Below the pieces are notes generated by a model. That model made no database searches. It had not been told where the DNA came from and saw only the letters and a program-made list of their open reading frames with translations. The translations under genes were made by a program, and so were the position numbers. A DNA stretch of 64,000 bases from Scyliorhinus canicula (taxonomy: Eukaryota): NCBI RefSeq assembly GCF_902713615.1, contig NW_024055445.1, forward strand, positions 124,001 through 188,000, in the 5' to 3' direction. This document shows positions 1 through 64,000 of this stretch, piece after piece. The stretch's first letter is position 1. Each line of letters opens with the position of its first letter.

Positions 1-389
1 TCAAAGCAAAGGAATAAGCATAAAATATGGCGAAGATTAATGGGATGCCAAAGCATACGGAAGCTTTTAAGAGCTGATATAATGTAAACGCTAAGAACGT
101 TTTTATTATTACTTTTGAACTGAGGGCACTGTTTCTACGTTTTCAGACGATGCAAAGAGACGTAGAGGAACAAGTTGTGCTGAGGAAGGAGTGAGGCTGC
201 AGAAAGACCTGGTCAGGCTAGGAGAGTGGGCAAAGAAGTGGCTGATGGAATACAATGTAGAAAAGTGTGAGGTTCTGCACTTTGGAGGAAACAAAGAGTA
301 TTTTCTACTTGGGACAGGGCTTCGGAAAGCAGAAGCTCAAATGCACTTAGGAATTCTAGTTGAGGATTCTCTTCAGGTTAACATGCGGG

Positions 390-630
390 AGGGCAGCACG
401 GTGGCCTAGTGGTTAGCACAACCGCCTCACGGCGCTGAGGTCCCAGGTTCGATCCCGGCTCTGGGTCACTGTCCGTGTGGAGTTTGCACATTCTCCCCGT
501 GTCTGCGTGGGTTTCGCCCCCACAACCCAAAAATGTGCAGAGTAGGTGGATTGGCCACGCTAAATTGCCCCTTAATTGGAAAAAATAATTGGCTAATCTA
601 AATTTATAAAAAAAAATTAAAAAAAAAAGT
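390..630 (+). mobile_element. tRNA-derived SINE (V-SINE/HE1-like)
   Basis: Head GGGCAGCACGGTGGCCTAGTGGTTAGCA and GGTTCGATCCC (pol III A/B boxes), A-rich tail, 12-bp TSD TTAACATGCGGG at 378-389 and 631-642. Near-identical copies at 19938 and 58401. Confidence 0.9.
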
Positions 631-768
631 TTAACATGCGGGTTCAGTTGGCAGCTAGGAAGGCAAATGCAAGTCGTGTTGCGAGGGCTACAGCGGCGTG
701 CAGAGGGGGGGGGGCGACGGTGCGCTGGCCCCGGGCAGCTGTTTGATGGGGGCAGCAGCGAAGAGAAC

Positions 769-885
769 GGAGCGCTCCTGCGCACCGCGGTCGGCCGGAG
801 CGCGCCTGCGCACCGCGGTCGGCCGGAGCGCGCCTGCGCACCGCGGTCGGGTGGAGCGTGCCTGCGCACCGCAGTCGGGTGGAGC
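769..885. repeat. Four tandem 28-bp GC-rich subterminal repeats in the hAT left end
   Basis: Unit CGCACCGCGGTCGGCCGGAGCGCGCCTG starts at 781, 809, 837 and 865. Confidence 0.9.
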
Positions 886-2249
886 TTTGGACTCGGCGGC
901 TGGAGAAGGAGCAGAAAGGGCGCGAATTCTCCAGAATCGACGGCAATACCACCATGGGTGAGTTTTATTTATTCTTTATCTTTATATTTTGATCTATTTT
1001 AAAACTCTTCTCTGCACCCTCTATGTAGCTGTCAACTTACTAAACTGTCGTGCCCAGAATTTGACATTTGGGCCGGGGCACCCATTTGGGACAGAACCAG
1101 TATTTTATAAAGATTCATCATGGCCTCTTAACTTTTGCCCTCTTACCCTTTATACTTAAAGCCCAGGGTCCTATAAATGGGAGATTCTCAGAGACTTGAC
1201 TGCAAGCTGCTGGAGCTCGGATCTTGAACAGAGCTTTTATATCTGGATTTGGGGACCCTTTATGCACTGGCATAGTGCAAAAACAGGCCACACATGACCA
1301 GGGTTTTGTGAAGAAGAAGGGATCTGGAAATGTGTTGACTGTGAAAATTATATTGGTGGAAATTGGGTGAAGTAGTTTGATGAGACTTGGTGCTAAAGCT
1401 TTAGAGAAATGAAGATGGAATTTGATTTGAAGAAGTTCAACGTTTTGAAGGATATTGTGGCTGAAATGAAAGCGATACGTGCTGAATGAGCTGACCGAAA
1501 TGTGTGAGATATGTCTTTGTATCTGCTATGTGTAATTTATCGGTCATATTATTGCAATTTTCCTGTTAATTCATGTTTAGTTTACGTTGATTTTGGTGTG
1601 ATTGCTAATATAAAAGTGAAGTCTTGTATATTGGTCTTAGTTGGGTTGTTTGTAGTTGTTTCCACAAGGGTCATAACAGTATTTCCATGACGTTGCTGCT
1701 CTTATCCTTCTCCATGGGGGTTGCAGAGGAGGGAGGCACAACTTTTGAGACATAACATCTCACCCATTGCTGCAAAGCAAAATGACTGAAGAAGAGAACA
1801 ATATCCCTAGAATCCCAGCGCTAAGGGGAAATTGACTAACTTACAGCGCAATTTAACCTCAGGCAGCCGTCCTATACCTTAGAGATGGCAAAGATAAAGA
1901 GGTCAGTGAATAGCTCTAGAACGGGTGCAACTACGTTTTTTATAGGTTTTTTGGTGATATTTAATGAAATATTTACGTGGGATGTAGTAAGAGTGAAGCC
2001 TGGATGATCAGAGGACTGCTATGGCATTTAATCTCGGAATAGGAGACATTTATTCCTTAACATGCTAATATTCGAATACAGATACCACTAATTTGCAAGT
2101 CTATGATATAAATTGCACAAAATTATCAGTCGAGAATCAGTGTGAAATAATTTGATACGAAGGAACAAAGAAATGACATATGGTTTATCCGTCTGCAACT
2201 GACCGATTGTTTACCATTTTCTTCCCATTTTTTTGAGATAGAAAATGAA

Positions 2250-4777
2250 ATGTTAAGAGCATTTCGTGTACAACCGAGTGGAGCACAGAACAGGAAAAAA
2301 AAAGAGGGCCAGAGTCGAAGAAGAGTCCCATCAAAGAGGGGCATTAGATGCATGGATAAAAAGAAGCAAAGAAGAAGTAGGAGAACCTGGAGAAGTAAAA
2401 GATGATGTGGGTGCAGAGAAGGATTTTTCTGCTACGGATTCAGCTATGTCAGAACATAATACTCTCTCTCCTCAGTCTCGTTGTCAGGATGATGATCCAT
2501 GTGAAGAAAATAAAGAAGATTTTAGCATATTTTTGCAAAGAAGCGATTTTGGCTGTTTGAAGAAACCGATTCCAGATCATTTGAAGATGACAATATTACA
2601 ACATGGCCCTGAAAGATATCAGAATAAAAGTGGTCCATTTGCTGAGAAGGATGGGAGATCATTTTCCAAACAGTGGTTTGATAAAGTTTCCACAAACGGA
2701 GAAATTGTGGAGAGAAAATGGTTGTTATACTCTCCATATCGGAAAGCATGCTACTGTTTTGTTTGCTTTTTATTTTCAAAGGAGCATTTGTCGTCTGTGT
2801 TAAACTTTGGAAAGGAAGACGGTTTCTCCACTTGGAGAAAATTAAATCCAAGAATACCTGATCATGAGAAAAGCCCTTCTCATAGAGCTCACATGAGGGA
2901 ATACCTGAACCTCGTAGTTCGACTCCATCATTCAACTACGATAGATGCTGAACTTCAACAGCAAATGTCTGCTGAAAAGAAAAGGTGGAAAGCTATAACT
3001 GAACGGATTGTCGAGGTTATATCCTTTCTGGCAAAACAGAATCTGGCCTATCGTGGACATCGAGGAGAAACAATATCTGGGTTATCAGAGCCAGAGGAGA
3101 CAGTCAGTGAAAATACAGGAAACTTTCTAGCAACAATCAGACTTTTGGCCAAATATGATGACTTCTTAGCAAAACACTTGCAGAGCGGGAAAGAGAACCC
3201 AAAAAGTGTCACCTACTTGTCCAACAGAATTCAAAACGAAATAATCAATCTTCTTGGTGAAACTGTCAAGAAAAATATAATTTCCAAAATTAAGGACGCA
3301 AAATATTTTAGCATAATGCTGGATTCAACTCCAGATATTGCCCATGAAGATCAGGTTTCTGAAATTCTGCGTTACGTTCATATTGATGAAAACAGAAAAG
3401 TAGAAATAAAGGAGACATTTCTGGGATTTTTTTCAAGTCAACAAGAAAGATGCAGTCAGCCTGGTAAATAAAATTCAGGAAAAATTGGAAGAAGACAAAA
3501 TTTCCATGAATGACTGTCGTGGTCAAGCATATGATAACGCAGCAGTTATGGCTGGAGTGAGAGGAGGGGTTCAACAAAAAATTCTTGAAGTTAACCCAAA
3601 AGCTGTGTTTGTGAACTGCGAGAACCACAGCCTCAATTTGGCCTGTGTCCATGCAAGTGAGGTGCAACCTGTTGTTACATTTTTTGGCATTCTAGAAAAA
3701 CTCTTTACTTTTTTTTCATCATCTACTTCTCGTTGGGAAGTCTTAAAATCATTTGTCACTCGGACTGTGAAAAGACAATGTGACACAAGATGGAGTTCCA
3801 GCCATGATGCTGTGCAAGTAATCCACGAAGAGTGTGACAACGTTATTGCAAGCCTTCAACACCTGCTGGAAGGAGAATTTTCAAGGGAAACTAAATCTGA
3901 TGCAGGATCGCTACTTAACTCTATTCAACAGTTCCCGTTTATAGCTTTATTAAATTTTTGGTACTCAGTTTTATCATCAGTGGAGAAAGTCTCAAAACGT
4001 TTGCAGGATCCGAAAATGGGGTTCCATGAAGCTTCTTGTGATCTGAGAGGACTTATTCATATCTTGAATTTGAAGAATGACGAAATTATCCACAATCCAA
4101 TAGATTTAGCCAATGAATATTGTGAAAATTGGGGAATACCAATTGCACAAACAAGGAGAAGAAGAAGAATGCCTGGAGAGTCAGCAAGAGATAGTGGACT
4201 GACGGCACAAGAAGAAATGAATAGAGTAATGGTAGAGATTGTGAACAGATTAAAAACTGAAATTGAAGACCGCAGTGTCCGTCTTCAAAGACTCAGTGAC
4301 CGATTTTCTTTTCTTCTGAACTTGAATTCAGTAGTGATTGAAGATGAACAAGAAAGAGAGAAATTAAAAAAGGAATGTTCAGACTTTGCAAATTATTATG
4401 ACAATGATGTGGTTGCAATTCAGTTATATGACGAAATTATTGATTTTGTGATGCTCCTTCGAGCTGGAGGGAATAGAGTTCCCCCTGATCCTAAAGATGC
4501 TCTGGAGTCTTTACTGCAGTATGGGAGGGATGTCTTTCCGACGCTGTGTGTTTCATACAGATTACTGCTTACAATTGCATTTTCAGTTGCAAGCTGTGAA
4601 AGGTCATTTTCAAAACTGAAATTAATAAAAACATATCTGAGGTCTTCTATGTCACAGGAGCGACTGACCAACCTGGCTTTAATAAGCATTGAAAAAGAAT
4701 TTCTCACAGCTGATGTAAAAAGTGAAGTAGTTCAGGTGTTTTGTGACAGGAGGTATCATTTGGGGAAAATAACTTAA
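2250..4777 (+). pseudogene. hAT transposase (ZMYM1-like/DUF4371 type), 841 aa if two +1 homopolymer frameshifts are removed
   Basis: ATG 2250 MLRAFRVQPSGAQNRKKK, then +1 in A9 (2295-2303) into ORF 2266-3471, then +1 in T7 (3427-3433) into ORF 3485-4777. Motifs: TTF-type Zn finger (CYCFVC...H...H), SIMLDSTPD, GQAYDNA, CENHSLNL, TRW, ASCERSFSKLKLIKTYLRSSMSQERL. Confidence 0.88.
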
Positions 4778-5762
4778 TAAATTTGATTGATTAATATTAA
4801 AATCGAATAAAGCGTTTATTTCATGTTTCATCTGTGTTTATATATTCAAAATGTTTTCCTTTCTCATAATATTTCTCAGTATATTAGGCCTTATACTTGA
4901 GTCTTTGGGGCATATAATCAAGATTGGCCCCGGGCATCACCAGACCTCTGCACGCCGCTGGAGGGCTAGTTTACAAGAGCAGGGATGTAACTGTTGAGGC
5001 TCTATAAGGCTCCGGTCAGACCCCATTTGGAATATTGTGAGCAGTTCTGGTAAGCTTATCTAAGAAACGATGTGCTGGCCTTGGAGAAGCTCCAGAGGAG
5101 ATTCACAAGACTGATCCTCGGAATGACGGACTGGTCATATGAGGAGCGGTTGAGGACTCTGGGCCTGTATTGGGTAGAGTTTAGAAGGATGAGGTGCTGT
5201 GAGGGGAGTGGTGCGCGGGGCGGGGGTGGGGTCACATTGAAAGTTACAGAATAGCGAGAGGCCTAGTAGGTGAAACTAGAACCCGAGGGCACAGCCTCAG
5301 ATTTAAGGGACGATCCTTCAAAACTGAGAAGAGGAGCAATTTATTCAGCCAGAGGGTCTTGAATCTGTGGAACTCAGTCCCGCAGCAGGCTGTGGAGGCC
5401 AAATCACTGAGTGCCTTTAAGATGGAGATAGACAGGCTCTTGATTAATAAGGGGACCTGGGATTATGGGGAGAAGGCAGGAGAATGGGGATTAGAACCAT
5501 AACAGTCATGATTGAATACGGAGCAGACTGGATGGACTGAAAGGCCGGGTTCTGCTCCCATGTTTTATGATTTTATGGCAGGAAGACCATTTTTGGGCGA
5601 TCTTAGAATAGATAGGTGCTTGATTGCCATCGCAGAGATGATGGGTGGAAGGGCATCTTTATTTCCTGTAAAACTCTCAGACTCCACGACTCTATGACAG
5701 GGTCAAAAACAATAATCACTAATACGGGGTGTAGATTAACCTAAATTGAGATTGAATCTCGT

Positions 5763-5945
5763 GCAGTGATTACTGATACAGGGTCCAGATTACCATAAAC
5801 TGAGACAGGTTCTACTGCAGCGATTACTGATACAAAGATTGATTAAACTTAAATGAGACAGGATCTAAAGCAATGATTATTGATACAGTATCTAGAATAT
5901 TATAAACTGAGGCAAGGTCTATTGCAGTCATTCCTGGTCAGGGTC
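5763..5945. repeat. Diverged ~54-bp tandem repeat, about 3.5 copies
   Basis: GCAGTGATTACTGATACA-like motif recurs near 5763, 5817, 5870 and 5924. Confidence 0.6.
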
Positions 5946-6824
5946 TGGATTAAACATGTGTAAAGAGTTATTAAGGCAGATTATCAAAAACGTGGTTGAC
6001 GAGGCATGTTATGGGATGATTTTAATAAGGGAATTGAGGTAAAGAGGAGTAGGGAATGAATGCTAGAGTTTAGGACTGAAGCATATGAAGACATCGTAAA
6101 GTGAACCAAATAATTCTGAAGATAACAATACGTCTTGATCGATTGGAGTTGCAAAAATTAAGAAAAATGTTTCATATACACACCTACACTAACAACCAAT
6201 ACGTTTGTGCAGCGATTTTCGCTGTTCTTCTTAACCAGATGAGTGTTGTATCATTGGGTGGACATTTCTCCGATGGGTGCCCACCATTAGCATCGTGGCG
6301 AGACTGTGAAAACACGGTTCTGTCTAACTCTGCCAGTGCATCAGGTGATTGGTTAATATAAATCGAGAGACAACAGGAACATGGTCCGGTGTAATATCAA
6401 CAGATACAGGCCCTGGTGAGATGTAAAGATACAAATTCCTGTGGAATATAGAAGAGGCGGAACTTAATGTAATATAATCCCATGCATGTTCTTGCAGCAC
6501 AAACAGAACAGTGGAGTATAGATTAGTGTCTTCTGATTTCTGACCCTCCTGCCAGTGAATCAAGTTTCTTCCTAATTAATCAAACAAAACCCTTCATAAT
6601 TGTGACCATTTTTACCACACCTCCCAAAAACTGCTGGGTTCTAAGGAAAACAATCCCGGCTTCCAACCGCTCTGACCGTGCAGCTCATGCAGTGGGAAGG
6701 CCCAGTTCTATATATTTTTCTGCCTTGCTTGTGTTCAGATGCTATTTTTGTAATTACTGACATTTTATATGGAGCCAGTGGAATTCCCATTCACCAATAC
6801 CATCGTGTCCGAATTAGACACAAG

Positions 6825-7014
6825 ACGGTAGTGCAGTGGTTAGCACTGCTGTCTCACGGCTCTCGGTCTCTCTCCGCGTGGAGTTTGCACATTCTCCCCG
6901 TCTGTGCGTGGGTTTCACCCCCAAAACCCAAAGATGTGCAGCATACGTGGATTGATTGCGCAAAATTGCCCCTTGATTTGGAAAAAAATAATTGGGTACT
7001 CTAAATTTATAATA
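6825..7014 (+). mobile_element. tRNA-derived SINE, present only in duplication unit A
   Basis: SINE body with TSD AGACACAA (6816-6823 and 7015-7022); unit B has the empty site near 10440. Confidence 0.8.
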
Positions 7015-8065
7015 AGACACAATACTAAGAAAAGACTAGCCTCTGAAAATTAAATTGACCCATGTAAGGCTGGACCCAGAATTAGAACTTTAGATACACT
7101 GAGCAATATTTCAGAATGTAATGTCGACATGCAAACCATGATAGGTTAACAGTCTTGTCTCAGTGGAATCAATATCACTTCTCACAACAGATACCTGAGC
7201 CCATGATCCAGACCTGTGATCCAATGCAGGAGTATTTTATGTTTCAGTTGCTCCATCTTTTACATGTGATGATATTACAGTCTTCGGGCTGCTTCGAAAT
7301 ATTATTACTGGACTGGTAATCCGGGGGTCTGAACTATTACTCCAGAGACTCGAGTACAAATTCCACCAGGGCGTATTGCAATGATGTGAGCAGTTTGGGT
7401 CTCCTTAACAAAGGGTAGATACTTTGGAGGCAGTCCAGAGAAGGTTCATTAGGTTAAACTCGGGTATGGTCGGATTTTCATGGGTAGCTGGAATTAAGAG
7501 GTTCTTCGGCCCATCATTACTGCGCCTGTCATCAAATAGAGAAGAATACGGCCCTGGATAGTCTTGAAACACAGACATTTCGGTTTACAGCGAAAAGTGT
7601 TGACCTATTGCACCACAGAGACTGACATGAGGAGAGTTTAAGTAGGGAAGACCTACATGCATTGGAGTTTTGAAGAATGAGAGGCGAACTTACGGAGCTA
7701 TGTAGTATTTTCAAGGAGCTTGACAGTGTGGATGCTAGAGATTGTTTCTGCTTGTGGGAGAGTCTGGGACCGTAAGGCACCATCTCAGAGTACGGTGTCG
7801 CTCATTTCAGACGAGGATGAAGCGGCATTTCTTCTCTGAGAGGGGAGTGAATCTATGGTGCAGAGAATTGGGGAGGTCGGGTCAATAAATATGTCCAAGA
7901 CTAAGGCAGACAGATTTGTCATCAGTAAGGGAATCAAGGATTATGGGGATAAGGCGGAAAAGTGGAGTTGAGGATTTTATCAGATCAGCCACGATCTCAT
8001 TGAATGGCAGATCATATTCCATGAGCCGAATGGACACCTTCTGCTCCTACATCTTATGGTTTGAA

Positions 8066-8240
8066 AATGAAAATCGCTTATTATCACAAGTCGGCTTCAA
8101 TCAAGTTACTGTGAAAAGCCCCTAGTCGCCACATTCCAGCGCCTGTTCGGGGAGGCTGGTACGGGGATCGAACCGTGCTGCTGGCCTGCTTGCTCTGCTT
8201 TAAAAGCCAGCGATTTAGCCCAGTGAGCTAAACCAGCACC
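8066..8240 (-). mobile_element. Second SINE family (GGGGCTGGTTTAGCTCA head)
   Basis: Reverse complement of the copy at 62942-63125. Confidence 0.75.
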
Positions 8241-11048
8241 TGTTTTTTGGCAGCTGGGGGCCTTTCAATTGAATGAATTAATAAATCAGAAATAAAATTG
8301 TCGCATCATTCATAATACTCATGAAGCTAGCGAAATTTTCCAAAGTCCAGCAGGTTTACCAATGTCCTTCAGGAGAAGAAATCTTCCCTCCTTACCCTGT
8401 CTGGCCTCTATGTGAGTAGTTCAGCAGTGATGTGGTTGACGCGTAACTATCTCTGATATTGCCGAGCAAGCCAATCAGTTCAAGGTCTGCTGCCACAGAA
8501 AGTCAGATGTGAATTCAACCATCCGAAGTGCACCTTATCTAAAAGGAGGTTCACATCCGGCTTCTCAGGATGGATAGTTAATGCTGACTGTGCCAGTGAG
8601 GGTCATATTCCGAGAATGAATGTTAAAAACTGTTCAAAGTGCAGCAGATTCCGGAAATCTAAAACAAAAACAAAAAAGGCCGCTCAGCAGGTCAGTGAGC
8701 ATCAGCAGAGAGAGAAAGAGATTCACATTTAGGTGGATTACCTCAATGACATAATTGTAAAGAGCAGAACTGTTTTTCCCAGTATCCTCGACCAATGTCC
8801 GTTCTTCAACTAAAATCACAGATTAGCTGGTCACTTATCACATCTCAGTTTGTGGGAGCTTGCTGTGCACAAATTCTTTGCTCCGTTTCCAACATTAGAG
8901 CACTGACTAAATTCAGCTAAAATATATCAGTGAGTTTTAAGGGCGTTGGGATGACCTGAGGTCGGGTAGAGCGTTTTACAAAATCAAGCTCTTTCCAAAT
9001 GTTTACATTTTAAAATGCAGGTTGTAATATGTTGAAAGATCTGAGATTAATGTGACTATCGGTCATTCCTCTGCCTGATGTTTTAATTTATCTCCTTTAA
9101 ATCGGTTAATGTTTCAATCAAATTAATATTCAGTGGAACAGCCTGGTTAAAGATGATTTATTAATTGAGGCATCAGAACTTCCAGAATTAATACTTAATT
9201 TAAATTTATTTTTCATTTCAATTAAGTAACATCTGTTCTAATGGATGTTTCTGTACGTTTCAACCAACTGCTAATGTCCTTAAAATAACCCGCTATTTTG
9301 AGTTGAACCTAATCAATAAATGACTGTTTATTTCGTTTTGTTGATACGAACACTTCATTGTAACCAGTGAGGTGTTTATGTAAATAAACACAGAAATAGA
9401 AGTCTCAGATTAGATTATACACTGACAAAAGCACAACAACTATTTCCCCACCGACACAGCACAGAAATAGAGGCAAAGACGCAAATAGATCAACGGATTC
9501 CAGTAATGATTGTTTTTGACATTTGTTTCTTCATCAGTTATATGAGAAAAATGTCATCATGATAATCATGTTCACAATTAAAAAAGTGTCCTTCTAATCT
9601 CGAAATATAATGACATGCGAAATGTGTTCGCAGAGTTTTCCAGTTTTCCTGTATCTGACATCTGTCCCTTTTTCCTAACTGGTTCTGTCTCATGTCTCTC
9701 CACGATGGGTCATTGCCTTTAATCGACAACATGAAGCCAACATGTGCCCAATATATTCTCTCAGCGGAATCTCACCCCATTGGCTTCCAACTAAATGGAT
9801 CGAATCCAATGAATCCAGACTCGATGGGCCGAATGGCCTCCTTCTGCACTGTAAATTCTATGATTCGATGATTAACCAGATGAGAGTTCTATGATTGGGT
9901 GGACATTTATCCTGTGGGTGCCAATCTGGTGATTCTGTGAGAGCACTGATCTGTCTACCACTGCCAGTGTATTAGGCGTTTGGTGAATATAAAACGAGGC
10001 AGGAAAAGAAATCCTCACCACGAAACAATTTTCCAATGTGTAGAGTAAATTCATCATTTTGAACAAAACAGAGATTTCCATTAACTTTTATAAATTACAG
10101 TGCAGCGATGTTCACATGCTGGCCTGTCCCTCAAGGCCAGTTCATTACTGGGACGGTGGTAAAATATTAAACTCAATATTACCCACATGATAGCAGAGCA
10201 AATAAAAATTTCATAGAACTACTTATAGGTATTAACAAGAATTAATATAACCTCCAAATCAACAATGATTGTACTCGTACAAATAAGCAAATATATACAA
10301 TCATTTAGAATATCGTGACAGGCAACAGGTATGTGGTTCGGTGTAATATAAACAGAGACTGGTGTGCTATTGTTGGAAAAACTGATATTTTATATGGAGC
10401 CAGTGGAATTCCCTATCACCATTGCCATCGTGTCAAAATAAGACCCAAGACTAGTAAAAGACCAACCTCTGAAAAATTGACCCATGTAAGACTGGACCCA
10501 TAGTTTGAACTTTAGATTCACCGAGCAACGTTTCAGAATGTCAAAATGCAAACCATGATATGTTAACAGTCTTGTCTCAGTGGAATCACTATCACCTCCC
10601 GCAACAGATACCTGAGCCCATGATCCAGCCTGTGATCCAATGCAGACGGAGTGTTTAATGTTCAATTGTTCCATCTTTTCGATGGGGGGATATTACAGTC
10701 TTCTAGATAGTCTCGCAATATTATTACAAAACTGGTAATCTGGAGGCCTGAACTAATAACTCTCCAGAAACAGGAGTACAAATTCCATCAGGGCATATTG
10801 TAATGTTGTGAACAGTTTTGGTCTCCTTATATAAGGATAGATATTTAGGAGGCAGTCCAGCGAAGGTTCTTTCGGTAAATTCCGAGTGTGGAGGGATTTT
10901 CAAAGGTAGGTAGCATTTCACAGCGCAGAAAGAGGCTCCTCGGCCCATCGTTACTCTATCTGTCAGCAAATAAAGAAGAATCCGGCATTGAAACGCAGAC
11001 CTTGCGGTAAACAGCCAAACACGTTGACCAATTGCACCACAGAGACTG

Positions 11049-11253
11049 TGGCAATGACGTGGAGATGCCGGTGTTGGATTGGGGTGAGCACAGTAAGAAG
11101 TCTTACAACACCAGGTTAAAGTCCAACAGGTTTGTTTCAACCACTAGCTCTCGGAGCACTGCTCCCACCTGAGGAAGGAGCAGTGCTCCGAAAGCTCGTG
11201 TTTGAAACAAACCTGTTGGACTTTAACCTGGTGTTGTAAGACGTCTTACTGTG
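11049..11253. mobile_element. Foldback insertion, probably Penelope-like-element derived and non-autonomous
   Basis: 13-bp TSD ACCACAGAGACTG (11036-11048 and 11254-11266); inverted repeat 11089-11253; unit A has the empty site near 7612. Confidence 0.8.
11166..11200 (+). ncRNA. Minimal type I hammerhead ribozyme motif
   Basis: CAC (stem I) - CTGAGGA (CUGANGA core) - A - GGAGC agt GCTCC (stem II) - GAAA - GCTC - GTG (stem I'). Palindromic AGCU stem III; predicted cleavage after C11197. Confidence 0.75.
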
Positions 11254-13794
11254 ACCACAGAGACTGAAATGGGGAGAGCTTAAGACGGTCAGGCCAACAC
11301 GAATTGGAGTTCAGAAGAATCAGAGGTGAAGTTACTGAGATATACAGTATTCGCAGGGGGCTTGACAATGTAGATGCGCCAGGCTATTTCCGCTTTTTGG
11401 AGAGTCTAGGACCATAGGGCACAATCTCAGTGTAAGGTGCCACTCATTTCAGACGAGGATGAAGAGGAATTTCTTCTCTCAGAGCGTAGTGCATCTATAG
11501 AATTATTTGCCGTAGAGAGTTGGCCTGGTCAAGAAATATGTTCAAGGCTGAGACAGGCAGATTTTTCATCAGTAAGGGAATCAAGGGTGATGGGGATAAG
11601 GTGGAAACGTGGAGTTGAGGATTTTGTCAGATTAGCCACGATGTCATTGAATGGCAGATCATATTCCATGGGTCGAATGGCCAAATTCTGCTCCTACATC
11701 TTATGGTTTTATGGCAGCTGAGGGGAAGTTCAATTGAATGAATTAATGAATCAGAACGAATTGTCCTGTCATTCATAATACTTTCGATAATAATTTATCG
11801 AAATTTCCCAAAGCCCAGAAGGTTCACCAACATCCTTCAGAAGAAGAAATCTTCCCTCCTTATCCTATCAGGCCCATATGTGACTCTAGTTCAACAATTA
11901 TGGGTTGACTATTAACTATCTCTGATATTGCCGAGCAAGCAAGTCAGCTGACGGGAAGATGCTACAGAAAGTCAAATGTGAATTAACCGCCCTAAGTGCA
12001 CCTTATCAAAAACGTGGTTTACATCCGGCTTCTCAGGATGGTCAGTTAATGCTGACTTTGTCACTGATGGCTATGTGGCGAAAATGAATCCAAAACTGGG
12101 CAAAGTGCTGCAGATTCTGGAAATCTAAAACAAAAACAACAAAAAAGGCTGCTCAGCAGGTCAGTGGCATCAGCAGAGAGAGGAGCAGCCTCACACTTCA
12201 GGTGGATTACCTCACTGACATAATTCCAACGAGCAGAGCTGCTTTTCCACAGTATCCTCGACCAATGTCCGTTCTTCAACTAAAATCACAGATTAGCTGG
12301 TCACTTATCACTTCTCAGTTTGTGGGAGCTTGCTGTGCATAAATTCCCTGCTCTGTTTCCAACATTAGAGCAGTGACTAAATTCAGCAAAAATATATCAG
12401 TGAGTTCTAAGGGCCTTGGGATTACCTGAGGTCGGGTAAAGCATTTTACAAAAGCAAGCTCTCTCCAAATGTTTATATTTTAAAATGCAAGTTGCAATGT
12501 GTCGAAAGATCTGAGATTAATGTGACTACAGATCTCTCCTCTGCCTGATGTTTTAATTTATCTTCTTTAAATTGGTTAATATTTAAATCAAATTAACATT
12601 CAGTGGAAAGGTAGCTGGTTAAAGATGCTTTATTAATTGAGGCATCAGAACTTTCAGAATGAATACTTAATTTAAATGTATTTTTTCTTTCAATTAAGTA
12701 ACATCTGTTCTAATGGAAGTTTCTATTCATTTTAACCAACTGTCAATATTCTTAAAATAAACCGCTATTTTGAGTTGAAACTAATCAATAAGTGACTGTG
12801 TTTATTTCGTTTTGCTGAAATGGACATTTCATTGTGACCAGTGAGGTGTTTATGTAAATAAACACAGAAATAGAAGATCGAGATTAGATTGCGGACTGAG
12901 AAAAACAAAACAAATGTTTCCCCACCAACACAGCACAGAAATAGAGCCAATGATGCAAATAGGTCAACGGATTCCAGTATTGATTGTTTATCGACATTTT
13001 TTATTCATCAGTTATATGAGAAAAATGTCATGATGATAGCCATGTTTCGAATTAGGAAAAATTCCCTCAAATCTCTAAATATAAAGACATGCGAATTGTG
13101 TTCGTAGAGTTTTCCTGTATCCTACCTCGCTCTGTGTCTTTCTCATAACTGGTTCTGTCTCCTGTCTCTCCACGAAGGGTTACTGTCTTTAATCGACAAC
13201 ATGAAGTCAACATGTGGCCAATACATACTCTCAGCCCTATCTCACCCCGTTGGCTTACAACTAAATGGATTGAATCCATTGAATTGGAATAAATAGAGGG
13301 CGTTTGACTCTAAACTCTGGTTGGAGCAGTCAATGACCTTGGAGTGTTTAATGAGAACTGCAGAGACAATTTTACTCTGTATCTAATTTGGGCCGCACAT
13401 GGTGGCGAAGATTTGATATGGCAGGGCCGGAGAATCTTTCCTTGTACTTCACCAAGCTGCCGTGGACTTGGAGCATTTGATTGCCCAGGGTAGAGCAAGC
13501 TTTACTTGCATGTAACCTGCACTGAACCTGCCCTGTGAGTGTTTTATATGACTGTGCACAGGGAGATTTACTCTGTATCTGAATTATGCTGTACCTGACC
13601 TGGGATGAGTTTGATGGAAAAATGCACAGGTTGCTTTACCCAGTAAATGTATAGGTTTCTTTACCCCACTGTCAAACTGTCTTGGGGATCTCTGAGGACG
13701 AGTGCAGAAGAGGTTTTACCTGGCATAGAACCCTTGATTTCCAGACCTTTAGTGTGTTTCAGCGAGTTATGTAGAGGGAATTTCATTCTATATA

Positions 13795-13964
13795 ATAATA
13801 GCTTATTGTCACAAGTAGGCTTCAATTAAGTCACTGTGAGAAGCCCCTAGTCGCCACATTCCGGCGCCTGTTTGGTGAGCCCGGTATGGGAATTGAACCA
13901 GCGCTGATGGCATTGTTCTGCATTGCAAGCCAGCTATTTACCCCACAGTGCTAAACCAGCCCCT
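13795..13964 (-). mobile_element. Second SINE family copy
   Basis: Matches 8066-8240 and the reverse complement of 62942-63125. Confidence 0.75.
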
Positions 13965-15349
13965 CTTCCAATCTGCAGCTGCTCTGGGACTGTTTGATGG
14001 GGACAGTGTGATTGAAGAGGTCCTGGCGAAGTCTTGTCTCCAACCAGTGATCCAACTGTGTTGCGAGTGTTTAAAGGGACAGTCGGCCCTGCCTCTGTAT
14101 TGTACCTGGCCGTGAACCCGTCTCTGTTTGTGTTATACCACCTCGTACCTGTGTCCGTTTATATTCAATAAGGAGCTTTTTCTGTTTGTTCATATTAAAC
14201 TAGGCCACCAATTAGAGGACTGTCTTGATCAATAAGGAGTTCAGGGGTTATTGGGAGAAGGCAGGAGAATGGGGATTAGGAACATATCGGCCTTGATTTA
14301 ATGGCGGAGTAGTCTCGATGGGTCGAATGGCCTAATTCTACTCCTATATCTTATAGACTTATGTATCCGGTTGTCTCTGTTTACATTAACCTAGAACCTG
14401 ACTCTGTTTCTATTAATTTAAATCTGTCTGTGTGTTACATTAGATACAGCCTCAGTACTGCATTGTTCATATTATACTGGACCCGGCCTCAATCATTGCT
14501 GCGGAAGAGCATGCACAGTAATGTGGAAAGTGGTTGGGGTGGAAATTGTGAAGATAAAAAAAACTAAGGGAACAGTAATAATGTAAAATTCTTTAGCGAG
14601 CAATGCTAATCTATGTCCAGATAAACGTCATAATCTGTCTTGGCAGTGCCCTAGATGTGTGTACAGACAACCGCAGATCTCCCTGATCTTCTTGCAGCCA
14701 CTTCAAATTGTACAACTGAACTTCTAGTGCCTGGGCCTAGTGCAATAAATTAAAGGAATTGACTAGTTGTAATTGTGCAACATAAACAAAGGACCATTAG
14801 ATAAGTAACTGAGTACCTAATGAGCAACATTCATTCGCTTCACAACAGGCACACGGCAGCTGCATTGTGTAACATCGACGGGATGCACTGCAGCAACTCG
14901 CCAAGAATTCTTCAACAGCACCTTCCATACTAGAGACCTCCGAGAATTACACGGGCAACAAGCACATGGGAACACAATACTCTGCATCCTCCTACACATA
15001 CAGCTCTCTGGGGTAGGAATTGGTCTTGGGTACTGGCAAAGAAGAAATGCCAATTGAAATCTAATTCTGCTGACTGACTTAAAATGAATATCAAATGTTG
15101 CATAGCATACACTGTATACTCTATACATCCCGTTTCAGGCTGTTGCTAGACACTGATTTTTGTCCAAAATACGTATTTATTATGTTATATTTCCATCTCA
15201 AAGACATGTGGAATAACGCGCCCACAGTTAAAAGCAGAGGCATCATCTGGTGCATTAATGAAGGGGAGCATTTCTCGGAAAAAATAGACAGATTCAGGAT
15301 CAAATATAGAATCCCTATAGGGCAGAACGCCACTCAACACATAGCATCT

Positions 15350-15595
15350 GCCCCGACCTATGAAAGATCACCCTCCCCAATCCCCTGCCCAGCGCATCCC
15401 TGGACACTAATGGGCAATTTAGAATGGCCAATAAACTTAACCGACACATCTTTGGACTGTGGGAGGAAACCGGAGCACCCGGAGGAAAGCCACTCAGACA
15501 CAGGGGGAAAGTGCAAACTCCACACCATAGTCAAGAATTGAAGCCTGGAGCTATGTGGCAGCAGTGCTAACCACGGTATCACCGTGCCGCCGGGA
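15350..15595 (-). mobile_element. tRNA-derived SINE
   Basis: Reverse-strand V-SINE body (GGAGGAAACCGGAGCACCCGGAGGAAAGCCAC) and head (GCAGTGCTAACCAC). Confidence 0.75.
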
Positions 15596-15682
15596 ACATA
15601 AGCAGAGATTGGGTCTAGTTCACTCTAAACTGAGTTCTGGTCAAGCGGGGTGTCGACTAATACAAATTGAGACATAAACTGA

Positions 15683-15880
15683 GGGCAGCAGGGTAGCATG
15701 GTGGTGAGCATAAATGCTTCACAGCTCCAGGGTCCCAGGTTCGATTTCCGGCTGGGTCACTGTCTGTGTGGAGTCTGCACGTCCTCCCCCTATGTGCGTG
15801 GGTTTCCTCCGGGTGCTCCGGTTTCCTCCCACAGTCCAAAGATGTGCGGGTTTGGTGGATTGGCCATGCTAAATTAGCCC
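15683..15880 (+). mobile_element. tRNA-derived SINE
   Basis: GGGCAGCAGGGTAGCATGGTGG head, GGTTCGATTT B box, V-SINE body. Confidence 0.75.
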
Positions 15881-15989
15881 AGAGTGCTAAAGCAGCCCCT
15901 GTTTCTTGCTAGATTCACCCAGACATGAGGCAGTGCAGTCATTATTAATGATTTGTAATATAAATAGGGTGTGTGCCTGTATATTAACA

Positions 15990-16720
15990 ACTGATATTCA
16001 GCCGAGTGCAGGAAAACTGAGACAGAGCCTGTTGCAATGTGATAGACACACGGCCGATGTTTTCCAAGTCTTGTTGCATATGAAGACAGACTGCTTCAGT
16101 ATTTGCGGAGTCGAATATGGTGCAGAACATTGTGCACTCATCAGCGAACATTCCCAGTTCTGACTTTATGATGAAGGGTGAAGCTAGGGCTGGGGGCACT
16201 ATGCTGGGACACTATACGTGACAGGATGAACCTTGACACTTTTCATGAAGTTGCTGATGACCGAGTGCGGACTGATAGGGAAATAATTGGCCGGGTTGGA
16301 TTTTTCCTGCCTTTTGTGGACGGGTCATGTTTGGCAATGTTACACATTGTTGGGTATATGCCAGTGCTGTACCTGCACTGGAGCAACTTGTCTGGGGCGC
16401 AGCCAGTTCTGCACCTCAAATCTTCAGCCTTGTTGCTGGAATGCTGCCAGGAATAATAACATTTGCATCACCGTCAGCTGTTTCTTGATACCGTGTGGAG
16501 TGAATCAAATTTGCTGAAGACTGACATCCATGATGATGCAGACCACCGGAGGAGGCCGAGATGGATCACCCTCGGCAAGGCTGACAGAAACTTTTGCACT
16601 GATGTGCTGGGCTCCCCCATAACTGAAGAGGGGAATTTTATTGAGGCTCCTATTCCAGCATTTTGTTTATTTGTTTATTACTATTCAGGACTGGATGTGG
16701 CAAAACTGCAAAGGCAGATC
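15990..16720 (-). mobile_element. Degenerate LINE RT fragment
   Basis: Minus-strand translation contains GMFADECTMF, a degenerate RT ADD motif, in repeat context. Confidence 0.5.
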
Positions 16721-19700
16721 CGAAACATTGAAAATGGGATCACAGCAATTATGTGGCATACATATTGAGATGTACTGGTGCAGTATTAATTGAAACAGAG
16801 TGTCGTGTATTATAAACAAAGACAGAGTCTAGTCTAACAAAAATACAGATGGAGTCCAATTTAAAATTAACAGAGACGGGGATCACTGCATTAATTATTG
16901 AGTTAATGTCCGCTTCATGTATCGTCAGGCATCTCGATGTAAATACCATCTGCTGGCCAAGCTGTGCAATTGCAGTTACTGTGTAATGTCACTGTCAGGT
17001 ATGATCCATGATGATGATGTATCACTAATCCTTTTTCCACAAACGTAATACCACATCGCCTTCTGCGGGAGATGCCAAATATAAGGTGTAACTAATTGTA
17101 GGTGGCGCTGGCTGATTCTCCCACATTGAGATCAGAAACAGAGCAAAGCGGCTCAATTCCTGGTCATGCATTTTTGTTCATCTTTGTTAAATAGAGGAAT
17201 GTTTACCTGGGCGCTGTATGGAGTCCATGGGAAATGTAACATTCATCTAACAAACATAGTGTTGGGGAGAGGTTATTGATTCATTATACCACCTGGAAAA
17301 TGGTTGGGATCAATGTCTCCGAAGCTTCCCAGGAAGTTAATATGGGATTTTAATTTTAATGGGGAAATGTGGGTGTGCGTGGAAATCAGAGAGAATGCGT
17401 GTGTGAGAGACTGTGTGTGTGTGTGTCTGTGTTTGTGTGAACCATATGTTGCGTACAACTAAATTTCACAAAGGCCACGACATCCTTCTATTTCCAATAG
17501 ATACACCGCAAATATTTCCACAAATGTAGAACATGAAGCTCCCAATTGTCGTTCTGGGTTGTCATTTTCTCGGTTTGTGTCTATTTCAAACTTGCTAAAT
17601 CCGCTGGTCCTGGTGGTTCACTCCAGCCCATCTTAAGCTTAAGTTGGTTTTTCAGTTTGCAGCTGGTGACACCCAGTTGCGATGTTCAATGTTTAGGTTT
17701 AAGGACATTATGTCACACTTGGAAGAATCCTTGAAGCGGAATATCGGCCTTCCCACTGGGTGCGTGGCTCCGGCTACTTCGCAAAGTGGAAATTCCTTGG
17801 TCGTGTGACCATGGCCGATTTAGGGACCACACTGGAAATGTGCAAGCCTCCTCTTTTTAATTATCTTGGAGAGACTTGAATGCTCTGTCTTTGAGAAAAC
17901 TGCCCCGTTTCTGATTTTGTCCGGCCAGTAAATAGGAAGGAAGCAAGTTACAGGCACTGGGGAGAGAGCCCATGAGTCTCTGTAGATGATGTTTTTTTTG
18001 GATGACCGAATTTTCAGCGTAGAGAAATTATTTGATAAGGATATATTGTGATTATATCTCCGTTTTCATGACTGAAAGGTTGTAGAGGTTGCAGCCTGGC
18101 CTGGTGTGCAAGGGGAATCATCCATATATTCAGGGAAAGCGAAGATCAGCAGCATGGAGAGGAAGCTGCAGAATAGAGTTGGGTGTGGGACATGGTCCTC
18201 TTTCACTCAATTATTCACTTAGAATCTGGATTAAGTGGAATCATCAAACTGTACAATGCAGTGCATTTTGCCATGGAAGAAGTGATTGAGACAGGGGAGC
18301 TTTAGGACACAGCCAACTTTCCCAAATCTTATATTCCCTACTCCGCTGACAGTGTCTAATGTTTATTGAGATTGACAAAAGTAAGGTGAAGAGGTAGACA
18401 TGTGGCAGAGGGAGCAGATCATGTCCAGAGTAAATCTAGCGACGCAAACACATTGTTCTCAGCTACATTCAGCCTGCAAGCAAATGAAGTGTTTAAAGTG
18501 TGACCAGTGGAGAAGCCTTCCCAGTGCTGCTGTGAATGATATATGTCCATAGTTGCTGCAGTCTCCTCTGTCCACTTTGTTTTCCGGTATTGGTTATGAT
18601 TTTGCATCATGAATCTCCTCTGGGATGTCTTATATCTTCCAGCAGAGAAGGCGAAGGTCATAAATGTTCAGAAGCATAGCAATTATGTTCACCAATTTTC
18701 ATTTATTTATGAATATAAGTAGTTAGATTCACAAATTGCCATCGTTCCACAAAGTACAGTTTTAAATTAAGTTATACGGTGGGGCCGTCGAAGGCTAAGC
18801 AATGACTTATTGTCCATCGCTAATTGCCTTTCACAAAGAGGAGGTGAGCTGCCTGTTTGAGTCTCTACAGTCACTCTGGTGTAGGTACACCGATGATGCT
18901 GTTAGGAAGGCAGCTGTAGGTTTTTGAACCAGCGACAGCGAAGATTCGGTGATATATTTCCAAGTCAGGATAGTGAGTGATTTGGAGGTAGACCTCTTCA
19001 CCATACTTTCATCAATCTCAATAAACATTCGACATCGTCAGCAGGGAAGGGACAAGAAGATTTGGAGGGGAATTTCCAAGTGGTGATCTTCCCATTTGTC
19101 AGCTATATTTTCCTTCTGGGAGGTAATGGTCCTGGGTTTAGAACGTGTTCCAAAGAAGATTTGCTGCGTTCCTGCAGTGCATCTTGTGGGTGGTACATTA
19201 TTGTCATTGTTCGTCGGTGGTGGATGGAATGAGTGGCAAGAGGGTGGCAGTCAACCGGGGCTGCTTTGGCCTGGATGGTGTCGAGCTTTTTGAATTTTGT
19301 TGGAGCTGCACCCAGCCAGGCCACTGGAGAGTATTCAATTACAGTCCTGACTTGTGCCTTGCAGATGGTGAACAGGCTTTGGGAGTCAGGAGGTGAGTTG
19401 CTCGCCGCAGGCTTCCTAGACGCTGACCGTATCTTGAAGCCTCAGCATTTATATGGTTAGTCTAGTACAGTTTCTGGTCAGTGGTAACCCCAGTGTATTG
19501 ATCGTGGGGGATTCAGCGATGGCAATATCACTGAATGTCAAGGAGCGATGGTTAGATTCTACTTTCCTGGAGATGGTCATTGTTCAGCAATTCCGTGGCG
19601 AATATTACCAATTGTCACAATTCACAAAGTTAAATAATGATATTAATCAATTATCATCAACTCACTACATAAAAAGTTATATTCACCAATTATGATCCGC

Positions 19701-19937
19701 ATTTTCTTTTACAAAATGTAAATGCAATTCATTTAAGAGAGGTGGATTTGAGACCAGGAAGAGATCAGCCATGATGATTGAATGACGGAGCAGGCTCGAA
19801 GATCTGAATTGCCTTCTTCCGCTCCTCTTTCCTATATTCGTATGTTTAACATAATTTATTCAGAGTAAACTTAATTGAGATAGCATTGACCATTCTGTCA
19901 CCAAGAAGTCACATATGCATCAGAATTCAATGTGAAA

Positions 19938-20162
19938 GGGCAGCACGGTGGCCTAGTGGTTAGCACAACCGCCTCACGGCGCTGAGGTCTCAGGTTCGAT
20001 CCCGGCTCTGGGTCACTGTCCGTGTGTAGTTTTCACATTCTCACCGTGTCTGCGTGGGTTTCGCCCCCACAACCCAAAAATGTGCAGAGTAGGTGGATTG
20101 GCCATGCTAAATTGCCCCTTAATTGGAAAAAATAATTGGGTAATCTAAATTTATAAAAGAAA
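19938..20162 (+). mobile_element. tRNA-derived SINE
   Basis: Near-identical to 390-630; TSD AGAATTCAA(T/A)GTGAAA at 19922-19937 and 20163-20178. Confidence 0.88.
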
Positions 20163-22996
20163 AGAATTCAAAGTGAAATGGAATAAAACCAGACCAAGGA
20201 TTATGTGCAGCTACCCAGCAGCCTCTGCGCTGCATTGGTCAGTAATCACCTCAGAATCTCCAGACTGGAGAGTGAGATGATTTTTAAAGTGATGGTGGAA
20301 ATGAAAATGTCTGTATCTAATGTCTGTATTAATGACGTTAATGCACCTTTAAATCCCGATTTATTATTACACTGTTTTGTAAAGTAATTCAATGTCTGCA
20401 GCTGTCCACTGAGTTTCACCGTATTTCTATTTTCACTTTAATATGTTTTCAGTCTGGTGTCTTCATTAATTTGGGTGAGGACATCTGGATTGACGTATTG
20501 TACATGCAATGACCTCATGCTCCAAATATTACAACTGTCCCTCCTCAACGTAATCATGTTCCCGCTTTCTGTCTTTGAGATAAAGATTCACGATCAGCAG
20601 AGAAGAATCGCCAGAACCGCAGGAATATCTCCAGTTTCCTCTTAGTGACGTCCAGCTCGTCAGTTCCAGATAGTCTGGGGATGGAATTCACCCAGAAAAT
20701 CTTCAGCCACCGATTGTGCCATTCTGACGCAAACTATAGAGGACCTGCTTTAATTTGTGAAGTTATCAAGCGCAATACTGAGAATGTAGAACAACATCTT
20801 TCAGACCATCTATCCATCCATCAACACCATTCACTGATTCCTCAATCAAAATATTCAGGCATCCAACCAACATCCATCCCGATATCAAAGCAGGAATCCC
20901 TTTATCTTTTGGGTGGGCGGGCGGGGGAGTATTAATGCCATTGAACCAATAATCCAAAGGCCCGGGCTAATTCTGTGGGAACTCGGGAACAAATCCCACC
21001 ATGGCCGGTGGGGGAATTTGAGTTAAATTAATAAATCTGGAATACAGACTAACTGTGGCCATGAAATCCTCTCTGCTTCACCAATGAAGGAAATCTGACA
21101 ACCTTCCCTGGTCTCACATACATGTGACTTCAGTCGTACAGCAACATGTCTGACTCTTCAGTTCCTTCTGAGCTGGCCCAGCAAACCACTCAGTTCAACA
21201 GCAATTAGGGACAGGGAACACGTGGCGATCTTGCCAGTGAGTCCCGCGTTCCATGGAAACATATAGGAAAAAAGACAAGAATATACATGTTGATTTGTTA
21301 CAAATGGGCCCCTGTCTGATAGTCCAATTGTATTTCTATCCATCATCACAATGTTATGAGATGTGGGAGAGATCCTTCAGCCGGCTATGTTGCTAAGAGT
21401 GGCAAGAGAAGCTGGATAACTCTCCTTAGACATGGGAACAATTCAAATAGGTTCACAATTTAAAACGTAAAATGATCTCCAGTACTGTTGCTGGGTAGAT
21501 TTGTTTATAAATAGTCCTCATTGACAATGTTACGAGTTTGAAGTTGGCTTGCAGCCAAGCGGTCAGTACTGAGCAAACAGATCTTTGAAAATAAAATCCA
21601 GATGCTTCCTGTAAACAACATTGAACATTCGAGCCTCCCTGACTGCAGGCGGCTGGATTGCTGCCAAATACTGTGTGGGGCAGATTAGCCTGAATATGAA
21701 TGGATTAAATGGGATGTATCCATTCAAACAGTAAATATTTCAGTCGCACATGAAGTAAAAGTTTTAGATGGTATTTCATCTAAATAAATATATTCACTGA
21801 ATTCTCTGTTCACTCTGAGGTTATTTAATTTATCTTCGTTCCGAGTAAAGGTCACTAGTTGTTAAAGTCCGTTTTTTTTAACCTAATCAAGAGAGAGTGA
21901 GTGGTGTTGATGGATCCAATCCCCAAGCCCAATAAGATCAGTAGAATTGCAAAAAAAAATAAGTTAAATTAAAAGAAAGTCTTAAAACTGCCTTCAACCC
22001 GCCGGAATTCCTGGATTATTCTCCGAGTTGTTGATTTCATTCAAACGGAGGCGTCTCTTATACCCGATTAACACCGTGTTCTGTACAGTTTAAGTTGTGC
22101 TGATTTCTATTATTTAACAATCTCCCTCATTGCTGCCAATGAGTGGAGAAATTACCAGTTCATAACCTGCTTCCGTGGAAGATAAAACATTTATTCTTGT
22201 GATATTGTGTAATATGCAGCAAAGTCCTGATATCCTGTGTTCCCAATACCAGTGAATGTGAGACTACCGGTGACCAATAAAATTAGCGGCAATGATTTGG
22301 ATGCTGAAGGATAACTTTGCTGATCGCCGCGTCCGTTCTGATTCATTAACTTCTCCGTCAAAAGCTGGTGTGAATTTTATGTTTCTCTGTCAACTGACTG
22401 ATGAATTATCAGGCAAGCGGCTTCTTTTACCGCTAATGTTCACAGGGCTGTCTGAGGCTCAGGGACAGTTCCAGAAATGTGAAGAGAGACATTGTGTAAT
22501 GTGAGAGTTTCTTCTTGTCTCCAAACCCACATTGTTCCACACTGGGAATGGAATCGTGATCATCATTCCCGCATTTAGTTACATTAATCGCTGACAATTC
22601 CCCTGATAAATTATATTTTTTTGCAAATCGGATAGCGACTTGGAGTGTTGCAAATCAGACTGATAGACGACTTATTCCCTGACAATAGAATTCAATCTGT
22701 TTATGCTTATTCCCTTCTGCTGTCTGTCGAAATAAAGGGACTGGATTTACAATGGAATCGTTTTTTAACAGATGCGCAAATGTAATTTCGCCAATCGAAC
22801 CAATTAGGACATCACTAAGAATCTAGTCAGACAAACCACTATCCAGATACACATAAATATCCACTTTTAATAATATTCTATAGTAAATCTCTGTGTCCAT
22901 TCTGTTGGGGGTGTGGAAGGCGGGACGTGGATCCAGCCGCCGCCTCCACCAGGGAAACAACAGGCGGCGCCTGGAAAGCCGCCCCCTTCTGCCGGG

Positions 22997-23004
22997 TATT
23001 TAAA
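22997..23004 (+). promoter_or_regulatory. TATA-like box of the VH promoter
   Basis: TATTTAAA about 90 bp upstream of the leader ATG, after a GC-rich patch. Confidence 0.5.
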
Positions 23005-23095
23005 TGCCGCTCACTGGGACCCGAATCCAACAGTCCGGGAGTTGGTTTGGTCACTGAGTTCCTGACACAACCATTTCCCCCAAATGACCAGAAGG

Positions 23096-23141
23096 ATGAG
23101 GTGGGCCATTTCTCTCAGTTTGTTGCTGACTTTCTTATCCC
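23096..23141 (+). CDS. IGHV: IgM VH leader exon (MRWAISLSLLLTFLS)
   Basis: Hydrophobic signal peptide, phase-1 GT donor at 23142; an in-frame upstream ATG exists at 23084. Confidence 0.9.
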
Positions 23142-23269
23142 GTGAGTAGTTTTTATTGTCCAAGTCTCTCACTGTTACTGTCTCAGTGTTAGTCTCTCTC
23201 TGGAATGTTCCAGAGTCACCAATCATTTCACCAGCATTAATCCTCGGGCTTTTTGATATATTTTTACAG

Positions 23270-23574
23270 GTGTCCAGTCGGATGTTGTGTTGACTCAGCC
23301 GGAGGCAGAGACCGGGCGTCCCGGAGGCTCCCTGACACTGACCTGTAAAACCAGCGGCTTCGATCTTAGCAGCTACAATATGTTCTGGATCCGGCAAGTT
23401 CCCGGGCAGGGGCTGGAGTGGTTGGTATATTACTATAGTTCATCCAACAACAACTACGCCGCAGCCATTAAAGATCGATTCACTGCGTCCAAAGACACTT
23501 CAACCAACAGCTTCTCTTTGGCCATGACGAACCTGAAGACCGAAGACACCGCCATCTATTACTGTGCAAGAAAC
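23270..23574 (+). CDS. IGHV: Immunoglobulin heavy-chain V segment (unrearranged, open)
   Basis: TTTTTACAG acceptor; [25 protein letters not shown]...[12 protein letters not shown]...DTAIYYCAR with both Cys and the Trp conserved. Confidence 0.97.
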
Positions 23575-23613
23575 CACAGCGAGAGGAACCAGGGCTGGAC
23601 CCGCACAAGAACA
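23575..23613 (+). promoter_or_regulatory. VH 23-RSS
   Basis: CACAGCG (23575-23581), 23-bp spacer, ACAAGAACA (23605-23613). Confidence 0.92.
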
Positions 23614-23982
23614 GCTCGAGAGGGAATTCAGCAACTTGCACCTTAACCTGAAGGTCAGCACTTGATCCAAATGTAATATTGATGCCAGTGATCAGAATCT
23701 AAACACAAGCTGCTTCTTACATAACTCACACAGAGAAAATTAAACAGTAAAACCGAACAAACCAATCGATCTAATAGGATGAGCTTTTGCCTGTTTACAT
23801 TTACTGTTAACACTTTCAGCTATTACAGACGTGGATATAATCCTCGCTTTATTATTGTGATACTTGGGAAAATCCATGTACATTGAGTTTGATAAACTGT
23901 TGCCTAAATTGTAAATTAGATTAGGGGCAATCGTCTATTTGAAGTGAATATTGAGCGGCAGAACTGAACAGAGAGTGAGTGC

Positions 23983-24060
23983 AGTTTTTGTGCGGGTGTC
24001 TGTCACTGTGACTACAGTGGGTCACAGTGCTGTGCACAGAGACATCCTCATACAAAAACC
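23983..24060 (+). other. IGHD: D1 segment ACTACAGTGGGT (24011-24022) with 5' 12-RSS and 3' 22-RSS
   Basis: AGTTTTTGT, 12 bp, CACTGTG (24004-24010); CACAGTG (24023-24029), 22 bp, ACAAAAACC (24052-24060). Confidence 0.95.
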
Positions 24061-24355
24061 TCAGAGAAAGAGCTTGTTCAAATTGGTGATCAGAACCCCA
24101 GCAGGATCGTCAATGTTAATGAGGTTTAAATAAAACAAAATGTTATTTTGGAAAAAGGTATAAAAATGTTCCACTTTATCTCTGTTGACCAACAGGCTAA
24201 ACCTGCCCAGAGCGTCTAAAAGTGTTCCGATCCTCTTTATTAATGTAGTGATCAGGACAAGCTGAAATAACTCACACATTCGCTCTTGGAAGAAACATAG
24301 TTTTTTGAGAGCGCACTGAAATTAAATCTGTGTTTTACAGTTAACAGTCTGCCGC

Positions 24356-24383
24356 AGTATTTGACACGCTGTGTCTCACTGTG
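24356..24383 (+). promoter_or_regulatory. 5' 12-RSS of D2
   Basis: AGTATTTGA (6/9 to consensus), 12 bp, CACTGTG (24377-24383). Confidence 0.85.
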
Positions 24384-24440
24384 ATACCTGGTACATCTTG
24401 GGCTACTGGGGACAAGGCACCATGGTGACGGTGACTGCAG
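24384..24440 (+). CDS. IGHJ: Pre-joined D2-JH segment (TWYILGYWGQGTMVTVTA)
   Basis: The WGQG J motif begins 23 nt after the D2 heptamer with no RSS between; GTAAG donor at 24441. Confidence 0.9.
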
Positions 24441-27400
24441 GTAAGAACCTTTCAATTATTTATGAACTGTTTTACTTCAGTCTTTGTTTTATTTAGTTTT
24501 TTCTATTTTAAGTATGCATCCGTTCACTGAATTGCGGGTTTGCTGGATTCTGTATTGAGATTTTGTTGTAATGTTTCATGTGATTCTGCTGAAAAAGGAA
24601 TTATTCTGCCTCTTGACAAACGGTTCTGCTGAGGGATTCAGTGCCGGGTTGTTATGATTTAGTGTTTATTTGCTGAGGATACTGTGTGGCTGGGTACTTT
24701 AAATACCTAACGCCTGTTAAACAGTTTGGTACTTCTGCAATGTTTAATCTCGGCGACATCTGAGCAGGTTTTACCATCTCCTGCACAAGTGTTAGAAATC
24801 TAACCCAATACTCACAAAATATGCTGAAGTATCTGTGTCAATTTATTGAACACTTCCCGCTTATTGACAATGCTGATGATCTTCTTCCATATTTCTGTGT
24901 TTTAATTGTTCATTCACTTGCTGAAAGGCGGATTTGGTGGGTAGAATTTTCTTGAAATGCTGTTTGATTCTGTTGAAAGTGTTTGTAGAATCGAGCTGGT
25001 TCTCCATGAGACCGATTTCAGCCCCTCGGTGATGTAATTTGCTGTATTTCTGCTGAAGAGTTTGTGGCTGGTTGATTTTGAATGAGTAAAATTTGTGAAA
25101 CGGTTCTGGCGTTTCTATATTCTTTAAACTCGATGATACTCGATGATTTCATTTTTGTAATTGAATGAAAACAAGAAACGTATTTGAAACTGCTTGGTAC
25201 ACGATTGTGGGTGGAAAACAGTCATGATTTTATAGTGTTTTTTAAAAGTGATGATTGCAGATTAAATTAAGCCACAGTTTATAATGCTCTTTCCGAACAT
25301 AATTTGTTACTGCAATGACATCCTGGCTTTTCTGCAATGTTCCATCTTGGTGGGGTTGATGGATGCAGCTTTTATCTCTCCTTCCAACTGTTTAAATGCG
25401 TTTGAAATACGGTCCAACCTGTATAGAATGTGGTAAAGTTTTTAAAATATTTTGGACATACCCCACATCCTGACAACGATATTACTGTTATTCTGTATTT
25501 CTATTTAGTTTGATAATTCATACATTTGACGGCGAACTGGTTCGCTGGATTCGATATTCAGATGTTTTTGAAATGTTACGTTTCACACTGTTGAATGTAG
25601 AATTTAGCTGTTTCTCAATGAAACGAGTTCAGTCCTTACGTTGAGTTTTGGTGTTTTCCTGCTGAGGAGATAGTGTGTCTGGGTGACTTTGAATAAGTAC
25701 AATTTGTGAAGCGGTTTTCTGTTTCTCCGTTGTTTCTGCATTGTTCAAACTGGGTGACATTGAGCAGTTACACGTTTTCTGGTTTAATGTCGAAAGATTT
25801 GCGCGTTTGAATCTCCTTGAAACACAATTGTAGGGAGTAAACGCGGCAGGTTTCGAAAATAAAGAAAGCAATTAAAGATTTGATAGACATATTTAAATTT
25901 TACGTGATGATTACTGATTAAACTAAACCATGGCGTCATTAAGAATGCAATTTGTTACTGCAATCTGAAACTGTTTAATTAAAACGTTTTCAAATTAGTG
26001 AGTAAAATTAATATAACTTAAACAATTATAATGCTGTGTTATAACCACATTATCCAAATATATTTTCATATTAATATCATTAATCATCAATCGCCTTTCA
26101 CAATTCTGCTCTGCTCTGCACTCCATCAGCATGACCAGAAAAGTTTCTAAACTGGAAATATTTTCTGATTATTTATGAAACTGTTTTAATAATAATATAC
26201 TGATTCTACAGCACTGTTCAGTTGCACAATATATATTTGAATTATTTTTTTATTTCTCTGATTACGTTTGCAGTTACTTAAGTAGGAGTTTTATATTGCA
26301 GTTTGGCAATTTATGTATCCGGTTATTATATTACTTATGTGCAGCAGCTCGTATATTATCTCTTCAGCGTCATTTGTAGTTGTCTCTGATATAATCATAA
26401 AGAGTTTTGTCAGAGGTGGAAGTCGCTGACAGTGAAGGAATTGTTCTTATGATTTTATCTAAATTGTAGGAATGTTCATACTGCTCATTGCTGGAGACAC
26501 AGTAAAAGCTTGAAATTCAAAGATATTAATTTAATTACAAAAGGAGAATATTAGCTTTGCAAAAAATAATAACATCCTGTCTCGCAGAGCTGTGCTGTGC
26601 ATAATATAACATTATAGAAATAAAACAAGTTATACAATAGAAGAATAGATTATATCTGAGCCTCAAGCTTATTTCTTATTAAATCATAAATTGAACAAGA
26701 ACATTTCTGCATCATTTTCTGATTATGTTTCAGTGCTGTAGAGGATCTGACTGAGTTGTTTTCATTAAGTGTTGCACTGATTAATTTGGATCTCCTTTCT
26801 TTAAGCAATATTTTCAAGAATAAAGTTAATCGAATTGCCTGAATGATTAAATCTCGAAACACTTTTATTGGTCACAAACTACCAAGGACTTTATTGTTAG
26901 AGATATAGTTTCGAGTTACAATAGTTTATCAATTCGGGAGTACCGCTTTAACAAACTGATGAGATATTGCACATGTCTGAATTATTCCATCCGATAATTT
27001 GAAGTTTAATATTTAATTAAATCCAAACTATTTATCAAATTTCAGACAGGAGCAGGTTTTGAATTACAGAGAACCATGTTTTATTATTTATATTATAGAG
27101 TACAAATCAGCTGACAGGTCAACTAATTGACAATTGGCAATGTGACATTAGTACTAACTAATTCAACATAAATTAACCCTACAATTGAGTAGTACACTGG
27201 CGTGCGATATCAAAGCTATTAGAGAATGTTTAATTGTACTGAAAATAATTTACAAAACAATACATTTATTTACTCAGGTTGAAGAGTCGACCCGCCTCGA
27301 TTGTTTTGTTGATTATATTTAATTAGAAAATTGGATCAAATCAGGTCATCAGTTTCCAATGTGAATGTTTCCTGGTTTGTTTATTTCTTAGCAAACACTG

Positions 27401-27659
27401 GATCTTTGTCACGGACATTAAACTCCCCTCAATCTGTTATATTTAATGTGATCATTCTCCGTGATAATACATTGTGCCCAGTTCAGACAGACAGGAGAAA
27501 TAGCTGAAAGGCGAAGGGAGTTTTGAAATTAATATCAGTTTCATTTCAAAAAGGTTATTGAATTGTTATTGTCGTAAGTTGACCATTTATCAATTAGAAT
27601 CGAGCAGTTTGAATGATTCGTTCCCCTGTGTTTCAGAGTGAAATTTGACAGACTAAATA

Positions 27660-29520
27660 CTCTCTCATGCGCACAGTGTCTCTCCCTCACACACTCCCTC
27701 TCTCCCACAAACCCAGACTATTCCTCAAACACACAGACACTCTCTCACAGACACTCTCACACACACAATAGCTCTTCAAAAACACACAGTCTCTCGCACA
27801 CACACACTCGGGCACACACACGTACTGCCTCACACACTCAGTTTCTTACATACTCACTGTCTCCAACTTTATCTCGCTCCAAATCTCCCTCACACACCAA
27901 CAGACTGTCACTCGCTCTCTCACAGGCACAGGCACATTATTCCTCTCTCTCTTTCACAGGCAATCTCCCTCGCACACTCTCTCACACACTCTCTCTTACA
28001 AGTTTTACCAATCTCACTCACATACACAATCATTCGCAGACACACACTCGCACACATGCACTCTCGCACACGTTATCTCTTGCGCACACACTCGTTCACA
28101 CACATGCTCTGTCACAGACATCTCTCACACATCCGCTCTCTCACACACACACTCTCTTATGCATACGCTCTCTCTCACACTCTCTCTGACATGCATCGTC
28201 TCTCGCTCGCACGTTCTCTCATGCTCTCTCACACACATGCTCTCACACACACACCCTCTCACACACACGCTCTCTCACACACACGGCCTCTCTCACACAC
28301 ATGCTGACTGGTTTAGCTCACCAGGCTAAATCGCTGGCTTTTAAAGCAGACCAAGCAGGCCAGCAGCACGGTTCGATTCTCGGACAGGCGCCGGAATGTG
28401 GCTACTACGGGCTTTTCACAGTAACTTCATTGAAGTCTACTCGTGACAATAAACGATTTTCATTTCATTTCTCTTGTACTCCTGCTCTCTCACACACATA
28501 TATCCTCTCTTTCATACATACTCTCTTATGCACATGCGCTCTGATACTCACTCTCTCCGCACGCAATCGCTCACTCGCTTACACTCATGTTCGCTGATGC
28601 ACATGCTCTCTAGAGCACATGCTTTCACACACACTTGCTCTGTTGCATACATGCTCTCTCACACACATGTACTCTCCCACACCTGCTTTCTCACACACAC
28701 GCTCTCTCACACACATATCACTCGTACTCACGCTATCTTGCACACACGCTCCCCCACACACATGCCCTCTCACTCACACGCTCTCTCGTACACTCACTCT
28801 CACACACTCATGCTCTCACCAACACACGCTCTCTCACACACACGCTCTCTCATTCTCTCTTGCACACTCACTCACACTCAAGCTCTCTCATTCTCGCTTG
28901 CACACACGCTCTCTCACACACATGCTCTCTCGCACACATGCTCTCACACACGTTCTCTTGTACACATGGTGTCTCGTGCTCTCACAAACATGCTCTCTCA
29001 CACACATGCTCTCTCACACATGCTCTCTCATACTCATGCTCTCTTGCACGTGTGCTCTCTTGCACACATGTTCTCTTTCACACATACTGTCTCGTGCTCA
29101 CGTTCTCTCACACGTACACTCTCTCACCCACATGCTCTCACAAACATGATGTCTGGCACACATGCTCTCTCACACATATGCTGTCTCACTCGCATGCTTT
29201 GGTGCATACATGCTCTCTCACACACAGTTTTGCGCATACAGTCTCTCTCCTGTGGACACTATTTTGCTCCCTCACACACACACATCCTCTCGCTCGCACA
29301 AATACACACAATGACGCTCTCACACACAGATATTCTTTGACACACAGAGATACTCTCTCTCACACACACACCCACATGCATACTCTCTCTCCCACTCTCT
29401 TCATCCATCTCTCGCACGAATGCAGACACATACATATGCACAGACACACGCTCTCAGACACATACCCACACTCTCCCTCTCACACACACGCACACGCAGA
29501 CACACACACATTGTCAGAAA
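27660..29520. repeat. Degenerate (CA)n/(CT)n low-complexity tract with a SINE at ~28307-28470
   Basis: Runs such as CACACATGCTCTCTCACACAC; the source of spurious His/Thr/Ser ORFs. Confidence 0.9.
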
Positions 29521-29559
29521 CACAGATGAGAGCGACTGAATCTAACATCAATAATAAAC

Positions 29560-29870
29560 ATAATAATCTTTACTATTGTCACAAGTGGGCTCACATTAAC
29601 ACTTCAATGAAGGTCCTGTGAAAATCCCCTACACGCCACACTCTGGCGCCTGTTCGGATACACAGAGGAATAATTCAGAATATCCAAACCACCTAACAGG
29701 ACGTTTTTCAGGACTTGAGGGAGGAATCCGGAACACCTGGAGGAAACCCACGTAGACACGGGGAGAACCTGCAGACTCCACACAGGCAATGACCCAAGTG
29801 GGAATGGAATCCGGATCCCTGGTGCTGTGAAGCGACAGTGCTAACCACTGTGCTACAGTGCCGCCAAATC
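29560..29870 (-). mobile_element. tRNA-derived SINE
   Basis: Reverse-strand head GACAGTGCTAACCACTGTGCTACAGTGCCGCC and V-SINE body. Confidence 0.75.
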
Positions 29871-30316
29871 ACGGCATCATTTAAACGTGTGACCTTAAGG
29901 AGCCCAACCAAAGAATGAATGGATGGGAATCAGGAGAACAATCTCTGCTGGTTGGAGTCATACCTAGCACCAAGGTAGATGGATTCCATTGCTGGAGGCT
30001 AATCATCTCAATTCCAGGACATCACTGCGAGACTTCTTCAGGGCAGTGTCCTCGGACAAACCATCTTCAGCTTATTCATCAATGACCTTTTCATCATAAT
30101 GTCTGAACTGGGATTGTTCTCAGATGATTGCACCAAGTTCAGCACAATTTTCAACTGTGCAGTCACTGAATAAATCTATGTGTAAATAAAGCAACATGGA
30201 GACTACATCAGGTTCTGGCTGACAAGTGGTAAGTAACAGTCAAGTCACCCAATTGAAGGCAATGCCCATCTCCAGTAAGAACGGATCTAACCACCGCCCC
30301 TTGACATTCAATGGCA

Positions 30317-31265
30317 TGTTGCACGTTTTACTATGGGCGTAAAACGCGTTTATTGGAGTGTATTAACACGCCTCCGAGTTCGACGTGTGCTTAACACTGC
30401 TAGGCTCTGTTCTATGTAATTATTTAGCTCTGGAGTCGCCAGTTGCCGTATAGGCAACGTCACAAGTATTCCAAGGTCAAGTTCAAAGTAATAAAGACGA
30501 TACACCGATTAGTAAAGTTCAAACGATCAATATTTATTATACAGTTATAATAAATACTCATGCACACACTAAGAGACTAAGCTATAACTAAACTTAAGCA
30601 AACAGAATACTTATCTAACAGGAACAGGCAAGGTCAGAGAACGAGGCCTTCGTCCTGGTCTGGCACTGCAGCCTTCAGCAAGCGTTCTGGTACTTGGGAG
30701 TCTAGTGGGCTTGGATCGCGTAGCGAGCGTTGAACTTACGGTTTCGGCGGCTGGTGCTCAACGGCTGGGGTCAGGATGCAAGATGTCAGTCAGAGCCGGA
30801 GCACGGGTTTAACAGACCGGACAACACGAGGTCCCTATCTTTTATAGGGGTTCCATTGTCCTTCCCTCTTCTCGGGCGGGCTCTACCTATTGGATCAATT
30901 TCTTATCGATACTGGATTAATTCCCCAATGCGAGGGGGTCTCCGTGATGGAGGGGGCGTTTCTTATGTCCTTTTGTTTGGAGGTTTCTGGTGCCTCGATG
31001 TCTGGGTCTTGATTAGAATGTGTCCATTCAGAACCAAATGTATCTATTGTGTGGGTGTTCAAGTCTGATGGCCTCATTAGCATGCAAAGTGTTTTGCCAT
31101 TTGCACCTAGCTAAGGTCTTTTCACCTGAGCCCAAACTGGTTTCTGCTGCTGCAGAATGCAAACTGCTCTTTGCAGACTGCTGTTCTGGCTAAACTGTCT
31201 GTTTCCCAGCAGTCTTCTATTTTAGTTTGGCTCAGTGTCCATTTTGCGTGGCCAGCATGGCTACA
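30317..31265 (-). repeat. 3' LTR
   Basis: Identical by eye to 39180-40128 except 30769 G vs 39632 A and 30982 G vs 39845 A; minus-strand CCAAT and TATAAAA boxes. Confidence 0.97.
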
Positions 31266-31280
31266 TTCCCTCCTTGTGAT
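31266..31280 (-). promoter_or_regulatory. Polypurine tract
   Basis: Minus strand ...CAAGGAGGGAA directly precedes the TG of the 3' LTR. Confidence 0.75.
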
Positions 31281-31594
31281 CCTCACAATCATACTATTGT
31301 GAAGGATCACCTATGTACTTTGCCTTCCTTGTGTTCTGACCTCTTGCCAGTTCCTGTTCTACTCTGTTCTAAACTATGGGAAGAAGAGAAAAAAATTTTT
31401 AACTAACATTTCTACTTGGCCCTATGTCAAAAGGACATGCATTACTACAACTGGGAACCTCTACCTATCACTATTAACCTTAACCTTAACTTAAACATTT
31501 AATCACTCTAAACCTTAACCATTCACACCACAACATCACACTTCCCAACTCGGCAGTCGAGTATGGAACAATATAATACATGGCTGAATTTTAT

Positions 31595-31948
31595 TTACAG
31601 AGTGTTGTAATCAGTGAGGGGTTGAGGGGTTTGGTGGAATCCGAAGATGGGGGATTGCACTCTATAGATGGGTGAGGTGCTGGAACGAGAGGCTCTCCTC
31701 TTCCATTTCCTCAACCTGAGGGTCTGCACTAGGACGATGAGGATCGCGATCACCAACAGTGATTCGATTATGTAGGACATGGAGTACCACGTCATGAATT
31801 TAGTACACCAGGTCTGAACCTCGCTGATCAGAGCTGAGCACTGGGGGTTTGTTGTACTAACATTTACGGTGGGGGTTGTGGGGGAAACGTGTCTTGTTTC
31901 CACACATATACATATGACATTAAACAGTAATAAGTGGGCTTCCATCAT
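31595..31948 (-). CDS. 117-aa predicted single-pass membrane protein in the env position
   Basis: Tandem ATGs in good Kozak context; hydrophobic N-terminus MMEAHLLLFNVICICV, NVS sequon, C-x10-C, TM YIIESLLVIAILIVLVQTL, polybasic RLRKWKRR. The frame is open further upstream to TTG 32041. Confidence 0.6.
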   Translation of the reverse strand: MMEAHLLLFNVICICVETRHVSPTTPTVNVSTTNPQCSALISEVQTWCTKFMTWYSMSYIIESLLVIAILIVLVQTLRLRKWKRRASRSSTSPIYRVQSPIFGFHQTPQPLTDYNTL

Positions 31949-32884
31949 TTTGCTGTTCTTCTTCTTTCTCTTCCTTCTTCCTCCGGTATTGACAATCCTG
32001 GCTTCGACCTCTGTCTCGTCCTTTGAAACCTTTGGGATCAAGCACAGTATCTGTCAATACACAGTTTAAGACCTTTACTTGTTAGTGCATCTGTCTTTCA
32101 AATCCCAATTGACCCTTTAAAATGACTGGCTAAGTCACACCCTGTGACTCCCCTCATTTTTTTTTTCAAAAAGCGAATTTAAAGACCAGCATACACCTAA
32201 CAATCCTTCCTTCTGCGAGCCGTCTCGCAGGCTTTGCTGATTTACCATCCGAATGTTCCCGGATGTAAATAGCATGTGGGATGGTGGCCGAAGGGCTACC
32301 TAACGTAAAATGAAAACAAACTTGGAAACAAACATCCGAATGAGTTGCGTATGGGCCGCGACGGGTATGAGTTGGATGGGATCCCCGGGTAGGGCGTGCT
32401 GTGCCATACCCGAGCTTGGCTGACCAAGGGTTGGTTCTCAGACAGGGCGGGTCCTCAGTGCCGTTTGTCCACTGCCTGAGTAACCTGGAAAAAACGGGTA
32501 CGAATGTGTTTACCATGACTTGCAGCCTCTATTTCGCCGAATAGAGGGGCACCTAAAAAACCAAGGGAGCCAAGATGCTCCAACTGAGGACATCACTGAA
32601 GTTCTCAGAGATATCTGCGGACAAGCTATTTGGCGTGTGGCCTTACAACTTTGGAAAAGATCTCCAATCAAACCGAAGTTCTCAAAAGTTTCGGCAGACA
32701 AGCTAACGTGTATGTGAGGTGGTCACAATCTTTTCAGCTGAAAAGAAGATGTCCATCCTCCAGCTGAACAATTTACATTCCTGAAAACAAACAAACATGA
32801 AACGAAGACAAACATACGTGCAGGTTCCATCAGAAAGGACATCGTTTCCCTCAAACGATTCCTATCTTACATCATCTGGACACC

Positions 32885-35800
32885 TCACTTTGATTCTGCC
32901 TCTGTGAACAGGGTCACAAAGGGGTTGCCGTGTCGGGAGTCAGACACCGTGTCGTCCTGCTCTCCCGGATCCCACACCCTTGTGTGGATCAGGCATGCTA
33001 TTTTGGAATTGTGTGACCGGGGGTCACTCTCGTCATTGCGGACAAGTCTGTAGGAATTGTCCCTGTGCCATTGTGTAGCGTCGAGTGTGTTGTCGGGGTA
33101 GTCGGGGTCGGGTGGTGGTTCTGGATATTTGAGGTAGGTGACTTCCATGGGGTCACTGGAGTCGGAGTCGTAGTTGGTGCAGTGTGGGCTGTATGGCTGT
33201 GTGGTGTCGCTGTCTTCAGAGTCAGTGTCAGTCCTGCTGTCTCTGCTGTGGCAGCTTGTGGGCGTGTCGGGGCGTGGTCTGTAGTGGTCTGTGGGCGGAG
33301 TCGTGGGCGAGTCCGTTGATGAACTGGTCTGTGAGGGGGATGGTGGAAAAGTGTCTCTGGTGGGCGGGGTGAAGTGTTCTGCTGCATCCAGCAGGACATG
33401 GTGAGCATGGTTGGCCTGTGTTCCATATGCCTTTAACTGGTTTATATGGAACCACGCGGTCTTCCCATTAGGATACTTTATCCTGTAAACGGAGGGGCTA
33501 ATTTTGTCCGAAATTGAGTAGGGACCGGAATATTTTGGAGCCAAAAAACTGCTGGGGTTATAAACAGATAACATTACCTGTTGCCCAACCTGGAATTCTG
33601 TGGTGTGTACGGTCTTATTGAAACAGGCAGTACGTTGCTGTCGGCGTTTCCCTAGCTGGACTGCGGCTGCGAGCTGTGCAGACCTCACAGTCTCAACTAG
33701 ATCTTTAACTGCCTTTTCATGTGTGAGGGCCGTCAATTCGGGGCTTGTCATGTCCAGTCCTAAAAGGAATTCTGTACCTTTCATAGGGCGTCCGGTCATG
33801 AGTGTGTGTGGTGTGTATCCTGTCGATGTGGAGACAGTGTTCCTTATGAACATAAGTGCAAATGGGAGCACTGAATCCCATGTGGAATTATTCTCTTGGA
33901 CCATTTTCCTGAGGGTAGTTTTTAGGGTCCGATTCATGCGCTCCACAATCCCGCTGGACTGTGGATGATACGCAATGTGGAAGTTCTGTTTGATTCCGAA
34001 TATTGTCAGGACGTTCCTCATGACCCGTCCTGTAAAGTGAGATCCCTGGTCCGAATCGATACTTCGGGGTAAACCCCATCTCGTGAAGATGTGGTGGGTC
34101 AGGATCTTTGCAGCTGTCTTTGCTGTATTTGTTCGTGAGGGAAATGCCTCTACCCACTTGGTAAAGGTATCTATCACCACCAGAACGTATTTATAGCCAT
34201 TCCTACAAGGGGGCAATGGACCTATAAAGTCGATCTGGAGGTTTGTCCAAGGGCCGTTAACTGGGCGAGTATGCCGAAGTTGTGCTTTCTTAGAATACCT
34301 CTCCGGGTTATTCTGAGCACAAATCAGGCAATTCTCTATGTAGTGCGTTACATCATTCCTGAGATTAGGCCACCAACAGAGTTGCCTGAGGTGCCTCGTT
34401 GTTGCATCAATTCCCTGATGCCCGTGTCCGTCATGGAACAAGGCAATCATCTGATTCCTGTCCTGCTGTGGGACCACATAAAGTTGGTCCTTAATGATCA
34501 CACCCTCATGTGTGGTCAGTGCGTGTTTAAAGTGCTCGTAAGCAGGCACAAAGTTTCCCTTGAAAACCTCCCTGAGGTCTCCGTCCTGTTTCTGTGCTGC
34601 CACGAGATCTTTAATATCAGTCTGTGAGACTTGGACTGCGCTCACAGGGGCGCTAGCTGGTGCGCTAGCAGGGGGGGTCCATAAGTGTCCTCTCCTGGAA
34701 CCTGCCTTAGCCAACGCGTCGGCCTTTACATTCCCAGGGGGTGATGACCTATGGTGGCTTCTTACTTTTATTATGCCGAAGGTCCTGTCCTTCGCTTTCT
34801 CTAGGATATGCTGGAGTAAGGGGGCTGATGGAAGGGGTTTTCCGTCTGCGGAGACAAAACCTCGTGTCCTCCACAGGGGCAGAAAATCTGTTAGGCTATT
34901 GCATACATATAAGCTGTCTGAATATATGTCTGCTGGGCTGGGGAAAGAATCGGGGTGGTCCACTATGTACGCTATGGCTGCTAGCTCTGCTGCCTGCGCG
35001 CCTAAGTGACCTGGTAACTTAAGAGCTATCTCTTCGAGAGCGCGCCCCTGCGCGTCCTCTACATAGATGCCGCATCCTGTGATACGCTCACCATTTAAAA
35101 CTGTGGAGGAACCGTCTACATAAATCCTCAAGGGTCCACACGTGTCTGTGGGCTGGGGGCTTTGTTTCGGGTTCCCTATCTTCCTGGGGGGTGTTTTTGC
35201 TAAAAAGGGTCCTGTGTTATGCAGGGGAGCTACAATTTCACAGTCATGGGGTTGTCCGGGGTATTGGAGGTTGTCTGCTAAGTATGTGTGGGTGCGTGTC
35301 CGTTTTACAGTAATGTCCCGTCCTTGTAAAAGTAGGGTCCACCTAGCTGCCCTAATCTGGCTAACTGAACCGCCCTTCAGTCGACCGTCTAGTAGTAGCT
35401 GTGTGGGTGTGTGTTCGGTTAGAATGGTGATGGGGTTTAGTCCGGTGATGTATGAGAAATACTGCACTGCCCAGAAGACAGCAAGGAGGTGCCTCTCACA
35501 GGCTGAAAATCCTTGTTCTACCGGGTCTAACAGTCGGGAGGCATAAGCCACTGGTCTTAGCTGCTCGTGCCGTTCTTGAAGCAACACGGCCGAGAGGGTT
35601 AGATCTGTGCTAGCTACCTCGATTGCGTACGGTGAAAGTTGGTCGGGGACTAGCAGCGCGGGTGCTGCACTAAGGGCTCGTTTCAACTCTTCCACAGCGC
35701 CTGTATGCTGCGGAAGCCATTCCCAGGGGGCTCCTTTCTTAAGGAGGTCTGAAAGTGGGGCGGCTTTTGTCGCGAATCCGTCGATGTGGTTCCGACAATA

Positions 35801-37111
35801 GCCAACCAGTCCTAAAAACGACCGGAGGGCTGAAACATTCTGGGGAAGGGGCAATTTGACAATCGAATCAATTCTTTTGAATTCGATCTCGCGTTTGCCG
35901 TGCGTGATGACTGATCCCAAATACATCACTTTACTTTCCAATATTTGGGCCTTTTTCGGGTTAACTTTACAGCCAATTTCAGTTAAGAGTTCCAGGAGTT
36001 CGGCCAGAAGCGAAATGTGCTCTGCCTTTGTGTCTGTCTGCAGTAGTAGGTCGTCTACATACTGTACCAGACATTCGGGTCGGGAAAATTTTTCTAATCC
36101 ACTTGCCAGCTGTCGGTGGAAAATGGAGGGTGAATTGTGGAATCCTTGTGGGAGGCATGTCCACGTGTACTGCTGTGTTTTAAAAGTGAATGCGAATTTG
36201 TATTGGCACGCTTTTGCCAATGGTATTGACCAGAATCCATTACTGATGTCCAATACCGTGAAGTACTTGGCGTTGAGACCCTGCTTGAGCATGGTCTCGG
36301 GACTAGTAGCTACCGTTGGGGCTACTGCGGGGGTTACTTTATTGAGTTCCCGATAATCAATGGTCAGACGCCATGATCCATCGTGCTTCCTCACTGGCCA
36401 AATAGGGGCATTGTTGGTGGAGGCTACCGTTCTCAGTACACCTTGGTCCAACAAGCTACCTATAACTTTTTCTATTTCCACCTCTGCCTCGAGGGGAAAT
36501 CTATATTGCTTTTGCGGTCGGGGGTCCTGTCCGGTAACATGAACTTGTCCAGTCATTCTGCCACAGTCATGACGGTGACTTGCAAATGCTGTCCTGTGTT
36601 TGTTTAGTAGGGCCTTAATTTGTCTGTCGGTGTGGAGTGTAGTCAGGTCGAATGAGTACTCTCCCACTGCGCTAATCCGATTAGCGTAGTCTCCTACTGT
36701 GAGGGTGGCTGGGGCTCTGTCTGATCTCGCCATTCGCCAGACACACTGGTTCACTGGGTCGAACGACAAGCTGTGAGCGTTCATAAAATCTATCCCCAGG
36801 ATGTGCTCTGCTGTCCGGGGAAGATTTACTAGAACTACGGGGTGCCTTGTGCTAATGTTCCCTAGCTGGATCGCTACGGGTGCTGTGATATGTCCCTGCT
36901 GCGAGTGTCCGGTGAACCCGCTAAGTGTGATGGTGGAGGTGGTCGGCCACGTGTCTGAGTGTGCCGTGGTTGTGGAGTTAATGGTGGTGCGGGATCCTCC
37001 TGTGTCCCACAGTAACTCTATGGGCTTCCCTTTGACTTTTGCCGTGACTACGGGCCTCCCTGATGAGTCCCATAGTGTGTCACAGACCCAAGTGGGGGAG
37101 CCCGAACACCG
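32885..37111 (-). CDS. pol: Pol: protease, RT, tether RNase H, second RNase H, integrase with GPY/F motif, acidic Pro/Ser/Thr tail
   Basis: In frame after the gag stop with no further stops (109 codons translated by hand plus the 1299-aa ORF). Motifs: LLWDTGGS; LDISNGFW, LPQGFHNSP, YVDD; IYVDGSS, AQAAELAA, IYSDS, GNVKADALAK; HDGHGH...CLIC, QIDF, DSDQG, IVERMN, GPY. Confidence 0.95.
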   Translation of the reverse strand, partial: RCSGSPTWVCDTLWDSSGRPVVTAKVKGKPIELLWDTGGSRTTINSTTTAHSDTWPTTSTITLSGFTGHSQQGHITAPVAIQLGNISTRHPVVLVNLPRTAEHILGIDFMNAHSLSFDPVNQCVWRMARSDRAPATLTVGDYANRISAVGEYSFDLTTLHTDRQIKALLNKHRTAFASHRHDCGRMTGQVHVTGQDPRPQKQYRFPLEAEVEIEKVIGSLLDQGVLRTVASTNNAPIWPVRKHDGSWRLTIDYRELNKVTPAVAPTVATSPETMLKQGLNAKYFTVLDISNGFWSIPLAKACQYKFAFTFKTQQYTWTCLPQGFHNSPSIFHRQLASGLEKFSRPECLVQYVDDLLLQTDTKAEHISLLAELLELLTEIGCKVNPKKAQILESKVMYLGSVITHGKREIEFKRIDSIVKLPLPQNVSALRSFLGLVGYCRNHIDGFATKAAPLSDLLKKGAPWEWLPQHTGAVEELKRALSAAPALLVPDQLSPYAIEVASTDLTLSAVLLQERHEQLRPVAYASRLLDPVEQGFSACERHLLAVFWAVQYFSYITGLNPITILTEHTPTQLLLDGRLKGGSVSQIRAARWTLLLQGRDITVKRTRTHTYLADNLQYPGQPHDCEIVAPLHNTGPFLAKTPPRKIGNPKQSPQPTDTCGPLRIYVDGSSTVLNGERITGCGIYVEDAQGRALEEIALKLPGHLGAQAAELAAIAYIVDHPDSFPSPADIYSDSLYVCNSLTDFLPLWRTRGFVSADGKPLPSAPLLQHILEKAKDRTFGIIKVRSHHRSSPPGNVKADALAKAGSRRGHLWTPPASAPASAPVSAVQVSQTDIKDLVAAQKQDGDLREVFKGNFVPAYEHFKHALTTHEGVIIKDQLYVVPQQDRNQMIALFHDGHGHQGIDATTRHLRQLCWWPNLRNDVTHYIENCLICAQNNPERYSKKAQLRHTRPVNGPWTNLQIDFIGPLPPCRNGYKYVLVVIDTFTKWVEAFPSRTNTAKTAAKILTHHIFTRWGLPRSIDSDQGSHFTGRVMRNVLTIFGIKQNFHIAYHPQSSGIVERMNRTLKTTLRKMVQENNSTWDSVLPFALMFIRNTVSTSTGYTPHTLMTGRPMKGTEFLLGLDMTSPELTALTHEKAVKDLVETVRSAQLAAAVQLGKRRQQRTACFNKTVHTTEFQVGQQVMLSVYNPSSFLAPKYSGPYSISDKISPSVYRIKYPNGKTAWFHINQLKAYGTQANHAHHVLLDAAEHFTPPTRDTFPPSPSQTSSSTDSPTTPPTDHYRPRPDTPTSCHSRDSRTDTDSEDSDTTQPYSPHCTNYDSDSSDPMEVTYLKYPEPPPDPDYPDNTLDATQWHRDNSYRLVRNDESDPRSHNSKIACLIHTRVWDPGEQDDTVSDSRHGNPFVTLFTEAESK

Positions 37112-38860
37112 TCAGTTCGTCTCGTCCACATTGGTGGGTCCTGACTGTACTGCTACATTGTGGATGGGTTTTGCTTTGTTGCGGTTCAGAGTGCCTGTCT
37201 GCTGGCCTCTCTGAGATCGCTGGGGTGCTTGGCACTCTTTAGCCCAATGCCCTAACTGTCCACAGTTATAGCATTCCTGTCCTTTCTGTTGTGGGCTGCT
37301 CTTGCCGTCATTTACCCATGCGGGCTTCTGGTGCTCTCTGACTGCTTGGATATCTGCAGCAGCCTGAGCCTCTTCTGGGGATCTAACCTTTCCTTTTGCC
37401 TGAAGCGATTGCTCCCAAGCGCGGGACAATCTTTTCAGGACCCATTTCTCGTTATGGGCCTCTTCTGAGGGGTCGTAACTGTTGCAAGCGCTCTGTCCTG
37501 CTTCTGTTGCGTGTGAGATAATTGTGCGCGTCCACTTAACCATGTTTTCGCGGGTTAAATGCGCTCTATCTAGCTGTCCGAAAACTGCGCTGAAATGAAT
37601 CCACAGCCTTCCTGCGAATGCTGTGGGGTGTTCGGATCTCTTCTGCCTGCACTTATTCAATCCTTCTACGGGGTCACCTCTATTGTACCCGATGGCATCT
37701 AAAATGGCGGTGTGCATCTCCTCTAGGCTGCCTCCTGCCACGTTTTGTGGGTCGGGGAGGGCTGCTACTACGCTCTGGTCTAAGCTCAGCACGGTGAGCT
37801 TAACCTGCTCTCTCTCATCCAGGCCGTACATGGTAGCCTGCTGTTTTACTTTAGCGAAGAACTGGTGGGGGTCTGCGGTGGGGAGGAACGGAGTGATCTT
37901 TTCACAAGCGTCCCTTAGCTGGGTTACTGTTAAAGGGGTGGTGTAAGTTATGTCTGGGGCGCCTTCTGATTCGGCTTTCCTCTGTGTGGTTACGGGATTC
38001 ATGGGTGCGGTTATGATCTGAGCTGTGGGGGGTTGGGGTGCCTGTCGTTTCTGCTGAGCTGCGGGCGCACATGTTCCCTGAACATAACGCTGCGCTGTCT
38101 CGCTTAATTCCTGCCAATCTGGGGCATTTTCCCCATCTAACTGAGCTCCAAAGGTGCTTTGGAAGCCATTCTGCACCGAAAGCAGAGATTGCAGTTCCGC
38201 AATCTGTTTCCTGCATTTCGCGTGGTCAACTGTGCTTTGTCTTTGTTCGGTTGTTGCAGCATGGAGTGCTCTCAAAGCTGCTTTGAGATCGGAACATTGC
38301 CTCTGCAATGCCTCCACCTGCTTTTCCGATTCCTGTCTTATCAGAACGGCACGTTGCACGTCCTGATAGGCTTTCTCATACTGGGTCTGGGAACTGCTCA
38401 GATGAGCTAGACAAGACTGGTGAGCCCTCTTGGCATCATCCACCTCTCTATCCTTCTCTGCCAACTTCCCTTTTAATTCCAGGTTTTCTTTCTCGACGTC
38501 CCTGACATCGACCTTACTCATTCGGTTCCTTTCCTCTAAATCTGCCCGGAGCGTCCTGATGACCTCCTCTGCGCCTCGCAACTGTGCCAAGCAGGACACA
38601 ATTGCCATCGGCTTGCGTGCTTTACCTAAACTCTTTTTGTGTATTTGAGAGAGGTTCTCCCACCAAGTATGACCTATACTCCCGGGACCTGTCTCCTCAT
38701 TTGCACAAAACTCTTTCCAAAGGGGCCATCCCTTTCCTTGTAAATATTTGCGGAGTTCCAGCTCCCACGTGGGACACTGGCCTACCCTGCTACTGCTGCT
38801 GGTCGCTGCGACCACAAACTTTGCTGGATCCATCAGACGTTCCATTGCCTGCATGGCCAT
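37112..38860 (-). CDS. gag: Gag (582 aa) with long predicted coiled coil and one CCHC knuckle
   Basis: GAAATGG start context; CYNCGQLGHWAKEC (37231-37272); position between PBS and pol. Confidence 0.9.
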   Translation of the reverse strand: MAMQAMERLMDPAKFVVAATSSSSRVGQCPTWELELRKYLQGKGWPLWKEFCANEETGPGSIGHTWWENLSQIHKKSLGKARKPMAIVSCLAQLRGAEEVIRTLRADLEERNRMSKVDVRDVEKENLELKGKLAEKDREVDDAKRAHQSCLAHLSSSQTQYEKAYQDVQRAVLIRQESEKQVEALQRQCSDLKAALRALHAATTEQRQSTVDHAKCRKQIAELQSLLSVQNGFQSTFGAQLDGENAPDWQELSETAQRYVQGTCAPAAQQKRQAPQPPTAQIITAPMNPVTTQRKAESEGAPDITYTTPLTVTQLRDACEKITPFLPTADPHQFFAKVKQQATMYGLDEREQVKLTVLSLDQSVVAALPDPQNVAGGSLEEMHTAILDAIGYNRGDPVEGLNKCRQKRSEHPTAFAGRLWIHFSAVFGQLDRAHLTRENMVKWTRTIISHATEAGQSACNSYDPSEEAHNEKWVLKRLSRAWEQSLQAKGKVRSPEEAQAAADIQAVREHQKPAWVNDGKSSPQQKGQECYNCGQLGHWAKECQAPQRSQRGQQTGTLNRNKAKPIHNVAVQSGPTNVDETN

Positions 38861-39155
38861 TTCCTCTGACTCTCTTTTTATAATTTGGAACAGGGGGTTG
38901 TTGGGGTGGTGTTTCGTAAAAAGGGTACGGCTTACGCTATTTTCCGATCACAAAACTACCGAAAGTTTGTCGCAACAAAAAGCTTTCAGTTTTACCTTAC
39001 AGCCCTGTTAGTACGCATGCACTAAACACACTTCCGAATTTCGCTTATTATTTTGAACACCTTGAATACTTGTGATCTCTTTCTTTCTCTGCAATTTGGA
39101 GTTCTAATTCAAATTTCAGGGTCCTGGACACTGTGGTGTTTCCACTTACAACAGG

Positions 39156-39174
39156 GTCCCGGCGGATGTCGCCA
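39156..39174 (-). promoter_or_regulatory. Primer-binding site, tRNA-Arg(UCU)-like with one bulged base
   Basis: TGGCGACATCCGCCGGGAC starts 5 nt inside the 5' LTR. The vertebrate tRNA-Arg(UCU) 3' end as I recall it (GUCCCGGCGGAGUCGCCA) predicts TGGCGAC-TCCGCCGGGAC. Confidence 0.7.
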
Positions 39175-39179
39175 CTAAA

Positions 39180-40128
39180 TGTTGCACGTTTTACTATGGG
39201 CGTAAAACGCGTTTATTGGAGTGTATTAACACGCCTCCGAGTTCGACGTGTGCTTAACACTGCTAGGCTCTGTTCTATGTAATTATTTAGCTCTGGAGTC
39301 GCCAGTTGCCGTATAGGCAACGTCACAAGTATTCCAAGGTCAAGTTCAAAGTAATAAAGACGATACACCGATTAGTAAAGTTCAAACGATCAATATTTAT
39401 TATACAGTTATAATAAATACTCATGCACACACTAAGAGACTAAGCTATAACTAAACTTAAGCAAACAGAATACTTATCTAACAGGAACAGGCAAGGTCAG
39501 AGAACGAGGCCTTCGTCCTGGTCTGGCACTGCAGCCTTCAGCAAGCGTTCTGGTACTTGGGAGTCTAGTGGGCTTGGATCGCGTAGCGAGCGTTGAACTT
39601 ACGGTTTCGGCGGCTGGTGCTCAACGGCTGGAGTCAGGATGCAAGATGTCAGTCAGAGCCGGAGCACGGGTTTAACAGACCGGACAACACGAGGTCCCTA
39701 TCTTTTATAGGGGTTCCATTGTCCTTCCCTCTTCTCGGGCGGGCTCTACCTATTGGATCAATTTCTTATCGATACTGGATTAATTCCCCAATGCGAGGGG
39801 GTCTCCGTGATGGAGGGGGCGTTTCTTATGTCCTTTTGTTTGGAAGTTTCTGGTGCCTCGATGTCTGGGTCTTGATTAGAATGTGTCCATTCAGAACCAA
39901 ATGTATCTATTGTGTGGGTGTTCAAGTCTGATGGCCTCATTAGCATGCAAAGTGTTTTGCCATTTGCACCTAGCTAAGGTCTTTTCACCTGAGCCCAAAC
40001 TGGTTTCTGCTGCTGCAGAATGCAAACTGCTCTTTGCAGACTGCTGTTCTGGCTAAACTGTCTGTTTCCCAGCAGTCTTCTATTTTAGTTTGGCTCAGTG
40101 TCCATTTTGCGTGGCCAGCATGGCTACA
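39180..40128 (-). repeat. 5' LTR
   Basis: 949 bp, TG...CA termini, partner of 30317-31265. Confidence 0.97.
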
Positions 40129-41064
40129 GGCATTACCATCATTGAATCCCCACTCGAAACCTCCTGGGGGTTCACATGGACTAGAAAGTGATCTGGACGA
40201 GTCATATAAAATTTGAGGCCAGAAGAACAGGTCAAAGGTGAAAAACTCATCTCCTGACACCCCAAAGCCTGCCCACCATCTAAAGATCCGCTGTGGAAGA
40301 TCATCATGTCTCCTGAGGCAGCACCTTCCAAACCCATGACAGCGGCCATCTGGACAAGGACAGCAGACACATGGGAACACCGCCAACTGGAAGCTCAACT
40401 CCAAGTCACTCAGCATCATGACTATAAAATATATCCCCGCTCCTTCACTGCCGCTGGTTCAAAACCATGGAACTGACTCGGGGAAACCCCACATGGACTG
40501 CACTGGTTAAAGAAGGAAGCTCACCACCTTCTCAAAGGCAATGAGGGATGGAAAATAAATGCTGACCCAGCCACAGACGCCTACATCACAATAATGAATA
40601 AACACAACACACTCTCCGTATACAATATGACAAGAATTTAACGGGCAGAAAAATCCCATTTGCAAAAGTAAAATCAGCAAATTTACAGGAATGTTTATTG
40701 TCCCAGTTCTAAATTGTTTTGTGGAAAATTAAATTACATCGACATTAAAGCAGCTGCCCAGTGATCTACACTGCTGTCTGACTTTACACAGCCGGTGTTA
40801 CTGACAGTATTAAAGCAGCTGCCCAGTGATCTACACTGCTGTCTGACTGCACACAGCCGGTGTTACTGAAAGCTGATCAATGTGGAGAATCAGGACAGGA
40901 TCGATGGAGAGGAAGAGGAAGAGGTGGGGGTGGTGGAGCCGAATGGAGGAGCCCCCAGCTCGGCTGTGGACAACAGACATCGGAAAGCTGAGCCTGAGCG
41001 GAAACTCATCCAGAGAAACATCGTCCTAATGGGCTGGGAGAACCTGGGAATGATCACTCACCTA

Positions 41065-43760
41065 CGGTCACTCACTCACTCACTCACTCTCACCTGTCTT
41101 CACTCATTCACTTACCTTCACTCACTCACCATCACTCATTGACACTCACTCACCCACCTTCCCTGACGCACTCTCACACACCCACCCTGACACACTCTCT
41201 CACCCACCCTCTCTGACACACTCTCACTCACCCACCCTCCCTGACACACGCTCACCCACCCTCCCTGACACACTCTCACCCACCCACCCTCCCAGACACA
41301 CTCTCACCACCCCCCATCCTCCCTGACACACTCTCCCTCACCCACCCTCCCTGACACACTCTCACTCACCCACCCTCCCTGACAGACAGTTACTCACCCA
41401 CCTTCCCTGGCACACTCTCACTCACCCGCCCTCCCTGACACACACTCACCGCCCACCCTCCCTGACAGACAGTTACTCACCCACCCTCCCTGACACACTC
41501 TCACACACCCACTCTCCCTGACACACTCTCACACCCAACCTCCCTGACACACTCTCACTCACCCACCTCCCTGACACACTCTCACACCCCCCCCCCCCAC
41601 CCCGTGACACACTCTCACACACCCACCCCCTCCTTGACACACACACTCTCACCCACACTCCCTGACACACACACTCTCACCCACCCTCCCTGACACACAC
41701 TCACTCACCCACCCTCCCTGGCACATTCTCACTCACCACCCTCCCTGACACACTCTCACTCGCCCACTCTCCCTGACACACACTCTCTCACCCACCCTCC
41801 CTGACACACTCTCACTCACCCACCCTCCCTGACACACTCTCACTCACCCAGCCTCCCTGACACACTCTCACTCACCCACCCTCCCTGACACACACACACT
41901 CACGCAAACTCCCTGACACACTCTCACTGACCCACCCTCCCTAACACACTCACCTAGCCTCCCTGACACACTCTCACTCACCCACCCTCACTGACACATT
42001 CTCACTCACACACCCTCTCTGACACACACACACTGACCCACCCTCCCTGACACACACTCACTGACCCTCCCTCCCTGACACACACACGCTCACTCACCCA
42101 CCCTCCCTGACACACTCTCACTCACCCACTCTCCCTGACAGACCCTCACTCACCCACCCTCCCTGACACACTCTCACTCACCCACCCTCCCTGACACACT
42201 CTCACTCACACACCCTCCCTGACAGACCCTCACTCACCCACCCTCCCTGACACACTCTCACTCACACACCCTCCCTGACACACTCATTCACGCACTCTCC
42301 CTGACAGACCCTCACTCACCCACCCTCCCTGACAGACCCTCACTCACCCACCCTCCCTGACACGCTCTCACTCACCCACCCTGACACACACACACTCACC
42401 CACCCTCCCTGACACACTCTCACTCACCTACCCTGACACACTTTCACTCCCTCACCCTCACACACAGTCACCCATCCTCATTCACCACCACTCGCCCTGA
42501 TTGACTCCCCCTTTCAGACCCAACCTAACTCGTTCATCCTCACTCACACACTCTCAGCCACTCATCCTCAAACCAACGCACATTTTGACTCATCCTCACC
42601 CACTCTCCTTCAGGCTCTCCCCCTCACTCAGTCACCCCCCCACACTCACCCCCCATCCTCGCACACCCACCCTCACACACCCTCACTCACCCACCCTCAC
42701 GCATGCTTATTCACTCACCCACACTCACACACCCACCCTCACGCACCCTCAATCAGTAACCCACCCTCACTGACACATTCACTCTCCCCCTCACTCAAAT
42801 ACCACCACCCACCCTAACTCACTCACTCACTCACCCTCCAACCCACCATCGCTCTCGAATGTTCCCTTACACATCCACCCTAACTCATTCATACTTACTC
42901 ATCCAGCCTCACTCATTCACCCTCACAAAGACTCGCACCAACCCTCTTTAAGACCTTCACTCTCAGATCCTTACCCTTCCTCACTCACACACACTCACTC
43001 ATTCACATTCCCTCATATACCCTTAATGAGCCACCCTCACCAGACGCACCTACCCTCTGTCACCCACTATCACTCACCCTCACTCACCCACCCATCCTCA
43101 CACACCCTCATTTACCCACACCCATCCCCTCACTCACCCTGACTCACTCAACCACCATCACACACCCACCCTCGCCCACCACCCACACTCATTCTCTGCC
43201 ACTCACACATCCTCACTCACCTTCACACACCCACTAATTCTCAATGACGCACCTCACTCACTGACCCGCACTCACTCATACATCCTCCTTCAATCATCCT
43301 CACTCATTCACCCTCACTCGACCACGGTCACTGACTCCCCCTCATTCATTCACCCCCTACATTCACTCACCAGCAGTCGACCCCCGACTCACCCAAGCTC
43401 ACTCACTCACCGACCCCCTGACTCACCCACCCTCGCTCACTCATCTTCATTGACTCTCACTACACAACCTCACTCACCCAGCGGCACTCATTCCCTGCGT
43501 CTCACTCACTCTCCCTCACCTACCCTGGCTCATTCGTGCTCGGTGACACAGCCTCGCCCATTTACCCTCACTCAGTCATTCACCCTGATCTACCACTCAT
43601 CAACACTAATACATCCTCAATCAGCCAACTCACTCACACACACTCACTCTCCTACCCTCACTCAGTTACTCACTCACCCACACTCACTCTCCTACCCTCA
43701 CTCAGTTACTCACTCACCCACACTCACTCTCCTACCCTCACTCAGTTACTCACTCATCCT
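41065..43760. repeat. C-rich minisatellite (~28-bp CCCACCCTCCCTGACACACTCTCACTCA, 41150-42420) grading into degenerate CACT/CACC repeats
   Basis: Dozens of recognisable units; three 44-bp copies at about 43630-43755. Confidence 0.9.
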
Positions 43761-43877
43761 CTCTCACTGATGCTCAGGAAATCGGCAAGGGAGCGTCTGC
43801 AGCGAGTGAGGAATAGAGAACTGGAGCGAAACTGATGTCCATTGGCCCCCGAATGTGGCTCAGAACACGGAGGTGGC

Positions 43878-44780
43878 GAGAGCCGGGGGAAGGAGCGGAG
43901 AGCCGGGGGAAGGAGCCGAGAGCCGGGGGAAGGAGCCGAGAGCCGGGGAAAGTGCGGAGAGCCGGGGGAAGGAACCGAGAGCCGGGGGAAAGTGCGGAGA
44001 GCCGGGTGAAAGTGCAGAGAGCCGGGGGAAGGAGCAGAGAGCCGGCGGAAAGTGCGGAGAGCCGGGGGAAAGTGCGGAGAGCCGGGAGAAGGAGCAGAGA
44101 GCCGAGGGAAGGAGCAGAGAGTCGGGAGAAGGAGCAGAGAGTCGGGGAAAGATAGAGAGCCGGAGGAAGGCTGCAGAGAGCCGGGGGAAGGAGCAGAGAG
44201 CCGGAGGAAGGAGCAGAGAGCCGGGGGAAGGAGCAGAGCGCCGGGGGAAGGCCCAGAGAGCCGGAGGAAAGTGCGGAGAGCCGGGGGAAGGAGCAGAGAG
44301 CCGGGGGAAGGAGCAGAGCGCCGGGGGAAGGAGCCGAGAGCCGGAGGAAAGTGCGGAGAGCCGGGGGAAGGCGCAGAGAGCCGGGGAAAGTGCAGAGAGC
44401 CTGGAGAAGGGGCAGAGAGCCGGGGGAAGGGGCAGAGAGCTGGCGCAAGTGCGGAGAGCCGGACGAAAGTTCATAGAGTGGGCGATAAGCCATAAGAATC
44501 GGGGTAAAGCGCACAGTGCTGGCGAAATGTTCAAAAAGACCGGGGAAAGTGCCAGGAACCGGGAAAAGTCGAAAGAACTGGGGAAAGTGCAGCACACATG
44601 GGCAAAGCACAAAGAGCAGGAAGAAAATTCAGTGCCGAAAGTGCAGAGATGCGGAGGAAAGCGCAGAGAGCCGTGGAAAAGAGCAGAGAGCTAAACGATA
44701 GTGAAGGGACCAGGAGGAAGGTGCAGCAATCCAGCGGGAACCGCAGAGAGATGGGGGAACGCTCAGAGAGCGCGGGGCGG
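43878..44780. repeat. G-rich 20-bp minisatellite (GAGAGCCGGGGGAAGGAGCA / GAGAGCCGGGGGAAAGTGCG)
   Basis: About 30 well-conserved units to ~44460, then decaying. Confidence 0.92.
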
Positions 44781-45147
44781 GGGTTGGGTGGATCGCAGAC
44801 AGCCCGGTCTCAGTGACAGGCGGAATATGGAGTTAACACCACAATCAGCACAGGGCAGGCTCTTACTGAATGGGGGAGGAGACTCCACGGATTGAATGGC
44901 CTCCTCCTGCTGTCAATGTGCATGGTCCTAAAATTAGTGAATGTTGCAATTACTCAAATGTAGAGTTTTATTGTAATTATATAAAGGTACATTCAGAAGG
45001 TGTTTTTGAAGCAAAGCCACAATTCTCTGGTTTGGGGAGTGGGGTTAGTGAGATGGAGGGAGGAGGGGGCATCAGTCAGTTTGAACAAAGGGAATTTCCC
45101 AAAACTGCAAAGATACAAATGAAGACACAACTTTTGTAAGACAAATT

Positions 45148-45786
45148 GATTGTGACGTACACAGCTCAGTTAGCTGGATTGTGACGTACACAGCTCAATT
45201 AGCTGGATTATGACCTACTCGGCTCAGTTAGCTGGATTGTGACGTACACAGCTCAGTTAGCTGGATTGTGACATACCCAGCTCAGTGAGCTGTATTGTGA
45301 CGTAGACATCACAGTCAGCTGGTTTGTGACGTACGCAGCTCAGTTCGCTGGATTGTGACGTACACAGATCAGTTAGCTGGATTGTGACGTACACAGCTCA
45401 GTTAGCTGGATTGTGACGTACGCAGCTCAGTTAGCTGGATTGTGACGTACACAGCTCAGTTAGCTGGATTGTGACGTACACAGCTCAGTTAGCTGGATTG
45501 TGACGTACACAGCTCAGTTAGCTGGATTGTGACGTACGCAGCTCAGTTAGCTGGATTGTGACGTATACAGCTCAGTTAGGTGGATTGTGACGTACACAGC
45601 TCAGTTAGCTCGATTGTGACGTACACAGCTCAGTTAGCTGGATTGTGACGTACACAGCTCAGTTAGGTGGATTGTGACGTACACAGCTCAGTTAGCTCGA
45701 TTGTGACGTACACAGCTCAGTTAGCTCGATTGTGACGTACACAGCTCAGTTAGCTGGATTGTGACGTACACAGCTCAGTTAGCTGG
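45148..45786. repeat. 29-bp tandem array CAGCTCAGTTAGCTGGATTGTGACGTACA, about 22 copies
   Basis: Period checked at 45380/45409; two AGCT per consensus unit. Confidence 0.95.
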
Positions 45787-45960
45787 ACGGCTGGTTCGTG
45801 ACGAAGAGCGATCCCAACAGCGCGGGTTCAATCGCTGCACCGGCTGAGGTTATTCATAAAGATCTCCATTCTCAACCTTGCCCCTGGCCTGATGTGTGGT
45901 GACCCTCAGGTTAAATCACCACAGTCAGCTCTCAAAGGGAAAGAACAGTCTCCGGGACTA
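45770..45960 (+). mobile_element. Third SINE family copy, continuous with the last array unit
   Basis: CAGCTCAGTTAGCTGGACGGCTGGTTCGTG...CCTCAGGTTAAATCACC matches 61815-62030. Confidence 0.75.
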
Positions 45961-46292
45961 TGGCCTCATTTGCATTTTATATTACATGGTGGCTGAAATA
46001 ATGGGGGAAACGCTCTGCTCTTCTCTTTCAATCCAATGAAAGATACACCATTCAGATTACATCAAAATATGTTTTTTTTTTATAGAGACGGAGAAAGAGG
46101 TGAGTTTCTGAACAAGTGACAAAAAGTAGGTGATTCCGAACGATAGAACCGATAGAAGATTCAATGTGGATGTGTGATTTAATCGGAAATGTTAGGATAA
46201 AATCATAGTTCTAGTCAAATTATGAAATGCTTGGTTACTTATAAATCACAAATACCAGAGTCTAACTTGTTGAATGGGCCATTCTCCCCCAG

Positions 46293-46592
46293 TGACACCG
46301 ACTCCGCCCACTCTCTACAGTCTGGTCTCCTCCTGTCAGCAACACAACACCGACGGCTCCGTGACCTACGGCTGTTTGGCGATGGACTACTCCCCAGAAA
46401 TCACCAGCCTCACCTGGAAGAACGATGGGCAGCTGATCACCACTGGAGTTAAGAAATACCCATCAGTAAAAAACAAGAAGGGAACCTACACCCTGAGCAG
46501 CCAGTTAACCATCACCGAGTCAGAGGGGGGATGCAGCAACATCAGCTGTGAGGTTCGACACAGCGTCTCAGACAAGAGCATTGGAATGGAAT
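46293..46592 (+). CDS. IGHM: IgM constant exon Cmu1
   Basis: AG/GT bounded; [15 protein letters not shown]...[11 protein letters not shown]...W...SSQLTI...ISCEVRH. Confidence 0.96.
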
Positions 46593-46800
46593 GTAAGTGT
46601 TGTGGAACCTGTGAGAAATAGAAAACCTATGATTACCTTATATAGGGTCTTGGATATAACTCATTTGTAATACTCTGCATATTCCTGATCCCTGGAAAAT
46701 CCAGTTTAGTGTCTATTGACCACAAACATTTTTAAAGTATATCAACTCATTTTGTTTATCAATTTCTTCTGCAAGAAATATCTCATTGTGTTTCTTGAAG

Positions 46801-47109
46801 GTCCCAGAATTTATGCTCCAAATGTTCTCCTCACCGTGAGTTCCAGTGAAGAAATCACAAGGCAGAAATTTGCAACCATCGTCTGTTCGATCAACGATTT
46901 CCATCCAAAGTCAATGACGGTGAAGTGGCTGAAGAATGGACAAGCCATGGGTTCAGGAATTGTCACCTCTCCCGCCTGTGAAGTTAGCAGGAACTTCTCA
47001 GCGAGCAGTCGGCTGACAGTCTCCGCTGGGGAATGGTTCAGCAAAGCGGTCTATACCTGCCAGGTCACTCATGAAGAGGTCACCCAAATTCACAACATCA
47101 CCGCGTCTG
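46801..47109 (+). CDS. IGHM: IgM constant exon Cmu2
   Basis: AG/GT bounded; [13 protein letters not shown]...KWLKNG...SSRLTV...EW...YTCQVTH. Confidence 0.96.
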
Positions 47110-47348
47110 GTAAGAGACACAAACAGAGGAAACAATAAATCATCCTGCACTCTGATGTTAATCCAAATCAGGAATTTACTGAAGTTAGTACAAAGCACAG
47201 AATAACTTCTAGTTTGCTGCCATGTAGTTTGTGTTTCATTCTGATGTAAGAGCTGCATTAGGATTGCTGACCATTCACGATTTTATGAATATAGAAATAA
47301 ATGTATCCCTATAATTTGAAGTAATTTAGTGAGTGAGGTGAATCAATG

Positions 47349-47525
47349 AAATGAAAATCGCTTATAGTCACAAGTAGGCTTCAAATGAAGTTACTGTGAA
47401 AAACCCCTCGTCGCCACATTCCGGCGCCTGTTCGGGGAGGCTGGTATGGGAATTGATCCCGCGCTGCTGGCCTTACTTGGTCTACTTTAAAAGTCAGCTA
47501 TTTAGCCCTGTGCTAAACCAGCCCC
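47349..47525 (-). mobile_element. Second SINE family copy in the Cmu2-Cmu3 intron
   Basis: Matches 8066-8240. Confidence 0.75.
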
Positions 47526-47963
47526 TGGTGGACTTGATATCAGCTTTATCCTCAGACAGCTGATTATATTTGAGAGTCAGTGGGTGTCTGGAACCTTTAA
47601 CTGATAACAGCTCCGGGGGAAGTGTTGGAAAGTTCATCCAACCTATTTATGGATCAGCCTCCAGTACTTCGTCCCTGAGATCAGGAATTGAATATTTGTA
47701 TTGGGAATGCTGCAATACTGATTCGTTAGAATGGCATCGGGGCTGACTGTATTTCACAATGAGAATAGTTTTCAGAAACCAAACTGGTCTTCCAATGCGT
47801 ATCGAGGATTAAAGGCGATCTTTAGGGGTTGATGCTTCGAAGTTGATTATTTCGAGGTTGATGTTTCGAAGTTGATTTATTCCCATTTAGAGTTCAGGCT
47901 GAATCCTGCTGACCTGATTCTGAAGATCAAACTTGGCTTGATTTCCACTTTTTTCATTCACAG

Positions 47964-48272
47964 ATCCTTCCATTTGCACTGATGCCTCAGTAACAATAGT
48001 GCCACCACCAATAGAACAGGTCTTACTGGAGGCGACTGTAACCTTAACCTGTGTCATTTCGAATGCTCCTTATGGAGTCAACGTGTCCTGGAGTGAAGCT
48101 AAGAAGCTGCTGAAATCAGAGATCGCCGACGAGCCTGGGGCAGATACTGAGAGCGTGCTCAGCAAATTAAACATCTCGACACAAGCCTGGCTGAGTGGGG
48201 CTGTGTTTGACTGTGTGGCGAGCCATCAGGACCTGCCAACTCCTTTAAGAATTTCAATTCACAAAAAAATAG
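47964..48272 (+). CDS. IGHM: IgM constant exon Cmu3
   Basis: AG/GT bounded; [10 protein letters not shown]...VSW...[26 protein letters not shown]. Confidence 0.96.
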
Positions 48273-48539
48273 GTGAGCGGTGAGACTGAAGCAATAATTG
48301 AGCCATTGTGTCTATTTCTAGTGTCAGTGCAGCGGTCAGTATTTAGCATTCAGTGTATTTATGGTCCATTCTGATTGGTAATTCCACTAACTAAATACTC
48401 TGGGCGTTTAGAGTTTCAGGGGGAAATTGATATGTAGATGAATGAACAATGAATTAAACCCAGTGATATTGGGTGTAGATCAAGCGAGACCATAGACCAC
48501 AAGACTTAGGAGCAGATGTAACCCATTGGGCCCATCAAC

Positions 48540-49510
48540 ACCGGTCCAGCCTTCAGTGAGTTCAAGCCTGATCTGATGTGATAACCTTCAACTCCTCTTT
48601 CCCACCTTATCCCCATATCTCTTGACGGTTTTACTGATTTAAAATATGTGTCCCTCAACCTTGAACGTACTGACCGACCCAGAATCTGAGGTCGCCTTCA
48701 TTCTTCTAAACTCCAATCAGTACAGCCCAGCCGACTTAACCTCTCCCCGAAAGAAAATCCCTCCATACCCGGGATCAACCTTGTGATCCTTCTCTGGACT
48801 GCCTTCAAAACCAATCTGTCTTCTTTAGATAAGGGCACCAAAGCTATTCAAAATATATCAGGTGTTGTCTAACTAATTCCCCAGTTTTAGCTAGGCTTCC
48901 CCATTGTTATATTCTACTCCTTTTAAAATAAAGATCAGCATTCAATTTGTCTCCATATTACCTGCAAAACTTACTTTTTGTGGTTTCTGCACGAGGGCCC
49001 CCAATTCCCCCGTTACTTCAGCTTTCTTCAGTCTTTCTCCATCTAAATAATAATTCTTTATGTTCTTCCTCCTACCAAAGTGTCTAACCTCACATTCTCT
49101 GTCCCTCTGTGGATTTTCTGTAATCCTCACCACTTGCCTTTCTACCTATTTTTTGTCATCTGCAAACATGGGAATAGTACATTCATTTATCAAACACCGT
49201 TTTGAAATTCATGTATATTACATCTATTGCCCCACCCCCTCCCCCTCCCTCTCTCGCCTTCTCGTCATCACCTCAAATAAGGGCACTAAATTTGTCAGGC
49301 ATGATTTACCCTTCCCGAAGCCGGACTGACTCTGTTTGATTATATTGAGTATTTATAAATGCTCAGCTATTGGATCTGTTATAATGGACTCGAACCGTTT
49401 TCCACTGACAGATGTTAAGGTCCCTGGCCTATAGTTACCTGTGTTTGACTCCCTTCCCTTTTGAATAAGGATGTTACATTGGCAGTTGTCCAATCTTCTT
49501 GGGGTAAGGT
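48540..49510 (-). mobile_element. Degenerate CR1 LINE fragments in the Cmu3-Cmu4 intron
   Basis: Minus strand gives CEVRHFGRRK and GNYRPGTLTSVSGKRFESII, typical CR1 RT-region motifs. Confidence 0.65.
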
Positions 49511-49797
49511 GGGAGGAGCCTCGTGTGGAGTTTATACACCAGCACAGAACAGTTGGGCCGAATGACCTGTTTCCCTGCTGTTCACTTTCTGAAACTTTCG
49601 AATCCAATATCCGTAAATTCTCAGGGAAAAGGATTGTGTCCACCTCTGCTCCGAGCTGGGAACCCGGACAGACCCCAAAGTGGAAAATGGAAACCTTTAA
49701 AATCCAACACAAAACACATTTCTCCCACATCTAACCCGCGGTTCCATTGTCTCCGGAATTCCCCATTTTATTGACATTTATTGTACATTTTCTGCAG

Positions 49798-50189
49798 ATC
49801 CCAATCCGCGGGAACCGTCCGTCTCTGTCCTCCTGCCCTCGGCTGAAGACGTCTCCGCTCAGAGATTCGTCTCCCTCAGCTGCTTAGTGAGAGGTTTCTC
49901 CCCCCGAGAGATCTTCGTCAAGTGGACCGTCAATGACAAGCCGGTGAATCCCGGGAACGACAAGAACACCGAGGTGATGGCGGAGAACGGCAATAGCTCC
50001 TTCTTCATGTACAGCCTGTTATCCATTGCAGCGGAGGAGTGGGCCAGCGGCGCTTCTTACTCCTGTGTGGTGGGACATGAAGCCATCCCCTTGAAGATCA
50101 TCAACAGAACGGTTGATAAATCCAGCGGTAAACCCAGTTTTGTGAACATTTCCCTCGCTCTGATGGACACCGTTAATTCATGTCAATGA
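49798..50189 (+). CDS. IGHM: IgM Cmu4 plus secretory tailpiece; membrane-form donor after 50127
   Basis: [18 protein letters not shown]...[11 protein letters not shown]...[22 protein letters not shown], with tail N-glycan site and penultimate Cys. Confidence 0.97.
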
Positions 50190-50216
50190 GAATCGATTGG
50201 TTATATTTCGAACTAA

Positions 50217-50231
50217 AATAAAAATAATAAA
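50217..50231 (+). terminator. Secretory poly(A) signals
   Basis: AATAAA at 50217-50222 and 50226-50231, about 30-40 nt after the stop. Confidence 0.8.
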
Positions 50232-50307
50232 AACGTTTCCTCTAATTGTGATTTAAACATACAGCCGCTTGATTAATGGTGTTTCCACTTTACTGATGTT
50301 AGATCTG

Positions 50308-50488
50308 AAAATGAAATGAAAATCACTTATTGTCGCAAGTAGGCTTCAGTCAAGTTATTGTGAAAAGCCCCTCAGCGCCACATTCCGGCGCCTGTTCGGG
50401 GAGGCTGGTACGGGGATTGACCCGTGCTGCTGGCCTGTATTGGTCTGCTTTAAAATCCAGCGATTTAGCCATGTGCTAAACCAGTCCC
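50308..50488 (-). mobile_element. Second SINE family copy
   Basis: Matches 47349-47525. Confidence 0.75.
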
Positions 50489-50840
50489 TGGTCAATGAGA
50501 CCCGGATTTCTACAGGTCTCGGCCCCAAGTCTGATACAACCAGAGCTCCCAGCTCAGATACACCCTGGATTAGAGACAGAGTAAAACTCATTCATTCCAG
50601 GATTCAGCAAAATATCTTCATTGACTTTCCTCCAGCTGAGGAGAAATCGGACAATTTCCCATTTCAGACAAACAAACCCATCACATTTAGATCTCGGTGT
50701 TCCTGCTTCTCTCATTGTCCATCCCTTTAAAATTAATGTCAGCTTTAAGTTGCTGCATGAGACCCACTGGGAACTGGTTTGAGGGTCACACAGAAACATG
50801 GACCAACAATCTCCAGTCAAAGAGAGGGGAAAGTGAAATT

Positions 50841-51530
50841 GTTAATCCACTGTACCCCCACCTCCCCAACAGAGAGAGCGGGAGGGGTATTAGTTATTCC
50901 ACTGTCTCCCCACCCACCCACCTCCCCCACAGAGAGAGGGGAAGGGCATTAGTTAATCCACTGAACCCCCACTTCCCCAATAGAGGGAGGGGGAGGGTCT
51001 TTAGTGAATTCACTGTACCCCCACTTCCCCAACAGAGAGAGTGGGAGGAGCTTTAGTTAATCCACTGTACCCCCACTTCGCCAACAAAGAGAGGGGGAGG
51101 GGCATTAGTTAATCCACTGTACCCCACCTCATCAACAGAGAGAGTGGGAGGGACTTTAGTTAATCCACTGTACCCCCACTTCACCAACAAAGAGAGGGGC
51201 ATTAGTTAATCCATTGTCTCCCCACGTCCCCAACAAAGAGAGCAGTTGGGGCATTACTTAACACATTGTGCCCCCACTTCCCCAGCAAAGCGAGGGGAGG
51301 AGCATTAGTTAACACATTGTGCCCCCACTTCCCCAACAAAGAGACGGTGGTGGGCTGAGTTAATCCACTGTACATCCGCTTCCAACAATGAGGGGGGTGT
51401 ACATTAGTTAATCCACTGGACATCCGCTTCCAAAAATGAGTGGAAGGACATTATTTAATCCACTGCCTCCCCACTTCCCCAACAAAGAGAGCAAAGGGGC
51501 AATACTAACCCATTGTACCTCCACTTTCCC
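50841..51530. repeat. ~52-bp minisatellite in the Cmu4-TM1 intron
   Basis: GTTAATCCACTGTACCCCCACTTCCCCAACA... recurs near 50841, 50892, 50952, 51004, 51057, 51108, 51159 and onward. Confidence 0.85.
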
Positions 51531-53351
51531 AACCAAAAGAGGAGGAAGGTGATGAGTGAACTCTCTGTATCTCCACCTCCAGCAGGGAGAACCCAAAGGC
51601 AATTTGCTGAGCTGACCAGAGAGAGGGAGATTATTAACTCAATATCTTCCCAGTCCCCAAGCAGGGAGTTTGGAAGTAAACGGTTGTCTGGACTAAGAAC
51701 TCAGTTACTGACATTACAAGACGCCATGTAGTTTACAGGCTGATACATTATAAAGATGTTCTTAAAATATCTATTTATGCAACATAATTTTTTTTAGCAC
51801 CCTTGTTCCTCTTATCCGTATGCTGAAACCGATTCCCCATAATCCAAATCCAGACTGGTGATTGAATTCTCTCTGGGTTTTCACTGTTCTCTCCCGAGGA
51901 GCCTCCTCGTATTTTTGCATTAGGTCACCTGATGTCAACTTGCAACTCACGGAAAACACATTTATATGCAGAAAGTTCAACATATTCTACATCGGTATCA
52001 ATAATACCCACAACTAGCAAAGCTACAGGCAGCTGATACAAATACACAGACAGATAAACAGACACAGACACTACACACACATGCACACAGACCCACAAAC
52101 ACACACACGCTCACAAGTAGACACAAACACACACATAGAAACACATGCACAAACATACACCCAGGCACAACGGACCACACATATTTTGACACAAAAACAC
52201 ACGCAAATGCGCACAAAAATTCACAAGCATGCACATAAACACAAAAAGCACATGTTTAGAAACACACAGACTCACGTGCACATCCACACATACAAACACA
52301 ATTCCACACACACAAGTGGGTACACGCGTGTACACAGACATATACAACCACATGTCCACACAGATACACAGACATATACAACCAGACAAGCAGGCTGACA
52401 GAAGAATATGAAACAGAAATGTAACCAATAACATGTAAATTAGCAGAATTTCACGATGACAGAAATATTTCCATTCAAACAGAGACAATAATCCACACTA
52501 ACGGACACACGTAGATACATATTAGCTGACTCGTACACACGCTAACACGAACACATATGAATACACATAGAGTCATCAACACACATCAATAGATAGTTAT
52601 AATCAAACATCAACGCATAAATAGCACCTCTGCCTCACAGCGCCATAATCCCGGGTTCAATTCCAGCCTTGGGTGATTGTCTGTGTGGAGTTCCCACGTT
52701 CTGCCGGGTCTGTTCCTGTTTCCTCCGCGTGCTCCAGTTTCCTCCCACAGTCCAAAGATGTGCAGGTTAGGTGGATTGGCCAGGCTATATTACCCCTTAG
52801 TGCCCACAACGTTAGGTGGGGATACGATGTTCTGGGGACAGGGCAGGGGCATGCGTCCAGGCAGACTGCTCTTTCGGAGGGTCGGTGCAGACTCAATGGG
52901 CCGAATAGCCTCGTTCGGCACAGTAGGGATTATATTTAATGATGATTCTATGAAGAAATACACGCATCAACAAACACACACACACACAAACGCACTTATC
53001 CAGACACAAACATTAAGACAATGACATGCATGTTGAACGTACAAAGACACATTAACACTTTCATTACTGGACAGGGAAGTATAAACTTATATTGACATAG
53101 GCATTAATATATAAACATAGACTTCAACACACAAACACACACAATAAAACACTCATATGTACACATTAACAGAAGATAAACAAAGTTCACACAGGCGCTG
53201 ACACACAAATACACAGATCAATACTCATTGACACATGAACACACAATGACACTTATAAAGACATCGGGACACACAAAAGAAGAGTAAAGAAATACGAATT
53301 TCGCATCCACACAGGCACAAAAGCTAAAGAACAAACACAGACGTCAGGCAA

Positions 53352-53540
53352 GGGCGGCACGGTGGCATAGTGGTTAGCACTGCTGCCTCACGCCACCATG
53401 GACCTGGGGTTGATCCCGCTCCTGGGTCTGTGTCCCAGTGGAGTTTCCCAGTGACACGTGGGTCTCACCCCGATAACCCAAAGATGTGCAGGGTAGGTGG
53501 ATTGGCCATGTTAAATTGCCCCTTAATTGGAAGAAAAAAG
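53352..53540 (+). mobile_element. tRNA-derived SINE (another at ~52622-52950)
   Basis: GGGCGGCACGGTGGCATAGTGGTTAGCAC head and V-SINE body. Confidence 0.75.
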
Positions 53541-53701
53541 TTACAGAGATCGATTTCCGAGTGTCATGAACTCAACAGTAGAAATGCAATGACAAATATA
53601 TTAAAGAATGAATTAGCAGCGGGAGAAAATGAAACGAGAATATTAAAAAACATATCCTGGATTAATAAACAAACTAATTATATTTGGCTCGATCCCCGTA
53701 G

Positions 53702-53829
53702 ATACCACAGACCACACCTGGACTGAAGACAATGAGGATGATAACGGGAACATCTGGACAACCGCTTCCACATTCATCACCCTGTTCTTCCTGAGCATTT
53801 CCTACAGCGCTGCAGTCACTCTGGTGAAG
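53702..53829 (+). CDS. IGHM: IgM TM1 exon
   Basis: Acidic spacer then NIWTTASTFITLFFLSISYSAAVTLVK (CART motif); AG/GT bounded and phase-compatible with the Cmu4 donor. Confidence 0.96.
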
Positions 53830-53969
53830 GTGAGAAGATTCAATCCACTCACACTTCAAACTGACAGAGGCCGTTTAAAACATCTCGAAATGTTTGATTG
53901 ATTAAAAACTCTAACATCAATGTCCCAGATCATAAACATCTGCTTCATCATTTTCTCTCTCTTTTACAG

Positions 53970-53978
53970 ATCAAGTGA
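53970..53978 (+). CDS. IGHM: IgM TM2 exon (IK-stop); poly(A) signal at 54419-54424
   Basis: CTTTTACAG/ATC AAG TGA gives a KIK cytoplasmic tail. Confidence 0.9.
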   Translation: MK

Positions 53979-54807
53979 TCGGTTGACGTTCGGACGCTGT
54001 AGATTTCCCTCAGCTGTTTATTATGATCTATGTGTGACACAAATACAATATCTCCTCTTGGTGACTCTCACAGTAAAATTATCTCAGTTTATTATTCTGC
54101 ATCGGTAACTGAGACAATCATGGACAGTATTTCTGCTTTTCAGTTTAAAATGTACGAGATAATTTTGGCTGTAATGTAATTGTAGCTAGTAATTTCTCTC
54201 AATGTCATGTCTAAATAAGTAACTTATCTCGGATCTTATTCACAACTCTTGCCTTCCCTTTATGTTGAGCTCCTGTTCTCTCTTGTGTCTGTTACAGTTG
54301 TACATACATTTGGCAGCTCAGAGGGCATGTGTTCTGTTATCAGTGTCACCCTCAATCGCTATGTTCCCTTTTGTAAACATCAAAATAAGCTTTTGTGTAA
54401 TATTTTCTCTGAAATTTTAATAAATATTGAATGAAAAAAGAAGAAAACAAGTCTAATCTGAACTCCTTTCTCTAAGGTCCATCGGCACTGATCCTTTTCC
54501 CCGATTATACAGTTTTCTCCCCTTTCCCAGACAGATATTTCTCACCAGTCCTGTCTGGGATGTGTCTGAACTCAAGGCCCCTCAGTTAAAGAGCCGCTGC
54601 GCCACCAAGCGGCCCATCCGGGTTAAGTCACCTTCACCTTTGCCTTTTTATGGTAAACTCCAGAGACCGAATGATTGCACAACTGAAGAATTCCACAGAT
54701 TCACTACCCTCTGATGGAAGAAATGTCTCCTCACCTCTGTCATAAATTTGAGACCCGTTCCTCAAAGTTATGCCCTCTGGTCCCAGACTCTCACACAAGA
54801 GGAAACA

Positions 54808-55075
54808 AGATGATTTTTCAGGCTGTGTAACTGGTTAAAGCTCTTTCCACAGTCAGTTCACTGGAACACTCCCACTCAGATGTGTGTGTGTCTCGGGGCT
54901 TTTCCAGTCACACTGATGTTTGAAATCTCTTCCCACAGTCAGAACAGACAAACACATTGACAGTTTGTGATATGTAGGTCCTAATGAATTGAGTCAGATC
55001 TTGATGTTATATTTGGTTCGAGTTGCCCAGCTGCCAAACCTCCCGTTCTAATGCCTGAAAAAGAAGTTTTGAACC
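54808..55075 (-). pseudogene. Truncated inverted relic of a ZNF coding-exon 5' part
   Basis: Reverse complement matches 60330-60440 (GACTGGAAAAGC...ACTGACTGTGGAAAGAGCTTTAACCAGTTACACAGCCTGAAAAA); preceded by a TTTTTCAG acceptor; no finger array follows. Confidence 0.7.
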
Positions 55076-56136
55076 AGAATATTGTTCCCAGTGTCTCTGA
55101 AACACTCTGTCCGCTGAGGAATCCACTGGGTGTGGAAGGTGTCACGCATTCCGGTGGATGCCACATGCTCCCTCTGCAAGACCACTGGGAATAGACAAGA
55201 CCACAGAACAGAAGTCGGCAGCCAGAGTAACCGCCCACCCCCTCCATAATAATAATAATAATCTTTATTGTCACAAGTAGGCTTACATTAACAATGCAAT
55301 GGAGTTACTGTGAAAAGCCCCTCGTCACCACACTCCGGCGCATGGTTGGGTCACAGAGGGAGCATTCAGAATGTTCAATTCACAGCACGTCTTTCGGGAC
55401 TTGTGGGAGCAACCCAGAGCACCCGGAGGAAACCCACGGGGAGAAAGTGCAGACTCCACACAGTCAGTGACCCAAGCTGGGCATCGGATCTGGGACCCTG
55501 AAACTGTGAAGCAACAGTGCTATCCTACCCCACCCAGCTACAATGCACTGTTTTAACCAGACTCAAAGTAGATTCAAGATGTCACACTCAGCACAAGAAT
55601 ATTAGATATTATAGACTGTCAGATCCACAAACTCTGCCAAAGAGGCTGCAAATTAACAGGTTACTGTGGACATTAAACTGTGGGCAATATTCGATGCTGT
55701 GACCAATACTTAGTTAAATACGGACCTGAATAACGAAACTTTGCAGCCACCTGTGCAGTTTAAATATGTCGTTGTGTCAGGATGAACCAGCATTTGAGGA
55801 ATATGAAATCTCGGGACTGTTGGTCTCCAAGTGCCGTATTGAACACAAGAGAATGACCTTGAATTGGGACAGAGATGAGCGTGAGTGAGCATCGTAAACT
55901 GCTATTGTATTGGGGTGTTCTGGGCCCCAAAATTTGAACCCTGCAGTTAATTGTCAGGGATGCAGTATAATAAACCCTGAACAAAGCAAATGTGTGTGTG
56001 AGAAGCAGCTGAAGCACCAGGAACCAGCTGAACGAGCAGAGCTGAATGTCTCCCAGTGCAGCCACAGGACTGAACTTATTCCAGCTTCCAAGCCCACCTC
56101 AGACCCAACCTCCTGGATATTCATCTACAAGAACAT

Positions 56137-56565
56137 TTGAGGACTTTGGGTCTGTACTCGTTGGGGTTTAGAAGGATGAGAGGGGATCTTATTGAAACTT
56201 ACAAGATACTGCGAGGCCTGGATAGAGTGAACATGAAGAGGATGTTTCCACTTGCAGCAAAAAATAGAACCAGAGGACACCATCTCAGACTACAGGGACG
56301 ATCCTTTAAAACAGATGAGGAGGAATTTCTTCAGCCAGAGGGTGGTGAATCTGTGGAACACTTTGCCGCAGAAGGCTGTGGCGTCCAATTCACTGAGTGT
56401 CTTTAAGACAGAGATAGATAGGTTCTTTATTAATAAGGGGATCACGGATTATGGGGAGAAGGCAGGGGAATGGGGATGAAACAATATAAACCATGATTGA
56501 ATGGAGGAGCTGAGTCGATGGGCCAAATGGCCTCATTCTGCTCCTATGCCTTATGGTCTTATAAG
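56137..56565 (+). mobile_element. CR1 LINE 3' end
   Basis: LRTLGLYSLGFRRMRGDLIETYKILRGLDRV...TRGH and the CR1 tail. Confidence 0.85.
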
Positions 56566-57165
56566 GAGCTTCAGAGACTCATGAGAATTATTTGCTTTTA
56601 AAAACGCTTCACTCCAACTAAAGGATCGGCTCAATAAGAAGACATCAGACCTGCAGCGATATAAAGATTGCAGTCTACATTCCATTTTCATCATCACAGC
56701 TTCAACTTGATCTGTACCTAATTTCTGTGTCTGTGTCAGTGAGTGAAAGAGCCGAGAGACTTAGATGCTCAAACATCCAGGGAAAGGTTGTGAAAATAAA
56801 TAACCTTTATTCCTTTAAAAATCACCAGTAAGCCTGCTGCTGAACTGTATTTTAAATAAAGAAATATCACGCTGAGGGTCAGAAAATATCACACAAACAT
56901 CCTGATAATGGACGGGAAAGGACCACGAAATGTAATCACCCGTTGTATAACCCCCTTCAGGTAGCTATATAGAGGCTGCAGCCTCTCACACTGAATGTCT
57001 CCGTGATCCATAGAGACCTCCAGGCTACAAACATCAGCTGCAGCCTGGGAGTGGGTGAAAGATCTTAAAAACCTGTTGGCTTGAATGTGCCCCGGGCACT
57101 AGGACCCGGCTGGAAACAGAAACCTTCAGGTCCCGACCACCAGCTGTTGCATCACCAAGACGCCA

Positions 57166-57204
57166 GCGCATGCGCTCTGCTTCCCCGGTGAACCAAGATG
57201 GCGG
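57166..57204 (+). promoter_or_regulatory. Candidate ZNF promoter: NRF1 and YY1 motifs
   Basis: GCGCATGCGC (57166-57175) and CAAGATGGCGG (57194-57204) in a CpG-richer patch about 3.3 kb upstream of the ZNF ORF. Confidence 0.55.
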
Positions 57205-58400
57205 TTGTGAAGCAGGGCCTTGTCCCGGGAGAGAGAGCTGACCGGCGGTGATGTGACCTGAGGATCACCACACCTCAGGCAAGGGGCCAGGTTGGGAAGG
57301 TGGTGCCTTCAGGAATAACTGGGAAGGTGATGTTTGGTCAGTTGCTGCAGTCTGTGTAGTGAAGGTGCTGTCACAGTGGTGTGAGGTAAGGAAGTACAGG
57401 ATTATCACCCAGCAATGATGAATTAAGGGGAATGTAAATCCAGCTCAGGCTGCTTTCAGATTGGAAAGGGAGCTAAGGTGTGTCCTTAGAGCTGGTGAAT
57501 GTTGTGGCTTTGCCAGTTTCTCTGTAAAGCCCTTCTCATTCATTCCCCCTTTTTACAGCACGGATAGAGGCTCTTTGGCCCATTCATAATAATCTTTAAT
57601 ATTAGTGTCACAAGTAGGTTTACACTAACACTGCAATGAAGTTGCTGTGAAAATCCCCCACTCGCCTGTTCAGGTACGCAGAGGAAGAATTCAAAATGTC
57701 CAATTCATCTAACAAGCTCATCTTTCCGGACTTGTTGGAGGAAATCGGAGCACCTGGAAGAACCCCACGTAGACATGGGGAGAACGTGCAGACTCCGAAG
57801 CCGGGAATCGACCCCAAGTCCCTGATGCTGTGAAGCAACAGTGCTAACCACTATGCTACCGTGCCGCCCAGAAGATTATTATATTACTAATTCTGGATGA
57901 ATTGTGTCCCAGGATGCTGTGGGAGGTGAGGGAGAGATTGCAGTGGCTCTTACCCAAAGATTTAACCATAAATTCGGCCTGTGATCCGTAGAATTTAGAA
58001 GGTTAAGGTGTGATCTGATTGAAGTATTTAAGATATTAACAGGGAAAGACAGGGTAGATAAAGATAAACTATTTCCACTGGTTGGAGATTCCAAAAGTAG
58101 GGATCATTGTCTAAAAATTAGGGCTTGACCATTCAGGAGAGATGTTCGGAAGAACTTCTTCACACACAGGGTGGGAGAGGTTTGAAACTCTTTCCCACAA
58201 ACAGCAGGTGAAGTTGCATCAGTTGTTAAGTTTAAATCTGAGGTAGAGTTTTGTTAAGCAAAGATATTAATGGATATGGAGTTAGATCACAGATCAGCCA
58301 TGATCTCACTAAATGGCAGGACAGATTCGAGGGGCTGAATGGCCTACTCCTGTCCCTATGTGTATTTCTGTAATTCTGAAATACAGACAATAATATGACA

Positions 58401-58638
58401 GGGGCAGCACGGTGGCGCAGTGAGGTTAGCCTTGCAGCCTCACGGCGCCGAGGACCCAGGTTCGATCCCGGCTCAGGGTCACTGTCCGTGTGGAGTTTGC
58501 ACATTCTCCCCATGACTGCGTGGGTTTCGGCCCCACAACCCAAAAATGTGCAGGCTAGGTGGATTGGCCACACTAAATTGCCCCTTAATTGGAAAAAAAA
58601 TGAATTGGGTACACTAAATTTTAAAAAGATAGTATACC
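58401..58638 (+). mobile_element. tRNA-derived SINE (another on the minus strand at ~57585-57870)
   Basis: Same family as 390-630; ATGACAGGG repeated at 58395-58403 and 58639-58647. Confidence 0.85.
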
Positions 58639-58689
58639 ATGACAGGGAAAGAGTTCGGATTAGAACCTGAGTTAGTCCGAGCTGCAAAC

Positions 58690-59570
58690 CATCCCTCCAG
58701 ATCCTGGCCCTTCATGGATTTAATGAAGGCCAAGGCGATAGTTGGATTATTGAAAGACTTGATGGAGTTGTTGGATACCATTTTTTGGGTCTCAGGATAA
58801 AGCATGACGTAATTCACGACCCACAGGCTTGAGCTGCCTATGAACTTCATCGAAGCCTCGACGCTTCGTTTGTGTTGCTGACGAAAGTCCTGAATCGTCC
58901 CTCTCTCCTGGAGCCAGATGCCACCTCACCGTTCCCTCTCCAGGACATTCTGGCGATCTTTCCAGTTGTGGAAGTGAATGATTATAGGCCTGGGATGAAA
59001 ACTATCCCTCAGCCTCAGAGACAGGATACGATACATCCTTTCCAATTTGAAACACCCAGGCTTCACATCCAGCTTGCGAAAACGTGGCTTCCGGTCCTCG
59101 AAGAACTAACGGGAGCCTTACCATCCACACCTTCTGACAGGCCGTCAACTCGGATGTTCTTTCTCTGACACTCGGTTCTCCAAATCCTCTAGGACCTCCG
59201 CCAGCCACTCGGCTGGTTCTCAAAGGATTGAATTCTTGCCTCTGTTGAGGAGGCATCTTGCTGAATGTTCAGGATTCTCTCCTCCGGATCATCGAGCCTC
59301 TTCCTGGTGTTTTGCAGCTGGGCCTCATGAGCTCACAGATATTGAGTCAGCACACTCCGCCTCTGGTCAGTAACACGGATAATGTCGGCAGTCATCATTT
59401 TCGCCACCTCTTGAGAGAGCCCCACAGAGTGCGGGATTGTGAGACCTCCTGAGGGTCAGGCCGCATTGTTGAAAAGGCGGCTTCATTCCCGCTGAATCCA
59501 CCTGCGCTGTTTTATCAGCCATTTCTTCACTTTTTACAGCATAATCCTTCCAGACCGAACCCTGAAGTCT
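58690..59570 (-). pseudogene. Degenerate L1-type ORF1 (Transposase_22-like)
   Basis: Frameshifted minus-strand translation gives EDLENR..KNIRV.GLSEGV.GK and GFDEV..QL...Y.MLYP...KSFNNPTIALAFIK, resembling L1 ORF1p motifs. Confidence 0.65.
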
Positions 59571-60530
59571 TCCAGGGACATGATAACAAATATTAATTCA
59601 AGGATTAGGTAGATGAGTGCCAGGCAATCAGGATAAGTGACAGATCATAGGTCAGTGGCACTAGAACCTGCGGAAAACAAGCTAATCCCATTCTGGTGGG
59701 AGGGATTTCTTCACTCGAGGATATGGTGAAGCTTTGGAATTCTCTACCTCCGAGGATTGTGCAGCTTCAGTCGTCAAGTATGTTCAAGACACAGATTGAC
59801 AAGTTTCTGGATATTGAAGATGTCGAGGGATATGGGGATAAAGTGGGAAAACGGTGCTGAGCTAGATCGGCTAAGGATCCCATTGAATGGTTCAGCTTCA
59901 ATGGGCCGAATGGCCGACTGCAACTCCTATTTGTTATGATCTCCTGGACAGGAAGCTGTGAGCTTGGATCTGTCAATCAACATGAATCAGCACCTTCAGG
60001 AGAATTGGGAGGGTGAATATTAGATACAGCAGAGTGAGAATGGAGGGAGATTGTGTGGGATGGAGATTTACAGCTTTCGGGGAATAAGATAGAGGAAACA
60101 ATGTGACATAGAAACTAGCATTGTCCTGAGTTTCAATCCTGTACTGACAGTGACGAATTTTGTAAATTGTTTCTTCCAGGATATTAGACAAGGAGGAATT
60201 ACAGACAGAAATCTCAAATGTTACGTCCCGATCTGACAGCCACTCCCTTCCTTGGAACCTGAATACCATCGGGCTTTCAATCTAGAAGGAGAAATGTTTA
60301 CCCGGACTGTTAGCTAAACATTTCAACCATTAGTGCGACTGGAAAAGCACCGAGACCCACACAACACACACCCGAGTGAGAGAGTTCCAGAGAACTGACT
60401 GTGGAAAGAGCTTTAACCAGTTACACAGCCTGAAAAACACAACCTTCAGAGTGAGGAGAGACCATACCTGTGTTGTGGATGAGGCTTCAACTGATTGTCC
60501 AACCTGCAGAGACGTGAGGAGACCCAAAAC

Positions 60531-61349
60531 ATGGAGAAACCGTGGAAATGTAGGGATTGTGGGAAGGGATTCAGAGTCCCATCTCAGCTGGAAATTCATC
60601 AACGCAGTCACACTGGGGAGAGGCCATTCACCTGCTCGAAGTGTGGGAAGGGATTTACTCAGTTCTCCAGTCTGCAGAAACATCAGCGAGTTCACACTGG
60701 GGAGAGGCCATTCACCTGCTCAAAGTGTGGGAAGGGATTTACTCAGTTCTCCAGTCTGCAGACACATCAGCGAGTTCACACTGGGGAGAAGCCATTCACC
60801 TGCTCCCAGTGTGGGAAGGGATTTACTCAATTATATCACCTTCAGAGACACCTGCGAGTTCACACTGGAGAGAGGCCGTTCACCTGCTCTCAGTGTGGGA
60901 AAGGATTTGCTGAAGTATCCAACCTGCAGTCACACCAGCGAGTTCACACTGGGGAGAGGCCGTTCACCTGCTCTGAGTGTGGGAAAGGATTTACTCAATT
61001 ATCTCACCTGCGGACACACCAGCGAGTTCACACTGGGGAGAGGCCGTTCACCTGCTCTCAATGTGGGAAAGGATTTGCTGAAGTATCCAACCTGCGGAGA
61101 CACCAGCGAGTTCAGAATGGGGAGAGACCATTCACCTGCTTTCAGTGTGGGAACGGATTCACTCGGTTATCTCACCTGCGGACACACCAGCGAGTTCACA
61201 CTGGGGAGAGGCCATTGATCTGCTCTCAGTGTGGGAAAGGATTTACTCGTTTATCCAACCTGCGGAGACACCAGCGAATTCACACTGGGGAGACGCCGTC
61301 CACCTCTCACTGTGAGATGGGATTGCATGTTTCATCGCACCTGCTGTGA
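60531..61349 (+). CDS. C2H2 zinc-finger protein, 272 aa, 9 tandem fingers (finger 7 lacks its last His)
   Basis: [14 protein letters not shown] followed by [15 protein letters not shown]...H...H repeats; candidate acceptor TTCTTCCAG at 60179; no KRAB domain seen. Confidence 0.88.
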
Positions 61350-61814
61350 CACCAACAATTTCACAATCGATTACAGGGGTTGGATTCGGCTGTTATTGTT
61401 CCTGCTCTATATCCAGGACTGCATTTTGTTCATTCTGACAGGTGGTCAGTGGGGATGGTTGGAGGGTTTCTTTCTGCTGGACTGGCCGGTCTCACCACTT
61501 TGCCTCCAGTCGGCTGATTCTCTTTGAGCTTTGTTGCTAATACCTGGTTTCAAATTGCACAAGGATCTCCGAGTGAAAGGGTGTTTGGTAGTGTGAAGAT
61601 ATTTAGTTTCCATTTCTGTTTCAAACCCTCCAAGCATGCCATGTTGCCATGGAGATGGGCCCTGGTGGTTACCTGGTTCTTTTGTTTAAGTTATCTGGGT
61701 GTTCCTCACATAAGAAAACTATCAGGGTATGAGCGGCAAGTTGTCTGAGGTGGATTGGGAAACTGATTGGTACAGGGAATACCTAATGTTTAAGAAATTA
61801 TTACATATTTATCA

Positions 61815-62030
61815 GGGGGTCGGTCAGCTCAGTTGGCTGGACGGCTGGTTCGTGATGCAGAGTGAGGCCAACAGTGAGGATTCAACTCCCGTATTAGCTG
61901 AGTTGATTCATGAAGGCCCGCCCTTCTCAACCAGGCCCCTCGCCTGAGGTGTGCTGACCCTCGGGTTAAATCACCTCCAGTCAGTTCTCTCTCTGTCAAA
62001 GGGGAGAGCAGCCTATGCTCCTCTGGGATT
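61815..62030 (+). mobile_element. Third SINE family copy
   Basis: CAGCTCAGTTGGCTGGACGGCTGGTTCGTG head; same family as 45770-45960 and the minus-strand fragment at ~57225-57310. Confidence 0.7.
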
Positions 62031-62941
62031 TTTGCAACTTTTATTTCACATAAATACAACAAATATAGATTCCTTTAAAGAATAAAAATCCAACAGGAAA
62101 AGTGATGGAACCATGGCTAACAAGAAAAGTTAAAGATTCATGAGATCCATTAGAATTCAGCAAAGGAGGACCAAGAAACTGATGAGAGCAAACTGGTGAG
62201 AAACATAAAAACCGACTGGAAAAGCTTTGACAGGAATGTGAAAAGGAAAAGATTAGCAAAGAACAATGTGGGTCCATTCCAGGCAGAGACAGGAGAGTTT
62301 ATAATGGGGAGTAAGGAAATGGCAGAGAAACTGAACAATGTGTGTCTGTCTTCACGGAGGAAGATGCAAAAATTTCCCGAAAACCCGAGAGACCCAAGGG
62401 GCTCGTGAGCACAAGGAACAGTAAGAGATGAGAATTAGTGAAAAAGTAGTACTGGAGAAATTAATGGGGTTGGAAGTGAATAAATCCCCAAAAGCTGATG
62501 ATCCACATACCAGAGTGCTGAACGAGGTGGCTGTAGAGATCTGTATTCCTCATTCTAAATTCTCCTGACTCTATCTGGAATGGACAAACTTTTCCTTTTT
62601 ACGTACCTATAGAAACCTTTACCATCCATTTTTATGTAATTTGCTGTTTCACATTCATATTCTATTCTCCCTCGGTGTCTTGGTCCTTTGCTCTATTATA
62701 AAATCGTCCCAATCCTCAGGTTTATTCCTATTTCTGATAACTTTATCAGCCTTTTCTTTCAATCTTTTACAAAACTTCACTTCCTCTGGTAGTCAGTTCT
62801 CTGACCTTTTGGGGTTCTTGTGCTCTGAAGGAAAGTAAACTGTGTAATAATTATTGAAAGTCTATCCATTGCCTGTGGACTGTCATATTTTAATGTATTT
62901 ACCCCAATCCTCCTCAGCTAATTTGTCCCTTCAACCTTTCA

Positions 62942-63125
62942 GGGGCTGGTTTAGCTCACAAGGCTAAATCGCTGGCTTATAAAGCAGACCAAGCAGGCCA
63001 GCAGCACGGTTCGATTCCCTTACCAGCCTCCCCGGACAGGCGCCGGAATGTGCCGACTAGGGGCTTTTCACAGTAACTTCATTGAAGCCTACTCGTGACA
63101 ATAAGCGATTTTCATTTTCATTTCA
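62942..63125 (+). mobile_element. Second SINE family, full copy within CR1 fragments (62060-63830)
   Basis: GGGGCTGGTTTAGCTCA head, GGTTCGATTCC B box, (TTTTCA)n tail. Confidence 0.85.
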
Positions 63126-64000
63126 TAACTTCCTTCAAGCTTAGTACCCTGGCTTCAGATTGGAATACCTCATATTCAATATTCTGGTCACTCATCCCTA
63201 AAGGTTGTTTTCAGCGCGATTATCAATTAGCCCTTTATCATTGCATCATACTAGATCTACAAGAGCCTGTTCTCTAGTCGGTTCCTCAACATACTGCTGT
63301 AGATAACTGTCCCTAACACACTCCAAAAACTTGTCCTCCACAGCATCAGTGTCCATTAAGTTTACCCAGTCTATGTGCAGATTGAAGTCACCCGTTAATG
63401 TTTTACCCATGCTACATCCTTCTCTAATCTCCGATTAATACCTTGTACCACACAACCCGTACTGTTTGGTGGCCTATAACAGCTCTTACCAATGTTTCCT
63501 GCCCCATGCTGTTTCTTGAATCCACCCAAACATATTCCACGTTTTGTATTCCTGATCTGAGATCCACCCTTACTAATGTTATGATGCTGTCCCTTATTAT
63601 CTGAGCAACGCCACCTGCTTTTCCTTTTTGCCTGCATCATCAGCAAACTAAGCGACCATACCTTTGGTACTGTCATCAAAGTCATTGATATAAATTGTAA
63701 AACGTTGAGGCTCCAGCACTGATGGATGTGACACATCACTCATTACATCTTGCCCACCAGAAAATGGCCTATTTGTGCCTCCTCTCTGTTTTCTGGCAGC
63801 TGGCTAATCTTTCACTGTGAAAGACAGTTCTGGGATTAAAGGCTGCCTGACTGTGAAAAGAACGCAAGTAAATCCTGGGGAATGACTCATTACTTCGGAC
63901 TGGTTCTGAGATAATTCAGTTTCGACTTGCAGGGCAAAGTAACTATAATCGTGCAGTTCGAATTTAGATTGCGTAACTGTGGTATGGTAGCACAGTGGTT

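Follow-up and report, generated by a model that had tools for sequence, protein, structure and literature searches.

A catshark IgM heavy-chain cluster in which D2 and JH are already joined in the assembled genome

The window analysed here, by which we mean the whole 64-kb stretch of DNA, holds one IgM heavy-chain cluster, which is complete and lies on the forward strand. A 23-nt pattern for the J core was found once in the 64 kb (chance expectation 0.00), and the consensus signal CACAGTG-spacer-ACAAAAACC likewise has a single match in the window where 0 would be expected by chance. The leader exon (23084..23141, +) has ATGs at 23084 and 23096, reads MRWAISLSLLLTFLS from the second of these, resembles the leader of Heterodontus HV01 (P0005) and ends at a GTGAGT donor at 23142. 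It is followed by an open VH exon (23270..23574, +) with the C-terminal sequence ...YYCARN, which is recognised as a Pfam V-set domain (E = 2.4e-19) and finds its best matches in Scyliorhinus torazame and other sharks, with 79-84% identity to the S. torazame VH proteins; VH proteins of Mustelus were matched as well. The VH recombination signal (23575..23613, +) could be read directly as CACAGCG, a 23-nt spacer and ACAAGAACA. The D1 coding segment, ACTACAGTGGGT (24011..24022, +), sits between a 5' signal made up of AGTTTTTGT, a 12-nt spacer and CACTGTG (23983..24010, +) and a 3' signal made up of CACAGTG, a 22-nt spacer and ACAAAAACC (24023..24060, +). The gaps from V to D1 (436 nt) and from D1 to D2 (361 nt) are close to the spacing of roughly 400 bp described for nurse shark clusters (PMC2435157). 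Up to this point the order is that of a shark minicluster, with leader and VH followed by a 23-spacer signal and then, a few hundred base pairs after V, a D1 flanked by 12- and 22/23-spacer signals.

A minicluster has a separate D2 with two flanking signals and a J segment that stands apart with a signal of its own; here, only the 5' signal of D2 is present. This retained signal (24356..24383, +) consists of the nonamer AGTATTTGA (24356-24364), which is weak, matching the consensus at 6/9 positions, a 12-nt spacer (24365-24376) and the heptamer CACTGTG (24377-24383). A fused D2J coding run of 57 bases (24384..24440, +; ATACCTGGTACATCTTGGGCTACTGGGGACAAGG...ACTGCAG) abuts the heptamer directly and is followed by the splice donor GTAAGA. 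In the J frame the run is open and translates as TWYILGYWGQGTMVTVTA; of the two remaining frames, one is interrupted by stops and the second is out of frame with J. D2 and J are therefore already fused in the assembled genome, and the end of the antigen-binding loop is thereby fixed. A preliminary description of this DNA had stated that the D2 3' signal, the DNA separating D2 from J and the J signal are all missing, that the joint is open in the J frame, and that signals remain at V (23), D1 (12/22) and D2J (12). Direct reading of the bases bears out each of these statements, and a heptamer-like site looked for in 24384-24700 was found nowhere in that interval. The same description held that V-D1-D2J joining or direct V-D2J joining is still possible, and this too stands, given that the remaining signals comply with the 12/23 rule.

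Two other readings of the fused segment were considered and set aside. That it might be a J with a 12-spacer signal of its own and no D2 part is ruled out because unjoined D2s of paralogous clusters share ATACCTGG directly after the same signal. A D-mu-like protein made from the segment is unsupported, with no in-frame ATG upstream and an open frame that begins at a GTG at 24371. Neither of the two ORFs crossing the D2-J joint is on record as an exact match.

Downstream of J the remainder of a minicluster is present, with four Cmu exons, a secretory tail and transmembrane coding sequence. The J-Cmu1 intron (24441..46292, +; approximately 21.9 kb) runs from the GTAAGA donor to an acceptor reading ...cccccag, and the last G of J together with TG from the Cmu1 exon (46293..46592, +; Pfam C1-set, E = 7e-14) completes a V codon. 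Cmu2, Cmu3 and Cmu4 with the secretory tail follow at approximately 46800..50189 (+) and are all open (C1-set E = 3.6e-20, 1.1e-7 and 1.8e-15, respectively), the C-terminal part of Cmu4 being a typical mu secretory tail. A frame scan located a probable mu TM1 exon (...NIWTTASTFITLFFLSISYSAAVTLVKV) at approximately 53690..53835 (+). V, Cmu1-4, the secretory tail and TM1 are thus open throughout, and the exons and splice sites are intact.

The J-Cmu1 intron is around 22 kb long partly because of an LTR retroelement of about 9.8 kb that has inserted into it (30316-40133), antisense to the IgM gene. The element is bounded by a pair of LTRs of roughly 955 bp which are near-identical, with a perfect block of 453 bp, and its long minus-strand open frames, of 582 and 1299 aa, are gag-like and pol-like, respectively; the insertion appears to be very recent. 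Elsewhere in the intron, 27600-29700 and 40800-44700 are occupied by long, strongly strand-skewed tracts of low complexity, in which GC skew falls to -0.64. The long apparent ORFs in these tracts consist of S/H/T/L or R/G/E/S repeats, and the tracts are probably microsatellite- or minisatellite-like. Outside the cluster, two adjacent long ORFs on the forward strand upstream (2266-4777; 401 and 430 aa) resemble a transposase-derived or domesticated protein, and downstream (60495-61349) there is a tandem C2H2 zinc-finger ORF of 284 aa in which HTGERPF linkers recur.

To place the boundaries within the fused segment we drew on paralogous clusters. Logan contigs from four runs were aligned to 22900-25300 at 85% likeness, a threshold that takes in many paralogous clusters; three of the runs were DNA, each from a different organism, and the fourth was guessed to be RNA. 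Three of them matter in what follows: X5 (DNA, organism A), X10 (DNA, organism B) and X15 (the RNA run). Paralogue contigs from X5 match the window up to 24391, which assigns 24384..24391 (+; ATACCTGG) to D2. At least two of these contigs then continue with GGAA, a heptamer-like site beginning CAC... and, within 30 nt, an A-rich nonamer-like tract. They represent unjoined D2s whose 3' signal has a short spacer; as the agreement with the consensus is only 0.65, the exact spacer length is unreliable. On the other side, at least two X10 contigs align from 24399 onwards and are preceded by ...CACTGTG ACGCCA, so that the unjoined paralogue J starts ACGCCA-TGGGCTACTGGGG. Paralogue contigs give the germline J as ACGCCA followed by TGGGCTACTGG, and a J that starts with ACGCCA is consistent with transcript contigs that end ...TACGCCA before 24399 and with the joined genes of Mustelus (SMGYWGQG) and S. 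torazame (TLGHWGQG).

The J-derived part of the fused run (24399..24440, +; TGGGCTAC TGGGGACAAGG...ACTGCAG) must therefore begin near 24398/24399 and not at TACTGGGG. The preliminary description had placed about 20 nt between the D2 heptamer and a J starting at TACTGGGG; that boundary lies some 5 bases too far 3', J reaching at least to TGGGC, but its view that the 5' end of J is trimmed was right, as about 6 nt are missing relative to the paralogue J. Alignment with unjoined paralogues, which it had recommended as a means of sorting the D2, N/P and J nucleotides, resolves the segment into about 8 nt (ATACCTGG) that are clearly D2, about 7 bases (TACATCT; 24392..24398, +) that correspond to neither of the paralogue ends (GGAA at the 3' end of D2, ACGCCA at the 5' end of J), and J from 24398/24399. 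The TACATCT bases may have been added as N or P nucleotides, or may belong to D2 or J ends peculiar to this cluster. Measured against the paralogues, on which the partition rests, D2 is about 4 nt shorter, J about 6 nt shorter, and 7 bases lie between them. Since the paralogues possess an unjoined D2 (ATACCTGG, GGAA, CAC...) and an unjoined J (CACTGTG, ACGCCA, TGGGCTAC), the window lacks exactly what a D2-J coding joint removes. With the segments fused and both recombination signals precisely lost, as judged against the unjoined paralogue ends, the segment has one of the features of germline-joined genes.

Transcript contigs allow the use of the joint to be considered. X15 was obtained from another sample, in another study, than the best-matching DNA run; its depth is high over the leader, V and J but falls to low values between them. 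In at least five X15 contigs the match to the window ends at 24440 and is followed by sequence that agrees with the start of the window's Cmu1 at 28/30 positions, as expected of spliced J-Cmu1; on their sequence they appear to come from paralogues. One X15 contig, with a depth of 47, joins V up to 23568 to 14 added bases (GGATGGCGAAACCA) and then to the window from 24391 on. It is in frame and reads CAGWRNQYILGYWGQG, with 30 bases (14 + 16) between GCA and TGG and a CDR3 ending YILGYWGQG. Among the contigs listed, paralogous J contigs align only from 24398-24404, and the alignment of this contig from 24391 therefore indicates that it carries the cluster-specific junction letters. This suggests, from the 28 nt on the J side of the contig, that the same D2-J joint is present, and in use, in a second animal. 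Alternatively, a sister cluster could be the source of the contig, or a J with a germline 5' end that reads ACATCTTGGGC. The germline status of the joint rests on the assembly consensus together with this same RNA contig.

One X5 contig (depth ~7) matches 24064-24362 with zero differences, placing the D1-D2 spacer of the window cluster in that animal and ending just before the signal. The X5 contigs with an unjoined D2, of which there are at least two, are most simply taken as paralogues, judging by their sequence, and could in principle represent an allele of the window cluster. At several leader and V-exon positions (23042, 23050, 23301, 23504 and 23510), all contigs listed, from three organisms, carry a letter other than that of the window. 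The V of the window cluster differs from those of the abundant paralogues, and its own variant, which is not visible in the contigs, may have been lost where assemblers drop rare variants. When RNA runs were searched with the 72-nt D2J stretch, for which 3 words were sampled, every matching run had 1/3, and these included runs of other organisms; the single matching word is probably a conserved J word. A Logan hit (L001), taken up as a possible source of paralogue or orthologue DNA, was set aside: its V carries a 23-spacer signal, neither D nor J lies within 1.6 kb, and it is not a shark minicluster.

The X5 and X10 DNA runs also contain contigs of fully joined VDJ paralogues, which belong to loci other than that of the window and whose joints run from 23565/23568 to 24398-24404. 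Their depth is at or above that of single-copy contigs of the same run, and two of the junction sequences are shared, identically or almost so, by organisms A and B. Organism A has a further joined form, with the CDR3 ASTAVGLDGNTLGYW, which is found in both DNA (X5) and RNA (X15) and matches S. torazame P0051 (ASTAVGLDGNTLGHW).

Taken together, we think it likely that this is an intact, rearrangeable catshark IgM minicluster in which a RAG-type deletional coding joint between D2 and JH arose in the germ line, with a junction of about 7 bases, leaving one or two joins to be made. The anatomy supports this, being what a D2-to-J coding joint leaves: the inner signals and the DNA between them are gone, the 5' signal of D2 is kept and the frame is open. 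In the proposed course of events, a RAG-type joint between the short-spacer 3' signal of D2 and the long-spacer signal of J would have formed in the germ line, deleting both of these signals along with the few hundred bases between D2 and J. Both coding ends would have been trimmed, with about 7 bases (TACATCT) at the junction, and the product would be a single D2J segment retaining the 12-spacer 5' signal of D2 and the splice donor of J. B-cell precursors would then need two joins (V to D1 and D1 to D2J), or one (V to D2J), instead of three, and the CDR3 of every product would have the same C-terminal half, ...(W)YILGYWGQG. The work of Lee et al. 2000 (PMC2193156) provides the analogy from which we infer that the joint is due to RAG acting in germ cells, and the effect of the joint on the repertoire is likewise a deduction.

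Of the alternatives, the one that survives best accepts that the germline joint is real and proposes that the cluster itself is inert, a decaying relic that is neither rearranged nor expressed in B cells and so has no effect on the repertoire. The weak D2J nonamer (6/9) would fit such a relic, as would a J-Cmu1 intron of about 22 kb, with its young LTR element, compared with the 6.3-6.8 kb found in nurse shark (PMC2435157), and the fact that the window's own V-exon letters at several sites occur in no X5 contig listed. Against it, all exons and splice sites are intact, the heptamers are canonical or nearly so, and the RNA run has one in-frame V-N-D2J contig, at a depth of 47. We regard inertness as possible but unlikely.

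A second alternative would replace the recombinase with a deletion of some 350-400 bp, produced by replication slippage or by the repair of random breaks, which happened by chance to extend from the coding end of D2 to that of J. Such an event would have to place both breakpoints at most about 12 nt from the borders of the two heptamers without leaving any remnant of a signal, a placement that we estimate a random deletion would achieve in about 1 in 1000 cases and that a RAG coding joint yields by design. The roughly 7 bases at the joint that match neither paralogue end, as would be seen after N or P addition, also argue against it, and we consider it highly improbable. Hardly more credible, and if anything a little less so, is the proposal that the joint is somatic (a V-D-DJ intermediate from a lymphocyte) or a misassembled haplotig in the reference, the true germline cluster being an ordinary V-D1-D2-J: such intermediates are known from shark thymocytes and, less often, from B cells (PMC2435157), and X5 has contigs with an unjoined D2 sharing ATACCTGG, but a single lymphocyte clone should make up a negligible share of the reads and so would not enter a consensus assembly, a misassembly would not delete exactly from signal to signal, and the same junction letters are found joined to V in an RNA contig from another sample.

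If the reading of an intact cluster with a RAG-type D2-J joint made in the germ line is correct, the locus is of some interest in a wider context. The chief evidence from nature for the V(D)J recombinase having acted in germ cells and reshaped antigen-receptor loci comes from the germline-joined antibody genes of sharks, and a cluster frozen after a single D2-J step extends this picture of germ-cell recombinase activity. It also offers a simple natural test of what one fixed junction does to the length, diversity and timing of use of CDR3. The general picture is unchanged, and specialists would expect such forms to exist. Going further, one might propose that V-D1-D2J clusters form a small, conserved and selected catshark subfamily, descended from one old germline D2-J join, that supplies an innate-like or early-life IgM repertoire; this is a speculation that we hold to be rather doubtful. 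Were it true, the subfamily would hard-wire the C-terminal half of CDR3-H in a manner comparable to IgNAR type III or IgM1gj.

Pre-joined antibody genes have been known in sharks since 1988. The preliminary description was correct in treating germline-joined IgH genes as established in cartilaginous fish, for which VD-J, VD-DJ and VDJ forms are described (PMC5192425; PMC2193156). All single-join configurations, V-D-DJ among them, arise somatically in the lymphocytes of nurse shark (PMC2435157). As a germline layout, V-D-DJ was not found in the searchable literature, which does not cover the original description of the horned shark genes, and appears there only as a somatic intermediate (PMC2435157). 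The germline form has thus rarely if ever been described explicitly, and an earlier description is possible.

The VD-J and VD-DJ clusters of horned shark and skates are like the window cluster in being V-D1-D2-J-Cmu miniclusters with inherited fusions that lack signals, and the VD-DJ form contains a D2-J join as the window cluster does (PMC5192425, PMC2193156). They differ from it in that only D2 and J are joined in the window cluster, V and D1 being free (V-D-DJ). The fully joined VDJ IgM genes, including IgM1gj of nurse shark and those of catshark and Mustelus, use the same J family and likely share with the window cluster an origin in germ-cell recombinase activity. Joined VDJ paralogues are present in the DNA runs of two species, and one of them (CDR3 ASTAVGLDGNTLG-Y/H-W) matches S. 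torazame P0051. These genes undergo no rearrangement and provide one fixed binding site, whereas the window cluster would still undergo one or two somatic joins with only the C-terminal half of CDR3 fixed. The DJ intermediates formed somatically at tetrapod and shark IgH loci are an identical product, a DJ that has a 12-spacer signal on its 5' side and is still to be joined upstream (PMC2435157), but each lymphocyte forms its own and they are not passed on to offspring, whereas the joint described here is in the genome assembly. The closest functional analogue is IgNAR type III of nurse shark, in which D1 and D2 are fused in the germ line, the outer segments rearrange, fewer joins are made and CDR3 diversity is restricted (PMC4622739). 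IgNAR has three D segments and its fusion is between two Ds, whereas the window cluster is IgM and its fusion is between D and J; for type III, expression in neonates is documented.

Follow-up and report, generated by a model that had tools for sequence, protein, structure and literature searches.

The window, that is, the whole 64,000-nt stretch of catshark (Scyliorhinus canicula) DNA analyzed here, contains a young and complete provirus on the minus strand, whose 5' long terminal repeat (LTR; 39180..40128) and 3' LTR (30317..31265; TG...CA) are 99.8% identical, with 2 mismatches in 950 nt, and which is flanked by a target-site duplication of 4 bp. Between the LTRs, likewise on the minus strand, lie a primer-binding-site-like sequence (39157..39174), which we take to resemble the 3' end of a tRNA-Arg, followed by gag (37112..38860; 582 aa, one CCHC knuckle, no Gly2) and pol (32885..37111; 1,408 codons encoding protease, reverse transcriptase (RT), tether, RNase H, and integrase), both of them open and sharing one frame, separated by a single TGA. 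The ~1.6 kb from the pol stop at 32885 to the polypurine tract (PPT; 31266..31275), a motif that recurs in most diverged copies, holds a small open reading frame (ORF; 31595..31948, minus strand, ATG...TAA) encoding a protein of 117 aa, predicted to be a type I membrane glycoprotein and called mini-Env here. A sequence-only reading of the locus had claimed that no env-sized ORF exists between pol and the PPT, and this holds: the longest sense frame in that interval, 152 codons from stop to stop, is the small ORF's own. The provirus sits in or near an immunoglobulin heavy-chain cluster, about 7 kb downstream of an immunoglobulin V-set exon on the plus strand (23257..23646) that is followed by a recombination-signal-like sequence. 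That the host is a catshark agrees with two RefSeq proteins assigned to Scyliorhinus canicula, which are 100% identical to the genome across the parts compared. Elsewhere in the catshark genome (locus L002 on C328) a near-identical copy of the insertion and its flank, 99.9% identical over 4.4 kb, represents either a duplicated cluster or an alternative haplotype.

The best hits of pol are frog and coelacanth proteins at 42 to 46% identity, with one further protein at 48%, and in a phylogeny of RT that includes no named snakehead retrovirus (SnRV) sequence the window groups with coelacanth and frog elements (98/92). Against RT structures, the RT of the window scored 213 bits with the MLV type, 207 bits with foamy virus, and 139 bits with Ty3. 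Two RT motifs of the window, compared at the first two of three places for each motif, occur in SnRV rows in part of a published alignment (PMC7947760 supplement), where the lokiretrovirus rows among those compared lack both. The gag and pol genes in one frame with a single stop, and a tether plus RNase H, are features of the SnRV clade. For SnRV and related viruses, an excerpt of PMC2717909 describes gag and pol in frame, a Gag that is not myristoylated, and a single zinc finger; an SnRV-like lineage is also reported from the elephant shark (PMC4422223, in part). We therefore describe the element as putatively SnRV-like from its sequence, with an RT that may be closest to that of SnRV. A first assignment to the lokiretroviruses, which share dual RNase H and "NYNRIN-like" database neighbors (PMC7947760, in part), was rejected, as the Loki RT rows compared lack the motifs common to the window and SnRV, and the excerpted text of that paper names no cartilaginous fish host. 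A search of the catshark genome for PF00523, the paramyxovirus-F-like Env, run without a positive control, returned nothing.

Within the SnRV clade, which includes CmiERV lineage I and OVEX1, the catshark element thus finds its counterparts in RT motifs (SnRV), in-frame gag-pol behind one stop, dual RNase H, and a non-myristoylated one-knuckle Gag (SnRV; PMC2717909, in part), but not in its env region. SnRV encodes a complete Env as well as accessory ORFs, chicken OVEX1 has an 873-aa third ORF, and the elephant-shark CmiERVs are defined by having env, whereas env in the catshark element is down to 117 codons. Loss or decay of env together with high copy number is reportedly also seen in IAP and MusD, a likeness to the catshark family; in the latter, in contrast, a defined piece stays under purifying selection as synonymous sites near saturation.

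This endogenous retrovirus (ERV) family has at least 1,800 copies in the catshark genome, where 1,858 sites match a 24-mer of the ORF with one mismatch at most, 1,036 match a 24-mer of the pol end, and none matches the control 24-mers. Of 40 DNA hits that were scored, 30 loci were fetched, counting the window and a near-duplicate, and every one of them keeps the ORF intact; stops are absent from all 150 best-scoring of 5,325 candidates, a sample biased toward intact copies. Homologue searches recovered three further subfamilies (B, C, and D), whose proteins are 42 to 62% identical to that of the window and whose ORFs typically lie 0.8 to 1.0 kb behind the end of pol, where pol was seen; at least four subfamilies hold the small ORF at one conserved location. 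For a sample chosen independently of the ORF, we went down the ranking of integrase hits and used the 40 that come next after three from another lineage, a selection that leans to young copies. The ORF is present in 39 of these (30 intact, 9 broken), while the remaining copy has a LINE instead, and the distance from the end of pol to the PPT is 1.51 to 1.73 kb in 34 of the 35 in which a PPT was found. An env-sized frame was found in none of these 40 direct sister copies, and a search for an Env fusion-peptide region inside small-ORF elements gave no match. A second gene in the 940-nt spacer was considered and rejected, with stops varying among copies in all frames. Two pairs of copies lie 8.87 to 8.88 kb apart (C2:225875646 and 225884529; C3:20729625 and 20738491), a spacing that suggests tandem proviruses with a common LTR.

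All the features that the sequence-only reading had listed for the protein, namely, a hydrophobic N terminus, a Thr/Pro-rich stretch with an NVS sequon, a C-x10-C loop, one transmembrane (TM) helix, the cluster RLRKWKRR, and a short tail, are present in the window. The N terminus reaches an 11-residue Kyte-Doolittle (KD) peak of 2.35, and a hydropathy heuristic predicts a signal peptide over approximately residues 1 to 18 (31895..31948); a signal-peptide-like hydrophobic core (8-residue KD of at least 2) is found in 28 of 30 aligned rows, with a small-x-small site at residues 18 to 22 that is clearest in subfamilies B to D. The Thr/Pro-rich stretch carries the N-glycosylation sequon N29-V-S (31856..31864), of which N29 is invariant and S31 is kept in at least 90% of the 30 rows, and all 30 rows have a sequon within the first 45 residues. 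An aromatic pre-membrane helix (residues 46 to 59; 31772..31813) with invariant W47, C48, F51, W54, Y55, S56, and Y59 aligns with the pre-TM region of Env and leads into a predicted TM helix at about residues 59 to 77 (31718..31774; 19-residue KD peak 2.43), which hydropathy identifies as the sole TM segment besides the N-terminal hydrophobic stretch. There follow the juxtamembrane polybasic cluster RLRKWKRR (residues 78 to 85; 31694..31717), in which R78, K81, W82, R84, and R85 are invariant, and a cytoplasmic tail of 32 aa (31598..31693), conserved over residues 95 to 110 in the alignment. The further invariant positions of the 30-row alignment are M1, E62, L65, A68, S99, Q106, and P110. Gly2, the myristoylation motif, occurs in 0 of 30 rows, a Cys in the TM region occurs in 25, and the aromatic helix is amphipathic, with a moment of 0.45 at residues 41 to 51. 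AlphaFold2 modeled helices at residues 2 to 19 and 35 to 90, supporting the TM helix, with a mean pLDDT of 68 that rises to 79 to 95 over residues 41 to 80. Once the predicted signal peptide is removed, the mature ectodomain would measure about 40 aa, in a probable type I topology.

One of the listed features proved to be restricted in its distribution. The loop of the window protein, C37-x10-C48, joins the invariant C48 to a C37 that occurs in 28 of 30 integrase-picked copies with an intact ORF, which come almost entirely from the window's clade, but that none of the 26 copies from the remoter subfamilies B to D has; because C37 is absent from B to D, the Cys loop is a later gain of one clade, the youngest.

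The conservation of the ORF was quantified on 45 loci with an intact frame of 105 to 122 aa, retained from 56 after 11 were dropped. In all six pairs of subfamilies, the window's included, dN/dS is 0.18 to 0.36, with upper 95% bounds of no more than 0.58, while the two other frames of the same pairs give 0.76 to 2.38, so that only frame 0 stays below 1; pS between the four groups is 0.44 to 0.66, meaning that synonymous sites are near saturation. By maximum likelihood, the 30 intact copies picked through integrase give an omega of 0.27 to 0.28, a fit 67 lnL units above that at omega = 1, and integrase, for comparison, gives 0.05 to 0.06. Insertions and deletions follow the same pattern: the 30 youngest copies have no indel columns in the 354 nt of the ORF versus 18 and 31 in its flanks, and there are 510 length variants, of which all 100 listed are exactly 3 nt longer. 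The ORF, then, is carried by 39 of 40 copies and is not neutral, as had been asked of it; it is under purifying selection, the protein itself being kept, and this selection together with its conservation across diverged subfamilies makes it more than a chance frame. Constraint centers on the membrane-proximal helix, the TM helix, the basic cluster, and the tail: dN/dS is 0.08 to 0.17 over residues 46 to 88, against 0.26 to 1.07 over the signal and Thr/Pro regions, and in the tail it is 0.11 to 0.15 between the window's clade and the others and 0.22 to 0.49 among the others.

Upstream of the ORF lies a conserved splice-acceptor region (32030..32090, minus strand) whose AG ends at 32030, with branch-point-like motifs upstream of it. 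The AG is retained in 17 of 17 diverged copies, the first ATG past it is the ORF start in 17 of 18, and the region resembles the env acceptor of env-bearing relatives (L202, L161, and L160). From these features, we infer that the ORF would be expressed through splicing of the mRNA at the former env acceptor. In oligo-dT-primed reads (X24), the depth over the ORF is 34 to 49 on the strand expected of sense RNA versus 2 to 6, and about 1 to 15 across gag-pol, in reads that are pooled from many copies and in which 3' bias and subfamily divergence confound depth; the family is transcribed in the sense orientation. Against this simple model, no junction to 32030 is listed in the four RNA or RNA-like data sets in which one was sought, and X24 depth jumps in the vicinity of 32750 instead of at 32030. 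The same depth climbs about fourfold across 32450 to 32780, and position 32781 in the window has a pyrimidine-rich AG, which is not aligned as conserved in the other subfamilies and has no listed junction.

Between the acceptor and pol, a conserved noncoding block (32140..32510, minus strand) is mostly 75 to 94% identical per 40-nt bin to subfamilies B and C, which exceeds the DNA identity of the ORF, and is a candidate export, packaging, or translation element acting in cis as RNA. RNA folding gave a structure conservation of 0.65 with 3 of 59 pairs compensatory, which is weak covariation, and a column-shuffle control did not separate the block from other regions; on both counts, an RNA structure is not demonstrated. 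An Rfam search with the block gave no match beyond one chance-level hit. At L203, sequence related to the block is present as tandem repeats.

The catshark genome also holds degraded env-bearing relatives, and these bear on the origin of the ORF. In an integrase tree, an env-bearing lineage E (L160 and L161), whose Env spans about 630 codons, and the small-ORF lineage fall into a single clade with 100% bootstrap, either as sisters or with one nested in the other. A profile of the C-terminal end of the E Env, built from 22 of 30 fetched sequences after 8 short matches were dropped, aligned by hhalign with columns 35 to 90 of the ORF profile at a probability of 61%, an E value of 8e-5, and a score of 30.3, matching the pre-membrane helix, the TM, and the basic region; the match was tested after the motifs had first been noticed by eye, and its alignment needs a 10-residue gap. 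Zone-by-zone shuffling (pre-TM, TM, post-TM) gave scores of 13.2 ± 3.0, with none of 100 shuffles reaching 30.3, and as controls a more distant Env scored 16.4 and stretches of G protein-coupled receptors 9 to 14. Single subfamilies against the E Env scored 24.9 to 29.1, with probabilities of 26 to 56%. The N-terminal part of the ORF gave no match to the N terminus of Env (score 9.9; shuffles, 7.9 ± 1.9). At the DNA level, a profile of the acceptor matched 22 to 29 nt before the Env start at L202 (E = 0.0009), L161 (0.0095), and L160 (0.07), with no hits on reversed or shuffled sequence and none at the env pieces of L157 and L159, which lie behind two small-ORF copies, or in the distant lineage. 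The env copies themselves are old and full of stops.

On this evidence the small ORF probably derives from Env. An internally deleted env, one of the alternatives raised by the sequence-only reading, thereby gains support as the origin through the matches to the Env C-terminal end and the acceptor, though in the form of an ancient derivative maintained by selection, not of a deletion in decay. The competing account, in which env gave way, at the same acceptor, to a gene of other origin (captured or arisen de novo) and the C-terminal match is convergent, could appeal to the hhalign probability of just 61% (lower still for single subfamilies), to the unmatched Env N terminus, to TM-proximal spacing that is off by about 10 residues, and to a weak Pfam match to TMEM156, which 17 of the 30 rows show at an E value of 0.0009 at best, well short of the cutoff. 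We consider it unlikely: the score tracks pol kinship, falling from the nearest Env to the distant one and on to unrelated stretches, it withstands shuffles that preserve the hydrophobic layout, and the sole database homologues of the ORF are catshark gene models that contain an exon of the ERV itself.

A second, degraded family (L199 to L218; e.g., L201, L203, and L210) has lost most of env. At most of its loci, the pre-TM, TM, and tail of Env, 49 to 62% identical to E, lie about 100 nt behind a similar acceptor without a signal peptide, while L202 and L204, within the same range of loci, are env bearing; the family looks like an independent env deletion that retained the same piece of Env. 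A more distant env-bearing SnRV-like lineage (L095, L143 to L148, L163, and L164), close to protein P0004, is represented by fetched copies that are all broken.

The 117-aa protein gave no hits in a word-indexed protein search, no match among PDB sequences or viral contigs, no Pfam family above the cutoff, and nothing at a score of 0.9 in an atlas search, where the best was 0.89. Foldseek against BFVD likewise returned nothing at an E value of 0.001 or below, which says little because the model is one long helix. Metagenomes contributed a single 16-residue match (L219).

Here, we propose that a selected mini-Env gene occupies the env slot of an SnRV-like catshark ERV family, and that its product would join a predicted signal peptide and a short glycosylated stalk to the pre-membrane helix, TM, and tail of a likely ancestral Env. 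Anchored in the membrane, the mini-Env would gather the non-myristoylated capsids of the element at a cell membrane, and this capsid-anchoring or trafficking role is our favored, if tentative, reading, with a probability of roughly 40%. It is favored because constraint is membrane centered, Gag lacks Gly2, and there is a precedent in foamy viruses, where Gag without a membrane-targeting signal depends on Env to reach membranes (PMC3705266, in part). The position of the ORF is that of a retroviral Env, between pol and the PPT and behind an env splice acceptor. A surface subunit, a cleavage site, a fusion peptide, and heptad repeats were sought in the ectodomain of about 40 aa and none was found; lacking surface subunit, fusion peptide, and heptad repeats, the protein cannot act as a class I fusion protein. 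Two considerations count against an anchor working through the tail. Foamy viruses make their Gag contact via the Env leader peptide and not the tail, and a purely cytoplasmic anchor leaves the invariant outer-side residues N29, W47, C48, F51, and W54 unexplained. Prediction of a complex between Gag residues 1 to 260 and ORF residues 40 to 117 scored 0.00, which is evidence neither way.

Compatible with capsid anchoring, and not mutually exclusive with it, yet distinctly less likely, is a role like that of the reovirus FAST proteins and insect sORF2, in which surface clusters of the protein would bring touching membranes together and let capsids cross into a neighboring cell, for example from soma to germ line; such a role would have been reached by convergence, likely from an Env remnant. 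Env-less LTR elements of insects achieve transfer from soma to oocyte in this way, and 7 of 22 Lepidoptera elements encode sORF2 behind pol, according to part of a preprint (bioRxiv 2025.03.14.642691). In favor of this role are the size of the catshark protein, its single TM helix and juxtamembrane polybasic cluster, the aromatic helix, amphipathic in character, within a mature ectodomain of about 40 aa, and the frequent TM-region Cys (25 of 30 rows). The success of the family, with at least 1,858 copies, might be added, but high copy number is expected anyway of env-less ERVs that copy within germ cells. The sequence-only reading had itself likened the layout to FAST proteins, and the likeness to this group (p10, p13, p14, p15, p16, and p22) stands for a protein of about 100 to 200 aa (80 to 200 aa more broadly) with one TM, a predicted N-out/C-in orientation, and a juxtamembrane basic cluster. 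It fails elsewhere: FAST proteins have a reverse signal anchor, no signal peptide, and no glycosylation (PMC3952855, in part; their features are also described in part of PMC12945298), whereas the catshark protein has a signal peptide predicted by a hydropathy heuristic and an invariant, predicted sequon in 30 of 30 rows. FAST proteins further carry myristate or, in p10, a cystine loop, whereas Gly2 occurs in 0 of 30 catshark rows and the loop, missing from 26 of 26 B to D copies, belongs mostly to the window's clade. With the predicted signal peptide, the invariant sequon, the lack of Gly2, and a Cys loop derived in one clade, FAST membership is unsupported, and the databases searched yielded no FAST protein as a hit, whether by sequence or by structure. 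The sORF2 of the insect MDG1 group is closer in being a single-pass protein of an env-less LTR element with a polybasic patch and an amphipathic ectodomain motif, but it belongs to Metaviridae, is usually myristoylated, and has an ectodomain of about 30 aa (10.1101/2025.03.14.642691, in part), while the catshark protein comes from a vertebrate ERV of Retroviridae, is predicted to bear a signal peptide and a glycan, and is likely Env derived.

Somewhat less probable again is an accessory protein directed against the host, either a viroporin or a Vpu-like or adenovirus-E3-like glycoprotein that down-regulates a restriction factor or immune receptor. The layout of a short glycosylated stalk, a TM helix with polar E62, a basic region, and a conserved tail would suit it and is common among such small glycoproteins. 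SnRV encodes small accessory ORFs (PMC12193657, in part), and below the thresholds there are resemblances to influenza M2 (0.85 in the atlas) and to adenovirus E3A (E = 0.25 in Pfam), although both scores are at chance level. Against this account, the ORF occupies the env slot with the env acceptor, and its strong purifying selection and undiversified core would be less typical of a surface in conflict with the host. The weakest alternative, a passive remnant kept through overlap with cis-acting RNA signals near the 3' end, could point to the degraded L199-to-L218 family, which likewise retained the Env C-terminal end behind its acceptor, and to the 3' ORF region of SnRV, which matters in cis and not as protein (PMC12193657, in part), but it is highly improbable and already largely refuted by frame-specific dN/dS (below 1 in frame 0 alone), by a protein kept at pS of 0.44 to 0.66, and by in-frame indels (0 columns in the ORF versus 18 and 31 flanking; 100 of 100 listed variants +3 nt).

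Loss of env in ERVs is usually viewed as plain deletion and decay, whereas this highly amplified catshark clade kept a small membrane protein under selection. Strong selection on what fills the env slot, across lineages with near-saturated synonymous sites, points to a function of Env, neither receptor binding nor classical fusion, that an env-less ERV still needs. That Env has here shrunk to a protein of about 100 residues that passes capsids from cell to cell, possibly from soma to germ line, is on present evidence improbable, slightly more so than the FAST- or sORF2-like role as a whole; if true, it would give vertebrate ERVs their first equivalent of insect sORF2 and FAST proteins, and for the first time a minimal fusogen could be traced back to the membrane-proximal part of a class I fusion protein. 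The protein is small and testable, and it raises the question of whether cell-to-cell movement without Env, known from insect retrotransposons, is open to vertebrate ERVs as well. In the literature searched, which takes in a minority of subscription journals, we found no published account of the ORF, or of a selected mini-Env in a vertebrate ERV. In the excerpts available, a 2026 preprint on chondrichthyan Env candidates deals with full-length epsilon-type Envs (10.64898/2026.05.06.723177), a screen for invading ERVs demanded an intact env (PMC10435555), and the retroelement survey of the sORF2 preprint was limited to arthropods (bioRxiv 10.1101/2025.03.14.642691); related literature, also in part, comprises 10.1101/2024.03.25.586437, PMC9040795, PMC12193657, and PMC4977317. 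Screens that demand an Env-sized ORF or a myristoylation motif would overlook a mini-Env.

The only database homologues of the ORF, 11 catshark RefSeq gene models (P0062 to P0072) that end in the ERV exon, include HEPACAM2-like, CFAP36, and PTGER3 isoforms and, as automatic annotations, are no proof of splicing. Their lengths of 204 to 556 aa raised the notion of a longer true protein, which was rejected, these being host gene models with the ERV exon as the last exon. In the two models that could be checked on the catshark genome, the match starts at the conserved acceptor AG. The acceptor may give rise to chimeras in which a host transcript gains a TM tail.
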